This document shows, one piece after another, positions 1 through 64,000 of a stretch of DNA of 64,000 nt. The translations under genes and the position numbers were made by a program. The DNA is from an uncultured Spirochaetota bacterium (GTDB lineage: Bacteria; Spirochaetota; Brevinematia; Brevinematales; JAOACQ01). The notes below the pieces were generated by a model that searched no databases, was not told the DNA's origin, and worked only from the letters and a program-made list of their open reading frames with translations. The stretch's first letter is position 1. Every line of letters begins with the position of its first letter. Location: assembly GCA_963835575.1 (NCBI GenBank), contig CAWIGG010000002.1:1920001-1984000 (forward strand). Direction: 5' to 3'.

Positions 1-135
1 TTCGACAAATATTCCCCGAAAGAGCACAGGGAATTTTTAAAATCCATCGGCTTTTCAGAAAAGGAAATCCGGAATATCATCGATTGGGTCTCCTATAAAG
101 ATGTAAATGTTCTGTTAAACGATTTGAAAGATTGA
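1..135 (+). CDS. 3' end of a gene running in from the left; probable MerR-family regulator C-terminus
   Basis: Frame 1 reads FDKYSPKEHREFLKSIGFSEKEIRNIIDW...KD-stop, resembling the P-x-x-H-x-E-F-L-x-S-(L/I)-G tail of one MerR subfamily. Partial gene. Confidence 0.5.
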   Translation, partial: FDKYSPKEHREFLKSIGFSEKEIRNIIDWVSYKDVNVLLNDLKD

Positions 136-153
136 TTTTCAGAGGGGGCGGAC

Positions 154-732
154 ATGAAAAAAATTCTCGGGATTTCCGGCAGCCCAAATGCCGGAGGCAA
201 TACGTCTTATTCCGTTCAATACGCCCTCAATGTCCTGAAAGAGGAACGCTTTGAAACAAAATACATATCCCTGTCCGGAAGGAAGATCAATCCATGCACC
301 GGATGCTGGGAATGCTCGAAAACCGGGAAATGCGTCTTTCAAGATGATATGGAAGAAATCTGCGAAGCCATGCTCTGGTGCGGCGGGCTTATCATCGGCT
401 CGCCGGTTTATTTCGGCCTCCTGTCCGGACAGCTTAAGGTGATGATGGACCGCTGCGCGGTTTTACGGCCCGATTACGGCAATATACTGCCGATGGCCGG
501 AAAAACCGGCGCCGCTATCGCCTGCGCCAACTCCCGCAGCGGAGGGCAGGAAACAACGCTTCAGAACATTCAGACCTTTCTGCTCCAGATGAATATGCGC
601 GTCGTGAGCGACGGCCCGAAATACTGCCATTCAGGCGGGACAATTATGGGAACGGCGAAAGACGATGCCTGGGGCCTGGAAACAGTAAGAGGGACCGCTT
701 TAAACGTGGGGAAAATGCTGACATCAAAATAG
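154..732 (+). CDS. Flavodoxin-like iron-sulfur flavoprotein / NADPH-dependent FMN reductase family
   Basis: GSPNAGGNT FMN loop, CxxCxxCx5C cluster motif, GSPVYFG, SGGQETTL. Confidence 0.9.
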   Translation: MKKILGISGSPNAGGNTSYSVQYALNVLKEERFETKYISLSGRKINPCTGCWECSKTGKCVFQDDMEEICEAMLWCGGLIIGSPVYFGLLSGQLKVMMDRCAVLRPDYGNILPMAGKTGAAIACANSRSGGQETTLQNIQTFLLQMNMRVVSDGPKYCHSGGTIMGTAKDDAWGLETVRGTALNVGKMLTSK

Positions 733-779
733 AAATAAGCAACGCGGAAACAAAGAAATTAAAAAAAACTGCATTTATC

Positions 780-839
780 GGGCAGTTCCAAAAACTGTTG
801 TGGAAATATTTGATAAATTTTTAGTTTTTGGAACTGCCC
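780..839. mobile_element. 60-bp MITE (family A)
   Basis: TIR GGGCAGTTCCAAAAAC...GTTTTTGGAACTGCCC flanked by direct repeat TATC/TATC; further copies occur in the window. Confidence 0.85.
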
Positions 840-935
840 TATCTTTATTTACAAAATATTATTATTTGACTTAACGGCCCTGATTTCATATATTTCAATT
901 ATCACTTTTCATCTTTATGAATCAGGAGGCATCGT

Positions 936-1715
936 ATGGATTCAAAAGTTGTTGTCATTACCGGCGCTTCCGGGGGTATCGGCGCCGCTATCGCAAAAAA
1001 ACTCGGTTCGGAGAAATACAATCTAGTCCTTGCCGCACGCAGGCTGAAAGAACTGCAGAATGTCGCGGAACAAAGCGGGACAAAAGCGCTTTCAGTCGTT
1101 ACGGATGTCACTGTCCGTAAGGATATGGAAAGGCTCCGCGATGTCGCTCTCAAAGAATTCGGAAAAATCGATGTCTGGATCAATAACGCGGGAAGAGGGG
1201 TCGGAAAGAAAGTCCTGGAATTGACAGACTTGGATTTTGACGAGATCATCAACAGCAACCTCAAGTCCGTCTTTTACGGCATCCAGACGGTCATCCCCTA
1301 TTTCCAGAAGACGGGCTCCGGCCATCTGATCAACATTTCCTCCTTCCTGGGCAGGGTGCCGCTTGTTTCATTCCGGTCCATATACAGCGCCGCGAAGAGC
1401 GCTGTCAATTCACTTACAGCCAACCTGCGTATGGACATGAAAAAGGAATATCCGGGCATAAAAGTATCGCTTGTCATGCCGGGGACAGTCCTGACCGATT
1501 TTCCGAAGAACGCTCTCGGGGGGACACCCCAGACATCTTTTTCAGGCAGTTCCCCAATGAAGCCGCAGACGGCTGAGGAAGTGGCCGGGCTGATCGCCGA
1601 ACTGATCAGGAACCCGAAGCCGGAGCTTTATACAAACCCGGCCAATCCCGGGATGTTGAACCGGTATTACAGCGACGTCGGGGCTTTTGAAGATGATATG
1701 TTCAAACCTAAATGA
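936..1715 (+). CDS. SDR family NAD(P)-dependent oxidoreductase
   Basis: TGASGGIG, NNAG and YxxxK (YSAAK) motifs; GGAGG RBS. Confidence 0.95.
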   Translation: MDSKVVVITGASGGIGAAIAKKLGSEKYNLVLAARRLKELQNVAEQSGTKALSVVTDVTVRKDMERLRDVALKEFGKIDVWINNAGRGVGKKVLELTDLDFDEIINSNLKSVFYGIQTVIPYFQKTGSGHLINISSFLGRVPLVSFRSIYSAAKSAVNSLTANLRMDMKKEYPGIKVSLVMPGTVLTDFPKNALGGTPQTSFSGSSPMKPQTAEEVAGLIAELIRNPKPELYTNPANPGMLNRYYSDVGAFEDDMFKPK

Positions 1716-1911
1716 TTGAAAGAATTCAGCGGAAAAGAAGCGCTTCTTTTTCAGACCTTCTGTAAGAAAACCCCCTTTTCAACACCAGGTCCTTGACTCT
1801 TAACGCATGGACTGCCGTCTTTCCCGGCGGGTTCTTCCTGATACGGAAATCCCGTTAACACTTCCTGGAATTTCTAAACCTGACGTTTACGAAACTTTCA
1901 TCACGGATTAT

Positions 1912-4233
1912 TTACCACTTCATCCAAACGCCCAGACTTGGATAAATCCCGATCGGGCTGATTTGTTCCCTTTTTTGTGAATAATCACTATTATAAGAAA
2001 CTGCCTGGACCGGCCGGTAATTATAAACATTGTTGACCTGCAGGTAAGCCCCGAACGGCAGATCAAAGAGTGTTCCGAAATATTCCATTTTTAAATTCAG
2101 TGAGTGAACGTCGGGAAGCCTTGCCGAATTGTAATCGCCCCAGACCGGAATATAATTGGTATATGTTCCAACTATGCTCTGCTGGACCGATTTAAGAGGC
2201 GTGTACTGGCTTCCGGCCTGCCATTGGAATTCGGAGGTGAGCGACCAGTTCTTATTGATGTCCCATATTCCTGTCATATCGAGTTTATAGGGCAGAGATC
2301 CCGGATCGAACCATTTGCCCTGAGGCGGCTGCGCGGAGGATGGGGATGAACCCCCGAAAAAACCGTCCGAATTATAGGAAGTATTGGGGTCTATCCCTTC
2401 CGTCCTGTATCCGTTAATAAAATAACAGCTGATGCTGACCCAGCCATAGAGCGGTATGCTGTCCGGCTTTTTACTCAATAGAAAATCAACGCCGTAGATC
2501 TGCCGCTGTTCGCCTGAAGTATGCAGCAGATACTCTGAATTGGATTCAAGGGAAAGGTAGTGATCATAAACTTTATCGTAAAACTCCAGGCTCGCGTCAT
2601 AGGTTTTCTGGAATCCCAGCTGGATCCCCAGAACATAATGCCAGCATGCGGGAATATCAAGGTTCGCGTTTGTGTCCATATTCCGGAGACTCCAGGCGTC
2701 TGTCGGGAATTCGGACAGGTAGCCTGCGGACGCATATATTTTATTATCAGGCGTAAAGCGGTAACCGGCGGTCAGGCGGGGGTCCAATGACGTTTTTTTG
2801 ATCAAGTCCACATAATTGAAACGCAGACCATCCTGGAAATAAATATGATCTTCGAAAAGGGATGTCTCATTTTCCAGAAAGAAAGAATAAACGCCCAGCC
2901 GGCCGTTAAAAGTATTATTGTTTAAAGTAATCCATTCAGGCGCTCCTGACGTGTTTGTTTTCAAATAGGACGCATAGTTCGTATACAATGCGTCCGGATA
3001 ATAGATAATTTCACTTCCTATATTGAAAGACAGGGATTCCATGGGCGCATAACCAGCGAGGATTTTATAGCGGATGTTCTGTTCTTCATCTTTCCTCACA
3101 ATATTATTGAGTGTGCCGTTATTTTCCTGGTCCTGAAATGCCCAGAGAGTACCGATGGATTGATCAATAAACCATTCCTTATCAAAGCGGTGTTTCCAAT
3201 CCAGGTTAATCATCCCATCGATATAATTCATCAGGCCGGAATTCGTTACCTGGGAATTCCGGCCGAAAGAAATGTTCGAATAAGAAGTCGGTTCCATTGA
3301 GAAGAGCCAGACAAAAGAGACGGAGTCATCCCCGTCTTTATACCGGACCCGGCCATGGGAATCCAGGTAATAGGGAAAATTTATGTTTGTTGTAAACCCT
3401 GTGTTCTGGATAAAAAGCGGAAGGACCAGGTCATAATAAGTGCGCCGGATACCGCCGACATAATTCCACTTCTGGTCTTCTGTCGCGCCGGAAACAGACA
3501 CAGAACTATTGAGCAGACCGATATCCACTTTTCCATGAAAACCCGGCTTGCCCTCGATTGAATTAACTTCCAGGAGTGAAGACATTGCCTGTCCATAGCG
3601 CGCCGGTATCACACCCTTATAGAGAACAATTGAATCAACAATGTCGTCGATGAATACCGAATCCGGAAGAAAATGATGGTAGGGATACATTACCATGGCC
3701 TCATCCATCATCGCCAGATTTTCATTTCCTGCCCCGCCGCGGACAGACAGTCTGGAATTGCCCTGATTTCCGCCAAAGCCGAGGTCCGCGACCCCCGGCA
3801 TAAGGGTCATAGAATGAAGCGGGTCCCCTGTGATAGACGCGGGAGCTTTCTCCCGGAGCCCTTTATTAATGACATTTTTTGAAGCCGTATCTTTCAGTCT
3901 CTCTCCGACAACATCCACTTCTCCAAGGGAAAGGGCGCTTTGAGGCACCAGATAGAAATTCAGGGTTTTATCTGATTTCACGGTAATTGTTCTTGATTCA
4001 GTATAAAAACCGCCGGATCTTGCTTCTACCGTGTAGTCCCCGGCCGCGGCATCGATCGTATAAGCCCCATTATCTTCGGCCTGTGTTAAACTCACCACAT
4101 TAGTACCGGATTTCAGCAGCACCGCAGCCGCGGAAATACCTTCACGCGTGTCTGAACGGAAAACTCTTCCTTTAATCTGAAAAGAAAAAGCCAGCGCCGG
4201 CGTAATCATAAAGAGTAATAAGATGATCCGCAT
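1912..4233 (-). CDS. TonB-dependent outer-membrane receptor with N-terminal carboxypeptidase-regulatory-like domain
   Basis: Signal peptide, plug motifs (PGV...SVRGG...EN; YKGVIPARYG), DPRL barrel motif, terminal aromatic residue. Start moved to MRIILL, which has a GGAGG RBS. Confidence 0.85.
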   Translation of the reverse strand: MRIILLLFMITPALAFSFQIKGRVFRSDTREGISAAAVLLKSGTNVVSLTQAEDNGAYTIDAAAGDYTVEARSGGFYTESRTITVKSDKTLNFYLVPQSALSLGEVDVVGERLKDTASKNVINKGLREKAPASITGDPLHSMTLMPGVADLGFGGNQGNSRLSVRGGAGNENLAMMDEAMVMYPYHHFLPDSVFIDDIVDSIVLYKGVIPARYGQAMSSLLEVNSIEGKPGFHGKVDIGLLNSSVSVSGATEDQKWNYVGGIRRTYYDLVLPLFIQNTGFTTNINFPYYLDSHGRVRYKDGDDSVSFVWLFSMEPTSYSNISFGRNSQVTNSGLMNYIDGMINLDWKHRFDKEWFIDQSIGTLWAFQDQENNGTLNNIVRKDEEQNIRYKILAGYAPMESLSFNIGSEIIYYPDALYTNYASYLKTNTSGAPEWITLNNNTFNGRLGVYSFFLENETSLFEDHIYFQDGLRFNYVDLIKKTSLDPRLTAGYRFTPDNKIYASAGYLSEFPTDAWSLRNMDTNANLDIPACWHYVLGIQLGFQKTYDASLEFYDKVYDHYLSLESNSEYLLHTSGEQRQIYGVDFLLSKKPDSIPLYGWVSISCYFINGYRTEGIDPNTSYNSDGFFGGSSPSSAQPPQGKWFDPGSLPYKLDMTGIWDINKNWSLTSEFQWQAGSQYTPLKSVQQSIVGTYTNYIPVWGDYNSARLPDVHSLNLKMEYFGTLFDLPFGAYLQVNNVYNYRPVQAVSYNSDYSQKREQISPIGIYPSLGVWMKW

Positions 4234-4298
4234 AGCAAAACCTCCAGATTTAACAAACAAAACTTGCGTCAAAAATTATTGCCTCAGTTCCCGGAAAT

Positions 4299-4898
4299 TC
4301 ATTCCAGATGGAATTTTATTGTCAACTGCATTCTGACCGGTTTAAAATTTCCGCCGATTCGCGCCGGCCGGAATTTTGCCGCCAGAACGGCTTTTTTTGC
4401 CGATTCGGACAGCATAGGGTTCGGCGATTTGATGATTTCAACGTTCCTAACATTGCCGTTTGCGTCAATATAGACCATCAAGATGATCCGGCCTTCAATT
4501 TCCTGCCGCCGCGCTTCTTCCGGATAAACCGGATCAATCGGGGTTATGGCTGACGGAATTTCATCGGCCATATAGGAAGGAACGTAGTTGGTGCTGCCGC
4601 TGTCGCCTGTTTCTATTCCGGCATCTTCCCGGGCCATCTGCGGCTGTTTATTCGTTTCTATGACCGGCTTCTTTTTGGACCGATCGGCTTCATCCATAAA
4701 TTGAAACGGAGATTCCGGATTCTTCGGACGGGGCAATGACTGTATTTCAACAGCGTTAACATCTATGTAGTTAAGTTTTGCATAAAGCGACAGCGCATAA
4801 ACTGCGCCTGCCAGGATGTGCAGACCCAGAGAAATCAGCAGGTATTTTTTTAACCGCATAACCGCTTCTTCTTTATTGAGAGATTTTTTTCCCTTCAT
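4299..4898 (-). CDS. tonB: Energy transducer TonB
   Basis: N-terminal TM helix with S-xxx-H; C-terminal PVYPEEARRQEIEGRI...FRPA domain. Confidence 0.9.
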   Translation of the reverse strand: MKGKKSLNKEEAVMRLKKYLLISLGLHILAGAVYALSLYAKLNYIDVNAVEIQSLPRPKNPESPFQFMDEADRSKKKPVIETNKQPQMAREDAGIETGDSGSTNYVPSYMADEIPSAITPIDPVYPEEARRQEIEGRIILMVYIDANGNVRNVEIIKSPNPMLSESAKKAVLAAKFRPARIGGNFKPVRMQLTIKFHLE

Positions 4899-4949
4899 AC
4901 AGTCTCCTGCTGACTGCGCTGTTACAATGATTGGAGCTCCCGTTACTGA

Positions 4950-5315
4950 TTAAGAAGATGATAACTTCATTGTATCAGTTCCCGGCATGGTCCGTTTTAC
5001 ACCGATTTCTCTCACTGCATTCCCGGAAATGCCGCAGTGAAGCAATGAACCCATAAAAAACACTATTCCAAAAAGAAATATGGATTTTCTTCCGAAAATG
5101 TCCGAGAGTTTCCCAAACAGGATGATGCCCGCGGTTGAAAAGAGCGTATACGCGGTGAAAGGCCGGCTGTAGTGCTCCATTCCTTTTAAATCCCTGATGA
5201 TACGCGGCATCGCCGTACCGGCGATCGTGTTGTCCAGGGCTGCCAATAAAAGGCTGATCATCAGGCTTATCATAATGAAAATAATATTCCTTCTTGACAG
5301 CCGGCCTGGATGCAT
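4950..5315 (-). pseudogene. Truncated MFS drug/H+ antiporter (EmrB/QacA, DHA2 type)
   Basis: First ~98 aa carry LAALDNTIAGTAMPRI and GKLSDIFGRK. The ORF ends at 121 aa; family members are ~500 aa. Confidence 0.8.
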
Positions 5316-5568
5316 TTTTAACTCCTCATAATAATTAAATTTAATAATAATATTGAATAATAGTCAAAACTGAAAAATAAAAATTTGATTTATGAATTTA
5401 CCAGGCTGGAAGTCATGAGTTTCCACAACCGGTACAACCATCACCCTTCAATTAAATCAACAATAAAATAACAGCACTCCCCCTTTTTGTCAAAACATGT
5501 CAGGAATGAATGTGTCAGGAAAGAACTCGTAAATATTTCCTTATTTTGACCGCTTTCGTATAAATTAA

Positions 5569-5772
5569 GGGCAGTTCTAAAAACTCAAATATTTAGAACT
5601 GCCGCTATTATATGAGTTCATGCTACCGCCCGAGTTCGCTGTCTGAAAAGATCATCAACCAGCGAACTCTATACGGTAGCGCCAATTAAATTTACAAGAG
5701 ATTCTATAACCGGGGCAGTTCCAAAACCTATGTTGGAAATATCTGATTGATTTTGAGTTTTTGGAACTGCCC
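5569..5772. mobile_element. Composite ~204-bp MITE (family A ends, three hairpins)
   Basis: Begins GGGCAGTTCT and ends GGAACTGCCC, flanked by TTAA/TTAA; first ~145 bp nearly identical to the copies at 17799 and 33569. Confidence 0.9.
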
Positions 5773-6190
5773 TTAAATTATTTCACCAGAAAATTAAATA
5801 TTATTAATTTGACATACTTTTATTATTCAATAAATAATTTATGCAATTGTTAATAAAATATAAGGGGGGAGTAATGAAAAAAAGATGCATGTTTCGGTTG
5901 TCCATTTTTTCCCTCGGATTGATAATTCTGCCGTAAAATAACCGGCAATTAAAGCCGGAATTATCATAAGAAGCCGAAAATTTGGGATTATTTAATAAAT
6001 ATGCTATATTAATTCGAAATTTTCAGGAATTATTGTGTTTCTTAATAAAGCATTTTGGAAAATTCAGGTATTATTTTTTTTAATGAAAATACCGGGAAAA
6101 TCATCCGGGGCTTAAAAAACAGGAGAATCAAGCCGGGCAATCCGGTATGAGAGGATGGGAAAATCCGTTAAATTGAAACGGGGTTAATCA

Positions 6191-7753
6191 ATGAAAAATG
6201 ATTTGTTGAAGCCTGAAAACGATGAGCTGGTTTTTAAGGAAGAAGGCCCGGCGGTAAATGAATCTGAACAAAAAAACAGCTGGAAGATACTCATTGCCGA
6301 CGATGATCATGAAATCCATAATATAACAAAAATCGCCCTGTCCGATGTCAAATTCAACGGGATGAACGTAGAATTACTGCACGCCTTTTCCGGAAAAGAG
6401 GCAATGGAAATCATCAATCAGTCCCCCGGCATATCCATCATCCTGCTGGATATCGTTATGGAAGAGGACGATTCGGGATTGAAATTGATCAATTACATAC
6501 GAAATACATTGAAAAATAATTTTGTCAGGATCGTCATCAGGACCGGCCAGCCCGGCCAGGCGCCCGAAAGAAAAGTGATCATGGATTACGACATAAACGA
6601 CTATAAGGAAAAAACGGAATTAACAAGCCAGAAACTTTTTTCCACAATCATAGCGTCTCTCCGGTCTTATGACAATATCATAACCATTGAGAACCACCGT
6701 AAATCGCTGGAGAAGCTGATCGATATGTCAAACAGGCTGTTTTTTTACCGGAAAATCGAGGAATTCACGAATGATATTCTCCATCTGCTGATTGAAATAT
6801 TCACGGCCGCAAACCCGGGTTTCAATAAGGATACCAATTGCTTTATGTCGGTTAATTACGGCGACGGCTTTGTCATGCAGAGCGGCACAGGAATATATGA
6901 TCAGAAAGCCGGCGAGCCTCTCATGAAGTTAATCCCCGGTGATATAAAAAAATTGATTGACGAAGTCAGTGTGAAAAGCCAGAAGTTTTATCAGGGAAAA
7001 GGATGCCTTTTAAATTATTTTAAAAGCAAAACAGGCTACGCATATTTAATATATATGGACCATCCGGATAAATTCAACGAAAGCCATTTATCATTATTCC
7101 AATTGGTATTCAACACAGTTTCTTCCGCTTTTGATAATATATGCCTGAATAACGATATCATCAACACACAGTCCGAGCTTTTGATAACACTGGGCGAAGT
7201 TATTGAAACACGCTCGGAAGAAACAGGACATCATGTCAGAAAGGTCGCCGAATACTCAAAACTGCTGGCCCTGAAATACGGCCTGGGTGAAGATAAAGCC
7301 GAACTGATACGGCAGGCATCCCCGATGCATGATATCGGAAAGGTCGGCGTTTTTGATGAAATCTTGAACAAGCCGGGAAAATACACAACCGAAGAATTTG
7401 AGGAAATGAAAAGACATACCCTGTTCGGATATGATATTTTCAAGAATTCAAATAAGGAAATCTTCAAAGCGGCCAGTATCATCGCGCTGGAACATCATGA
7501 AAAATATGACGGCACGGGATATCCGATGGGGCTTAAAGAAGAAGAAATACATATTTACGGAAGAATAACGAGCCTCGCCGATGTCTTTGACGCCCTCAAC
7601 AGCGTCAGACCATATAAAAAAGCATGGGAATTGGACCAAGTACTGGATTATATAAAAAATGAAAGCGGAAAATCCTTCGATCCCGGGCTGGTTGATATCT
7701 TTTTTGATAATCTCCAGGAATTTCTCATGATCAAAGACGGACAAAAAGAATGA
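6191..7753 (+). CDS. Response regulator: REC + DUF3369-like + HD-GYP c-di-GMP phosphodiesterase
   Basis: ILIADDD, LLDIVME, RTGQPGQAPE, HDIGK, HHEKYDGTGYP. Confidence 0.92.
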   Translation: MKNDLLKPENDELVFKEEGPAVNESEQKNSWKILIADDDHEIHNITKIALSDVKFNGMNVELLHAFSGKEAMEIINQSPGISIILLDIVMEEDDSGLKLINYIRNTLKNNFVRIVIRTGQPGQAPERKVIMDYDINDYKEKTELTSQKLFSTIIASLRSYDNIITIENHRKSLEKLIDMSNRLFFYRKIEEFTNDILHLLIEIFTAANPGFNKDTNCFMSVNYGDGFVMQSGTGIYDQKAGEPLMKLIPGDIKKLIDEVSVKSQKFYQGKGCLLNYFKSKTGYAYLIYMDHPDKFNESHLSLFQLVFNTVSSAFDNICLNNDIINTQSELLITLGEVIETRSEETGHHVRKVAEYSKLLALKYGLGEDKAELIRQASPMHDIGKVGVFDEILNKPGKYTTEEFEEMKRHTLFGYDIFKNSNKEIFKAASIIALEHHEKYDGTGYPMGLKEEEIHIYGRITSLADVFDALNSVRPYKKAWELDQVLDYIKNESGKSFDPGLVDIFFDNLQEFLMIKDGQKE

Positions 7754-10314
7754 AAGTGAAAAAATCAACTGATAAAAAGAAAATCCGTACAATAGGCCTT
7801 TTTATTGACTGGATAGACAGCCCGTTCCAGTTCCAGATGCTGGAGGGGATAGAAGAGGGCGCGAAACAATGCGGCTTTAATTTTTACTGTTTCGTCGGCG
7901 GAGCTATAAAGTCACCCAGCGCTTATGAGAAAGCGAGAAATTTCATTTATGACTACGCGACGGAAAGAATAATCGACGGTTTGGTGATCATGTCTACGCC
8001 GGTCGGAAATTATGTTTCCATAAGCGAGTTGAACCGGTTCCGCGCTCAGTACAAAAATATACCCGTTGTCAGCATTGCCCAGAAGCTCTCCAACACATAT
8101 ACCGTACGGATAGACAACACAACCGGCCTGAAACACCTGATCAATCATCTTATTATAGATCATGACTATAAAAACATCGCCGTCATCAAGGGACCGGAAA
8201 ATAATATGGAAGCGCTTGAAAGATTTAACGCCTGCAGGGACGCACTGAAAGAAAACGGCATTCCTCTCAACAAGGAATTAGCCGTTCCGGGTTTATTCAC
8301 CGAACAGTCCGGATATGACGCGGCGATGCTTTTACTCGCGAAAAAGAATATCAGGATTGAAGCGATCGTTGCGGTTAATGACGATATGGCATACGGCGCA
8401 ATAAAGGCCATTCAGGAAAGCAATCTTTCTGTACCCTACGATATCGCCGTTGTCGGTTTTGATGATCAGCTGCAGAGCAGGCATTTTTCCCCGTCCCTGA
8501 GTACGGTAAAAATGCCTATTTTCCAGCTGGGATTTAAAGCCGTCGGGATCCTGAACGATCTTTTTAATAATAAGCCCGTTGAAGAGATCATAACTCTTTC
8601 GACTGAGCCAATAATCAGGGAGTCCTGCGGATGCATTATCAGTTCCCAGCCGGAATTAGACAGCATAGGCGCCGCCCCTGTAATGAAAATCCGGGACAAA
8701 AAACATCCTGAGCGTCAAAAAATCTCCGATTTCCTCTATGAGGGCCTCCGGGAGCAGAATGCCGGTTTTTCGGATGACGAGATCCATCATTTTACCGGAT
8801 TGTTTATCTCCTCCGTTAGAGAGAAGAACCCCGGCAGCCTCATCAATTATTTTTCCATGCTGATGAATAAACGCAATATACCGGAAATTGAAATAGACCG
8901 CCTGTTCCAGTTTTTTCTCAATCAGAAAAACGGCATTCTTAATTTTTTTGAAAGTCAGGAGGAAAAAGCGGACGCGGATTATCATATTCAAATGATCTGC
9001 CGGTATATATTCATCTTTTTTAAAAAGAACCTGAATTACAACAAAATAAAGCTGGAAAGGGAAGTCATCCGCTTCAGGTACTTTGGGGGAGAACTGGTCG
9101 TCTGCTCCAATACTGAGCAAATGATCGATACGCTTCTGCGGGTGTTCCCCATGCTGAATATTAATACTTTTTATCTTTCCCTCTACGAAGAAGAGGAAAA
9201 AGAATCGGATGCCCACAATTCCAATCTGCAGATGATCCTGGCCTACAGGAATAAAAAGAGAATAAAAATCGACGGCCATGAGAGCTTCAATCCATTCAAA
9301 ACGCTTGTTCCGGATCAATATTCGGATAAAACAGAAAGGTGGTCGCTGATCATCGAACCGATATTTTTCGGCTCAACCCGGCTCGGGCTGGCAATTTTTG
9401 ATATGAAAATCAAAGGGTATATTTATAATATCCTGCGGAGAAGGGTCTTAAACGACGCCCTGAACAATGCCGTTTATGTGCAGAAGATCCTGAACCAGTC
9501 CCGGAACCTCGAAAAGGCAAATAATGACCTATCAACAACATTGGCCATATTGAGGGAAACCCAGGAAAAACTGATCCAGTCCGAAAAAATGTCGGCAATG
9601 GGCAATCTCGTGGCCGGCATCAGCCATGAAATTAACACCCCGATCGGGATAAGCGTAACGGCGGCTTCTCATCTGGATGAAATCACCAGGGATATCTCCG
9701 ATTTATATGCCATGAAAAACATGAAAAAATCGGATTTTGAAAAATACCTGAAAACGGCGCAGGAAATATCCGGCATGGTCCTGAACAATCTCAAGAGGGC
9801 CCATGAGCTGATTGGAAGCTTCAAGCAGGTCGCTGTTGACCAGTCCACTGAAGAGAGCCGTAAATTTGATGTGAAAGAATATATAGATCAGATATTATTA
9901 AGCCTTATGCCGGCTTTAAAAAAAACAGACCTTAATATTGAAGTAAAATGTCCGGATCATCTGGAGCTGGAGAGCTATCCGGGGGCGTTTTATCAGATCA
10001 TCACCAATTTTATCATGAATTCAGTCATTCATGGATACGACAAGGGACAGAAAGGAAACATTGTTATCGCTATATCAGTCGAAAACAATAATGCCCAGTT
10101 AAAATATTCGGATGACGGTAAAGGGATCAGTCCCGCCATAATCGATAAAATTTTCGATCCCTTTTTCACGACCAGGAGAGGACAGGGCGGCACCGGGCTC
10201 GGCCTGCATATTGTTTATAACATTATCAGTCAGAAACTGAACGGTTCTATAAAATGCACAAGTTCTATCGGCAAAGGAGCGGCTTTCACGGTTATTTTTC
10301 CTGTAAAACAATAA
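7750..10314 (+). CDS. Histidine kinase with N-terminal LacI/GalR-type ligand-binding domain
   Basis: IDN..G, NDDMA, VVGFDD, LSTV, IIRESCGC, followed by GISHEINTPIG H-box and DDGKG / FDPFFTT / GTGLGL. Confidence 0.9.
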   Translation: MKVKKSTDKKKIRTIGLFIDWIDSPFQFQMLEGIEEGAKQCGFNFYCFVGGAIKSPSAYEKARNFIYDYATERIIDGLVIMSTPVGNYVSISELNRFRAQYKNIPVVSIAQKLSNTYTVRIDNTTGLKHLINHLIIDHDYKNIAVIKGPENNMEALERFNACRDALKENGIPLNKELAVPGLFTEQSGYDAAMLLLAKKNIRIEAIVAVNDDMAYGAIKAIQESNLSVPYDIAVVGFDDQLQSRHFSPSLSTVKMPIFQLGFKAVGILNDLFNNKPVEEIITLSTEPIIRESCGCIISSQPELDSIGAAPVMKIRDKKHPERQKISDFLYEGLREQNAGFSDDEIHHFTGLFISSVREKNPGSLINYFSMLMNKRNIPEIEIDRLFQFFLNQKNGILNFFESQEEKADADYHIQMICRYIFIFFKKNLNYNKIKLEREVIRFRYFGGELVVCSNTEQMIDTLLRVFPMLNINTFYLSLYEEEEKESDAHNSNLQMILAYRNKKRIKIDGHESFNPFKTLVPDQYSDKTERWSLIIEPIFFGSTRLGLAIFDMKIKGYIYNILRRRVLNDALNNAVYVQKILNQSRNLEKANNDLSTTLAILRETQEKLIQSEKMSAMGNLVAGISHEINTPIGISVTAASHLDEITRDISDLYAMKNMKKSDFEKYLKTAQEISGMVLNNLKRAHELIGSFKQVAVDQSTEESRKFDVKEYIDQILLSLMPALKKTDLNIEVKCPDHLELESYPGAFYQIITNFIMNSVIHGYDKGQKGNIVIAISVENNNAQLKYSDDGKGISPAIIDKIFDPFFTTRRGQGGTGLGLHIVYNIISQKLNGSIKCTSSIGKGAAFTVIFPVKQ

Positions 10315-10584
10315 TTCTGATCGCATTAATCAGGCCGCGGCGGCTGCCGGTATCAGGTCTGCTGATTCCCCCGGCTTTCCTTCACGTATCCTTCCTGCAT
10401 ATCTTCAATAATTCTTTTCAAAGGTATAAATGATGAAGTAATTCACCTCAGTTTCCAACAGTTCGGCATATTGTTTTTCAGTATGAAATCTGTTAACAAC
10501 CGCCGCCATGTTTGACAAATCAGGCAGAAATTGATTATACTTTTTTATATCAATCAATGTCATTCCATCATATAAGGAGAAAAA

Positions 10585-11079
10585 ATGCCCCGGTTAAAAC
10601 CGAAAAGCCCGAAGGAAAGCGCCATCGAAACGAGATATATCCTGATGCCCCAGGACGCGAACCAGCTGGGGACCGCCTTCGGCGGCGCCATTATGTCATG
10701 GATCGATCTGACCGCCAGCATGGTCGCGGCGCGCCACTGCGGAACGATTGTCGTCACGGCCGAAATTGACAGCCTGACTTTTCATGCCCCCGTCTATATC
10801 GGCGAGCAGGTCGTTCTTAAAGCCAGCGTCAACTACGTCGGCCGCACATCGATGGAAATCGGCGTTCAGGTCACAAAGGAAAACCCGAAAACCGGCGAAA
10901 GGGTCAAAACGACAAGCGCTTATCTCACATTCGTCGCCCTCGGAAAAAATAAAAAGCCCGTGGAAGTCCCCCCTCTTATTCTCGAAACAAGCGAGGAAAA
11001 GCGGCGCTATGAAAACGCGAAGATCCGCGTGCAGGCCCGGAAGGAACTGATGGCGAAGATGAAGAAGAGGAAAGGGTAA
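10585..11079 (+). CDS. Acyl-CoA thioesterase (hotdog fold, YciA-like)
   Basis: PQDANQLGTAFGGAIMSWID, VGRTSMEIGV; AAGGAG RBS. Confidence 0.93.
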   Translation: MPRLKPKSPKESAIETRYILMPQDANQLGTAFGGAIMSWIDLTASMVAARHCGTIVVTAEIDSLTFHAPVYIGEQVVLKASVNYVGRTSMEIGVQVTKENPKTGERVKTTSAYLTFVALGKNKKPVEVPPLILETSEEKRRYENAKIRVQARKELMAKMKKRKG

Positions 11080-11291
11080 TCCGCTAATGCACGCGAATAG
11101 ACGCGAATAAAACGTTAATGGATTGAAGATAGAAAAAAATCACACGAATGGAAAAATGAACTGCAATGTAAAATATAAAACATATAGTTAGTGATACTAA
11201 TGCTTTTTGAGTCTTATTGATTTGAAAAAATGAAACAAATATATTGAATATTTTCTAAAGTGAATTTTAAATTAGCGTGGCTTAGCGGAAG
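11074..11291 (+). repeat. Three-unit terminal inverted-repeat element (family B)
   Basis: GGGTAATCCGCTAATGCACGCGAATAGACGCGAA ... TTAGCGTGGCTTAGCGGAAG; the same ends occur at 37310, 39068 and 43890. Confidence 0.85.
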
Positions 11292-11397
11292 ATTTAATAG
11301 TGAAGAGGAACCATCTTTGTTTCTTTGTGATTAAAAAAGTTTTAAAGTTCATGATTTAAAAAATTATTCCTTAAATTCTTGCTGGAGGTATTTTATT

Positions 11398-11929
11398 ATG
11401 TTCATGGAATTACTCCGGAAAAGAAGAAGCATCAGAAAAGTATAAAAAAGCGCCCGTTGAAAAGGAAAAATTAGAGTCTCTCAAGGAAGCAGTGCTTTTA
11501 TCCCCTTCCTCAAGAGGCATCAATCCCTGGGAATTTGTCTTTGTAACCGACCAGGAATTGTTAAAGCAATTATCCCGGTCCAAGACGCACAGCTCCGATT
11601 TCCTGAAGGACGCTCCTCTGGGAATAGTAATCTGCGCGGATGAAGCAAAAACGGATGCCTGGATAGAAGACTGCTCCATCGCTTCCATAATTGTTCAATT
11701 GGCTGCCGAATCCCTCGGGCTTTCAAGCTGCTGGATCCAGATCAGGAACAGGATGCATAAAGACGAGATCACCTCTGAGAAGTATATAAAAAATCTTCTC
11801 GAAATCCCGCTTCATTTTAAAGTCCAATCCATTATCGCCATAGGTTATCCCGATGAAAAAAAGAAGCCGCATACAAAAGATGAACTGGATTTCGGCAAAA
11901 TATCCTTGAATAAATACGAGGAAAAATAA
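11398..11929 (+). pseudogene. Nitroreductase family protein with a +1 frameshift near codon 14
   Basis: GGAGG RBS and ATG 11398 give MFMELLRKRRSIRK-V-stop; the family sequence continues YKKAPVEKEKLESLKEAVLLSPSSRGINPW in the +1 frame to 11929. Confidence 0.85.
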
Positions 11930-11935
11930 ATCAAG

Positions 11936-12175
11936 CTATCTTGATGAATCCTGAAGATTATTGAGAATTCTTTCGAGGTGTTTTTCAAACCCGTCCCTAT
12001 CAATATCTGAAAAGCCGTTATAGTATATTTCGTTCATTTTTTCTGATACTTCCAGATACTTATCCTGCATGGCTTTGTCTTTTTCAGCCCGTTCGATAAT
12101 GATCTTCCGGCGGTCCTCCTTCGAATAAACACGGCGGATAAATCCGTCCAATTCAAGACGGTCCGGCATGTTCAT
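11936..12175 (-). pseudogene. C-terminal fragment of a MarR-family regulator
   Basis: DRLELDGFIRRVYSKEDRRKIII wing motif present; N-terminal helices and HTH absent. Confidence 0.7.
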
Positions 12176-12274
12176 GAACTTAAAAAATATTTTTTTAAAA
12201 CTATTGACAAAATAAATATTTTGTTGTACCATATACTTAGTTATACTAAATATAATGTTATGGAAGGTACTTTC

Positions 12275-12628
12275 ATGGCTGAAACCAATGCGCAGCTTAA
12301 AAAAGGGGTCATCGAAATCCTGATCTTAAAACTGCTTAGCAGTCAGAAGATGTACGGCTACCAGCTCCTTCAAGAGCTTGACAGTAAAAGCAACGGTGTT
12401 TTTAAGATGAAGGAGGGCACCCTCTATCCGGTTTTGTACCGCCTTGAGGATGACAAATTTATTACGAGTTTATGGGAAGAACCGGATCGCAGCAGCTCCG
12501 ATAAGCGTCCTGTGCCCCGTAAATATTACCAGATTACGGCAAGCGGTTCGACTGAGCTTGCCAGGCATATTTCCGATCTCCGCAATTTAATAAACGGGAT
12601 CAATCTCATTCTAGAGGAGGAATTTTAA
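12275..12628 (+). CDS. PadR-family transcriptional regulator
   Basis: LKKG...MYGYQL...EGTLYPVLYRLE...RKYYQIT. Confidence 0.93.
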   Translation: MAETNAQLKKGVIEILILKLLSSQKMYGYQLLQELDSKSNGVFKMKEGTLYPVLYRLEDDKFITSLWEEPDRSSSDKRPVPRKYYQITASGSTELARHISDLRNLINGINLILEEEF

Positions 12629-12629
12629 A

Positions 12630-13412
12630 ATGCAGGACAAAATTGAGGATTTTATCAATAAAGTGATCGATAGGCTGGTAGTCGATGAACAGTTAAAAAC
12701 GAGAATTGGCCAGGATTTGCGCGCACATATCAACGAAGCTTCACTCAGCCGGAATGAAGAGGAAGTTCTCGGCAAAATGGGTAGTCCTTCCGAAGTGGCC
12801 CGCGAGTTTATGGATTCTATTTATGAAAACAAGAACGAAGTCATTGAACGGTTGATCCGGGAACGTCTTAAAGTCAAACAGCTCCTGGCGGATTACTTCG
12901 AGTACCGGAGTAAAGCTCATATTTTTGGTCTGCCGCTTCTTCATATAAAGTTTCGCAGACACCTTAAAGCCAAACCCGGTACAGCCAAAGGGATCATTGC
13001 CATCGGCAACCGGGCGATCGGTGCGGTCGCTGTCGGAAGATTTTGCTGCGGCGGTTTATGTTTCGGCATTTTTCCCATCGGTCTTGTCGCCTTCGGTTCC
13101 TTCAGCAGCGGTGTTATTGCCTTCGGCGGTTTCGCTGTCGGGATAATGGCGCTTGGAGGTATTGCCGCCGGATTATTGGCTGCGGGCGGTATAGCCTTTG
13201 GGCTCAGTGCATTTGGAGGTTTCGCCTTCGGCTTTATTTCAGGAGGCGGGATTGCGCAGGGTGTGGTCGCCATGGGCGGCCATACAATAGGAGAATATAT
13301 CGGTACTCCCTCTTCAGCCGAGCAAATCAAGGCTTTGATCCGCCAGGCATACCCCCATATCAGCGAATGGATCCTTAATATCATTGTTTTCTTCAAGTTT
13401 TTCTATACCTGA
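12630..13412 (+). CDS. PadR-associated membrane protein (N-terminal helical domain plus Gly-rich membrane repeats)
   Basis: ELxxHI-like...MGSPSEVAREF N-terminus, AKGIIAIG followed by repeated G-x-x-A-x-G units. Confidence 0.75.
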   Translation: MQDKIEDFINKVIDRLVVDEQLKTRIGQDLRAHINEASLSRNEEEVLGKMGSPSEVAREFMDSIYENKNEVIERLIRERLKVKQLLADYFEYRSKAHIFGLPLLHIKFRRHLKAKPGTAKGIIAIGNRAIGAVAVGRFCCGGLCFGIFPIGLVAFGSFSSGVIAFGGFAVGIMALGGIAAGLLAAGGIAFGLSAFGGFAFGFISGGGIAQGVVAMGGHTIGEYIGTPSSAEQIKALIRQAYPHISEWILNIIVFFKFFYT

Positions 13413-13486
13413 TATTGATTGTTGGAAACTCCTTGCTTTTTGTAAAAATTGTTAAACTGGATTAAAGAAAATATGGAGGCATTAAT

Positions 13487-14680
13487 ATGCTCGAATCGAA
13501 AAGGATTTATTTCATGGACAGTTTAAGGGCTATTACCATTTTTCTGGTCATAGTATTACATGCGTCCCTTGCATTTGTAACACCCCCATTCCCCGGTTTT
13601 GTACACGACCCGAGGCCGAACAACTTGTTTTACTTCATTGTTTTCACATTGGAAGGTCATGTTATGATGTCGGTAATGTTCTTTGTGGCCGGATTTTTTA
13701 TGCTGAAGTCGCTCTACAAAAAGGGACCGGCCGGTTTCATAAAGGGTAAGTTATTACGGCTGGGAATACCGTTTATCGCCGGATCGCTGATCCTGGCCCC
13801 TTTATTAGGATTGACCTCATATTATTCCGACCATAACCCGGTCCATTTTATCAGCGATTTTCTAGGTTTTTTTCAGTACCGGTATTTTACCCAATACCAG
13901 TTCTGGTTTCTGGGCATCTTAATGACTTTTTTTCTCATAATGTCCATTCTTTATTTATTCATCGGGAAAAAAGCCGCGGCGCCGCTGAAAAAACAGGCAA
14001 AACCGTCCCCGTCACTTCTTATAGGTTTATTCATTATTACGACAGCGCTCAGCTTCATCATAAATCTGTTTGTCAAGAACTACGAGTGGACCATGCTGTA
14101 TATCATTCAGTTCCAGACAATAAAAATCCCGATCTATATCAGTTATTTTCTGCTTGGAATATACGCATACAGGAAGGGATGGTTCGAGAACGGCTACACT
14201 CCGAATATTTATTTATGGGCCCCTCTTTTTCTTATATCGTCAATTGCCAGTTTCATCATTTACGCCTTGCCGCTCGATTCATTTTCTTTCTGGAAATTGA
14301 TCCATAATTCGGTTATCAGCCTCCAGATTATGTCAGCCCTTTTTACCCTTCTATCAATAGCCCGTAAGACGATGGATAAAGACACGCTTTTCCTGCGGGA
14401 AATTTCCAGAAGCAGTTTTACGGTATATATCATTCACTTGAACATACTTTTCATGGTTGTCTATTTTTCCAGGGACCTCATGATACCGTCGTTTATGAAA
14501 TTCCTTCTTCAGGCCGCTTCAGCAGCTATTTTGAGCTGGATAACGGCTTTGCTGTTGATCAGGATCCCCGGATTAAGGATCATCCTCGACGAATCCGGAA
14601 GGAGAGCTAGGAAAGGCAATCAAAACACGATTTCAAAAAACGGCAAGGACAGTAAAACATTAGATTACGTTAAAAACTAG
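13487..14680 (+). CDS. Acyltransferase-3 family membrane protein
   Basis: RIYFMDSLRA...VIVLH, FFVAGFF, RLGIP, FWFL, YIIH. Confidence 0.88.
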   Translation: MLESKRIYFMDSLRAITIFLVIVLHASLAFVTPPFPGFVHDPRPNNLFYFIVFTLEGHVMMSVMFFVAGFFMLKSLYKKGPAGFIKGKLLRLGIPFIAGSLILAPLLGLTSYYSDHNPVHFISDFLGFFQYRYFTQYQFWFLGILMTFFLIMSILYLFIGKKAAAPLKKQAKPSPSLLIGLFIITTALSFIINLFVKNYEWTMLYIIQFQTIKIPIYISYFLLGIYAYRKGWFENGYTPNIYLWAPLFLISSIASFIIYALPLDSFSFWKLIHNSVISLQIMSALFTLLSIARKTMDKDTLFLREISRSSFTVYIIHLNILFMVVYFSRDLMIPSFMKFLLQAASAAILSWITALLLIRIPGLRIILDESGRRARKGNQNTISKNGKDSKTLDYVKN

Positions 14681-14738
14681 CCGCCCGCCCGGAATGGCCC
14701 GGCAGTTGTTTATTATTTTATATTAAGGAGTTTTTGAT

Positions 14739-15635
14739 ATGACGGCGGTTGAAGTCAATCACATAGTCAAGTCCTATTCAGGCAAGACGGCGGTCAATGA
14801 TCTTTCCTTTACTGTCGTTCCCGGTGAAATATTAGGCCTCATTGGCCCTAATGGCGCGGGTAAAAGTACCGCCATCAAGCTGATACTCGATTTCATCAAG
14901 CCGGACTCGGGAAGCGTGGCTGTATTCGGCGAAACGTTGAATGAAAAAACCAAGAATCGAATCGGCTACCTGCCTGAAGAAAGAGGCCTGTACAAAAAAT
15001 TACCGGCAATTAATCTTATCATTTACCTTGCCTCCCTTAAGGGTATGGACAGGCGCCCGGCAGAAAGAAAAGCCGATGCGCTGCTCCGGCAAACCGGCAT
15101 GCTGTCGAACAAAAAAATGAAGATTGAGGAAATGAGCAAGGGCATGGGGCAGATGATCCAATTAATCGTCACCATTATCCATGACCCGGAATTGATTATT
15201 CTGGATGAGCCCTTCTCCGGTCTTGACCCGGTGAATACAGATCTGTTGAAGAAAATACTTGGCAGTTTGAGGGACCAAGGAAAGGCCATAATCCTGAGCA
15301 CGCACCGGATGAATGATGTTGAGGAGCTTTGCGACCGCATACTCATGATAAACAATGGGCGCGCCGTCCTGTACGGGGGCCTGAAAGAAATCAAAACAAA
15401 ATATAGGAACCATTCGGTTCTTGTGGATATTGAGGGTGAAGCCGGTGAAATACCGGGAGTTATAGAGAAACGGCCCCGCAAAGGCTTTATTGAACTGGTC
15501 CTGGACAGGGACACAACCCCTCAGCAAATTCTTGAGAAACTGTTCAACCGTGGAATTACAGTCAACCGTTTTGAGACGGCTTCACTTTCACTCAATGAAA
15601 TATTCCTGAAGGAGGCGGGCAAAAATGATGAATAA
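14739..15635 (+). CDS. ABC transporter ATP-binding protein
   Basis: GPNGAGKS, MSKGM signature, ILDEPFSGLDP, STH. Confidence 0.95.
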   Translation: MTAVEVNHIVKSYSGKTAVNDLSFTVVPGEILGLIGPNGAGKSTAIKLILDFIKPDSGSVAVFGETLNEKTKNRIGYLPEERGLYKKLPAINLIIYLASLKGMDRRPAERKADALLRQTGMLSNKKMKIEEMSKGMGQMIQLIVTIIHDPELIILDEPFSGLDPVNTDLLKKILGSLRDQGKAIILSTHRMNDVEELCDRILMINNGRAVLYGGLKEIKTKYRNHSVLVDIEGEAGEIPGVIEKRPRKGFIELVLDRDTTPQQILEKLFNRGITVNRFETASLSLNEIFLKEAGKNDE

Positions 15636-16845
15636 AACATATTTGATTTTCAAACATGAATTCCTTTATACAATAAAAAGGACCGGGTTTATCATTATGA
15701 CCCTGTTTGTGCCTTTATCGGCTCTTCTGTGTATTGGGACCGGAAGGCTCGTATCATCTTTAACCAGGCCGCCGGTAATAGAAATAAAGAACATCGGATA
15801 TGTTGACGAGGCCGGTAAATTCAATCATTTCACCGTTCAGGGATATATAAAGCTGGTCCGTTTTAATACCCGGGAAAATGCCGTTCAAGCCCTTATCAGG
15901 CATGAAGTTTCAGAATATTTTGTCATTCCGAAAGATTATATATCAGGCGGGCTGATCCATCGATATACGCTTGAGAAGGAGGTGGATACGCCGCCTGCAG
16001 TAAAAGCTGTCATTAAGAATTTTCTTACGGGAAATCTCCTGGCGGACAAAGTTCCGCCGGTTATTGTCAGCCTGATAGAATCCCCCTTGAACCTGGAGGT
16101 CACCCGGCTTGCCAAAAACGGGACTGCGGCCCTTGAACAAAGCGGATTCGGTAATATTATCATTCCCGGAATTTTCAGCCTTCTTCTGGCCTTATCTTTG
16201 ATGTTCATTTCCAGCTACTTAATTCAGGGGCTGGGGGAAGAGAAAGAGAGCCGCCTTATTGAGATATTATTATCCTCTGTTTCCGCCCGGCAATTGATCA
16301 CCGGCAAGGTTCTGGCATTGGGTTCCGCCGGGCTTATGCAGGTTTTAGTCTGGCTGATCTCGGCTCCTCTGTTATTAAACCTGGCCTTATCTTCTTTCGG
16401 CGGCTTTCCCGGCAGGATACAAATACCGGCCAATTTCTTTATCCTTGGGACCGTCTATTTTATTCTGGGTTATTTATTATTCGCCGTTTTTTCGGTTGGT
16501 ATCGGCGCTGTTAGCCCCAATGCACGGGTTGGACAACAGCTGTCATTGATTTATACGCTTTTCGGCTACGCGCCGCTCTGGTTTTTATCTCTATTGATTT
16601 TCTTTCCGAAAAGTCCTATCTGGGTTGTCTTGATGATTTTCCCTGTCACGGCTCCAGTGCAGACGATGCTCAGGCTGGGTGTGACGGATATTCCCGCCTG
16701 GGAACTTGCAGCCAGTATAGCTGTGATGATACTTTCCATCATCGGGGGTTTATTATTGGTGACCAGGGTTTTCAGGGTTTATCTGCTCATGCATGGGAAA
16801 AAGCCGAATCTTGGAGAAATATTCCATAATTTAAGAAACGGATAA
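15625..16845 (+). CDS. ABC-2 type transporter permease
   Basis: EEKESRLIEILLSSV...GKVL motif, multiple TM helices, overlaps the ATPase gene. Confidence 0.9.
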   Translation: MMNKTYLIFKHEFLYTIKRTGFIIMTLFVPLSALLCIGTGRLVSSLTRPPVIEIKNIGYVDEAGKFNHFTVQGYIKLVRFNTRENAVQALIRHEVSEYFVIPKDYISGGLIHRYTLEKEVDTPPAVKAVIKNFLTGNLLADKVPPVIVSLIESPLNLEVTRLAKNGTAALEQSGFGNIIIPGIFSLLLALSLMFISSYLIQGLGEEKESRLIEILLSSVSARQLITGKVLALGSAGLMQVLVWLISAPLLLNLALSSFGGFPGRIQIPANFFILGTVYFILGYLLFAVFSVGIGAVSPNARVGQQLSLIYTLFGYAPLWFLSLLIFFPKSPIWVVLMIFPVTAPVQTMLRLGVTDIPAWELAASIAVMILSIIGGLLLVTRVFRVYLLMHGKKPNLGEIFHNLRNG

Positions 16846-16962
16846 TCAAATTGTCTAACTATAATCTCATTAATCCGCTTTTACGAAATTATTTCCGGAA
16901 TATTTAAGATCATCACTTGACCCTATTCAATTTAACTCATATATTTAATAAAAGGATTTCAT

Positions 16963-17793
16963 ATGTTAGAAAGCAAGTTCGCCGAGATCGGCGGCATGAG
17001 GATTTTTTACATAGAATCAAAACCTGAAAAGCTGAAAGCTGAAACTCAGAATATCCTCTTTATCCATGGCTTTTTCTCGAGGGGTAAAAGTTTTACCAAA
17101 CTGATGGAAGGGCTCTCCGGGGATTATATCATGTACGCGCCCGACCTGCCGGGAAACGGAGCGTCGGATAATTTTCCGGACAGGGAGCTCAGCTTCAAAA
17201 AATACGCCGGATTCCTCATAAGCTTCTGTTCTTATTTCGGAATAAAGAAAACTATTATCGCCGGGGACTCGATGGGCGGCGGCCTTTCAATCGTACTGGC
17301 CGGGTTGTACCCCGATCTCATATCAAAAGTCATACTCATCGATTCCATTACCTATCAGACAAAACAGCCGTTATCGACAAAAATACTTCTTTCTCCCCTG
17401 TTCGGGCCTTTTATCTTTAAAAGGCTTTTTAACTGGGATCAGTTCAAGACCTTTTTCACCCGGGGCGTTTACCAGGACGACTCGAAGATCAATATGGACG
17501 AGTTGAAAGAGAACTATGTCCTTTTCGACACGCCTTCCCGTCGGGAATTTTCATACCGCCTGGCAAAGATGGCGACAGATGTCGGCGAAGTCGAGGCAAT
17601 GATCCCGCTTGTCAATGCCCCTACCCTCATCATCTGGGGCGAGAACGACAGGCTTGTACCGGTGGAGAACGGCAGGAGACTGGAAGAAGAAATGAAAAAC
17701 TCGAGGCTTGAAATCATTCCCGGTACCGGCCATGCCTCTTTTGACGAGAAGCCGGAGACCGCGCTGGTATTGATTAAGGGTTTTTTAAAATAG
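16963..17793 (+). CDS. Alpha/beta-fold hydrolase
   Basis: HGF, DLPGNGAS, GDSMGG nucleophile elbow, WGEND, PGTGH catalytic His. Confidence 0.93.
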   Translation: MLESKFAEIGGMRIFYIESKPEKLKAETQNILFIHGFFSRGKSFTKLMEGLSGDYIMYAPDLPGNGASDNFPDRELSFKKYAGFLISFCSYFGIKKTIIAGDSMGGGLSIVLAGLYPDLISKVILIDSITYQTKQPLSTKILLSPLFGPFIFKRLFNWDQFKTFFTRGVYQDDSKINMDELKENYVLFDTPSRREFSYRLAKMATDVGEVEAMIPLVNAPTLIIWGENDRLVPVENGRRLEEEMKNSRLEIIPGTGHASFDEKPETALVLIKGFLK

Positions 17794-17798
17794 GTTAT

Positions 17799-18015
17799 GG
17801 GCAGTTCTAAAAACTCAAATATTTAGAACTGCCGCTATTATATGAGTTCATGCTACCGTATAGAGTTCGCTGTCTGAAAAGATCATCAACCAGCGAACTC
17901 TATACGGTAGCGTCAATTAAATTTACAAGAGATTCTATAACCGGGGCAGTTCCTCCCTCACCATTTTGGATTGCTTCAAGGCGGGCTTACAAAATGGTGA
18001 GGGATGGAACTGCCC
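17799..18015. mobile_element. Composite ~217-bp MITE (family A ends)
   Basis: GGGCAGTTCT...GGAACTGCCC flanked by TTAT/TTAT; near-identical inverted copy at 33569-33784. Confidence 0.9.
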
Positions 18016-18182
18016 TTATTTTAAAGTTTTATTTATTTAATGATTTTTCTTATATAGGCTTTATTTTTCATTCACTTCAAGATTCTCTCTTTAGTGAAAC
18101 TCTTTATTATCTTTACAAAGCGGCACCTCATATTTTATAATATTAAGGGGGTAGATCAAACTTGGGGATTGGAGCATTCAAA

Positions 18183-18746
18183 ATGGAAAAATTTAATATT
18201 CCCGGGGAAAACAGGGCAGCGCCGAGGACGCCGGTTAATCTTCACATTTCCTGCGAGCAAAACGGGCGTGTCACTCCCTGTGAAATCACTGATTTATCCC
18301 CGCAGGGGATCGGCATAAGAATTAACAGTCTTCTAGTGCCCGGCGACAAGGTAAACATGATTATCGGGGACCATACCCTGCGAGCGGCGGTTGTCCGCTC
18401 AAACGGAAATATGGTCGGATTATGGTTCCGTGATTTGACCAATGACCAATTAAGCTATATTAAGCAGATTTGCAGAAAAAGCGGGAACGGAAATGAGACG
18501 CTGCCCGAAAACGAAATTGTTAATAGCGGGAAAAAGATATATGTATTAAAGGCAGAGACGGAAAAAGACAAGGGATTGCTGGGGCTGTTCCTTGCGTCAT
18601 TAAAAAATAATTTCAAGGGTCTTATTGATGTCGCGCCTCTGGAAAAGGGCGCGTATCAGGTAGAAATTTATGATAATCCCTCATCTGTTACTTCATTCGA
18701 GTCTCTCTTGGTGTTCTGGAAAGCCGGAAATTTAGTATTAAAGTAA
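18183..18746 (+). CDS. PilZ-domain protein with an unknown C-terminal domain
   Basis: RxxxR (RAAPR) and DxSxxG (DLSPQG) c-di-GMP binding motifs; GGAG RBS before ATG 18183. Confidence 0.85.
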   Translation: MEKFNIPGENRAAPRTPVNLHISCEQNGRVTPCEITDLSPQGIGIRINSLLVPGDKVNMIIGDHTLRAAVVRSNGNMVGLWFRDLTNDQLSYIKQICRKSGNGNETLPENEIVNSGKKIYVLKAETEKDKGLLGLFLASLKNNFKGLIDVAPLEKGAYQVEIYDNPSSVTSFESLLVFWKAGNLVLK

Positions 18747-18861
18747 TTAAGACGGCACACTGTGTTAAAAGTCGATTTTTTCCCAAAAGTGAAGTGTTCA
18801 AAATAATTATTTAATTAACCGCGGAGTGCGCTCTTCGGCCCTCGCCGCTTTGTCAGGCCGC

Positions 18862-18982
18862 ATTAAAGAAGGAAATGAAAAACGCGCGGCTTGAAGTCAT
18901 ACCGGATGCCGGCCGCTCCTCTTTTGACGGGAAGCCGGAGATCGCGCTGGTATTGATAAAAAGATCCGTAAGGGCTGAATAG
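18862..18982 (+). repeat. Diverged copy B of the hydrolase gene 3' end
   Basis: Translates LKKEMKNARLEVIPDAGRSSFDGKPEIALVLIK versus the gene's LEEEMKNSRLEIIPGTGHASFDEKPETALVLIK. Confidence 0.9.
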
Positions 18983-19006
18983 TTACGAATTTTTTAGTAA
19001 AATCAA

Positions 19007-19035
19007 TTGACACCCGCGGTCTATCATATTATAAT
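19007..19035 (+). promoter_or_regulatory. Sigma70 promoter of higBA
   Basis: TTGACA-17 nt-TATAAT, ending 6 nt before ATG 19042. Confidence 0.85.
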
Positions 19036-19041
19036 CTAACC

Positions 19042-19320
19042 ATGATAAAATCATTTCGGCATAAAGGCCTGGAAATATTTTTTTACACAGGAAATAAAAA
19101 GGGAATTATTCCGTCCCATGCCGGAAAGCTTGAATTGATACTGGATAAGCTTGAAACAGCTACAGAATTGAAAGACATGAACCGTCCGTATTTCGGCTTT
19201 CATGAACTGAAAGGCGGCCGGAAGGGAACATGGGCAGTTTATGTAAGCGGGAATTGGCGTGTAACTTTTAAGTTTGAAAATGATAATGCTGTATCAGTTG
19301 ATTACGAAGACTATCATTAA
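19042..19320 (+). CDS. higB: HigB/RelE-like toxin (plasmid maintenance killer family)
   Basis: MIKSFRHKGLE...HELKG.RKGTWAV.VSGNWRVTF.F...VDYEDYH. Confidence 0.93.
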   Translation: MIKSFRHKGLEIFFYTGNKKGIIPSHAGKLELILDKLETATELKDMNRPYFGFHELKGGRKGTWAVYVSGNWRVTFKFENDNAVSVDYEDYH

Positions 19321-19332
19321 GGAGATAACGCT

Positions 19333-19632
19333 ATGAATATAACAGAAAGACGGCCGACACACCCGGGTAAAATGCTTCTGGAAACCGAATTGAAACCGTT
19401 AGGTTTAACGGTTACGGAATCAGCCAAACGTCTGGGAATAAGCAGAAAAAACCTTAACGACTTGATTCATGAAGACATATCCCTTAGCCTGAATATGGCG
19501 ATGCGGATAGCAGAGGCAACCGACACAACACCGGAGAGCTGGCTTAATATGCAGCTTCGGTTAGATGTATGGGAAGCAATGCATCGCAAGCGGCCGGAAG
19601 TTAAAAAATTTACCGCCAAGACAGCGGTTTGA
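19333..19632 (+). CDS. higA: HigA antitoxin (HTH-XRE)
   Basis: PTHPGKML...LTVTESAKRLGISR...MAMRI...PESWLNMQ. Confidence 0.93.
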   Translation: MNITERRPTHPGKMLLETELKPLGLTVTESAKRLGISRKNLNDLIHEDISLSLNMAMRIAEATDTTPESWLNMQLRLDVWEAMHRKRPEVKKFTAKTAV

Positions 19633-19742
19633 TAGATAAAATAAAAATCGTTTTTTCCGGATTCAGCGTGCATTCCCCGCCATTTTGATAAGCTGCCCCT
19701 TTATAAGAGCCTCATTTCCCTGAAGAAAGCCGTGATATCGCT

Positions 19743-19856
19743 ATTAAAGAAGGAAATGCAAAATGCCCGGCTTGAAGTCATGAATGGTACCATCCGTGCT
19801 TCTTTTGACAAGAAGCCGGAAATAGCGCTGGAATTGATTAATAATTTTCTAAATAG
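19743..19856 (+). repeat. Diverged copy C of the hydrolase gene 3' end
   Basis: Translates LKKEMQNARLEVMNGTIRASFDKKPEIALELINNFL. Confidence 0.9.
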
Positions 19857-19947
19857 ATATTTTTAAAGTTTGACGGTTCAATAAATGTTAACTAATTCTA
19901 TATCTTTGCGGGTCTTAATATTTCTCAGCGCCGAAGCCGGAATACGC

Positions 19948-19976
19948 TTGACAAATCGCATCGACTGCATTATAGT
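19948..19976 (+). promoter_or_regulatory. Sigma70 promoter of vapBC
   Basis: TTGACA-17 nt-TATAGT. Confidence 0.75.
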
Positions 19977-20006
19977 TTTACCATATATATATCGATGGAG
20001 GCAAAT

Positions 20007-20216
20007 ATGCAATTAACCGTTTCTCCGAAATATCAGATTGCAATTCCGAAGGAAGTGCGGGAATCAATTCATATTAAGGCTGGTCAAAAACTCGATCTTA
20101 TGATAGTTGGAGACACCATTCGGCTTGTTCCCGTCAGGAGCATCAAGGAAATGTTCGGAAAGTTCCCGGAAATAAAGGGAGATATAGAGCGCGAGGAAGA
20201 CAGGGTATTGAAATGA
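20007..20216 (+). CDS. AbrB/MazE/SpoVT-type antitoxin
   Basis: TVSPKYQIAIPKEVRE; GGAGG RBS; ATGA overlap with the PIN gene. Confidence 0.9.
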   Translation: MQLTVSPKYQIAIPKEVRESIHIKAGQKLDLMIVGDTIRLVPVRSIKEMFGKFPEIKGDIEREEDRVLK

Positions 20217-20581
20217 TCGTTCTGGATTCTTCCTGCTGGATTTCAATATTCAAGGGTGAGTCAGGTTCCGAGCGGTATGCGGAAGCTCTGGAAAAAGCCG
20301 ACCGGGTCCTTGTGCCGGGTATCTATATCTATGAAGTCGGGAAGTTATTGATTCGAGAAATCGGCGAAGATCCTGCTCTGGAGGCGATTGCGGCAATGAA
20401 ACAATACCAGATTATTGTGATAGATGCAGATATATCCCTGGAAGCGGCCTTTCTTTCCCTGAAATATGGAATTCCATTTGCCGACAGCATTATACTTGCG
20501 ATTACACAAAAATATCGCGCTGTACTCTGGACAAAGGACGCTCATTTTAAAGGGATTGAAGGCGTTAAATATTGTGAGTAA
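20213..20581 (+). CDS. vapC: PIN-domain toxin (VapC family)
   Basis: VLDSS.W, YEV, FADSII, LWTKDAHF acidic PIN motifs. Confidence 0.88.
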   Translation: MIVLDSSCWISIFKGESGSERYAEALEKADRVLVPGIYIYEVGKLLIREIGEDPALEAIAAMKQYQIIVIDADISLEAAFLSLKYGIPFADSIILAITQKYRAVLWTKDAHFKGIEGVKYCE

Positions 20582-20604
20582 AGAACCGATTTGGAGTCAA
20601 TTAA

Positions 20605-20665
20605 GGGCAGTTCCAAAAACTAAAAAATTTATCAGATATTTCCACAACAGGTTTTGGAACTGCCC
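20605..20665. mobile_element. 61-bp MITE (family A), opposite orientation to the copy at 780
   Basis: Same TIRs and interior; flanked by TTAA/TTAA. Confidence 0.88.
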
Positions 20666-20977
20666 TTAATTCTAATCGTACTATTTTTTCCTAATTCCGC
20701 GTTCTCCCCTTATTAAACAGAGGGTATCCAAGCCATAATTATGGTTTATTATTATTATGAAAATGAGATAGTAAAACCCGGATTATTCATCAAAATCCTG
20801 CGCGTGCGGATTTGATACAAACCGATCAGCCTGCCGCAAATAATTCAATAAATGGGAATATATTTTCAATTTGAATATATATTCCCTCCTATTATATTAT
20901 AATTAGCAGGAGAAAGATTTTAAATTTACCTTATTGAATCTATATTTTCTATTGTCCTGCCGAATAGAATGAATTAT

Positions 20978-21058
20978 AAAGTCATACCCGGTACCGGCCG
21001 CGCTTCTTTTGACGAGAAACCGGGAATTGCGCTGGAATTGATAAGAGAATTTATATAA
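20978..21058 (+). repeat. Diverged copy D of the hydrolase gene 3' end
   Basis: Translates KVIPGTGRASFDEKPGIALELIREFI-stop. Confidence 0.9.
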
Positions 21059-21497
21059 CTTAATAGCTATTGCAATTATTTATCTTGTAAACTAAAATAT
21101 TGAATAATAAGGCTGTTATTTTTTCAATAATTTGTTGAAAATAACAGCTTTATTGTATCGTAAAGGGTTGTTAACAGTGACAATGTATCCGGCCGTTGAA
21201 TAATGGATACGTTCGCGATTCATCATGTCTTCTCTTGGTTTTCCCTCTCCGGTCTTCCGGGAAGCCCGGGATTATTCCATTTTATTTCAATTTCACCGGT
21301 TTATTTGATAAGTTCTTTAAAACATATTCCGCCCGGATGTGTTTTTTACTTATTTATTATTCGGGCCGGCATTACTGAAGCTGTAAAACACTATTAAAGC
21401 ATAAATCCGTTCGCAAGGAGGATTTTTTACTGATTAATAAAATATCAATCATCACGCTTTAATAATAATTTGCTGCTTTCAATAAAGGGGGCTTTAT

Positions 21498-24413
21498 ATG
21501 AAAAACGCGGCTGGAAAAAGCATCGGTAAAAAAGGGAGGGCTGTTCATAAATCTGTCAGAGCCGGGAAAAATACCAATCTGAAAAAAGAGATCAATACGC
21601 CGTATTCTTTTCCCGAATTCAATCCGAACCCTGTTATTGAAATGGACCTTAAATTCAATATCCATTATATCAATCCGGCCGCCAAAGCCTGTCTTAAAGG
21701 TATACAAAAACAGGGTATCAACCATCCGTTCCTGAAAAATATCAAACAAATATTCCTCGATCTTAAAAACAATAAGAAAGAAGCAATTAAGAGGGAAATC
21801 CGCGTTGATGATACATGGTTCTATCAATCCTTTTTATTTGTAGAAAGTACAAACCGGGTCAATATCTATGCTTATGACATAACCGGGCCCAAGCTGTCGG
21901 AGGAAAGAATCACGCATTTAAACGCGGTACTTCGCGCCATCCGGGATGTTAACCAGCTCATCGTGAAAGAGAAAGACCGCGGCCGGCTGATTCAGAAAGC
22001 CTGCGTGAAACTGATTGAGACAAGGGGTTACGGAAGCGCCTGGATAGCTTTGCTGGATGAAACCGGAAACTTTATCACATCCGCCGAAGCAGGCATCGGA
22101 GAGAAAATCGCCTTTTTGATAGAACAGCTGAAACGCGGCATCATGCCCGAATGCGGACGGAGAGCGCTTGCCCAATCTGAAGCATGGTTTACGAATCGCA
22201 TTGAGGACTATTGTACAACTTGCCCTCTGGCAAAGCTCTATCCCGGCAATGGGGGGATGTCCATACGGTTGGAATATGAAGGAAAAGTATACGGTTTTAT
22301 GACCGTTTCCGTACCTTCCGCGCAGGCAGTGGATGAGGAGGAAAAAGGGCTTTTCAGGGAGGTCTCCGCCGATATAGCCTTTGCCCTGCATGGTCTGGAA
22401 GCGGAAGCGGAGCGTAAGAAGGCGGAGGCAAATTTGCTGGAAACCGAGCAGTTACTGCAGATGATAATTGATAATATTCCCGCGTTAGTTTCATATATTA
22501 AGCAGGACCGGTGCTACCAGTTTGTAAATAAACGTTATGCCGAAAATTTCGGCAAAACGACAGAAGCAATAATCGGCAAACCTTACAGGGAAATTGTCGG
22601 CGAAGCGTATTATCTGTCAACCGTAAAAAACAACGACGCCGCATTTTCCGGTCAGCATATCTCCTATGAAACATCCATAGATTATCCGGCGACCGGCAGG
22701 CATTGGCTGACAGTCAATTATACACCGGATATTGACGATCATAAAAAAGTTAAAGGAATATTTGTTTCCGCATACGACATTACCGATCGTAAGAAAAAAG
22801 AGGCAGAGCTGGCCGCGGCGCAGCAGGTTTACCGGGAGCTGTTCGAAAACGTCAATGTCGGTATTCTGCGTACGACGCCGGGGCCGAAAGGAACTTTTAT
22901 CGATGTGAATCCGGCGATGACCAGGATGTTCGAAGCGGACAGCCGCGAACAGTTAATGGCCCTTCATCCGAGCGAAATCTATTGGGACGCGGGCCAGCGC
23001 AGGATCATCAGCGATGCCATTGTGGCCGGGGGCTTTGCTAAAGAGGAAATCAGGTTCAAGACCCTTAAGGGAAGGCCGATCTGGTGCCGCATTACAGCGG
23101 TTAAGAAAATCGACGCAAACGGCCAGGTCTATTTTGACAACACTATTGAGGACATCACCGAGCGTAAACTGGCGGAGGAAAAAATCCGCAAACTCAACGA
23201 AGAATTAGAGCAAAAGGTTATCGAGCGTACCGCCAGTCTCGAATCCGCGAACAAGGAGCTTATAAAAGAAATCACCGAGCGTCAGCGGATTGCTGAAACA
23301 TTGCAAATGCATGAGGCAATTATCGAGAACTCAGACGACGCGATCTATGGAAAGGACCTTCAAGGAATAATCACCAGCTGGAACAAGGGAGCGGAAAGAA
23401 TATATGGTTATTCCAGTCATGAGACAATCGGGCAGCCGGTTTCTATGCTGGTGCCGCCTGATATGCCTGATGATTTTCACACAATTCTCTCAAAAATAGC
23501 AAACGGCGAACATATCGTTCACTATGAAACCAAACGGCGGAAAAAAGACAGTCAAATAATAGAAGTCTCCGTGTCCATATCCCCGATAAGAAACCAATCC
23601 GGTAAAATTATAGGGGCTTCAACCATAGCGCGCGACATTACCGAGCGAAAGCGGACCGAGGAATCAATTAACAAGCTTAACGCGCAATTGGAAAATAATG
23701 TACAGCAGTTGGAAGCCGCCAATAAAGAGCTGGAAGCTTTCAGCTATTCCGTCTCCCACGACCTCAGGGCGCCGCTGCGGGCCATTGACGGCTTTTCCAA
23801 AGTGCTGATGGAAAGTAATACCAATAACATTGACGGCGAAGCTAAAAGATATTTAAACATCATCAGGGGCAATACGCAGAACATGGGAAAACTGATAGAC
23901 GACCTGCTGTCATTTTCCCGGATCGGCAAACAGGAAATGCATTTTTCACAGATCAGCATGGAAAGCATGGCGAGGAATACTTTCGAAGAGTTAAAACAGC
24001 AGAATCCCGGCAGGAAAATTGAATTTACTTTAAAAAAGACGCCGGACGCATCAGTCGACGCGGCCATGATGAAGATCGTATTATCCAATCTTCTGGGCAA
24101 CGCGGTGAAGTATACCGGGAAAAGGACTGATGCCGTCATACTGTTCGGCGGTTCCATAAAAAACAATGAGGCTGTTTACAGCGTTAAGGACAACGGTGTC
24201 GGCTTTGATATGCGGTACGTCGGGAAGCTTTTCGGCGTTTTCCAGAGGCTCCACAGCAGGGACGAGTTCGAGGGAACGGGGGTCGGCCTTGCCCTGGTCC
24301 AGCGGATCATTCTCCGCCATGGAGGGCGCGTATGGGCCGAGGGAAAGGTTGATGAAGGAGCGGAATTTTATTTCACATTACCAATAAAAAAGGAGGAAAT
24401 AAATGACTATTGA
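21498..24413 (+). CDS. Cytoplasmic PAS/GAF sensor histidine kinase
   Basis: [12 protein letters not shown], a GAF segment, several DITERK PAC ends, [14 protein letters not shown]-box, GTGVGL. Confidence 0.93.
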
Positions 24414-24849
24414 TAGTATGGTGGAGATTTTGCTTGTAGAGGACAATCCGAACAATGTCGAATTGACTTTAATAGCCCTGAAAGAGAATAAACTGGCCAA
24501 TAACGTGCAGATCGCGCACGACGGCGAAGAGGCCCTGGAATTCATCTTCAGCACCGGGAAATACAGCGGCCGGGACATCAATTTAAAACCGAAAGTGATA
24601 CTCCTCGACCTGAAGCTCCCGAAGGTGGACGGCATTGAAGTCCTCCGGAAGATCAGGTCCGATGAAAGGACGAAAACGATTCCCGTTGTAGTATTAACCT
24701 CTTCCAAAGAGGAACGGGACATCGTCGAAACATATAAACTCGGTGTGAACAGCTATATTGTCAAACCGGTGCAGTTTGAAAACTTTGTAAAAGTTGTCAA
24801 AGAACTGGGGCTATACTGGCTTGTGGTCAACCAGCCGCCGGTGAGATGA
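24403..24849 (+). CDS. Single-domain response regulator
   Basis: [29 protein letters not shown]. Confidence 0.95.
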
Positions 24850-25074
24850 AGAGGAGTTAAGGGGTTTACATATAAGACCACCCCCAACCCCTCCTAAGAT
24901 AGGAGGGGAGTTTAATAATAACTAATAAATTTATTGTGTTATATAAAATTAAAAACTTTTGAGCATTAAATCATTTGGATTTAGGTATTGTTTAGGATTT
25001 AGAGTTTAGAATTTATGATTTATTATAGAGTTGAATAAAATTGGACAGGAAAAATAAAATAAAGAGGGCGTATT

Positions 25075-28000
25075 ATGGGCAAGGAAATAAAGATACTCTT
25101 TCTTGAAGACTCCCCGGCCGATGTCGAGCTGAACCTGAATGAATTAAAAAAAGCCGGTTTTAATGTCATACCGAAAACCGTGGAGACAAAAGCGGATTAT
25201 ATTTCCGCCCTTCAGGGATTCAAACCGGACATCATCCTGGCCGACTATAACCTTCCCTCTTTTAACGGCATGGAAGCGCTGGACTATATAAAAAATAACG
25301 CGATACAAACCCCATTTATTCTTGTTTCAGGGTCCCTGGGGGAAGAACTGGCGGTGGACGTCGTTAAAAGAGGAGCGACAGACTACATTCTCAAGCAGAA
25401 CCTCTCCAGGCTGGCGGCATCGGTAAAACGCTCGCTCAATGATATCGAGGAGATAAAAAATAGAGAAAACGCCGAGAATTTGCTGCGCGAGAGCGAGCTC
25501 AGGTTCCGGACGCTGTACCTCAAGGCGCCCATCGGCATAGCGCTGATCTGCCCCGACAATCATTTTTTAGATGTCAATGAGGCTTTCTGCCGGATAATGG
25601 GATACACAGGAAAAGAATTAGAAAACAAATCAATACTTGAAATTACACATCCGGATGACAGGGAACACTTCAAAGCCCTTTTTGAAAACATCGTCAGCGG
25701 AAACATAGACAGCTACAGCATAGAAAAGAGATGTATAAAGAAAGATGGAAAAATCATCTGGGTTAACGGGACCATGGCAGGGATAAGAAATACTGACGGA
25801 GGGTTCCTTTACGGGATCGTGATGATAGAAGATAACACCGAGCGCAAGCTCTCGGAAGAAAAATTAATTGAAAGCGAAGAAAGGTATAAAAGAATTACCG
25901 CCGGTTTAACCGACTATCTATATACCGTTAAAGTAAAAGACGGCAAAGCTATTGAAACAATTCATAACGAAGCCTGTCTGGCTGTAACCGGATATACTTC
26001 GAAGGAATTTGGGGCGGACCCTTATCTCTGGATTAACATGGTTGTTCCTGAAGAAAAAGAGTTTGTCGCCGGTAGATATTTAAAAATTCTTGAGGGAAAA
26101 GAATTGGCCCCAATTGAACACCGGATAATTTGTAAAAACGGAAAAATCCGCTGGATCAGCGATACCGCGATTCCTAAATTCAATTCTAATGGCGAGCTCA
26201 TTTCTTATGATGGAATAATTAAGGACATCACCGAGCGCAAGTGGGCGGAAGAGGCGCTGCGGGAGAGCGATGAAAAATTCAGGCGCATATTTGAAAATGT
26301 ACAGGAAGTGTACTTTGAAGTATCTTTCGACGGCACTGTCATCGAGGTCAGTCCGTCCATCGAAATCATAACAAAAGGGCAGTATCGCAGGGATAAATTG
26401 ATCGGAAACTCGATATTCCAAATGTGGGCTGATGACGGCGGCCGGCAGAGTTTCCGATCGGCATTACAGGAGCATGGAAGTGTTGCGGATTATGAAGTCA
26501 CACTGAAGAACCGGGACGGATCACTGGTTTTATGCTCCATGTCGGCAAAGATACATTCTAAATCTTCCGGCCAATCGGTATCTATAATAGGAAGCATACG
26601 CGACATCACCGAGCGCAAACGGACGGAAGAGGCGCTAAAGGAATCGGAAGAAAAATTCAGGACTATTTTTGATAACGTAAGCGACGGAATGTTCCTGATC
26701 AATCTTGTTAACAATAAATTTATCCTCTGCAACAGCGCGTGCACCGGAATGCTGGGCTATACGAAGGATGAGTTTCTTAATTTAAAAATCGCCGATATTC
26801 ATCCGCCGGAGGACCTCTCTTTTATCAATGGACAAATCCGGAAATTCCTTCAGGGTGAAGCGGGAATACGCAGCGATATCCGTTTCAAGATGAAAGACGG
26901 CAGCATCATCTATGCCGACCTCAGCCCCGCAGAGACTACAATCTCCGGGGAAAGGTTTTTAATCATTATATTCAGGAACATCACCGAGCGCAAGCGGTCG
27001 GAGGAGGCGCTAAAAGCTTCCGAGGTCCGTTACCGCCGGCTTTTCGAATCGGCAAAGGACGGCATACTCATCCTCGACGCGGAGACAGGAATAATCAACG
27101 ATGTAAACCCGTTCTTAATCGGGATTTTGGGTTTCAGTTATGAAGATTTTTACGGCAAAAAGCTCTGGGAATTGGGGTTTTTCAAGGACATCATTTCAAA
27201 CAAGGTCAACTTCCTGGAATTGCTGCAGAAAGAATTCATCCGGTATGAAAACCTGCCGATGGAAACAGCCGACGGCCGGAAGATAGAAGTTGAGTTTGTC
27301 AGTAATGTGTACCTGGTTGATAAAAGAAAAGTAATCCAGTGCAACATCAGGGACATCACCGAACGAAGGCGTACTGAGGAAGAACTGCTCCGTTACCGGG
27401 ACCATTTTGAAGAGATGGTCAGGGACAGGACGGACGAACTCGTCAGGTCGGAACAAAACCTGAAGCTGGCCAAGAACCAGGCCGAGGCGGCGAACAGGGC
27501 CAAGACCGTTTTCCTTTCCAGCATGTCGCACGAGATCCGCACGCCGCTGAACGCGGTCCTGGGCTTCTCCCAGCTGATGCTCCGCGACGCGTCATTGACG
27601 GTCCAGCAAATCGAATGGCTGAACACCATCAACCGTTCAGGCGAGCACCTCCTGGCGCTGATAAACGACATCCTGGAAATATCCCGGATAGAGTCCGGCA
27701 GGGTCTCATTAAGCCCCGATCTTTTCGATTTGAAGACATTCCTCGGCGACATGGAAAAAATGTTCCGTGTACGGGTTGAGGAGAAAAACCTTAAACTGCG
27801 TATGGAAATTGATGAAGGAATTCCCAGGTTCATCGAGCTGGACGGCAATAAACTGCGGCAGATATTCATCAACCTGATCGGCAACGCCGTCAAATTCACC
27901 GACGAAGGGATGATTACCGTGCGGGTGAGCGCCGAAAGGAAAGAAAAAGATAACTACCGGCTGATAGCGGAAGTGGAGGACACGGGACCGGGCATCACGA

Positions 28001-28869
28001 CGGAGGATTTGAATAAGATATTCAATAAATTCGAGCAGACGACCATCAGCCTCAGAAAAGGCGGGACGGGGCTCGGGCTTTCCATCAGCCGGCAGTTCGC
28101 CCTGATGATGGGCGGCGATATCGCGGTTATAAGCGAAGCGGGAAAAGGGAGCTGTTTCCGTCTCGAGCTGGATTTTAAGGAAAGGAACGCTCCTGAACTG
28201 GAAATTGGATCCGAACGGAGGATTATTACCGGGCTGAAGAAAGGCCAGGAACCCTTCCGTATATTGATCGCCGACGACGAGCCCGCGAACCGGATGCTGT
28301 TGAGGGACCTGCTGAGCAAAGCCGGGTTCGAGGTCGCGGAAGCTTCCGACGGCAGGGAAGCTGTAAAATTATTTAAAGAAAGGACGCCGCACCTTGTATT
28401 CCTCGACATGAGAATGCCGGTGATGGACGGCTATGCGGCGATAAAAAAAATGAAATCCCTTCAAAAGGATATCCCTGTCATCGCCGTTACGGCATCCGCT
28501 TTTGACGAGAACAGAAAAAAAATGAATGACGCGGGCATAGACGGCTATATACGCAAACCATATAAAATCCAGGAAATCTATGATGTTCTGAAATCAAAAC
28601 TGGGAGTGCAGTACGCTTACGCGAAAGCCCCCGCGGGCAGGTCGGATAAAGCCGGGAAGATCACAGAGGAAGCGCTAAGAGGCCTGCCGGAAAACCTGGC
28701 CGGCCGGATGCTGGAAGCGGCGGTGAGGGTGGACCTGGACCGCCTGCTCGAATTGATAGATGAAGCGGCGGAAACGGCCCCGGCGCTCTCCGCGAAGCTC
28801 CGGGTAATGGCGAAAAGCTTCCGGTATGATGAAATAATAAATCTCCTTAAAAAGAGAGGAAAAATATGA
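25075..28869 (+). CDS. Hybrid sensor kinase: REC, multiple PAS, HisKA/HATPase, REC
   Basis: N-terminal REC, about five PAS/PAC units, MSHEIRTPLN, GTGLGL, C-terminal REC (DMRMPVMDG). Confidence 0.95.
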   Translation: MGKEIKILFLEDSPADVELNLNELKKAGFNVIPKTVETKADYISALQGFKPDIILADYNLPSFNGMEALDYIKNNAIQTPFILVSGSLGEELAVDVVKRGATDYILKQNLSRLAASVKRSLNDIEEIKNRENAENLLRESELRFRTLYLKAPIGIALICPDNHFLDVNEAFCRIMGYTGKELENKSILEITHPDDREHFKALFENIVSGNIDSYSIEKRCIKKDGKIIWVNGTMAGIRNTDGGFLYGIVMIEDNTERKLSEEKLIESEERYKRITAGLTDYLYTVKVKDGKAIETIHNEACLAVTGYTSKEFGADPYLWINMVVPEEKEFVAGRYLKILEGKELAPIEHRIICKNGKIRWISDTAIPKFNSNGELISYDGIIKDITERKWAEEALRESDEKFRRIFENVQEVYFEVSFDGTVIEVSPSIEIITKGQYRRDKLIGNSIFQMWADDGGRQSFRSALQEHGSVADYEVTLKNRDGSLVLCSMSAKIHSKSSGQSVSIIGSIRDITERKRTEEALKESEEKFRTIFDNVSDGMFLINLVNNKFILCNSACTGMLGYTKDEFLNLKIADIHPPEDLSFINGQIRKFLQGEAGIRSDIRFKMKDGSIIYADLSPAETTISGERFLIIIFRNITERKRSEEALKASEVRYRRLFESAKDGILILDAETGIINDVNPFLIGILGFSYEDFYGKKLWELGFFKDIISNKVNFLELLQKEFIRYENLPMETADGRKIEVEFVSNVYLVDKRKVIQCNIRDITERRRTEEELLRYRDHFEEMVRDRTDELVRSEQNLKLAKNQAEAANRAKTVFLSSMSHEIRTPLNAVLGFSQLMLRDASLTVQQIEWLNTINRSGEHLLALINDILEISRIESGRVSLSPDLFDLKTFLGDMEKMFRVRVEEKNLKLRMEIDEGIPRFIELDGNKLRQIFINLIGNAVKFTDEGMITVRVSAERKEKDNYRLIAEVEDTGPGITTEDLNKIFNKFEQTTISLRKGGTGLGLSISRQFALMMGGDIAVISEAGKGSCFRLELDFKERNAPELEIGSERRIITGLKKGQEPFRILIADDEPANRMLLRDLLSKAGFEVAEASDGREAVKLFKERTPHLVFLDMRMPVMDGYAAIKKMKSLQKDIPVIAVTASAFDENRKKMNDAGIDGYIRKPYKIQEIYDVLKSKLGVQYAYAKAPAGRSDKAGKITEEALRGLPENLAGRMLEAAVRVDLDRLLELIDEAAETAPALSAKLRVMAKSFRYDEIINLLKKRGKI

Positions 28870-29960
28870 GCGCAGTTATTTTAAAGAATGAAACGTTTGA
28901 TATTATGATAGTGGACGACGAGCCGGCCAACCTTCAGGTCCTGGCTGAAATATTGAAACAGAAGGGGTATAAAGTCCGGCCGGCCGCCAGCGGAAAACAG
29001 GCCCTCCAGGGCGCTAAAATAGAACAGCCCGACCTCATCCTGCTGGATATCAATATGCCGGATTTGAACGGCTACGAAGTGTGCGCCATGCTTAAACAGG
29101 ACGAGAAATTAAGAGAGATCCCGGTGATATTCATCAGCGCGATGAGCGAAACCATTGATAAAGTGAAGGCCTTCGCGGCCGGCGGCGTAGATTATGTGCC
29201 GAAGCCGTTTCATTATGAGGAGGTACAGGCCAGGGTGGAAACGCACCTGAAGCTCCACCGCCTGCAGATGGAACTGGAAAAACACAATAAAAAGCTCGAG
29301 GAGCTCGTGCTGGCGCAGGTAAAGGAGATCTCCGAATCGCAGATGGCGACCATTTTCGCCCTCGCGAAACTGGCCGAGTCGCGCGACGACGACACAGGCA
29401 AACACCAGGAACGCGTGCAGGCCCTCTGCAGGGTCCTCTGCGGCCGGATGGCCGAAAAAAAAGAATTCAAAATATGGATTGACGGTCCCTTCATTAAAGA
29501 TATGGTCCATGCCAGCCCTCTCCATGATATCGGCAAGGTGGCCATTCCCGACAGGATCCTGCTCAAACCCGGCAAACATACTCCAGAGGAATTTAAAATC
29601 ATGAAAACCCATACGACGCTGGGAGCGGAAACGCTCAGGCAGGTCCGGATGAACTACCCGCATAACTCATTCATTAACATGGGTATTGAAATAGCGCATT
29701 TTCACCATGAAAGGTGGGATGGAAAGGGCTACCCGGAAGGGCTTTCAGGAGAGAAAATCCCGCTCTGCGCGCGCGTCATGGCCGTTGTGGACGTTTACGA
29801 CGCCCTCCGGTCAAAGCGCTGTTATAAAAATCCAATATCCCATGAAGAAAGCCGCGATATCATTATTAAAGAAGGAGGAACGCAGTTCGACCCCGGGATT
29901 GTGGAAGCGTTCGCGGAAATACAGGACAGTTTCAGAAAAACCGCCGACGAACTGATATAA
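28866..29960 (+). CDS. Response regulator REC + HD-GYP phosphodiesterase
   Basis: LLDINMP, HDIGK, HHERWDGKGYP. Confidence 0.95.
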   Translation: MSAVILKNETFDIMIVDDEPANLQVLAEILKQKGYKVRPAASGKQALQGAKIEQPDLILLDINMPDLNGYEVCAMLKQDEKLREIPVIFISAMSETIDKVKAFAAGGVDYVPKPFHYEEVQARVETHLKLHRLQMELEKHNKKLEELVLAQVKEISESQMATIFALAKLAESRDDDTGKHQERVQALCRVLCGRMAEKKEFKIWIDGPFIKDMVHASPLHDIGKVAIPDRILLKPGKHTPEEFKIMKTHTTLGAETLRQVRMNYPHNSFINMGIEIAHFHHERWDGKGYPEGLSGEKIPLCARVMAVVDVYDALRSKRCYKNPISHEESRDIIIKEGGTQFDPGIVEAFAEIQDSFRKTADELI

Positions 29961-29970
29961 GGGATGGAAT

Positions 29971-31119
29971 ATGAAAGATATCGACAACAAAAATAAACCG
30001 CCTTCCGTGATGATCGTCGACGATACTCCCGACAACCTGAACCTGCTGTCAGCCATTCTTAAGGAATGCGGGTACCATGTCCGCCCGGCGCCCGGCGGGA
30101 AGCAGGCCCTGGAGGCCGTAAAATCGGACCCGCCGGATCTGGTCCTTCTGGACATCATGATGCCGGATATGGACGGATACGAGGTCTGCCGCGTCCTGAA
30201 AAGCGGCAGGAAGACAAAAGACATCCCCGTCATATTCCTGACGGCGCTGGACAGCCGGCAGGACGAGGAAAAGGGATTTAAGCTGGGCGCTGTGGACTAT
30301 ATCACAAAACCGTTCATTAACGAGGTCGTCAAGGCCCGCGTCAATACGCACCTCCAGCTTAAGCGCCATCAGGACAGGCTTGAACAGATTGTCAGCGAGC
30401 GTACGGCGGAACTGATCCAGGCCAATAAAGACCTCCTTTTGGAAATCGACGAAAGGAAACGGGCGGAAGAAACCGTCAGGAACTCACTAACGGAAAAAGA
30501 GGCGCTGATAAAAGAGCTCTATCACCGGACTTACAACAATATGCAGGTCATCAGCTCGATGCTGAACGCTCAGGCTTCTTATGTGGAAGAGGAAAAGGTC
30601 AGGATTATTTTCCGGGAAATGTCCGGCAGGATCAACTCAATGGCCAAGGTGCATCAGAAGCTTTATCAATCGAAGGACCTGTCCAGCGTCAGCCTTAAGG
30701 AATATATCATTGAAATATCCGAACTTCTGATGCAGGGCTACATCGGACCGGCAAACAACATTGACATCAGTATGGACCTGGAAGATGAGAAAGTTCTCAT
30801 CGACACAGCCGTCCCCTGCGGCCTTATCATCAATGAACTGATAACAAACGCCCTGAAATACGCTTTTCCGGGCGGCAGGAGGGGCCTCTTAAAAATCTCG
30901 CTCCATAGGATCGATAACAGTAATCTGGAACTGCGGGTTTCAGACAACGGCATCGGCGTTCCGAAAGGTTTTGATTTTAAAATTAACCGCGGAATGGGCC
31001 TGCAGATTATTTATGATATAGCGGAAAAACAACTGGCCGGAAAAGCGGACTTTGAATCAAACAATGGATTGTCCGCCGTGATCCGGTTTAACGACAAATT
31101 ATATCATAAAAGGGTATGA
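29971..31119 (+). CDS. REC + HisKA_2-type histidine kinase
   Basis: REC domain, ELYHRTYNNMQVISS, NELITNALKYAF, DNGIG, GMGL. Confidence 0.9.
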   Translation: MKDIDNKNKPPSVMIVDDTPDNLNLLSAILKECGYHVRPAPGGKQALEAVKSDPPDLVLLDIMMPDMDGYEVCRVLKSGRKTKDIPVIFLTALDSRQDEEKGFKLGAVDYITKPFINEVVKARVNTHLQLKRHQDRLEQIVSERTAELIQANKDLLLEIDERKRAEETVRNSLTEKEALIKELYHRTYNNMQVISSMLNAQASYVEEEKVRIIFREMSGRINSMAKVHQKLYQSKDLSSVSLKEYIIEISELLMQGYIGPANNIDISMDLEDEKVLIDTAVPCGLIINELITNALKYAFPGGRRGLLKISLHRIDNSNLELRVSDNGIGVPKGFDFKINRGMGLQIIYDIAEKQLAGKADFESNNGLSAVIRFNDKLYHKRV

Positions 31120-31147
31120 ATAAGGATTATTGTGTTGTATTTTAATA

Positions 31148-31400
31148 TAATCAGGGCTTGTTAATTTCCGTGTTAAATACCGGAAGCCGTCATTGCGAGC
31201 ATCCGGCGCTGTATTCCGGTATTGATTATAGCGCGAAGCAATCTGTCTGCATATTAAGACAGCTTAATGAGTCGACAGACGCCGTGGTGAGCTTGTCGAA
31301 CCATTGCTTCGCACAAGAATATCCGTCGAAGGATAAAACCAGCCGCTCGCAATGACGCCTTTAGCGCTGAAATTCTTGGTTTTTCAGCAAGCCCTGATTA
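31148..31400. repeat. Nested palindromic element
   Basis: Outer IR TAATCAGGGCTTG/CAAGCCCTGATTA; inner IRs CGTCATTGCGAGC/GCTCGCAATGACG and GCGAAGCAAT/ATTGCTTCGC; right half repeated at ~33966-34032. Confidence 0.8.
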
Positions 31401-31449
31401 GTAATAATAATTAGTAAAATCTATAAAAATATTTTTATGGAGATTTTAT

Positions 31450-32814
31450 ATGAACAATTTCTTCGACATCCTGGGCCATCCGGATTTTCAGTTTGTGTTT
31501 ATCTTTCTTATTTTTATAACAGGGGCCTCGTTTGTTTTCTATCTCATACTGAAGCAGGTCAATAAAAATCTGTCGCTGTCTGTAATCGAAACGGCGGTCA
31601 AGGAAAAAAACTATAAGCAGGCGCTCGAATCGGCTTTCAGGTATTTAAAGACAAAGCCGGCCAATTATCTTATCTATTATTATATGGGGGCGGCATACGA
31701 GGGCCTTTTTCAATACCATATGGCGATTGAATCCTATGAGAAGTCGCTGGTCCAGGTCAGTGAAACATTCAGGCAGAGTACGGGCGTGGAAATACAGTTG
31801 AAGCTGGCCAATCTCTGCCGTAATATCAAAAAATTCGAGTCGGCTTTCGGTTATTATAAAATGGTGCTGGCAAAACAGCCGAATAATAAGGACGCCCTCT
31901 GGAACATAGCCGGGCTTTATTTTGAGCAGAAGAAATATATTCCCTCGAAGCAGTGCCTGGAAAAGATCGCGGCCCTTCAGCCCAAATTCGGTAAGGCCAG
32001 GCTGATGCTGGCAAAAGTTTATTACCAGCTGGGCGAATACCAGAAATCCCTTAAGGAGCTGAAGAAATTCTTTGAAGTAAACGAGGAAGTGTCCCTGACG
32101 CTCGGCAGCGAAACTTCCCTGCTTTTGGCGGATAACTATATCGCCGTAAAACGGTACAGCGACGCCGTCATGTCATTAAAACCGCAATTGAGGGACAATA
32201 ATGTTTCGGGCATCGTATTGCTGAAGATAGTGACATGCCTGATCAAAGACAATAAATCCGAAGAAGCGATAGCGCTGACGGACGACTACCTCCTCCGTAT
32301 GCCGGCCCAGGAAAGATGCGGCATCCTCTACGCGATCGGACTGGCATACAGGGACACCGGGGAAATTTATAAAGCGCTATTGGTCTGGAAGGCCGCGTAT
32401 GAAATTAATCCGAAATACCTGGATATCAACGATATATTTACCCATTACAGCAAGTTGATAAATAATCCATGGCTTGAGAATTATTATACGACAAATGACG
32501 TTATTTTTGAGAAATACACAAGGAAGAAGCTGAATATTCTTATGCAGGAAAATCTGATAGAAAAGCAGAAAGAGTTCTGGATTTTTAAAAACGGGAACGG
32601 CTGTTCCATCCTTTACAGGCCGCCGGAGATCATGAGCCTGCACACGCTGGAAAGGATCGAGGATTATTTCAACAGGACCGGTTATTCCAATATCTCCATC
32701 GACCTTTATACGCTTTTCGGGGTGGACCTGGACGGAAGGACAAAGAGCCTTTTTTATAAAAAAATAAAGGAATTCTCGGAAAATGATTTTCTGCAGGTAT
32801 TTAGTAAAGATTAG
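31450..32814 (+). CDS. Membrane-anchored tetratricopeptide-repeat protein
   Basis: One N-terminal TM helix followed by multiple TPR-like helical pairs. Confidence 0.85.
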   Translation: MNNFFDILGHPDFQFVFIFLIFITGASFVFYLILKQVNKNLSLSVIETAVKEKNYKQALESAFRYLKTKPANYLIYYYMGAAYEGLFQYHMAIESYEKSLVQVSETFRQSTGVEIQLKLANLCRNIKKFESAFGYYKMVLAKQPNNKDALWNIAGLYFEQKKYIPSKQCLEKIAALQPKFGKARLMLAKVYYQLGEYQKSLKELKKFFEVNEEVSLTLGSETSLLLADNYIAVKRYSDAVMSLKPQLRDNNVSGIVLLKIVTCLIKDNKSEEAIALTDDYLLRMPAQERCGILYAIGLAYRDTGEIYKALLVWKAAYEINPKYLDINDIFTHYSKLINNPWLENYYTTNDVIFEKYTRKKLNILMQENLIEKQKEFWIFKNGNGCSILYRPPEIMSLHTLERIEDYFNRTGYSNISIDLYTLFGVDLDGRTKSLFYKKIKEFSENDFLQVFSKD

Positions 32815-32854
32815 ACCGGCTGAAAAAAAAAGAAAAAGCGGGAGGAAATAGCTT

Positions 32855-33553
32855 ATGCTGAAAAGAAGAATACTCATTGTGGAAGACGAGATCATGATAG
32901 CGAGGGAAATAGAAAAACTGCTCGGGAACCTCGGTTATGAGACGGCTGAAATCGCCGGATCGGGTGTGGAGGCCCTTGAGGAAGTAAAAAAAGGAAATAT
33001 CGACCTGATCCTGATGGATATAGTCATCAAAGGAGAACAGGACGGGATACAGACGGCGCAGATTATACGGAAGGATTTTGATATTCCGGTCATTTTCCTG
33101 ACCGCGTATTTCGATGATAATACACGGGAACGGGCCAAACTGGCGGAACCATTCGGGTATATCATAAAGCCGGTCCAGAAGAGGGAACTGCAGATAGCGA
33201 TTGAAATGGCGTTTTATAAGCATCAGGCGGACACTCTGGTAATAAAAGAAAGGGAATGGCTCTACACCGTCATAGACAGCATCAAGGACGGCCTGATAGC
33301 CGTGGATACCGGCGATAAGATCAAGTTCATCAATACGCAGGCCGCGTCGCTCTGCGGGTACAGCCCGGAAGAAGCGGCCGGGAAAGAAGTGGGAGATATC
33401 CTGAAGATGAAGATAAGCGATTCAAGCGATTCGATAGGAAAAGCGTCGCTGATCCAGAAAAACGGTGAAAAAAAGAGCATATCCTATTTCCTGAAAGACA
33501 CTTTTGATAAAAAAGGAGAACGCATAGGCTCGGTGATATTTTTTAATATTTAA
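32855..33553 (+). CDS. Response regulator with C-terminal PAS domain
   Basis: ILIVEDE, LMDIVIKG..DG, EPFGYIIKP, then SIKDGLIAVD PAS. Confidence 0.9.
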   Translation: MLKRRILIVEDEIMIAREIEKLLGNLGYETAEIAGSGVEALEEVKKGNIDLILMDIVIKGEQDGIQTAQIIRKDFDIPVIFLTAYFDDNTRERAKLAEPFGYIIKPVQKRELQIAIEMAFYKHQADTLVIKEREWLYTVIDSIKDGLIAVDTGDKIKFINTQAASLCGYSPEEAAGKEVGDILKMKISDSSDSIGKASLIQKNGEKKSISYFLKDTFDKKGERIGSVIFFNI

Positions 33554-33568
33554 AACTTTATGAAATAA

Positions 33569-33784
33569 GGGCAGTTCCATCCCTCACCATTTTGTAAGCC
33601 CGCCTTGAAGCAATCCAAAATGGTGAGGGAGGAACTGCCCCGGTTATAGAATCTCTTGTAAATTTAATTGGCGCTACCGTATAGAGTTCGCTGGTTGATG
33701 ATCTTTTCAGACAGCGAACTCGGGCGGTAGCATGAACTCATATAATAGCGGCAGTTCTAAATATTTGAGTTTTTAGAACTGCCC
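33569..33784. mobile_element. Composite ~216-bp MITE (inverted copy)
   Basis: Reverse complement of the 17799 element apart from a few substitutions; flanks ATAA/ATAG. Confidence 0.9.
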
Positions 33785-34059
33785 ATAGTAAATAATTAAT
33801 AATGATGCTTTATAAAAATTTAAAAAGCCTCCTATAAAGAAATATGTGAAAAGGAAAAAGCTCCCTGAGCGTTGTCTGCCGGCTAAAATGCATTTCAAAA
33901 GATGACAGGCTCATTGCATCGCTCATAGAGCGCTCTTTTCACACAGCCTGCGGGCTCACCAATCAAGCCTGTCGAACCATTGCTTCGCACTATAGTAATC
34001 GTCGAAGGATAAAACCAGCCGCTCGCAATGACAGCGGGGCCAGGGTATAAAAGTTATCG

Positions 34060-34096
34060 TTGACTTTACGTATAATCTATGTTATTATTATACGTA
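34060..34096 (+). promoter_or_regulatory. Promoter with palindromic operator for the third TA module
   Basis: TTGACT-17-TATTAT overlapped by the perfect IR TACGTATAAT-10 nt-ATTATACGTA. Confidence 0.75.
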
Positions 34097-34108
34097 CAGG
34101 AGTGAAAT

Positions 34109-34360
34109 ATGGAAACCAAACTCACTTTAAAACTCAACCAGGATGTAATAGAGAATGCCCGGAAATACTCAAAAGCCCACCACAGAAGTTTGTCCGGTTT
34201 AGTCGAAGCATATTTTCGCCGTTTGGGTAATTTGAATAAGGACCTGCCGCCGGTTGAATTGTCGCCGGTAGTGAAGGTTTTGTCCGGAGTACTCAAAGAA
34301 TCAGATATCGAAAACTGGAAAGATGGATACACGGATTGGTTGAAAAAAAAATATGAATAA
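34109..34360 (+). CDS. RHH-type antitoxin (DUF6364-like)
   Basis: METKLTLKLNQDVIENARKY...SLSGLVE; overlaps the PIN gene. Confidence 0.8.
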   Translation: METKLTLKLNQDVIENARKYSKAHHRSLSGLVEAYFRRLGNLNKDLPPVELSPVVKVLSGVLKESDIENWKDGYTDWLKKKYE

Positions 34361-34781
34361 AGAAAAGGTCCTGGTCGATACGGATATTGTCCTGGACCTT
34401 CTTGTCCAGCGCAAACCGTTTTTCGATGCCGCGGCTTCATTATTTTCATTGGCTGATACCGGCAAAATCATGCTTTTCATTACTCCTGTACTTCTTTCAA
34501 ATCTATATTACATTCTTGGCAAAACCTTCGGGAAGGAAAAAGCGGGAAAACTTATTCAGACACTACGGCTGGTGGTATCAATAGCGGGTATTGACCAGGT
34601 AATAGTTGACCGGACGTTGTCTTCAGAATTTAAGGATTTTGAAGACGGGCTCCAGTATTTTGCGGCAGTTCAGGCCGGATGCGGTGTTCTCCTGACGAGA
34701 AATATCAAGGATTATGAAAGTTCGCTGATTGCCGTAATGACCGCGGAAGAATGGCTGTCTTCGAGAAGTGATAATTCTTAG
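34353..34781 (+). CDS. PIN-domain toxin
   Basis: VDTDIVLDLL..R.PF, KDFEDGLQY, LTRNIKDY. Confidence 0.9.
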   Translation: MNKEKVLVDTDIVLDLLVQRKPFFDAAASLFSLADTGKIMLFITPVLLSNLYYILGKTFGKEKAGKLIQTLRLVVSIAGIDQVIVDRTLSSEFKDFEDGLQYFAAVQAGCGVLLTRNIKDYESSLIAVMTAEEWLSSRSDNS

Positions 34782-34929
34782 AGTTCAATCCTTGTTTTCT
34801 TATTCTTCTCAGCGTGCAAATAATTACGTTTAGTTAAGTGGTTCCATCCTTGATATAATATTTATTCCTAATCCTGCGTTCTCCCCCAATGTAATACAAA
34901 TTAATTTGCAACTAATTAAAAAATTTCTA

Positions 34930-34958
34930 TTGCCTATTATTCAATCGGGGGGTACAAT
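34930..34958 (+). promoter_or_regulatory. Putative sigma70 promoter of the lipase-glycerol operon
   Basis: TTGCCT-17-TACAAT. Confidence 0.5.
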
Positions 34959-35036
34959 ATCTCTGAACAATAAATCTTTATGATTGTCCTTATCTAAATA
35001 TTGAGCCGATGACAAATATTTAAAAGGGAGGTCATT

Positions 35037-35780
35037 ATGAAAATCCAGAAAGGCTGGGAACCGTTTTCATTTGTGAAAAGGTCCAGGGTCGGAATACTCC
35101 TATCGCAGGGTTTTACGGGGAGCACTTCCAGCGTCATCTATCTCGGGAAAAAGCTCGCCGGAGCGGGCTATAATGTCGAAGGGCCTCGGCTTGCAGGCCA
35201 TGGAACAAGATGGCAGGACCTGATCGGCGTCGGCTACGAAGAATGGATCGATGATGTTGAAAAGGCGTATCAGAAGCTGAAAAAGCGGTGTAAAATCATC
35301 TTTACCGCCGGGCTTTCCATGGGCGGCACGCTCGCCCTGCGCCTGGCTGAACTCCATCCGGAGATCAAGGGCGTGATCACTGTAAATCATGCGCTGATCC
35401 TCGATACCCCCCTGTCCCCGATCCTGCCTGTTTTAAAACACATCGTCAAAGATTATCCGGCCATCTCTTCAGATATTAAAGACCCTAAAGAAAAGGAAAT
35501 ATCTTATGACCGGACGCCTCTCTACGGAGTTCATGAGCTCAAGAAGCTGATGAAGGAAACAAGGGAAAATCTTGATTTGATCAGCCAGCCCGTCCTCTTA
35601 TTCAAATCGAAAGAGGACCATGTCCTCTCTATAAAAAACACCGTTTATGCCTATGAAAACATTCCTTCAAAGGAAAAAAAGCTGGTCTGGCTGAATAATT
35701 CCTACCATGTCGCGACAATGGACTTTGACAAGGACATCATCGTCAGGGAAACCCTGAAGTTTATAAAAAAACATGTTTAA
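35037..35780 (+). CDS. Carboxylesterase / monoacylglycerol lipase-like hydrolase
   Basis: GFTGS, PRLAGHGT, GLSMGG, EDHV, NSYHVAT. Confidence 0.88.
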   Translation: MKIQKGWEPFSFVKRSRVGILLSQGFTGSTSSVIYLGKKLAGAGYNVEGPRLAGHGTRWQDLIGVGYEEWIDDVEKAYQKLKKRCKIIFTAGLSMGGTLALRLAELHPEIKGVITVNHALILDTPLSPILPVLKHIVKDYPAISSDIKDPKEKEISYDRTPLYGVHELKKLMKETRENLDLISQPVLLFKSKEDHVLSIKNTVYAYENIPSKEKKLVWLNNSYHVATMDFDKDIIVRETLKFIKKHV

Positions 35781-35792
35781 CGGAGCGGCCTT

Positions 35793-37292
35793 ATGGAGAA
35801 GAAATACATCGGCGCTATAGACCAGGGAACAACCAGCACACGCTTCGTGCTTTTCGACAGGAACGGACATATTCAGGCGTCCAGCCAGCTGGAACATAAA
35901 CAGATCTATCCGGAGCCCGGCCGTGTGGAGCACAACGCGCTGGAGATCTGGGAAAAAGCCTGCGAGGCCGTTAAAAATACAATGAGCAAAAGCGGTATCA
36001 CCGCCGGCGAGATAGCGGCCGTCGGCATTACCAACCAGAGGGAAACAACCGTCATCTGGGACAAAAACACGGGAAAGCCTTTTTATAACGCCATCGTCTG
36101 GCAGGACACCCGCACAGCGGAAATCTGCGAAAAGCTCGGCGGAAAGGCCGGGCAGGACCGCTTTAAGGACAGGACAGGCCTGCCGCTCGCCACATATTTT
36201 TCAGGCCCGAAAATCCGCTGGATACTGGATAATGTTCCCGAAGCCCGGCAGGCAGTAAAGGAAGGCCGAGCCCTCTTCGGCACGATGGACGCATGGCTGA
36301 TCTGGAAGCTGACGGGGAAGCACATCACCGATGTGTCGAACGCGAGCCGGACGCTCCTCTTTAATATTGAAAAAGTAGCCTGGGATAAAGATATCCTCAA
36401 GATCATGGATATACCCGGCTCCATTCTTCCCGAAGTCCGTCCGTCGAGCGATCCGGATGTGTACGGCTATACCGATCCGTCCGGCCCTTTCGGCGGTAAA
36501 ATTCCCCTCACCGGCTGTCTGGGCGATCAGCAGGCGGCCCTTTTCGGTCAAACCTGTTACTCTCCGGGAGAGGCAAAGAATACCTACGGGACGGGATGTT
36601 TTCTTCTTCTCAATACCGGCGAGAAGCCTATTCTTTCAAAATACGGCCTCTTGACAACCATCGGATATAAAATCGGGAAAAACAAGCCGGTCTATGCGCT
36701 GGAAGGGTCCGTCGCAATAGCCGGCTCGCTCGTACAGTGGGCACGCGACAAACTTAATATAATAAGCTCCGCGCCGGAAATAGACACACTGGCGGGAAGC
36801 GTTCCGGACAACGGCGGCGTTTATTATGTTCCGGCGTTTTCCGGATTGTTCGCCCCGCGCTGGCGGACCGACGCTCGGGGCCTTATCATCGGACTGACCC
36901 ATTACGCCGGAAAAGGCCAGCTGGCGCGCGCCATCCTCGAAGCCACAGCTTACCAGACGCGCGAGGTTTTCGAGGCCATGGAAAAGGACTCGGGGATAAA
37001 GCTGAAAAGCCTTAAAGTGGACGGGGGAATGACCGCCAGCGAGCTCCTGATGCAGTTCCAGGCGGATATATTGAACATACCTGTATTGAGACCTGCTGTT
37101 ACGGAAACAACTGTACTCGGAGCGGCTTATGCCGCGGGACTGGCAGTCGGGTTCTGGAAGGACCTGGACAACCTCCGTAAAAACTGGGAAGTCAATAAGG
37201 AATGGAAGCCCGGAATGGATGAGGCAGAAAGACAGAGGCTTTATCACTTCTGGCTCAAAGCCGTGGAAAGGACTTTAAACTGGGTGGAATGA
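35793..37292 (+). CDS. glpK: Glycerol kinase
   Basis: IDQGTTSTR, GITNQRET, TDVSNASRT, GDQQAALFGQ, KNTYGTG, VDGG. Confidence 0.98.
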   Translation: MEKKYIGAIDQGTTSTRFVLFDRNGHIQASSQLEHKQIYPEPGRVEHNALEIWEKACEAVKNTMSKSGITAGEIAAVGITNQRETTVIWDKNTGKPFYNAIVWQDTRTAEICEKLGGKAGQDRFKDRTGLPLATYFSGPKIRWILDNVPEARQAVKEGRALFGTMDAWLIWKLTGKHITDVSNASRTLLFNIEKVAWDKDILKIMDIPGSILPEVRPSSDPDVYGYTDPSGPFGGKIPLTGCLGDQQAALFGQTCYSPGEAKNTYGTGCFLLLNTGEKPILSKYGLLTTIGYKIGKNKPVYALEGSVAIAGSLVQWARDKLNIISSAPEIDTLAGSVPDNGGVYYVPAFSGLFAPRWRTDARGLIIGLTHYAGKGQLARAILEATAYQTREVFEAMEKDSGIKLKSLKVDGGMTASELLMQFQADILNIPVLRPAVTETTVLGAAYAAGLAVGFWKDLDNLRKNWEVNKEWKPGMDEAERQRLYHFWLKAVERTLNWVE

Positions 37293-37309
37293 TGTTTTGG
37301 TTTTACGGA

Positions 37310-37545
37310 TAATCCGCTAATGCACGCGAATAAACGCGAAGTGAGGCCGGGAACGGAAAACCACGAATAACACGAATTAGCACAAATAGGTTAATAAAAT
37401 CACTAATTATCCTCAAGGAGGACCGGGTAATCCGCTAATACACGCGAATTGACAAATAGAATAACTTATAAAGAAAATATTTTTACTTGGCGTGTCTTCG
37501 CGTGGCTTAGCGGAAGATCAAACTTGAGTAATCCGCTAATATACG
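37310..37545 (+). repeat. Cluster of family B element ends
   Basis: TAATCCGCTAAT left ends at ~37310, ~37428 and ~37529; one right end CGTGTCTTCGCGTGGCTTAGCGGAAG ending at 37516. Confidence 0.85.
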
Positions 37546-37603
37546 ATAAGGGGTTAAGATTATTGAAATTGATTCACGGGAGAAAATCCAATAAGGATCA
37601 ATT

Positions 37604-39052
37604 ATGATCGATAAAGCATACGACTTCATCATCATCGGCGGCGGCATCGCGGGCGTCATGACAGCCAGGGAATTGTCACGCTATAACTGCGGCGTCCTGC
37701 TGATTGAAAAGGAACCGGACATCGGCATGGGCGCCAGCTCGGCAAACAGCGCCATCATCCACTCCGGTTATGACCCTAAGCCCGGCACGCTTAAGGCCGA
37801 TATGAACGTTCAGGGCAATAAGCTCTGGGACCAGCTTTCGGCTGAGCTGGATATACCTTTTAAAAGGACCGGCAGTTATGTCGTTTCCATCGGAGCGCAG
37901 GAATTCAATGAACTGGACAGGCTGTACCAGAAGGGGATCACGAACGGCGTACCTGGCCTCCGCATCCTGCAAAAGCATGAATTCCTCACAAAAGAACCCC
38001 TGATCAATCCGGAAGCCACGGGCGCCCTTTACGCGCCTTCCGCCGGCGTGATCGACCCATTCCGGTCAGTAACGGCGGCGGCTGAAAACGCTGTTCTGAA
38101 CGGCGTTCTTCTTCTCACAGAAACATGCTTTGAGGATTTTATAATAGAAAATAAAGTCGTAATCGGAATTAAAACAAACCGGGGCGGATTTCTAAGCCGC
38201 TGGGTTATTAACTGCGCGGGAGCATTTTCAGATGAGATCATGCACAAAGCCGGCGTCAGGACGGATTATCACATTACCCCCCGCCGTGGGGAATACCTCA
38301 TATTCGACGCGGAGAAAATCAGCCTCAACAATGTTCTTTTTCCGGTACCCTCGGAGAAAAGCAAGGGAACGCTGGTATCGACCACAACGCACGGCAACGT
38401 CATGATCGGCCCGAACGCTCATGAGGCGGAAGAGAAAGATGATACGGCGACAACGGCCGAAGGCTTTAATGAAGTGATAGAAAACGCGAAAAAGCTCGTG
38501 CCCTCCATAAACCCGGCGGACGTCATAGCGGAATTCGCCGGCATACGGGCCACCGGCAGTAATAAGGATTTTATCATTGAGATTCCGGATGAAGTAAAAG
38601 GCCTTGTCAATCTGACAGGGATCGATTCGCCGGGGCTGGCGAGCGCGCCGGCGATAGCATGCAGAGTTGTCGAACTTCTCCGGGAAAAGGGCGAAAAATT
38701 TACCGGCAGAAAGAAGTTCAATCCTGTCCGGAAGGCCCCGCCCTGTTTTCATAAGCTTTCGCACCGGGAGAAAGCGGAGCTTGTGATGAATAATCCCGCT
38801 TACGGCAGGATCGTCTGCCGGTGCGAGGAGATCACAGAAGGAGAGGTAATCGACGCCATCCGTTCGCCCGTGCCGGCCCGGACTTATGACGGAATAAAAA
38901 GGCGGACATGGCTCGGGACGGGGCGCTGCCAGGGCAGCTTCGATTATCCCCGGGTGATCGGGATTTTAGCGCATGAGCTCGGCATCCCCGCGGCTGAAGT
39001 CACAAAGAAGAGAAAAGGTTCGGAATTCATTTTCCGGCACACGAAGGATTAA
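37604..39052 (+). CDS. FAD-dependent glycerol-3-phosphate dehydrogenase-like subunit with C-terminal BFD-like [2Fe-2S] domain
   Basis: GGGIAG, ANSAIIHSGYD, IVCRCEEITEGE...KRRT..G.GRCQG; follows glpK. Confidence 0.88.
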   Translation: MIDKAYDFIIIGGGIAGVMTARELSRYNCGVLLIEKEPDIGMGASSANSAIIHSGYDPKPGTLKADMNVQGNKLWDQLSAELDIPFKRTGSYVVSIGAQEFNELDRLYQKGITNGVPGLRILQKHEFLTKEPLINPEATGALYAPSAGVIDPFRSVTAAAENAVLNGVLLLTETCFEDFIIENKVVIGIKTNRGGFLSRWVINCAGAFSDEIMHKAGVRTDYHITPRRGEYLIFDAEKISLNNVLFPVPSEKSKGTLVSTTTHGNVMIGPNAHEAEEKDDTATTAEGFNEVIENAKKLVPSINPADVIAEFAGIRATGSNKDFIIEIPDEVKGLVNLTGIDSPGLASAPAIACRVVELLREKGEKFTGRKKFNPVRKAPPCFHKLSHREKAELVMNNPAYGRIVCRCEEITEGEVIDAIRSPVPARTYDGIKRRTWLGTGRCQGSFDYPRVIGILAHELGIPAAEVTKKRKGSEFIFRHTKD

Positions 39053-39067
39053 AACAAAACTACGGAG

Positions 39068-39223
39068 GGTAATCCGCTAATGCACGCGAATGAACGCGAA
39101 GGAAAACTGGGAACGGAAAATTACAAATAACATAAATTAACTCGAATAAATTGGGATTGTGGATGACCTCAAAGGTTTTTAAGCAAATTTAACTTAGCGT
39201 GTCTTCGCGTGGCTTAGCGGAAG
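39068..39223 (+). repeat. Family B element
   Basis: GGGTAATCCGCTAATGCACGCGAATGAACGCGAA ... TTAGCGTGTCTTCGCGTGGCTTAGCGGAAG. Confidence 0.88.
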
Positions 39224-39280
39224 ACCGGATAAACCGCACGAAGAGGGAGTGAGAATAAAAAAGTAAAGTCAGGGGAAGTT

Positions 39281-40567
39281 ATGAAAGACATTTACGATGT
39301 GATCGTTATCGGCGCGGGACCGGCGGGAATGGCCGCAGCGCTGGAAGCGAAGAAAAACGGCGCCCGGGATATTATTATTATCGAAAGAAATAAAGAACCC
39401 GGCGGGATACTGCCCCAGTGCATTCATAACGGCTTCGGTTCAGTCCTTTTTAAAGAAGACCTGCCGGGCCCCGCTTACGCTTACCGGTTTATTGAGGAAG
39501 TCTATAAAAGCGGAATTGAAATTTTAACAGACACATCCGTTCTTGATTTGACCTCTTCGCGGAAGATTTACGCGAACAACACAAATCAGGGCTACATTGA
39601 ACTGAGCGGCAGGGCCGTTGTCCTCGCCATGGGCTGCCGTGAAAGAACAAGAGCGCAGATCCGGATACCGGGCGGGCGGCCGGCCGGCGTTTTTACCGCG
39701 GGCACCGTCCAGAGAATGGTCAATATCGAAAATATGATGCCGGGCAGCCGCTTTGTCATCCTGGGCTCGGGCGATATCGGCATGATCATGGCCAGAAGGC
39801 TGACTTTCGAGGGCGCGCATGTCAAGCGCGTTGTGGAAGCGATGCCTTTCCTGACCGGTCTCAGGCGAAATTACGTTCAGTGCCTTCAGGACTTTGATAT
39901 CAAGCTTGACCTGAGCACTACCATCAATAAAATAATCGGCCGCGACCGCGTGGAAGCGGTACAGACTGTAAAAGTGGACCCGTCGCTCAAGCCGCTGCCG
40001 GGTACGGAGGAAATGATTGAGTGCGACAGCATCCTGATGTCCGTCGGTCTTATTCCTGAAAATGAGCTGTCCAGAAAGGCCGGCGTGGAGATGGACCCGC
40101 TGACGAACGGCCCTCGCGTGGATGAAGTAATGGCGACGAATATCGAGGGAATTTACGCCGCCGGCAATGTTGTGACGATTTATGACGTGGCGGATTATGT
40201 CAGCCTTGCCGGCTATACTGCCGGAAGAAACGCGGCCCTCTTCGCGGCAGTCCCGAAAAGCGCATTAAAAATTCCTTCTCAGATATTAAATGTTAAGGCC
40301 GGGAAGAATGTCAGGAGCGTTATACCGCAGAAGCTCAATCCGGGTAATATCAGGGACAGCGGTTTTATTCTGGAACTTCGCGCCGGCCGGCCCATAGAAA
40401 AAAAGGTTTTAGTTGAGATTTCCGGCGGAAATAGGTCAATAAAATCCTACAGGGAAAATTACGCCAGGCCGGCCGAGATGATCACGATCAATGTCAGGCC
40501 TGGAGAGTGGGACAAAATAAGCCCGGAGGATTCGGAATTATTGGTCAATATAAAAGAAATGGCTTGA
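39281..40567 (+). CDS. NAD(P)/FAD-dependent oxidoreductase (partner subunit of the G3P dehydrogenase)
   Basis: GAGPAG, GGILPQCIHNGFG, LAMGCRERTR, GSGDIG. Confidence 0.9.
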   Translation: MKDIYDVIVIGAGPAGMAAALEAKKNGARDIIIIERNKEPGGILPQCIHNGFGSVLFKEDLPGPAYAYRFIEEVYKSGIEILTDTSVLDLTSSRKIYANNTNQGYIELSGRAVVLAMGCRERTRAQIRIPGGRPAGVFTAGTVQRMVNIENMMPGSRFVILGSGDIGMIMARRLTFEGAHVKRVVEAMPFLTGLRRNYVQCLQDFDIKLDLSTTINKIIGRDRVEAVQTVKVDPSLKPLPGTEEMIECDSILMSVGLIPENELSRKAGVEMDPLTNGPRVDEVMATNIEGIYAAGNVVTIYDVADYVSLAGYTAGRNAALFAAVPKSALKIPSQILNVKAGKNVRSVIPQKLNPGNIRDSGFILELRAGRPIEKKVLVEISGGNRSIKSYRENYARPAEMITINVRPGEWDKISPEDSELLVNIKEMA

Positions 40568-40607
40568 AACTGGAACTACAAAGCGGTTGATTCGACAGGG
40601 AGACTAA

Positions 40608-40843
40608 TTTCACAGGAAGACACGAAGGCAGGAAGAGTATAAATAAAAGGTTTATAACAGATTGTTGCTTTATATATAAAAAACACATTTCAATATTTAA
40701 GAAATCCGGAAATAGATTTGGAGGGAATAATATCAAATTATATAACAATCTCCAATGGTTTAATTTAATATTTAATGTTAAGAGGCGTGATAATGGAATT
40801 GAAGGAGAATACGCTCTTCCCGTCTTCGCGTCTTCCTGTGAAA
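40608..40843. repeat. Three-unit terminal IR element (different sequence type)
   Basis: TTTCACAGGAAGACACGAAGGCAGGAAGAG ... CTCTTCCCGTCTTCGCGTCTTCCTGTGAAA around an AT-rich interior. Confidence 0.8.
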
Positions 40844-40878
40844 AATAATCCTCGCAAGACCTGGTTAAGGAAAATAAA

Positions 40879-41259
40879 ATGGCTGAAAACATTACAAAAA
40901 AATTGATATGCATCCGCTGTCCGAGAGGGTGCGAGATACAGACTTCGCTGGACGGCTACGGTTCCATTGTGTCCATAGAAGGCAATTTCTGCAAACTCGG
41001 CATTGATTACGCCAATAATGAAATAAAGGACCCGCGAAGGACCGTCACAACGACCGTCCGGGTAAAAAACGGCGTTTATCCGCTGGTGAGCGTCTGGACA
41101 ACAAATCCCATCCCGAAGGATAGAATCATGGACCTTCTGGTATTATTAAAAAAAATAGAGCTGGAAGCGCCGGTTGAATTGAGCCGGATTGTGTTAAAAA
41201 ATATATTCGGCCTGGGCATTGATGTTGTGACAAGCGGGAAAACCGAGAGGCTTGCATAA
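40879..41259 (+). CDS. DUF1667-like CxxC small protein
   Basis: CIRCPRGC...GNFC..G..YA..E...P.R..TTTV; usual third gene of this oxidoreductase trio. Confidence 0.85.
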   Translation: MAENITKKLICIRCPRGCEIQTSLDGYGSIVSIEGNFCKLGIDYANNEIKDPRRTVTTTVRVKNGVYPLVSVWTTNPIPKDRIMDLLVLLKKIELEAPVELSRIVLKNIFGLGIDVVTSGKTERLA

Positions 41260-41459
41260 TAATAGAGCTGTATATAATATTTCTACAGCTGACCGGTGAT
41301 TTATATTTAATTTTTAAGACAATCCAAAAACAAGGGTTTTTGGGACTGCCTTAATCTTTTTATACTTGCAATAAAAAACAGTTTTAGATATTATTTATTA
41401 TGACATAAAAATATATCTCAAAATCAAAAAGGAATTCAGTAAGGGGTTGGTGTAAACAG

Positions 41460-43829
41460 TTGAAAAAGAGATTGACTTTCGGGGTTGTTATTGACTGGGT
41501 CTATTCAAGCTATCACCGAAGTATTCTGTCAGGGATTCTTAATTTTGCAGAGGCCAATGATGTTAATATCCTCAGCTTTGTTACAGGCCGATTAAATCCT
41601 CCTGACCAGTGGGAAGCCAACAAAAATGTGCTGTTTGATCTGGTCAGTAAAAAGAATGTCGACGGGCTTATTATTTTAACTGGAACCATTCAAAATATCG
41701 TAGGAGATAAGGAATTCTTAAAATTCATCAAACGTTATGGAACGATTCCCATCGTCAGCATCGCGGACAAGCTTGGAAATAATACCAGTATTTTAATTGA
41801 TAATACCAGAGGGCTCAAAGACCTTTTCGATCATCTCTTTGAAAAGCATAATTATAAAAAGATCGCTTTTGTGACCGGCCCGAAAGAAAACCCCGAATCC
41901 AATTCCCGCCTCAAAACCTATATTCAGTTTTTGAAATCAAAAAATATTCCGGAAAGACCGGAACTCATTGTTGAAGGCAGTTTTACAGGTATTTCAGGCC
42001 GCAACGCCGTTACAATCCTGCTGGATGAAAGGCATACCGAATTTGACGCGATTGTCGCCGCGAATGACGATATGGCGCTCGGCGTCATTGAGGAATTAGC
42101 CTCAAGAGGCATCCAGGTACCTGGAGATATGTTTGTCGCCGGTTTCGATGATATAGAAAACAGCCGGAAAGCATCTCTGACAACCGTCAGGCAGCCTATT
42201 TATGAACAGGGCAAAGCGGCGGCGCAGGCTTTATTCAATATTCTTCATAAAAAAAATCAAAACGCGGTTATTTCTCTGTCGACAGAGCTGATTATCAGGG
42301 AAAGCTGCGGATGCAGGCCCTCAAATATAATGGAAGCCACAATATGCATGGAGAAAAAAAGTAAAAAACCTTTTACCGAATATTTTACAATGCATCAGGA
42401 CGAAATTGTAAAGGACATTACTGATTCATTATCGGGGAATCATTTTTCCAGCAGTAAATTTCAGGTCCGCGAATGGTCGCAGAAGATAGTATCCGCTCTA
42501 TTAAATTCCTATACATCCCGGAATCCCGAAATATTTCTCTCCACATGGAACAAGATGATCTTCTGGGCCATAGCTGACGGATTTAATTTGACTCTCCTCC
42601 ATAAGATGGTATCCCGCCTGCGTAAAAACGCGATCTGCTGTCAGAATACTGGCAACAGCGGCGTATTTCTGGAAGATGTTTTCCATCAGGTCAGGATTAT
42701 GATAGAAGAAGCCAACCATAAAATTTTAGCTCGCCAGGATATCGGTTCGGAAATCCAGCTGGCGAAACTGAACGCCGTCAGTGGAAAACTGGCGGACGCG
42801 AACTCCCTTGATGATCTGCTGAATATCATCTGCAAAGTATTAAAGGACCTGGGAATAAAATCATGTTTTCTCTCTCTTTATGAAAACCCTCAAAAGCCCC
42901 TCGGTTACGCCAGACTCATTCTGGCCTATGATGAAAACAGGAGTGTTGAATTAAATAAGAAAGAGATTTATTTTTCCTCGCAGGATTTAATCCCGAAAGA
43001 ACTCTACCCTTATGCCCGCCGCCACAGCATGGTCATACAGGCGCTCTATCAGAGAAATGAACAGCTCGGATTCATTCTGATGGACCTGCAGGACGCCATT
43101 CAGAATGTCGTTACATATGATGAAATCTGCCTGAAAATAAGCTCCACCCTCCGTCTCATTATTCTGATTGAAAAAATAACCCATCAGTCCCGTCATCTGG
43201 AAGAACAGGTTGTGGAAAGAACGCAGGATCTGACCAGCGCGAATATCCAGTTGAAGAATGAAATAAAAGAAAGAAGGACCGCTGAAAAGAAGTTAAAGCA
43301 GGCATTGGATAAACTGGGAAAATATAATATAATCCTCCAGGACCTTTCGCTCAAGGACGATCTGACAAACCTCTATAATAGAAGAGGGTTTCTTACTCTC
43401 GGCGAACAGCAGCTTAAATATGCGCGGAGGGCCGATAAGAACTTTGCCATTTTTTTCATCGACATGGACAGGCTCAAGCATATCAATGATAATTACGGCC
43501 GTCAGGAAGGCGATTCTGCCATAAAAAAGGTAGCCAAACTCCTGATAAGCTCGTTTCGCGCGGCTGATGTCATTGCGCGCATCGGCGGCGACGAGTTCAC
43601 TGTCCTGGTCTTTGATACTAATAAAAATGATATGGATACGCTTATAAAAAGAATTCATGTCGCCTTCGAAAATTATAACGCGGTTTCAAAAAAATCCTAT
43701 CATCTGTCAATCAGCATCGGGGTCAACTTTGTCGATATGAACAATAAATCCACATTTGAGGAAATGATAAGCTATGCGGATAAAAAACTTTATGAGGAAA
43801 AACAGCGGAAGAAGAAGCTGATAAAATAA
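41460..43829 (+). CDS. Diguanylate cyclase with N-terminal LacI/GalR-type ligand-binding domain
   Basis: IDNTRG, ANDDMA, AGFDD, LTTVRQP, IIRESCGC; D.LT.LYNRRGF, RAAD I-site, GGDEF; TTG start. Confidence 0.92.
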   Translation: MKKRLTFGVVIDWVYSSYHRSILSGILNFAEANDVNILSFVTGRLNPPDQWEANKNVLFDLVSKKNVDGLIILTGTIQNIVGDKEFLKFIKRYGTIPIVSIADKLGNNTSILIDNTRGLKDLFDHLFEKHNYKKIAFVTGPKENPESNSRLKTYIQFLKSKNIPERPELIVEGSFTGISGRNAVTILLDERHTEFDAIVAANDDMALGVIEELASRGIQVPGDMFVAGFDDIENSRKASLTTVRQPIYEQGKAAAQALFNILHKKNQNAVISLSTELIIRESCGCRPSNIMEATICMEKKSKKPFTEYFTMHQDEIVKDITDSLSGNHFSSSKFQVREWSQKIVSALLNSYTSRNPEIFLSTWNKMIFWAIADGFNLTLLHKMVSRLRKNAICCQNTGNSGVFLEDVFHQVRIMIEEANHKILARQDIGSEIQLAKLNAVSGKLADANSLDDLLNIICKVLKDLGIKSCFLSLYENPQKPLGYARLILAYDENRSVELNKKEIYFSSQDLIPKELYPYARRHSMVIQALYQRNEQLGFILMDLQDAIQNVVTYDEICLKISSTLRLIILIEKITHQSRHLEEQVVERTQDLTSANIQLKNEIKERRTAEKKLKQALDKLGKYNIILQDLSLKDDLTNLYNRRGFLTLGEQQLKYARRADKNFAIFFIDMDRLKHINDNYGRQEGDSAIKKVAKLLISSFRAADVIARIGGDEFTVLVFDTNKNDMDTLIKRIHVAFENYNAVSKKSYHLSISIGVNFVDMNNKSTFEEMISYADKKLYEEKQRKKKLIK

Positions 43830-43889
43830 TATTCGGTTTTTCAAACCCGGTGTGAATTAAAATAATACCAACAAAAACCAAAAGGGAAC

Positions 43890-44065
43890 GGGTAATCCGC
43901 TAATACACGCGAATTAACGCGAATGGAAAACGGAAACAGAAAACCATGAAAACAAATAGCAATCGATAAACTTTAATGAAAATAAACTGGAATAGGAAAA
44001 ATTTTCTCGAATAAAATATAAATCCAAACTTCTTATTAGTGTGACTTCGCGTGGCTTAGCGGAAG
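43890..44065 (+). repeat. Family B element
   Basis: GGGTAATCCGCTAATACACGCGAATTAACGCGAA ... TTAGTGTGACTTCGCGTGGCTTAGCGGAAG. Confidence 0.88.
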
Positions 44066-44168
44066 GTTGATTATTCTTTTCTCCTCTCTGAGCGGTGTCA
44101 AGGGAGAGGTATCACTTTGAGTTTTCGTAACATCCCGTGAAATTTAAAATTAAAATGTGAAAGAAACG

Positions 44169-44729
44169 TTAATTTTTTATCAGCAAAACAGACCTCGAGC
44201 CCGGTATTTCCGGAACGCCGTTTTTTTCAAATCCCGCCGATATGGCGCTTTCCGTTGATTTCAAAAGCTCTTCCACTGTCACGCGTTTTTCCGGCTCAGC
44301 AATGAGGAGCTTCCCGCCCTTTTTCATAGAATCAAAAATCTGTGTAAAGAGCCCTTTCTTGTCCGGCACTTCATGCACAACGGCAAAGGCCAGCGCAAAA
44401 TCGATCTTTCCCTTCAGATGCCCGATAGCGAGGGAGTTTTCGGTGCATTTAATCGTTTCAACAATCCGGCCGAGTCTGGCCTTTTTAATTTTCTTAATCA
44501 ATGACGACAGCATTTTTTCCTGCAGTTCCGGAGCATAAACGCGCCCCGTGTTCCCGGTCATTTTAGCGAGCGGCAGGGTAAAGAACCCCATTCCAGGCCC
44601 GATCTCCAGAATATTAATTCCCTTCTCCACATATCCGGAAAGGATTTTTTCCGGGTTCTGCGTCAGCCGTCTCAGAGGACTTGCCAGAAGATATCCCATA
44701 TACCATGGGCAGACATGATGATGGTTCAT
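44169..44729 (-). CDS. Class I SAM-dependent methyltransferase
   Basis: HVCPW...LASPLR, LEIGPGMGFFT, VVHEVPD, LLIAEP. Confidence 0.9.
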   Translation of the reverse strand: MNHHHVCPWYMGYLLASPLRRLTQNPEKILSGYVEKGINILEIGPGMGFFTLPLAKMTGNTGRVYAPELQEKMLSSLIKKIKKARLGRIVETIKCTENSLAIGHLKGKIDFALAFAVVHEVPDKKGLFTQIFDSMKKGGKLLIAEPEKRVTVEELLKSTESAISAGFEKNGVPEIPGSRSVLLIKN

Positions 44730-44809
44730 AAATATATTCTCCTTTTTTTATTTATGACGAACTGAATTAAACTTTATTTCATAAAATAAAACCGGTTTAT
44801 GATTGTTAT

Positions 44810-44868
44810 GGGCAGTTCCAAAAACTAAAAATTTATCAAATATTTCCACAACAGGTTTTAAAACCTCC
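44810..44868. mobile_element. Family A MITE with decayed right end
   Basis: GGGCAGTTCCAAAAACTAAAAATTTATCAAATATTTCCACAACAGG..., flanked by TTAT/TTAT. Confidence 0.75.
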
Positions 44869-45162
44869 TTATTGTTAATTAATGGAAATCCCCACTGCCG
44901 AAAGTCCGGGCAAAGTCAGGTGAAAGCAGTTTGTCCCGTCAATAACAGCGGTCAGGGGCACAGGTCCGTTTCCCGCCGAGTAATCAGGGACGCTGATCAT
45001 TAAAGCCGAAATATTTGTCAGATCGATATAGCTCTGAAGGGTTATATTCAATACCCGGTTTGCATTGACTTTGTTTACAAAAATAATGCCCAGATGATCA
45101 TTTATTCCGCTTGATGCGTAGACTGCCAGCTGGGATGAACCCGCTGGCGAATTGACATTTAA

Positions 45163-46738
45163 CCTAAATTCCCAGAGTTCCGCGATTTCCGCTTGAAATC
45201 AGCCTTGCGCGGCACTGCTTGGCATCGGTTTATCATCCCAGTCTCGCGGCTGCTGCAATTACAAGCCTTGGCGATGCCTGAATACTCGTAAATCCACAAA
45301 TTCCGCTGCTCCGGGCGCAACACACCCTTGTGGCGGCCTTCACATCATCCGGTTGGGAACTCGCTATATCTGCAGCTCACATAAGTGGCAGTAAAATTTC
45401 CGCCACCGGTCCTTATCCGCAAAATAACGGCTCAACACCAGTTTTACCTGATGGCCCTGTCTCACGATTTTCCCCGCAACCCGAATAAACCACGCCCGGA
45501 ATGTTTCCGGTTCTTCCCGGTGACTTTTCCGGTCAACCAGATACCGCATCCAGATTCCAACGTTATACGCCAGCACGCTGCAGCTCCACAGAAAATCATT
45601 CACCCAGAAATCTTGCGTCAGAAGCATCCCGGCGAACATCTGCTGCTTCACGGCTTCGATCCAGTTTTCACACGTACCCCGGTCACCGTAAAATTTATGG
45701 CCCTGCCAAGGTTTCAAACGCATATTCGTACAATAGCAAAAATAGTCATAAACCGCTTTCGGGAATACCAGCCCTTCCGTTTCTATCCGGATCAGCTTTC
45801 TGACAGCTATGAACCGCCTCGCATGTTTCCATCCATGCGCCCGGTACTCAAATTCCGCCTGTTCCCAGCCGCTTCGATCCGGAACCGCTGTCCAACCCCT
45901 GTTTTCCAGAAACGCCGCGAGGTTTTTCATTTTGGCTTTGACCAGAAAAAAAGCCCCTTTCATTTCTTCGATGACATCGAAAATCCTTCCGTCGAAAAAT
46001 CCGCTGTCCATCCGGAACACAAGTTTTTTCCAGCCGGTATGGAGTATTCCGTAAATGTGCCGGATAAATTCAGGCGCGTTATTCGCTGTGTAAGCGTCGC
46101 CCGGCCTGAAATAGGAGAGAATACATTCCCTTGTGCTGTTCAGGAATGCCAGAAGCGGATGATAGCTCTTCGCTCCCTTTTTATGCGGATTGTAGCCTGC
46201 CGCCGCTCCTTCCTGGCTTCCGTAAACCGTCTTGACGGTCGAATCGCAGTCCACGATTTTCGTTTTTACCCGGAACTTCGCGTGGACTTTGCGGGAAAGC
46301 TTTCCGTTCAACTCATTCATCGCGTAAGATTCTTTCATACCAACGTTTTCAATCCGCTTGATGATCGTAGAATCACTGATCGGCCCTTTCAAGCCCAGAG
46401 CTGCCCGGAACAATGGATCTTCAGTAAAATTCTCGACCTTCTTGATCCGGTTATACCCTGCCATCAGCGCGCACACGATTCCCGTAATAATTTGCTCGAA
46501 CGAGAATTTCTGGTTACAATATTCCCGCGCTGGAATAAATTTTTTGAGCAACTGATTGAACCCAATCTTTTTCAAAAATACCAGCACGGGATAAATCCCG
46601 CTCACGCTGCTCAAATCCTGCGCCGTAAAACCAACTTTGATATTTTTCACCATTTGGGTGCTCCTTCTGTTGTTTTGTATCGCAATATATTATAACAGAT
46701 TGGGGCCCCATTTGGTACTTTTACTTTGGGAATTTAGG
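45163..46738 (-). mobile_element. IS1380-family insertion sequence, 1576 bp
   Basis: TIRs CCTAAATTCCCA(G/A)AGT; 5-bp TSD TTTAA at 45158-45162 and 46739-46743. Confidence 0.93.
45364..46653 (-). CDS. IS1380-family DDE transposase
   Basis: DCDSTVKTVYG.QEGA..GYNP.K.G..SYHPL, RMDSGF, Y..RG.CEN.I. Confidence 0.93.
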   Translation of the reverse strand: MVKNIKVGFTAQDLSSVSGIYPVLVFLKKIGFNQLLKKFIPAREYCNQKFSFEQIITGIVCALMAGYNRIKKVENFTEDPLFRAALGLKGPISDSTIIKRIENVGMKESYAMNELNGKLSRKVHAKFRVKTKIVDCDSTVKTVYGSQEGAAAGYNPHKKGAKSYHPLLAFLNSTRECILSYFRPGDAYTANNAPEFIRHIYGILHTGWKKLVFRMDSGFFDGRIFDVIEEMKGAFFLVKAKMKNLAAFLENRGWTAVPDRSGWEQAEFEYRAHGWKHARRFIAVRKLIRIETEGLVFPKAVYDYFCYCTNMRLKPWQGHKFYGDRGTCENWIEAVKQQMFAGMLLTQDFWVNDFLWSCSVLAYNVGIWMRYLVDRKSHREEPETFRAWFIRVAGKIVRQGHQVKLVLSRYFADKDRWRKFYCHLCELQI

Positions 46739-47922
46739 TTTAATATATTGATGTTATTCGTGTTTGTATTGCTTCCTCCGGTAAAAATCTTATTGACAAA
46801 ATAAGACATCCAGTAGTTTTTTGTCCGGGTTGAAGATGTGTCTTCAATCATTGTATGCGGATCGCCGGCCGTATGCATGGTAATCCAGATATCCGCCAGG
46901 TCTGTATATTTAAAGATTTCACAAATAAACTGCACCAGCCATAAGGCGTTCTCTATCGTAAACTGATCCCTTGTTGTTCCGCTCCAGATGGAAGCGTTAT
47001 ATTCCGTCACGGCGATTTTAACGCTTGCACCTCCATAGCTGTTGAGTTTATTCCTGATATATTGGATCTGGGCGGCCAGGTTCTGCGGATTATTCAGATC
47101 TATCATATTGGTATTGTCATTGGCTATATAGCCCCCGTAATAATGATAATCAAAATAATCCAGCAGGTTCAATTTTCCCTTGGAATTGAGCTGGCTGATA
47201 AAACCATCTATCCAGGCAGTATTATATCCTGAAACGACCGGCCCCATCATTTTAATTGACGGGTCCTGCGATTTCATGGCGGCAGCCAGTTCAATAAAGT
47301 TTGACACGTAATCCGGTATGCTCAGCATCGGGTTCCATGAACCGTCGTTCTCGTTGCCGACCTCATAATATCCGCCGGGCAGGCCGTTTGTAGCCATAAA
47401 TTTTACAAGCTCAATCGCCTCGTTTGTATAATTATGGTTTGTGCCGTTGATTGTATGAGAAAAAGGATTGACGGAATAAAGCGGCGCGCAGCCGATCTCT
47501 TTGATAAAATTAACATACTGGCTGATGCTTGTTCCCCAGCTCCAGTCGTCCCAATTATGAGTCGAGGTGTTTGAGAGTTTATCAGTCTGCCAGCAGTAGG
47601 AATTTGCGATATTCCCGCCGGGGAACCGCATGATTTTCGGACCTGTTTCAGCGAAATAATTCGAGACCTGGCCGGTCAGCAAGCCTCCGCCGACCCAGGC
47701 GCCCATGTTGCCTCCCATAATAATTCCCGGCGTTACAGTTCTCATAACATTGGACACATTGATTGTCATATTATTTGTCGCTTCTGAAGAGTTGCCGTTT
47801 TGTCCATTGCCTGAATTCTGAATATTACAGCCGGTTAATAAAAACAGGAAATATAAAAAGAATACTGATAAGATTTTAATATGTCTCATGTCCATACCAC
47901 CTTTTCATGTCATCTGATTAAA

Positions 47923-47982
47923 GGGCAGTTCCAAAACCTGCGGCGAGTTTATCGAACCAATTTTAAGGCTTTGGAACTGCCC
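47923..47982. mobile_element. 60-bp family A MITE with divergent interior
   Basis: GGGCAGTTCCAAA...TTTGGAACTGCCC flanked by TAAA/TAAA. Confidence 0.85.
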
Positions 47983-48057
47983 TAAATATTATGTTATAAT
48001 TTATGGAAAGTCAAACATATTATTCCGGGTAAATGATTTTATAAAGAAATAAATTTC

Positions 48058-50415
48058 CTACCACTTCATCCACAGTCCCAGCAGGGGATAGATGCCGATC
48101 GGGAAAACGACGGCTTCTTTTGTCTTGTAATTATCTTTATAATTATAAGACAGGGCCGGCCGGTAATTATAAACATTATTAACCTGCAGGAACGCTCCCG
48201 CAGGCAGGCCGCAGAAATCCCAGAAGAATTCTATTTTCAGGTTTAAAGAATGCTGGTCCGGCATCTTTTCAGAATTATATTCCCCGAAAACCGGCAGAAT
48301 GTTTGTCACAGCCGGGTTCATCGGATCAACCGCTTCTTTTGTGCCTATTACCGGAGTATAATAACTGCCGCTGGAATATTGAAATTCAGATGTCAGCGAC
48401 CAGTTTTTTGAGATGTCCCAGACTGCTGTGATATCCAGCTTGTAATCCTGCGATCCGTCGTTATACCAGACTTTGACCGGAGGTAGGCCGTACTGGCCGG
48501 CAACTGTAATTGAAGACCCTCCTGCAATGCTGCCCGGGTTCAGGCTGTAAAGGGCATTAGGGTCCGGCGGGTTATCCAGGTATGCCTGGGCGAAATAACT
48601 CCCGAAGCTGATCCAGCCGTATACAGGGATTGAGTCTTTCTTTTTCATCAATAAAACCTCGAATCCGTAAACATGCCTCTGAAAACCTTCCGTCTGATAC
48701 AGTAAAGCGCTGTTTGTGCCTTCCGTGGGATAATGCTCATATTGCTTGTAATAAGCCTCAACAGTGACATCAAAGGAATTCATAAAACCCCATTCCGTTC
48801 CGGCAACATAATGCCAGCAGCCCGGAATGGACAAATCAGAATTGGTATCAAGAAAACTCAATGTCCATGCATCATCCGGGAATTGTGAAAGATAACCCGC
48901 CGCTACATAAATCTTGTCCCTGTCTGAAAAGCGGTACCCTATGGTCAATCTCGGGTCTATGGAATACTTTTTTATAAAATCAGAGTAATTCATCCTGATG
49001 CCGTCCTCTATATAAGCTTTATTATCAAAAAATTCCGTTTCATTCTGCAGGAAGACGGCATACATACCCATCTGCCCGTTATAACTGTTTGAGCTGAATG
49101 TCTTCCATTCCGGCTGAAGGGTCAGCTGGTTGGTAAAACTTCCTCCTAATGAATTGGTAAAATATATTTTAGGATAGTAAATAACCTCGGCGCCTGCCTT
49201 GAACTGAAGCCATTCAAAGGGCTCATAACCAAGCGCCGTCTTATATCGAAGGTTCTGAGATTCGCTCATTTTATAAGCATCGGCGTCCGGCTCCAGGATT
49301 TCCATCAACTGGTATGACCAGCTCCAGCCGAAAGCCTGCTGTAAATACAATGCCCGGTCAAAATTATGCTTCCAATCCATGTTCAATACGGCACCGGTGA
49401 AATTGATCTCACCATAGTTGGTCGGTTTGGAATTCGGGTTAAGCAGTCCGTTATTTGAGTAAAAACCGGGTTCGGAAGAATATTGCCAGTCAAATGAGAC
49501 TATATCTCCTCCTTCCTTATATTGAATCCTGCCGTGGGAATCCAGATAATAAGGTATCTGCTGGGACGGATCGTTTGTATGCATAAAGAGTTTGAAAATC
49601 AGATCATATTGCGTCCTCCTTATCCCGCCGGCCCAGTTCCATTTCTGGTCCGCCGAAGCGCCTGAAAGCGTCAGATAGGTATTGAGTAACCCGATGTTTA
49701 TTTTGCCATGCAGCCCGGGAGTGCCTTCTTCGGTTTTTACATCCAGCATACTTGACATGGCCTGGCCGTATTCAGCCGGGATCACTCCTTTATATAGTGT
49801 AATAGACTGGACAATATCGTCAATGAAAACCGAATCTCCGGTAAAACGGTGGTAAGGATTCGGTATAACAGCCTCATCCAGAAAGGCAAGGTTCTCATTC
49901 CCGCTTCCGCCCCTGACTGAAAGTTTTGTGTTATTCTGAAAATTTCCCATTCCCAGGTCCTGTACGCCCGGCATTTTGGTCAGAGGGCCCACAGCGTCCC
50001 CAGTAATGGAAGCAGAAGCTTTTTCCCGGATCGATTTATCGAGGGTATTCTTGGATGCCGTGTCTTTTTCCTTTTCCCCTATGACATCCACTTCCCCCAG
50101 CGACAGTGAACTTTGAGGCGTCATATAAACATTAAGCGAGATATTTCCTTTGACTGACAATACCTTTTTCTCACCGTAAAAACCCGGAAGGCGGAATTCG
50201 GCCGTATAATCACCGCCATCGATATTACTCAATATATAATTTCCATTCTCTTCCGACTGTGTTCTCGAAATCTCATTTGTCCCGCTTACAAGGATAACCA
50301 TAACAGAAGCCAGCGGTTCCCTTGTATCGCTTCTATAAAGAGCCCCTCTCATTTCAAAAGCCCCGGCCAGTACAGGAATTGTCAATAGCATCAAAATCCT
50401 GAAAAACAACTTCAT
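48058..50415 (-). CDS. TonB-dependent receptor, paralog of 1912-4233
   Basis: Same architecture and many identical blocks (LSLGEVDV.GE..KDTASKN, PYYLDSHGR, QVNNVYNYRP, PIGIYP.LG.WMKW). Confidence 0.87.
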   Translation of the reverse strand: MKLFFRILMLLTIPVLAGAFEMRGALYRSDTREPLASVMVILVSGTNEISRTQSEENGNYILSNIDGGDYTAEFRLPGFYGEKKVLSVKGNISLNVYMTPQSSLSLGEVDVIGEKEKDTASKNTLDKSIREKASASITGDAVGPLTKMPGVQDLGMGNFQNNTKLSVRGGSGNENLAFLDEAVIPNPYHRFTGDSVFIDDIVQSITLYKGVIPAEYGQAMSSMLDVKTEEGTPGLHGKINIGLLNTYLTLSGASADQKWNWAGGIRRTQYDLIFKLFMHTNDPSQQIPYYLDSHGRIQYKEGGDIVSFDWQYSSEPGFYSNNGLLNPNSKPTNYGEINFTGAVLNMDWKHNFDRALYLQQAFGWSWSYQLMEILEPDADAYKMSESQNLRYKTALGYEPFEWLQFKAGAEVIYYPKIYFTNSLGGSFTNQLTLQPEWKTFSSNSYNGQMGMYAVFLQNETEFFDNKAYIEDGIRMNYSDFIKKYSIDPRLTIGYRFSDRDKIYVAAGYLSQFPDDAWTLSFLDTNSDLSIPGCWHYVAGTEWGFMNSFDVTVEAYYKQYEHYPTEGTNSALLYQTEGFQRHVYGFEVLLMKKKDSIPVYGWISFGSYFAQAYLDNPPDPNALYSLNPGSIAGGSSITVAGQYGLPPVKVWYNDGSQDYKLDITAVWDISKNWSLTSEFQYSSGSYYTPVIGTKEAVDPMNPAVTNILPVFGEYNSEKMPDQHSLNLKIEFFWDFCGLPAGAFLQVNNVYNYRPALSYNYKDNYKTKEAVVFPIGIYPLLGLWMKW

Positions 50416-50661
50416 TTCCCCCTCAATCCTTTATTTTGATTATATAAGTTAGTTTTTGTCCAATCTAATGCAATTTATATGCCATAAAATATTTCCAGCC
50501 AATTATGAATTAAGCTGAAACCCGGGCTTTGGAACCATTGTAAATTTGATGAAAAGCATAAATGGAAATGAACGGAATAATAAAAAGTGAAATGAACTGG
50601 ATGGTATTGATTCAATTATGATATATTAAAATAGATATGGGACGGTTTTAAAAACTAAATA

Positions 50662-50948
50662 GGGCTTACTGAAAATTTCTTAATTAATTGTTATGAAATA
50701 AATTGGATCAAATAATTAGATTAAAAAGTGCAAGGATTTCAAATAAAACCACTAAAACTCTTGCAATTTAGTATTATTTTTTCACACAAAGTCCACAGAG
50801 CGATACACTGTTCCTCGATGTTGCTCGGGAACAAAGCGATAGCCGAAGTGTTCACGGAGTTTTAAGCTTGATAAAATCCATATCTTCTTTTAATATTTAA
50901 AGATAGCTCTGTGTGAAATTTTAACTTTTTGAGTTTTTCAGCAAGCCC
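50662..50948. repeat. Nested palindromic element
   Basis: Outer IR GGGCTTACTGAAAA/TTTTCAGCAAGCCC (same right end as ~31381-31394); inner IR TTTCACACA/TGTGTGAAA. Confidence 0.65.
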
Positions 50949-50985
50949 TTTTTAATCAAGATTTTTGTAAGTAACCTCAAAGATA

Positions 50986-51399
50986 TTAAGGTTTATTCTG
51001 CATCATCATTTGATATATGAACAAAACTATAAATAAAATCAAACCGAGCAGTTGCAGGCCCTGGGATAGAATATTGGCCCTCATATAATCTTGAGGCAGA
51101 TCGAGCTTTTTCATGATTCTATAGCTGAAAATAATAAGAACAAGGATATAAATGAATAAAAAACCGAAATAGATGAATGTGATATTCAAGCCGATATTCG
51201 GTATAACCCTCGTTAAAACAAAATAAAGCGCGATCATCCCGATTAGAATTCCCAGGTTCCAGAACCTTAATCCGGACATTCTTTCCATAAGGCCGGCTTT
51301 CTGATGATCGTCCAGTTTCTTAAGCGCTTTTTCATTAATGCCGCGGGAAATAAACATAAAAACAAGCAGCCCGATAATGCCTGCGAAAGTCATATTCAT
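50986..51399 (-). CDS. Small integral membrane protein, unknown function
   Basis: Four hydrophobic segments; GGAG RBS. Confidence 0.75.
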   Translation of the reverse strand: MNMTFAGIIGLLVFMFISRGINEKALKKLDDHQKAGLMERMSGLRFWNLGILIGMIALYFVLTRVIPNIGLNITFIYFGFLFIYILVLIIFSYRIMKKLDLPQDYMRANILSQGLQLLGLILFIVLFIYQMMMQNKP

Positions 51400-51447
51400 A
51401 GTTAACTCCAGATTTAAATTTATTCCAATACTTTTTTAAGGAATTGG

Positions 51448-51937
51448 AACCACAGATTACACTGATTTCACAGATATATTCTATATTTTTACTAACAAAA
51501 TTAATTCCATTCATGCTTATATTATAATTTCACTGATTTGTGGAGGTTGCTCACCAGCCGAGATTTCCGAACAATAATTCAAAATTACAATCTGTGTCAT
51601 CTGTGAAATCTGCGGTTATTGCCGTTCCTTCCCCATCAAAGATTTGGTTCTCTTAAGTTATTTTTGGAAAGAAACCACAGATTTCACCGATTTCACAGAT
51701 ATTTTCTATTAAATCCATACAGACTAATTGCAGAAATAATAAATTTTCAATTTTTTTACAAAAATTACTAATTAGGAACGTTATGCCGCACCATTAATTT
51801 TATATATTCGCGGACCTTTCTTCATTTCTTCTTCCTTTTTTATAATTATATTATGATTTCACTGATTTAATATTAACCCCTCACCATTTTCTATTCATCC
51901 AAAATTACAATCTGTGTCATCTGTGAAATCTGTGGTT
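51448..51937. repeat. Two tandem three-unit terminal IR elements (51448-51617 and 51673-51937)
   Basis: Each reads AACCACAGATT(A/T)CAC(T/C)GATTTCACAGAT ... ATCTGTGTCATCTGTGAAATCTG(C/T)GGTT. Confidence 0.88.
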
Positions 51938-51952
51938 CAACCCTTGGAAAAC

Positions 51953-53641
51953 CTATATCCCCAGCATTTCCTTCGCGTGCGCGCGGCTTTTTTCAGTTTC
52001 ACCGCCCAGCATCCGGGTGATCTCCTCCACTCTTTTCCCGCCTTCGATTTTTTCCACAGTCGTAAAAGTTTTGCCGTCCTTTACATATTTGGAAATATAA
52101 AAGTGGTTTTTTGCCTTCGCGGCGATCTGAGGAAGGTGTGTGATGACAATAACCTGCTTATCATGTCCTATATTCTGCATCTTTTCGGCGACATGGTTGG
52201 CCGTTATGCCGCCGATGCCGACATCTATTTCATCGAATATAAGCGTCTCGATCATATCGCTCTGTGCAAAGATCGATTTGAGCGCCAGCATGATCCTCGA
52301 AATTTCTCCGCCTGAGGCCACTTTTTTAAGCGGTTTGGGCTCTTCGCCGGGGTTTGAGGAAATAAAAAACTCCACCCTGTCTATCCCCGTTTCACCGGCT
52401 TTTATGGGAATATTATTGATGATGATGGAACTCGCTTCTTCCTTTACATATTTTATGTCTACTACGAATTCCGCCTTTTCCATTCCCAGAAAGGCCAGTT
52501 CGGCTTTAACCTTCTGTGAAAGCTGCTTTGCCGTTTCCTGCCTTCTTTTTGAGAGCCGCATCGACTTATCAATCAGCTCCGCTTTGATTTTTTCAATCTC
52601 TTTATTCAGCTTTTCGAGCTCGGCCGTGCGGTTTTCAAAACGGGCAAGCTTGCTCCCGCAATCCTTTGAGTACTCCAGAAGCTCTTCTATTGAATTGCGC
52701 CGGTATTTCCGCTTTAAATCCTTGATGAGTTCCATTCTTTCTATTGTGTCTTCCAGCACTTTCTGGTCAAACTCAAGCCCGCCTTGATAATCCGAGATCA
52801 GGTTGACGCTCTCGTTTATTTTAGCCTGCGCGTCCTCCAGAATTTCATTGAGCTCTTCATACCGTTTGTCCAGGGGAATTATATCTTTAAGAGAAACAAG
52901 CGCGCGCGAAAGACGGCTCGAGACCGACAGCTCCTCGTCATAAAGGACGCCCCTCGCCGATGTGAATGACCGGTCTATTTTTTCGGCATTCTCCATCTTC
53001 TTCAAAGATCCGGAAAGCTCTTCCTCCTCATCTTTCTGGAGCCTTGCACCTTCTATCTCTTTGACTGCCGTTTCCCAGAAAATCTTTTCTTCAAAAAGCT
53101 TTTTTTCATCCTGTTCAAGCTCTTTTTTTTCATCGAATTTTTTCAGCAGGAACAGAAATATTTCCCTGACTGATTCTCTATCCTTATAAAGACCGCCGTA
53201 GCTGTCCAGTATGTCAAGATGGATCTTCTGGCTGAGCAGAAGCTGATGGTCATGCTGACCATGGATATCCACAAGCCATTCTCCGATCTCTTCCAGCCTG
53301 TTCACAGGCTCCTGCAGACCGTTGATAAACACCCTTCCTTTATTCCCGGGAGCGACTTCGCGGCGGAGAATAATATTACCGGCTTTTTCCAGATGCATTT
53401 CCTGAAGTTTACGTGTTACTTCTCCGTTCTGAACCGATATCTCGGCTTCAATCATCGCTTTTTCTTCTCCGGTGCGGATCAGTGAAGTGTCGCCCTTTTC
53501 TCCCAGAAGCAGGCTTAAGGCGCCGACAATGATGGATTTCCCGGCCCCGGTTTCCCCTGTAAACACACTGAACCCACTGCCGAGCTCAAGCTCCAGCGAA
53601 TCGATAATAGCATAATTTTTTATAAATAACCGCTCTATCAT
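51953..53641 (-). CDS. recN: DNA repair protein RecN
   Basis: TGETGAGKS, IHGQHDHQ, ASGGEISRIMLALK, FDEIDVG, ITHLPQIA; ATGA overlap with the NAD kinase stop. Confidence 0.97.
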   Translation of the reverse strand: MIERLFIKNYAIIDSLELELGSGFSVFTGETGAGKSIIVGALSLLLGEKGDTSLIRTGEEKAMIEAEISVQNGEVTRKLQEMHLEKAGNIILRREVAPGNKGRVFINGLQEPVNRLEEIGEWLVDIHGQHDHQLLLSQKIHLDILDSYGGLYKDRESVREIFLFLLKKFDEKKELEQDEKKLFEEKIFWETAVKEIEGARLQKDEEEELSGSLKKMENAEKIDRSFTSARGVLYDEELSVSSRLSRALVSLKDIIPLDKRYEELNEILEDAQAKINESVNLISDYQGGLEFDQKVLEDTIERMELIKDLKRKYRRNSIEELLEYSKDCGSKLARFENRTAELEKLNKEIEKIKAELIDKSMRLSKRRQETAKQLSQKVKAELAFLGMEKAEFVVDIKYVKEEASSIIINNIPIKAGETGIDRVEFFISSNPGEEPKPLKKVASGGEISRIMLALKSIFAQSDMIETLIFDEIDVGIGGITANHVAEKMQNIGHDKQVIVITHLPQIAAKAKNHFYISKYVKDGKTFTTVEKIEGGKRVEEITRMLGGETEKSRAHAKEMLGI

Positions 53642-54516
53642 ACATGCCACCCCAATTTTTCCCTTAACACGCTGAAAAACTGCTTTTCACCCATATCGTA
53701 AACCCGCACGCCTTCCGGCATTTTCTTTATGATCATGATGTCGTCTATCTTCAGGTTAAAATTTTCCTGGCCGTCAATGGTGAGCGTTGTATCCGTTTCC
53801 CCCATGATAAGCTCTATCTTGAGTTCTTTATCAACAGCGGTTACTATCGGCCGGACCCCAAGAATATGAGGACAGATCGGGGTAATGATAAGGGCTTCCA
53901 TATCCGGCGTCAGTATGGGCCCGCCTGCCGCAAGGCTGTAAGCCGTGGACCCTGTCGGTGTTGATATGATAAGGCCGTCCGACCTGTATTGAGATAAGAC
54001 ATCCCTGTCGATGCTGACAGACAGCTCAACCATCCTTGAAAGGACACCTTTCGAAACAACAGCGTCATTCAGGAACGGGCAGACGAATACTTTTTTCCCG
54101 CCCCTCAGCACCGTAATTTCCAGCAGAATTCTTTCCTTAATTTCAATTTTATTATTGATGACTTTATCTAAGGAGTTTTCCATATCGGAGGGTTTTACAT
54201 CCATCAAAAAGCCGACCCTGCCGGCATTGATGCCGAGCATGGGAATATGAAAGGGCTGAAATGTCCTTGCGGCGTAAAGGAAAGTGCCGTCGCCGCCAAG
54301 CGCAACGATGAGGTCATAATTCTTATACTTGAAATGCGAGTCGAAATCCGTCAGCAGATTATTGTTTTTCAACTTAAAATAGATCGGGTTGGTTACAAAA
54401 GTCGCAATCCCTCTTTTTTTCAGGAGCTCCTGCGCCTTCTCCGCGATTGGCCCCACTCTGCTTTTTTTAATGTTAGCCACTATTAAAACATTTTTTATTT
54501 TTGCCATTGACGTCAT
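53638..54516 (-). CDS. nadK: NAD(+) kinase
   Basis: GGDGT, GINAGRVGFL, LND, DGLIISTPTGSTAYSLAAGGP. Confidence 0.96.
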   Translation of the reverse strand: MTSMAKIKNVLIVANIKKSRVGPIAEKAQELLKKRGIATFVTNPIYFKLKNNNLLTDFDSHFKYKNYDLIVALGGDGTFLYAARTFQPFHIPMLGINAGRVGFLMDVKPSDMENSLDKVINNKIEIKERILLEITVLRGGKKVFVCPFLNDAVVSKGVLSRMVELSVSIDRDVLSQYRSDGLIISTPTGSTAYSLAAGGPILTPDMEALIITPICPHILGVRPIVTAVDKELKIELIMGETDTTLTIDGQENFNLKIDDIMIIKKMPEGVRVYDMGEKQFFSVLREKLGWHV

Positions 54517-55427
54517 CCCTTGTTCATTCTTTTTAAGAACCACACCTCCAGTCCATTCAGCAGCCGCCCCCAAAAGCCTTTCCCGAACCTGGCCGAGTAA
54601 TCATCCAGTGCTTTTTCCAGCGTAACATCACCTGTTTTTTCTTTCAGATAATGCCAGTGGTCCATCAGCCAGATATAAAGGTCGCCCACTTCCCTTCCGG
54701 GGAATTTTCTGAGAACTTTTCTCCTCTTTATCAGTCTGGTGACGGGAAGAAAAAGCTCATTATACCATGATTTAAGAGATTCCTCCCAGCCGACCTCTTT
54801 CTTTTTTTCCTCGCTCTTATAGTACTTATAAGTATTTATATGTTCTATCAATCTATAATAACCCCAGGGGTTTGTCAATTTTATTATGACATGCGGAAAA
54901 TATTTATCAAATTTTGTTTTATCAAGAAAGTACTTCTGGCTTTCCGCCAGCAGAAGCTCTTTTTCGCTTATTTCCTCCAGTTTGACTTTTGTAAACAGCT
55001 CTACAACTTCCGCATCGATGAATTCCTGCTTGAGTTCCTTCGCCACGGAAACACGGTGATTACCGTCGCGGACAAAATAAAAATCCCCGATTTTATAAAC
55101 AAGAATAGGCGGCAGATGCGTATCTTTAAGCTTGGCAATCTCAATATTCTGCCACCGCATCCGGTTATTATCCTTTAAGGGAAGAAAATTAATGTCAAAA
55201 TCCTGATAGCGGCCTTCGCTTCCGACGATCTTATTCAAAGGGATCGGCATCATTCCTCTGTAGGCCATTCCCTCCGGCGACATCATATATTTAACTTCCT
55301 CAAACCCGAAAAGCTCATTTCTTTTACGGAAGATCTTGTTCAATAGTTCGCTTAAAAAAGCCTTGTTCCGCGCTTTTTCATAATCCTCCCTGACGCGCAA
55401 ATTCAGGAAGGCACGGCTTTGCGACAT
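54513..55427 (-). CDS. ParB/sulfiredoxin-like domain protein (DUF4032-like)
   Basis: IVGSEGRYQDFD..FLP, LPPI.VYKIG..YFVRDGNHRVSVA, DLYIW...H. Confidence 0.75.
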   Translation of the reverse strand: MSQSRAFLNLRVREDYEKARNKAFLSELLNKIFRKRNELFGFEEVKYMMSPEGMAYRGMMPIPLNKIVGSEGRYQDFDINFLPLKDNNRMRWQNIEIAKLKDTHLPPILVYKIGDFYFVRDGNHRVSVAKELKQEFIDAEVVELFTKVKLEEISEKELLLAESQKYFLDKTKFDKYFPHVIIKLTNPWGYYRLIEHINTYKYYKSEEKKKEVGWEESLKSWYNELFLPVTRLIKRRKVLRKFPGREVGDLYIWLMDHWHYLKEKTGDVTLEKALDDYSARFGKGFWGRLLNGLEVWFLKRMNKG

Positions 55428-55531
55428 AGGCAGAAACCCTCTTTTATTAAATTGTTTTTTCAGCCACAGAATTACACGGAAATTCACTGAATTAAATTAT
55501 AAATTTTTTAAAATAATATTTTATTCCGGTC

Positions 55532-56927
55532 GAGTTTTTGTCAAATGTTGTGTATGACATACCCTCTCATTTTTTTATGCTGCCTTTTTTACAAGCTCTC
55601 CGTTCTCAAAAACAGCGCCTTCCAATACAAGGCTAATCTTTTCATAACCTCTTAATTTTCTCCATCGCCTGGATGCCTTATCCAGTAATTTATAGACCAT
55701 TATTAGAATCGTTTCCCTGGTTCCGCAGCCTCTCATCTTTTTAGTTCTTAATCGAACTGTAGAGAAGGTAGATTCTATTACGTTTGTCGTACGGATATGT
55801 ACCCAATGTTCCGCCGGACAGTTATAAAATTCGATCATAAGCTCCCAATCCTTTTCTAAACATTCGACAGCTGCTGGATATTTAGGATTAAAAACCGCCT
55901 GGAATAATTCAAAAGCTTTGATAGCATTATCCTTATCAGGAGCATTGCATATCTCATGAAGCATCTCTTTTGCCTTTGACTGTAATACTTTGGGCAGCTT
56001 GTTTAGAATGTTCTTTATCTTATGAACCCAGCATCTCTGCCATCTGGATTCAGGATATACTTCTTTGGCTGCTTTCCAGAATCCAAGGCTTCCGTCTCCG
56101 ATAAAAAGAATAGGACCTTTCAAACCTTTTTCTTTTAGGTTTCTTAATATCCCTAACCAAGTCTCGGAATTCTCTCTGTAACCTTCTTCAACAAGAATAA
56201 TCTCCTTTTCACCATTCTCATTGGCTCCGATCATTACAAGAGTGCATAAACGGTCTTCGCTGCCCTGTACATTGAAGTAAATGCCGTCAACCCATATATA
56301 GCAATACTTTTTATCGCTTAAATCGGATGTCCGCCACTCATCATATTCTTTACCCCATCCTTGTTTCATTCTGCTTATACTTGAGGCTGATAATCCTTTC
56401 GCTTCTTCACCAAGCAATCCTCTCAAGGCATTCTCCATATCCATCTCTGAGACTCCATAGAGATACAACAATGGAATGGCTTCCTCAATTCTCAGGCTTT
56501 TTCTCATATACGGCGGTACTATTAGGCTTTGAAAATTGTCGCCTCCGAGTCGGTTCCTTGTTCTCGGAATACATACATCAATAGCCCCTCCACCAATGAG
56601 AATCTGACGGGCTTTATGATACCCATTTCTTACTATTGCCTTTCTCCCGTCTTCGATAGTTAAATGCTCTCTCTCCTGAAGAAACCCATTAATTTCATCT
56701 TCCAGAGCCTTCTTGATTATTTCCCTGGCCCCGATCCTTGCCAATTCTTCAAGACATAAAAATTCTACTGTTTCATCTTGATTAAAAGCCTGTAAGAGCT
56801 TAAAATCTTCGTTGTGCTTCGGCATATGGCGTATTCCTCCTTTTGTTTATTGTCGTAAATAAATTATAGAGGGTACGCCATCTTTTTTATAATATTTATT
56901 CCTATACACAACTTTCTATTATAACTC
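55532..56927 (-). mobile_element. IS256-family insertion sequence, 1396 bp
   Basis: Imperfect TIRs beginning GAGTT...GTTGTGTAT; 8-bp TSD TTCCGGTC at 55524-55531 and 56928-56935. Confidence 0.93.
55575..56825 (-). CDS. IS256-family (Mutator-type) transposase
   Basis: VRNGY, YIWVDGIY, IGDGSLGFW, QRCWVHK, IRTTNVIESTF. Confidence 0.96.
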   Translation of the reverse strand: MPKHNEDFKLLQAFNQDETVEFLCLEELARIGAREIIKKALEDEINGFLQEREHLTIEDGRKAIVRNGYHKARQILIGGGAIDVCIPRTRNRLGGDNFQSLIVPPYMRKSLRIEEAIPLLYLYGVSEMDMENALRGLLGEEAKGLSASSISRMKQGWGKEYDEWRTSDLSDKKYCYIWVDGIYFNVQGSEDRLCTLVMIGANENGEKEIILVEEGYRENSETWLGILRNLKEKGLKGPILFIGDGSLGFWKAAKEVYPESRWQRCWVHKIKNILNKLPKVLQSKAKEMLHEICNAPDKDNAIKAFELFQAVFNPKYPAAVECLEKDWELMIEFYNCPAEHWVHIRTTNVIESTFSTVRLRTKKMRGCGTRETILIMVYKLLDKASRRWRKLRGYEKISLVLEGAVFENGELVKKAA

Positions 56928-56993
56928 TTCCGGTCCATTTTTTTAGTTAATTCTTCATATTTGCTTTCTGTGCCGTTCTGTGCAATTCCGCGG

Positions 56994-57659
56994 CTATATC
57001 TTAATATCAAGAATGACAAAGTCATAGCAATTAATGACTTTTGTCCCCTCGTATTCAAAAATTCTTTTTTCATTCATATTATAGATATGAGTATGGCCAT
57101 GGAGAAGATACTTGGGCCGGAATCTCTTAATGAATTTATTAAAAGCTTCGAATCCTTTATGGGCCATGTCCTTCCGGTCATGGATCCCGAACGGCGGCGC
57201 GTGTGTGATCAGAACATCCAGAAAACGGCCTGATGTAAGTTTATTAAAACAAAGACCCGGCATGAGCTTATAAATCTTCCGGCGCATCTGGGCTTCTGTA
57301 TATTGATGATCCCCTCTATTATAAAGAAAAGAACCTTCCAGACCGGCAAATTTGACCGGTCCTATATTATCAATCCTTTCATCCATATTCCTGCCGCCGA
57401 AGCTGACATAATGCTTGGGCTGGTTAAATGTCCTGTTTCCTCTTATAAACCCTTCATCGCTCACTTCGCTTTCTTCATAATGATCATGATTGCCGCAGAC
57501 ATAGAGAAGCGGTTTTAAAAGGCTGGACGCAAGATAATCCAGATAATAGGCAGGCAAATCCCCGCATGAAATGATCGCATCGACATTGCCGGCCAATTCC
57601 CGTACACGGGTGCTGTAGAGACTGCTGTTGACCGTATCGCTGACGGCTAAAACTCTCAA
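56994..57659 (-). CDS. Calcineurin-like metallophosphoesterase
   Basis: AVSD, SCGDL, VCGNHD, ITHAPP, HGHTH; TTG start. Confidence 0.9.
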   Translation of the reverse strand: MRVLAVSDTVNSSLYSTRVRELAGNVDAIISCGDLPAYYLDYLASSLLKPLLYVCGNHDHYEESEVSDEGFIRGNRTFNQPKHYVSFGGRNMDERIDNIGPVKFAGLEGSFLYNRGDHQYTEAQMRRKIYKLMPGLCFNKLTSGRFLDVLITHAPPFGIHDRKDMAHKGFEAFNKFIKRFRPKYLLHGHTHIYNMNEKRIFEYEGTKVINCYDFVILDIKI

Positions 57660-57673
57660 GACATTACCTTTTT

Positions 57674-57826
57674 TTATACTTCTTCGATATGAGCTTGAAT
57701 AAACTTTTCAAAATCATCCCGTTTCATTGAATCCTTATAGAATTCCCACATAGCGTCTATTGCTTCTTCTTTCGTAGCGAATTTAATACCTTTCATTGCA
57801 CTGTCCAGAGTCACCTTAAAAGGCAT
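57674..57826 (-). CDS. 50-aa small protein absent from the ORF track
   Basis: GGGAGG RBS, then MPFKVTLDSAMKGIKFATKEEAIDAMWEFYKDSMKRDDFEKFIQAHIEEV-stop; fills the gap between nadA and the phosphoesterase. Confidence 0.75.
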   Translation of the reverse strand: MPFKVTLDSAMKGIKFATKEEAIDAMWEFYKDSMKRDDFEKFIQAHIEEV

Positions 57827-57864
57827 AGCATCCTCCCGTGTAATATTTTAACATCAATAGTTTT

Positions 57865-58791
57865 TTATTGCATCATTTCAAGCATTCTTTCAATCGATTT
57901 CCCGGCTGTTTCAGCAACATCCGGTTTCACTTTCACTCTTGTTTCAAGAGTCTTTAAACTATTGAGAAGCTTCATGAGTGTTATTTTTTTCATATTGGCG
58001 CATTCCATTCGTTTGAGAGGCTCAATAAAATTTTTGTTATTAAAGCGTTTTTTCAGTGCGTAATTGATGCCCCATTCCGTCACAATGATAAAATCATCAT
58101 TTTCCGGATGTTTTTCCACAAAATCAAACATCTGCCCCGTGCTCAAAACGGCATCCGCCGTATCCAGGATTTCCATCGGGCATTCGGGATGCGCCAGAAT
58201 AAGGGCTTGAGGATGCATTTTCTTCGCTTTCAAAATTGATTCCAGGTCCGCTTTTTCATGCACTACACAAAAACCGGGCCATAAAACAATTTCTTTCTCG
58301 GGGACCATTTTTTTTACATACGCACCAAGATTTTTATCAGGTAAAAAGACGATTTTCTTCTGAGGAAGTTTTTTCACTATCTCAACAGCGTTAGCAGAAG
58401 TACAGCATACATCCACAGCCGACTTGACTTCCGCGGTTGTATTTACGTAGGCCACAAAGGCATGACCGGGATAACGCGCCCGCCATTCGAGAACCATTTT
58501 CTCAGAGGCAAAATCAGCCAGCGGGCATCCCGCATCCTTATCCGGTATGACAACTGTTTTCCCGGGATTTAAAAGCGCCGCTGTCTCGGCCATAAAGTAA
58601 ACACCGCACATCACAATAACCGGCTCAGTTATTTTAGCCGCTTTTTGAGCCAAGCCGAGCGAATCGCCCACATAATCAGCCGCTTCCTGGATTTCAGGCA
58701 GCTGATAATTATGCGCCAGAATGACGGCTCCTCTTTTCTTTTTTAATTGAAGGATTTCTTCTTTTATATCATTTATTTCAGTTTTGCCCAT
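57865..58791 (-). CDS. nadA: Quinolinate synthase A
   Basis: ILAHNYQ, GDSL, CGVYFMAET, AGCPLAD, YVNT, PDKNLG, AHPEC, C.NMKK. Confidence 0.97.
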   Translation of the reverse strand: MGKTEINDIKEEILQLKKKRGAVILAHNYQLPEIQEAADYVGDSLGLAQKAAKITEPVIVMCGVYFMAETAALLNPGKTVVIPDKDAGCPLADFASEKMVLEWRARYPGHAFVAYVNTTAEVKSAVDVCCTSANAVEIVKKLPQKKIVFLPDKNLGAYVKKMVPEKEIVLWPGFCVVHEKADLESILKAKKMHPQALILAHPECPMEILDTADAVLSTGQMFDFVEKHPENDDFIIVTEWGINYALKKRFNNKNFIEPLKRMECANMKKITLMKLLNSLKTLETRVKVKPDVAETAGKSIERMLEMMQ

Positions 58792-59001
58792 TTCAATTTA
58801 TCCTTTTGTAAATAGGCATGATATTATATTGATTCCTATGCAAAAGTCAAGAGTTATCGAATTTTAGGATTTATTTTTTTTGCCGAAAATTAATAATGAG
58901 TATTTCTATAAAACCCCGGGGGTTATAGTGATGCCTGTTATGCTTTAAATTTATGAGCCGGGCGTATTATTAAATTTATTTAACATAAAATATAAAGGGA
59001 C

Positions 59002-59418
59002 ATGATTATGAAATATATCATACTCCTCATTTTTAACGCTGCCGCTTTTTATATTCTCGGTATTTTTATTCTGGGCAGCGGCGGAATTGTACAGAACCTT
59101 CAGAAACTCCAGCAGATCAACCGTCTTGAGGAAATGAAGGCTAAAAGCGAACTGGATGTCGAAGATCTCAAGTTCAGGCTGAAGTATTTTCAATCGCAGA
59201 ACATACCCGATGCGAGCGCCCTGGCCAAGCAGGGAAAGAAGTCCGAAAATATGGTTATATTTAAATATATAGAAAAACAGGGCGCTGCCCAGCCTGATAA
59301 TAATGATACGGATCATTTTGCCTATTACCGGATCTTTTTCAGCGCGGCTTTTTCAGTCTTCATTATTCTGCTGGGCAATATTCTTCTCTGTATGAATCTG
59401 GCAAGGCGGGCTGTATAG
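59002..59418 (+). CDS. Membrane protein, possibly FtsB/DivIC-like
   Basis: TM helix, GxxG, coiled coil, second C-terminal TM helix; family assignment weak. Confidence 0.45.
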   Translation: MIMKYIILLIFNAAAFYILGIFILGSGGIVQNLQKLQQINRLEEMKAKSELDVEDLKFRLKYFQSQNIPDASALAKQGKKSENMVIFKYIEKQGAAQPDNNDTDHFAYYRIFFSAAFSVFIILLGNILLCMNLARRAV

Positions 59419-59940
59419 ATGAATATTTATTTAATCGGATATCGAGGGAGCGGGAAAAGCACGCTGGGAAAAATAATTTCCGAAAAATTGAATTTTGAAT
59501 TTACCGACACTGACGATTTGATTATAAAAGCTGAAAGAAAAACAATCCCTGAGATTTTTGAAAAAGCGGGTGAAAGTTATTTCAGAAAAATTGAAAGCGA
59601 TGCGCTGAAAAAAATATCCGGAAGAAAAAATCTGGTTGTATCTACCGGCGGAGGAATAATTTTAAATGAAAAAAACAGGGCCCTGATGCGGAAAACAGGT
59701 TTTTGCGTCTATCTTAAAGCGGATACAGACATTCTCTTCAGGCGGATTGAAGGCGACGGCAACCGCCCCCCGCTTACAAAACTGCCGCCACGCGAGGAAG
59801 TGGACCATATCTTGAGTTTGAGAATTCCTCTTTACACAGAACTGGCGGAACTGTCCCTGGACACCGGTGAATTTTCCGCCGGAGAATGCGCCGAAAAAAT
59901 AATTCAAGCGTTAAAAACGCGGGGAGAAGCTGTATGCTGA
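59419..59940 (+). CDS. aroK: Shikimate kinase
   Basis: GYRGSGKST, DTD, GESYFRKIE, STGGG, RPPL. Confidence 0.95.
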   Translation: MNIYLIGYRGSGKSTLGKIISEKLNFEFTDTDDLIIKAERKTIPEIFEKAGESYFRKIESDALKKISGRKNLVVSTGGGIILNEKNRALMRKTGFCVYLKADTDILFRRIEGDGNRPPLTKLPPREEVDHILSLRIPLYTELAELSLDTGEFSAGECAEKIIQALKTRGEAVC

Positions 59941-60944
59941 AAGTTTACAGGTTCTTCAAATTGATAATTATTTCAGCCGCCGCTCTTACTATTTTAGCTG
60001 TTTTGTTTTATGAAACAACAAAAGAAAATTTGATCAATTATCAGAAGATAAAGCCTTTGACCAATTGGATACAGAGATATCAGTCTATTAAGGAATTTGT
60101 TTTTTATGATCCTTATTATCATAATATATCATTAAAAGTTCAAAACGCTCATCTTGAATTTGAAAAGCTGTTCGACTCAGCCCTGAATAGTATGACGAAC
60201 CTGACTGCCGATAAAAGCTTCTATGTCAATATTTATTACTATATGATGTCTAAAAAAATGAAAGAAATGACCGGGCTCGCCAGACAGTATTTCGGGAATA
60301 TCCCTTCTTTTAAAGATTTGATTATTATCGACTCCAAAAAAAACATTCTCTATCAATTAAACAGCAATACAATTATACCGGAATATTATAATTCATCCGA
60401 CCGCATTTCCGCCGTCATTACCAATGATATGATCTGCCTGATTAAAAAATACGAGAACCCTCTGGACCTGGATATTGAAATCGTAGAAGTTCTCGACTCG
60501 AGCGTCATTATCCAGAAAATAAAAGAAATCGGTTTTGAGACCTTTTTTATTATGAACGATAAGATTTATAAGAACGCCGATTTCAAAATAGATATTATTA
60601 AAGATATTCAAAAAGACATAAAATCAAATAAAAAATATATCTCCGGTTCAAAAATCATTGACACTTATACAGTGTTTATCAATAATTCCTATATTGGCAC
60701 TCTCGGCATAATTTATCCGAATAGAGGCATCGGAAGCGTTTTGTTTATTGTTCTTAAAATTTTTATTTTATTATTAATTGCAGGCATACTTTTCATTATT
60801 GACAGATCTATTGAAAAAAGACTCGGATTGAGAAAAATGAAAAAAATAAAAAAGGATCGGGCCGAAGAATCAAAAGAAAATGATACGCATCTGGAATGGC
60901 TGGAAAATTACGTTCAAAAAAATGAGGAAAAAAATGATAAATAA
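59934..60944 (+). CDS. Hypothetical two-TM membrane protein with extracytoplasmic domain
   Basis: N- and C-terminal hydrophobic helices; overlaps both neighbours. Confidence 0.7.
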   Translation: MLKVYRFFKLIIISAAALTILAVLFYETTKENLINYQKIKPLTNWIQRYQSIKEFVFYDPYYHNISLKVQNAHLEFEKLFDSALNSMTNLTADKSFYVNIYYYMMSKKMKEMTGLARQYFGNIPSFKDLIIIDSKKNILYQLNSNTIIPEYYNSSDRISAVITNDMICLIKKYENPLDLDIEIVEVLDSSVIIQKIKEIGFETFFIMNDKIYKNADFKIDIIKDIQKDIKSNKKYISGSKIIDTYTVFINNSYIGTLGIIYPNRGIGSVLFIVLKIFILLLIAGILFIIDRSIEKRLGLRKMKKIKKDRAEESKENDTHLEWLENYVQKNEEKNDK

Positions 60945-61707
60945 GCTCATTATTATACTATTTTTCTGTTTTACTTTTTCTTATGGAATGGATTGGTCGG
61001 AAAACAATGTCTTAAAATTCAATTCTTCCAGTCTCAAGGATTATCAGAATTTACTGGATTATGAGAATATAACCATCGGGGATGAATTTATTTCCTCAAC
61101 AAACAATACAAATTCATGGTTATTATCAAGCGATATTACTCTGGATAATAATTATATACTTTCGGGCGCCTTTGTAAATATAGGCAGGACTGATGAAAAC
61201 GGCGTTTCCAATTCATATGTTTTTATGAGAATATTTGATAATGACAACGGACAGATGCTGCAGGAAAAAACATTTTATAATACCGGGTCGCTGGAATTAA
61301 AAAATATCTTTATAAAAAACGCGAGCCTTTATCTTGAAATCGTCGGAACGGATATTCAGCTTTATTCCTTCGGTCTGGTACGGAAAGAGCTTGCGCTTCT
61401 CGAGACGAATGACCTTGTCATAATTCCCGACACTCTTTTCTATGAGGAAAATATATTAAAAGTGGATTTTAACCTTCATTACCCGTCTATTGTCGATATT
61501 ATTCTTTTCGATAAAAACGGCACAATTATCGATTACATCTGCCAGAAGGCATATTTCCATGAAGGTCAGAATTCACTCTCATGGAACGCGGACAGCAGCC
61601 GTAATAAACAGCTTTCATCCGGGACATATTTTATTTATTTAAAAGCCAGGACCCTGAACGGTAAAGAAGGGGAAATCATCAAGAAACTTCTCTTTGTGAA
61701 GAATTAA
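60934..61707 (+). CDS. Exported protein with C-terminal FlgD-like Ig domain
   Basis: Signal peptide; I.LFDKNG..I...G.NSLSWN...LSSGTYFIYL. Confidence 0.65.
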   Translation: MINKLIIILFFCFTFSYGMDWSENNVLKFNSSSLKDYQNLLDYENITIGDEFISSTNNTNSWLLSSDITLDNNYILSGAFVNIGRTDENGVSNSYVFMRIFDNDNGQMLQEKTFYNTGSLELKNIFIKNASLYLEIVGTDIQLYSFGLVRKELALLETNDLVIIPDTLFYEENILKVDFNLHYPSIVDIILFDKNGTIIDYICQKAYFHEGQNSLSWNADSSRNKQLSSGTYFIYLKARTLNGKEGEIIKKLLFVKN

Positions 61708-61779
61708 TATTCTGGGTCATCCGGTTCTTGCATACTTATTGAAGTTTAATTTCTTTAAATCCATTTCTGAGTTCATTTC

Positions 61780-61834
61780 ACCCCTCACCAGTTGGTTTGC
61801 TTCTCAGGTGGAGCCTGACAAACTGGTGAGGGGT
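61780..61834. repeat. REP-like hairpin between convergent genes
   Basis: ACCCCTCACCAGTT/AACTGGTGAGGGGT; loop homologous to the insert in the composite MITEs. Confidence 0.75.
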
Positions 61835-61883
61835 TAATTTTATCTTTTCAAATGAGGGCGCTTTAGTCGGATGAACCAATATC

Positions 61884-62297
61884 CTAAACATCCACCACGC
61901 ATTCGGCAAAAAAGATATTGTTCTTTTCATAAACTTTCAGCTGGTGATAGGTAGCCGCCTTGACTTCCGTTTTAAAAACCGCATTCTGATTTGTTTTTAT
62001 TTTCCAGCCCCGCGTTAACCCTTTTAAATGAGTTTCATTCCATTCTTCAATTATAAAATCAAACCAGATACAGTGATGCACCGCCGATTCATATAGAAGC
62101 TTATTGATAAATTGAACCAGCAGTTCTTCCCTGGACTTCGCGCTGCAATTAAACGGTCTTTCAATATCGCGGCGGAAAGAGGATAGTTCCGCCATAATGG
62201 AAAAAACGCACCTGGCCGCTTCAGAAAAGGCTTCCGGAAAACTCCCGCCGGCGCCTCTGATGCCTATATCAGCTGTATGTTCAAAGGTTTCGTACAT
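61884..62297 (-). CDS. Archease
   Basis: YETFEHTADIGI...EVKAATYHQL......ECVVDV. Confidence 0.93.
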   Translation of the reverse strand: MYETFEHTADIGIRGAGGSFPEAFSEAARCVFSIMAELSSFRRDIERPFNCSAKSREELLVQFINKLLYESAVHHCIWFDFIIEEWNETHLKGLTRGWKIKTNQNAVFKTEVKAATYHQLKVYEKNNIFFAECVVDV

Positions 62298-63604
62298 TAT
62301 TTTTTTCCCTTCTCAAAAATATAGAAGAATTCCTGTTTTTCCGGATCCTCAATAGTGATAATAGTCATATCTTTATCCGCATTCATTTCCGCTATAATCC
62401 CATTCTCACTCATAGCCATAGGCTCATCTATTGCCTTATAACGGTAAATTTCCCTGCCTTCAGGGGAATACATAAAGAGCGTATCTATCTTTTCATATTT
62501 TCCCCGGCCGATCATATTTGTCAGTGAAAAGCCGATAAAGCCGACTTCCGGCTGGCTTCCTTTAAATTGAGGAAGGTAAATTCCCGCTGAAATATTATAG
62601 AGAGAAGCCCTTTCATTCCGGACATAATAATTCAGGCTTAAATCGTCATTGAATATCAAACTATGCAGCGGGGTCTGCTGAAATTTCTTGTTCTCAAAAT
62701 CATAGGCAAGAACGCCGTTCCGTGTTTCCAGATAAAGAAAATCATTCTTTACACGGCTTCCTATCCGGCCGCCATTAAGCCATTCCGGTTTTATTTTAAA
62801 TAAAAGATTATCTTTATTAAAACTGATATCCGGACCGGCAGGCGGAACTGAAAAATCACAATACCAGAAATTTTTGCGGTCGTTCAAGATAAGCATATCA
62901 TTTTTCCAGTTTATATTTCTTGCTTCTTTTGCGAAAGCTGTCATGGCGCCGTTATCCGTTTTATAAACGCAGGCAATGTATTTTCCTTTTACGCTGAATA
63001 CAACGGCAAGATAATCGGCGTCGTCCGAGAATTTCATCTCAACAAAATCAAAAGCCTCATCATTAAAACTTCCCAGATAGACAGATTTGCCTGATGAGAA
63101 ATTATAGAGCGTCATGTTATTAATATTCCCGGCATTCGTAAAGACGCCTTTTAAAAGGAATAAATCGCTCCTGGGCGACGGATAGAACTCCTGGAATTCC
63201 GCCGCATTCCGGGCGGATTCTATAGCTCTGTCTGTTATATTATATTTTACCATCAGGCCGTCTTTATGATAAAAGAGATAGTATTTTTTATCTTCTTTTA
63301 CAATCTTACGCGAGAGGACATCTTTCGACTTGACGTTAGAAAAAAGATCCGGATAAAAGTCTAAATACTCGGTCCTGATCCTTCCGGTTTTATTATTGAT
63401 GCTGACCCGGCTGTAATCACCCTGCTTTTTATCAATCTCAACTACACTTCCAGGGATAAGCGCAATCGCATTCTCTTTATTTACGGTATTATCCGGCTCA
63501 AGCACGGCATCCCAGGAATTGACAGTGGCGAGTTGTGAAAACATAACGTTAGCATAAAAAGCTGTCATAATAAAAAAGTAAAGACTAACTTTCCATTTTT
63601 TCAT
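62297..63604 (-). CDS. Exported hypothetical protein with N-terminal SH3b-like domain
   Basis: Signal peptide; IALIPGSVVEI...YSRVSINNKTGRI; beta-rich remainder. Confidence 0.6.
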   Translation of the reverse strand: MKKWKVSLYFFIMTAFYANVMFSQLATVNSWDAVLEPDNTVNKENAIALIPGSVVEIDKKQGDYSRVSINNKTGRIRTEYLDFYPDLFSNVKSKDVLSRKIVKEDKKYYLFYHKDGLMVKYNITDRAIESARNAAEFQEFYPSPRSDLFLLKGVFTNAGNINNMTLYNFSSGKSVYLGSFNDEAFDFVEMKFSDDADYLAVVFSVKGKYIACVYKTDNGAMTAFAKEARNINWKNDMLILNDRKNFWYCDFSVPPAGPDISFNKDNLLFKIKPEWLNGGRIGSRVKNDFLYLETRNGVLAYDFENKKFQQTPLHSLIFNDDLSLNYYVRNERASLYNISAGIYLPQFKGSQPEVGFIGFSLTNMIGRGKYEKIDTLFMYSPEGREIYRYKAIDEPMAMSENGIIAEMNADKDMTIITIEDPEKQEFFYIFEKGKK

Positions 63605-64000
63605 AACCGCATCCTTCTTTTAAACACAAAATTTTTAACCTGCCTTTTTCCTTCTGAGCAAAAAGAGCGCTTCCGCACTGCGGGCACGCCTGAGGTGTGT
63701 CCCCGATTTCCGCGGGCTTTAAAAAGCTCACAAAATCGCAGTTCGGATAGTTTGTACACCCGCAAAACGCCCGTTTTCTTTTGCCTTTTTTCAAAACGGC
63801 ATAACCGGCCGCGCATTTCGGGCATTTTCCCAGCGGAAGGGGTTTGGCGTTCCGGCATTCAGGCCAGCCGGAGCATGCCAGAAAAAGCCCGTACTTGCCG
63901 AGCTTCTTGATCATCTTTCTGCCGCATTTCTCGCAGACAAAATCCGTCTCTTCATCGAAGCTTCCTTTGATGCTGTCTATATGTTCATAAGCCTTATTGA
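63585..64000 (-). CDS. topA: DNA topoisomerase I C-terminal zinc-ribbon region (partial)
   Basis: Open frame from the window edge: CEKCGRKMIKKLGKYGLFLACSGWPEC, CPKC...FCGCTNYPNCDF, CPQCG. Confidence 0.9.
   Translation of the reverse strand, partial: NKAYEHIDSIKGSFDEETDFVCEKCGRKMIKKLGKYGLFLACSGWPECRNAKPLPLGKCPKCAAGYAVLKKGKRKRAFCGCTNYPNCDFVSFLKPAEIGDTPQACPQCGSALFAQKEKGRLKILCLKEGCGYEKMES

Follow-up and report, generated by a model that had tools for sequence, protein, structure and literature searches.

We lean, with little more than even confidence, towards the view that the three repeats (B, C and D) found behind an alpha/beta-hydrolase gene in the window (the whole stretch of DNA analysed, 64 kb) stem from one illegitimate head-to-tail join, after which RecA-type crossovers with live alleles would have stacked cargo between them. 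The repeats match the last 80-110 bases of the hydrolase gene and, judged by their codons, are dead copies of its 3' end (here also called tails or echoes). The features of the locus are listed in Table 1.

Table 1. Features of the hydrolase locus, in window coordinates
Feature	Position	Strand	Evidence or remark
Alpha/beta-hydrolase gene, 276 aa, intact, GHASFD His motif; anchor gene	16963..17793	+	PF00561
Copy A, functional 3' end of the alpha/beta-hydrolase gene	17679..17793	+	
Dispersed MITE-like element with a complete CCCTCACCATTTTG hairpin, outside the repeat	17795..18040	.	many genomic copies, 94-97%
Cargo 1: promoter-like site and PilZ-domain gene (ORF 18162-18746)	18112..18746	+	Pfam
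Left half of dispersed hairpin, cut in the loop, abutting B	18839..18862	+	
Copy B, dead tail, His->Arg; left end common to C; right arm shares 3 states with A	18862..18982	+	
Cargo 2: promoter-like site (12/12), higB 19042-19320, higA 19333-19632	19007..19632	+	Pfam; TIGR02607
Left half of a hairpin of the same family, its cut point nearly that of the one next to B	19674..19700	+	alignment to family members; family regular expression unmatched
Decayed 55-bp RR-HD-GYP piece (82%, with a single 1-bp gap), overlapping C by 12 bp at the fusion	19701..19754	+	E 1.2e-7 genome-wide
Copy C, dead tail, His->Arg	19743..19856	+	
Cargo 3: promoter-like site, vapB-like AbrB/MazE gene 19995-20216, PIN gene 20213-20581	19948..20581	+	Pfam
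Dispersed MITE-like inverted repeat	20599..20671	.	many copies genome-wide
Copy D, shorter dead tail, His->Arg; other left flank in related contig	20978..21061	+	
Histidine kinase / response regulator / hybrid kinase / RR-HD-GYP block behind D	21498..29960	+	relatives lack it at this site
Origin of the 55-bp piece joined to C; lies 84 bp short of the HD-GYP stop	29822..29876	+	
Esterase gene	35037..35780	+	hydrolase's direct downstream neighbour in 4/4 relatives

BLASTN and a profile search place four copies in the same orientation, about 0.9-1.2 kb apart (start-to-start spacings 1183, 881 and 1204), at the positions given in the first-pass annotation. The copies are 78-85% alike: A-B 85% over 95 bp, A-C 78% over 107 bp, A-D 83% over 64 bp and B-C 80% over 99 bp, with E values between 1e-12 and 1e-23 in genome-wide searches. 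The repeat occurs nowhere else in the genome, where a four-copy profile matched only A-D (E <= 2e-22; next best E = 0.15), and a search between D and the esterase gene with filters off gave no fifth copy (best E 0.018). The recurrence of the last ~37 codons, as originally described, applies to B and C, while D comprises the last ~27 codons only.

Pfam agrees with the earlier assignment of one cargo unit to each interval, namely PilZ, then HigB-like and HTH_3 domains (the latter a HigA by TIGR02607), then MazE/AbrB and PIN domains. Sigma-70-like sites, which are consensus matches only, precede the units at 18112-18141 (11/12), 19007-19035 (12/12) and 19948-19976 (11/12). Besides these units, the intervals contain dispersed MITE and hairpin elements; an Rfam search of the locus gave only miRNA-family matches on the MITE hairpins, far below gathering score. 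PilZ homologs in relatives (48-63%) are located at other loci, and none of the 12 stretches with PilZ or higBA homologs examined in relatives, also at other loci, shows a gene-tail echo, so that the cargo brings no repeat of its own. Relatives of HigB were seen in viral contigs (18 loci, at most 56% identical).

In all four same-genus genomes compared, a comparison made at genus distance and not within species, the single-copy hydrolase gene (51-54% identical) adjoins the esterase gene, with neither repeat nor cargo. The site downstream of the orthologous hydrolase is therefore empty in four of four relatives, instead of holding identical cargo in the same order. Homologs in the protein collection (4 matches at E<=1e-60) do not exceed 54%, and those at the 160 loci retained from metagenome and genome contigs do not exceed 34%. 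No strain came to light in which units were fewer or in another order. Of sequencing runs, two of DNA and none of RNA were listed as matching, at 6% of words, and they showed no joint within any copy of the repeat, at a cover too thin for this to carry meaning. The hydrolase and the esterase lie 17,243 bp apart here, and the insert continues for 14 kb past D before this ancestral neighbour is reached. Apart from the 55 bp at C, nothing left over from a duplication of the kinase block was found between A and D, and a 31-bp match between 20679-20709 and 34856-34886 does not extend further. A D-like tail is also carried by one related contig (depth 4.9, which does not resolve the His codon). It shows 16 differences over 102 bp and is preceded by another flank, of 123 bp; the 7 tail differences listed for it are silent, conservative or restore A-like states.

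The private changes in B, C and D (3 synonymous, 13 replacement) are as neutral (p 0.77) and strike residues that are invariant in the orthologs. A conserved His, kept in A and in all four orthologs, is Arg in each of the three tails. When independent decay was simulated, 1-6% of runs produced a substitution common to all three tails at any site, and <=0.12% produced one at the His site. A mutation hotspot at CATG was considered as the source of this common change and rejected, the tetranucleotide not being depleted (ratio 0.99). Three sites group A with B, all of them 3' of the His codon, and two group A with C, counts for which no significance is claimed. Between the hydrolase gene and its echoes there are 22 synonymous and 32 nonsynonymous differences (pN/pS 0.43), indistinguishable from duplication followed by decay (p 0.25-0.48).

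The fusion at C was missed in the first-pass annotation. Among ~18 HD-type matches in the genome, the HD-GYP gene situated 10 kb downstream of C is the sole match of the 55-bp flank of C, and the fusion of this piece to C reads as a head-to-tail scar. The first 12 bp of B and C are identical and are also found in the HD-GYP gene (29865-29876); B has no HD-GYP piece beyond them, and the junction is absent from D. These 12 bp also fit an ancestral LKKE codon string of the hydrolase, and given that no further HD-GYP sequence precedes B, its junction could be independent. A tandem duplication would give the same join as homology-facilitated illegitimate recombination (HFIR) at the 12-bp overlap of C.

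Tails of this kind follow at least seven other genes of the genome, with 9 echoes of differing lengths; the event type is already known and is here seen at these further genes. Their 73 synonymous and 50 replacement differences (pN/pS 0.19; p 3e-9 against duplicate-then-decay) are biased towards silent change, so that joins between live alleles of separate descent take place in this genome. No boundary motif is common to 13 echo boundaries at 9 genes, and at the ABC gene on C5 the left ends of the echoes differ (185, 149 and 67 bp). For three of these other echo genes only distant homologs (37-64%) were found, in other contexts.

The history that we favour would begin with a join over the 12-bp overlap still legible at C, between the end region of the HD-GYP gene and the hydrolase gene 37 codons before its stop, whether by tandem duplication or by HFIR. 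A deletion from the hairpin loop would then have left 55 bp of HD-GYP. The tail has lost its coding constraint, as its changes show, the His->Arg replacement included. The slot behind the gene may have varied between lineages, holding PilZ, higBA or vapBC, and the ~110-bp tail may have become a second landing pad for homologous DNA. With a crossover immediately 3' of the His codon, a left arm from the dead lineage would be combined with a once-functional right arm and the cargo of the donor; at the tail such a crossover would leave the real hydrolase gene intact and need no dedicated recombinase. The genome encodes an ORF with a RecA signature; matches to ComEC and DprA are also present and, being common (10-11 of 14 control genomes), are no sign of competence. 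Self-promoted toxin-antitoxin pairs would persist, as they work wherever they have landed and resist deletion. The His->Arg change common to all three tails, the left end common to B and C and the hairpin cut twice favour such a single origin over serial displacement.

Serial independent displacement of the HFIR type, in which a foreign allele would have replaced the gene end three times, each time bringing cargo and leaving the displaced end at a fresh illegitimate join (so that D would be the oldest tail and B the youngest), is unlikely but deserves serious consideration. It suits the other echo loci, with their silent-biased differences and differing left ends, as well as the ortholog-like ends of C and D (LINNFL and LIREFI) and the position of B as the copy nearest to A, and the same model was put forward for Vibrio T6SS arrays (PMC5361080); yet under it the His->Arg change must have happened three times, and an identical left end and a cut hairpin must each have arisen twice. 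The common His->Arg change, the common junction and the neutral decay would be accounted for by a purely intragenomic history, that is, a duplication that collapsed to a ~250-bp unit and was amplified in tandem by unequal crossing-over, PilZ, higBA and vapBC being put into the spacers later by unrelated routes. The hydrolase pN/pS would fit, and further insertions without echoes are indeed common in the operon, e.g. the DUF6364-PIN pair at 34109-34781. However, the stretches that follow the four stop codons show no mutual alignment, it would be a matter of luck that each interval holds exactly one unit, and the silent-biased echoes elsewhere would go unexplained, so that we judge this course improbable. 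That the tails are remains of full-length tandem paralogs, or small proteins, is scarcely credible: B, C and D each have an in-frame ATG and an open frame of 29-36 codons, but neither BLASTN nor TBLASTN found a 5' hydrolase remnant in 17794-35040, the relatives are single-copy, and the private changes are neutral and fall on conserved residues.

The first-pass annotation had also envisaged a recombinase acting in trans. A site-specific enzyme of the tyrosine type, using a dyad at the coding end as an att-like site in an integron-like array without attC, now seems very improbable. Integrons have self-promoted toxin-antitoxin pairs as cargo, a CALIN needs no adjacent integrase, and this genome holds an integron-like array elsewhere and 23 PF00589 (tyrosine recombinase) matches. 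No recombinase lies in the window, in keeping with the earlier remark that no integrase or transposase is adjacent, and a PF00239 search of the genome (94% complete) for serine resolvases gave no match. The candidate core, an imperfect 6-bp dyad around a 7-bp TTTGACN spacer, is perfect in C and adjoins the apparent A/B switch point; it follows, however, from the S-F-D-E-K codons, is similar in a relative that has no array (G002), is broken in B and has 0 exact matches in viral contigs. Unlike integrons, the locus shows no attC-like fold and no array site: of 50 matches to the genome's own cassette-site profile 0 lie in the window, and A-D, folded as DNA and RNA on both strands, do no better than shuffles (z -1.6 to +0.5). 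The longest run invariant across the copies measures 9 nt, as chance alone would give (p 0.31); as to a fixed crossover point, the left end is common to B and C and not to D. What stands of the proposed serial capture hotspot is an insertion hotspot with coding-sequence boundaries; integron-like or trans-recombinase service finds no support, and homologous recombination, named as the other option, fits the data best.

Known systems share parts of this picture. Insertion with long target duplication was described for restriction-modification genes, as single inserts with mostly near-identical repeats, some of which overlap gene 3' ends; most cases are from naturally competent species, and units can amplify via the repeats (Furuta, Abe & Kobayashi 2010, PMC2853133). 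As in the cases described there, the units here are small (0.9-1.2 kb, within the limit of <20 kb), the direct repeats are long (>30 bp), variable and genome-unique, mobile-element genes are lacking, and relatives have an empty site (4/4, at genus distance). Unlike them, the cargo is PilZ, HigBA and VapBC in place of restriction-modification genes, and three tails are stacked, 78-85% alike, with a common dead left arm. The locus thus probably works like an insertion with long target duplication, strict membership of that class being lacking.

The Vibrio T6SS effector-immunity arrays were explained by sequential displacement (Kirchberger et al. 2017, PMC5361080), with Rhs/CDI orphan arrays alongside and HFIR treated in PMC6382021. 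As described, these arrays likewise have a homologous upstream-gene anchor, with the new module first, the old 3' end moved downstream and no integrase. Their anchor is a polymorphic toxin whose retained immunity gene is useful, whereas here it is a metabolic enzyme whose retained part is dead; the tails here appear to share one junction, unlike those arrays, and the 12-bp overlap slightly exceeds the 3-10 bp given for HFIR (PMC6382021). In hotspots of horizontal transfer without mobile elements, accessory genes accumulate between two conserved genes, linked to flanking recombination (Oliveira et al. 2017, PMC5635113); there the process is replacement between flanking core genes, and the abstract is silent on duplicated gene ends. 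Tandem arrays of ICEs or genomic islands at one att site, among which RecA can form hybrids (reviewed in PMC5812530), also show direct repeats between stacked units, but their att repeats are typically 10-60 bp and accompanied by an integrase, which is absent here.

Events of this type have been published for restriction-modification genes and T6SS arrays; the gain is accordingly a well-resolved case and a genome-wide count, rather than a new system. A narrow literature search, with subscription papers and supplements outside its scope, found no paper on stacked dead tails with toxin-antitoxin cargo. If the favoured reading is true, the locus is a readable fossil of integron-like array growth without a recombinase, in which one accidental join turned a ~110-bp dead tail into a heritable landing pad, and it would offer a concrete route by which chromosomal toxin-antitoxin pairs may enter without a mobile element.

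One repeat family of four copies separates a PilZ gene, a HigB + HigA pair and an AbrB/MazE + PIN pair behind the alpha/beta-hydrolase gene, with spacings of 1183, 881 and 1204 bp. The copies are 78-85% identical pairwise (E 1e-12 to 1e-23 against the 4.39-Mb genome), and their profile retrieves those four alone genome-wide (next match E = 0.15). Coordinates and domain content bear out the layout described in the first-pass annotation. A sigma-70-like site precedes each cargo unit, as a consensus match at 11-12 of 12 positions. MITE-like and hairpin elements with many copies genome-wide lie in the intervals as well; the GC-rich hairpins (66 regex hits, counting both strands), whose 14-bp arms are fixed while the loops vary, are often joined to a MITE-like element.

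Coordinates of the tail array and other features. Bare positions refer to the window; G000, source genome; C2-C6, its contigs; G002, a same-genus relative; echo, downstream same-strand copy of a gene's 3' end
Feature	Position	Content
Copy A	from 17679	last 37 codons of the hydrolase
Copy B	from 18862	follows PilZ gene
Copy C	from 19743	follows HigB + HigA
Copy D	from ~20978	follows AbrB/MazE + PIN
GC-rich hairpin	17954-18004	also genome-wide
C flank	19701-19754	55 bp left of and overlapping C
Match to C flank	29822-29876	near end of RR-HD-GYP gene, 10 kb downstream of C
Hydrolase operon	10585-41259	compact in four relatives, swollen here by inserts and, between later genes, by dispersed repeats
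Third TA-like pair	34109-34781	DUF6364 + PIN_3, immediately before esterase; no adjoining hydrolase tail
31-bp match (87%)	20679-20709, 34856-34886	3' of both PIN genes; no extension; part recurs at C3 integrase array
Integrase array	G000:C3:262337-277215	tyrosine-recombinase 3' end present four times head-to-tail (copies 92-94% alike), separated by cargo that includes ankyrin genes
ABC ATPase array	G000:C5:56020-66530	second three-echo array; tails 67, 185, 149 bp, left ends differ, pN/pS 0.08-0.20; surrounds DnaB-like gene, IS-like gene, oxidoreductase, others
ArsP permease echo	G000:C5:280978-282828	92 bp, after TauE gene; cleanest apparent allele-stacking scar seen
GGDEF/kinase echo	G000:C4:959738-963425	59 bp; brackets 3.6-kb block with ABC-three-component-like gene (DUF2326/CTD10)
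Echo in G002	L235:5948-6014	68 bp, 1.3 kb behind parent gene; pattern not confined to source genome
Integron-like sites	C2 ~1-47745; C6 ~400 kb; C3 start; C2 ~2.0 Mb	clusters matching the array's intergenic repeat
CRISPR-like layout	G000:C2:809690-810451	30-bp repeat, 61-bp period; seen as blast hits alone

Among 60 related genomes searched, four of the same genus (G001-G004) carry a hydrolase ortholog (51-54% identity). All four have the order thioesterase - hydrolase - esterase - glycerol kinase, with a hydrolase-esterase gap of ~70-240 bp, a single copy of the tail and no cargo. The source genome keeps this order, but its hydrolase is flanked by 5,883 bp on the upstream side and 17,243 bp on the downstream side. 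The relatives' empty site and the enlarged gap here mark the array as a derived state. Copy D does not end the insert, which runs on for 14 kb with, among other content, a kinase / regulator / HD-GYP block; no fifth tail copy was found there. The protein collection, and the 160 loci retained from metagenome and genome contigs, contained no relative closer than these four; one 51% hydrolase homolog carries the source label Brevinematales.

In codon register, copy A and all four orthologs read GHA[S/A]FD, and Arg replaces the His, the presumed catalytic residue of this fold, in B, C and D. Changes private to B, C or D (3 synonymous, 13 replacement) fit neutral change (p 0.77) and strike ortholog-invariant residues; those private to A are 5 synonymous and 5 conservative, plus the His site. 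By this substitution pattern B, C and D are dead tails. In the region shared by all copies, three sites, all 3' of the His codon, group A with B and two group A with C. This hints, though not at a statistically supported level, at a recombinant origin of B, its left arm dead and its right arm A-like.

The flank of C matches the RR-HD-GYP gene (82%, E 1.2e-7) and none of the genome's other HD-type genes, and the final 12 bp of the match are the opening 12 bp of both C and B. Read from these alignments, the junction is a head-to-tail join, downstream sequence being linked to upstream sequence in the same orientation; either tandem duplication or the stacking of two alleles of one locus could produce it. 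B and C each follow a dispersed hairpin that is cut within its loop and keeps the left half; among the 60 of 66 regex hits listed (both strands), most other members have both arms. An ancestral LKKE codon string would also match the shared 12 bp (the relative G001 reads LKKD), so the junction at B might be separate from that at C.

The stretch is present in two DNA sequencing runs, both thin. Run X2 yields error-free pieces across the end of A and across 19536-19700, and run X1, from another study, contains vapBC at 96-99%. A 338-bp X1 contig (depth 4.9) starts out along 20643-20691 and, after 123 letters of different sequence, enters D and continues into the right flank of D, differing at 16 positions over these 102 bp. 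The 7 tail differences listed are silent or conservative, or bring back a state like that of A. This different left flank indicates, from one contig with the His codon outside what it resolves, that a D-like tail stands behind another left flank in a related organism.

To find gene-tail echoes genome-wide, the last 150 bp of each of 2,993 mechanically called ORFs (>=150 aa) were searched for same-strand, downstream, intergenic copies within 20 kb (bits >= 40; queries with >8 genome hits removed). Echoes were found for 20 ORFs, with control counts of 2 (mid-gene), 1 (5'-downstream), 5 (3'-upstream) and 8 (5'-upstream). Twelve hits were set aside (one MITE hit, internal or ankyrin repeats, an integrase array, multi-copy families and a 72-bp local duplication), leaving the hydrolase and seven others: an ABC ATPase (three echoes), ArsP, a Cys/Met PLP enzyme, an OmpA-domain protein, an NAD-binding protein and two genes that we take to be folE-like and MFS-like. 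Duplications with a breakpoint within a gene would likewise produce a 3'-downstream excess, and the mechanism therefore cannot be read from the count alone. Between the seven genes and their nine echoes, 73 changes are synonymous and 50 are replacements (pN/pS 0.19; ArsP 13 and 0), far from a duplicate-then-decay expectation (p 3e-9); by this measure they were live alleles during most of their divergence. The hydrolase echoes (22 synonymous, 32 replacement; 0.43) are compatible with either history. Under equal 20-kb tiling, unfiltered, 19 of 2,925 genes have an echo in the source genome; the relatives G002 and G004 (1.2 Mb sampled) gave 2 of 898 (p 0.19), and loci of other taxa 2 of 975 (all others pooled against the source genome, p 0.03). 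The pattern thus occurs in other genomes too, and its enrichment here is modest at best.

There is no sign in these sequences of a dedicated recombinase at the array. None of the genome's 23 tyrosine-recombinase matches lies in the window, PF00239 has no match in the genome, and a profile of the intergenic site of an integron-like array on the same contig gave 50 matches (E <= 1), none in the window. That integron-like array may itself be split or accompanied by orphan clusters, and the cargo of the C3 integrase array includes what we take to be groES/groEL-like genes. The four copies fold no better than shuffles, chance suffices to explain their invariant 9-mer (p 0.31), and no motif is common to the 13 echo boundaries at 9 genes (information <=0.58 bit per position). 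ComEC, DprA and a RecA-signature ORF are present in the genome, which is permissive only.

With the empty site, dead tails, common Arg and head-to-tail join at C observed directly, we lean slightly towards one illegitimate join, lineage-variable cargo and subsequent crossovers between tail and live allele as the origin of the array. The join would have created the first tail; lineages would then have diverged in content behind the hydrolase gene, and a dead tail recombining with a live allele, by a crossover immediately 3' of the His codon, would bring in donor cargo and form a hybrid tail, leaving the gene itself intact. Three independent displacements by homology-facilitated illegitimate recombination (HFIR) would also yield coding tails, but in simulated independent decay (8-16% divergence per copy) 0.8-6.5% of runs gave a substitution common to all three copies at any site, and <=0.12% gave one at the His site. 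This favours descent of the left arms from one dead ancestor over separate displacements, which are rather unlikely.

Intragenomic amplification with later insertions could likewise give the join at C, and we consider it doubtful. A recombinase acting in trans on a coding-sequence dyad is very improbable: the 6-bp dyad around a 7-bp spacer, perfect in C and similar in G002, is broken in B and follows from the S-F-D-E-K codons, besides the missing boundary motif, fold signal and window recombinase. Least credible are decayed paralogs or small proteins; 17794-35040 contains no 5' hydrolase remnant, which rules out decayed full-length paralogs. The first-pass interpretation is supported in part: an insertion hotspot bounded by coding sequence is borne out, whereas an integron-like or trans-recombinase system finds no support.

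Related events have been described. According to Furuta et al. (2010, PMC2853133), restriction-modification genes can insert without any mobile element while duplicating a long target of variable length, mostly in competent species, and Kirchberger et al. (2017, PMC5361080) explain T6SS arrays by successive HFIR-like displacement; HFIR is summarised in PMC6382021. Other sources report hotspots that lack mobile elements (Oliveira et al. 2017, PMC5635113), TA pairs that by themselves can form genomic islets (PMC2654758), att repeats of 10-60 bp (ICE review, PMC5812530) and repeats, mostly <30 bp, flanking 10-18% of variable segments (PMC2884548). Unlike integrons and islands, whose tests it fails, the hydrolase tail array appears to work like the long-target-duplication insertion and like the successive displacement in T6SS arrays and, by this analogy, belongs to an already known kind of event.
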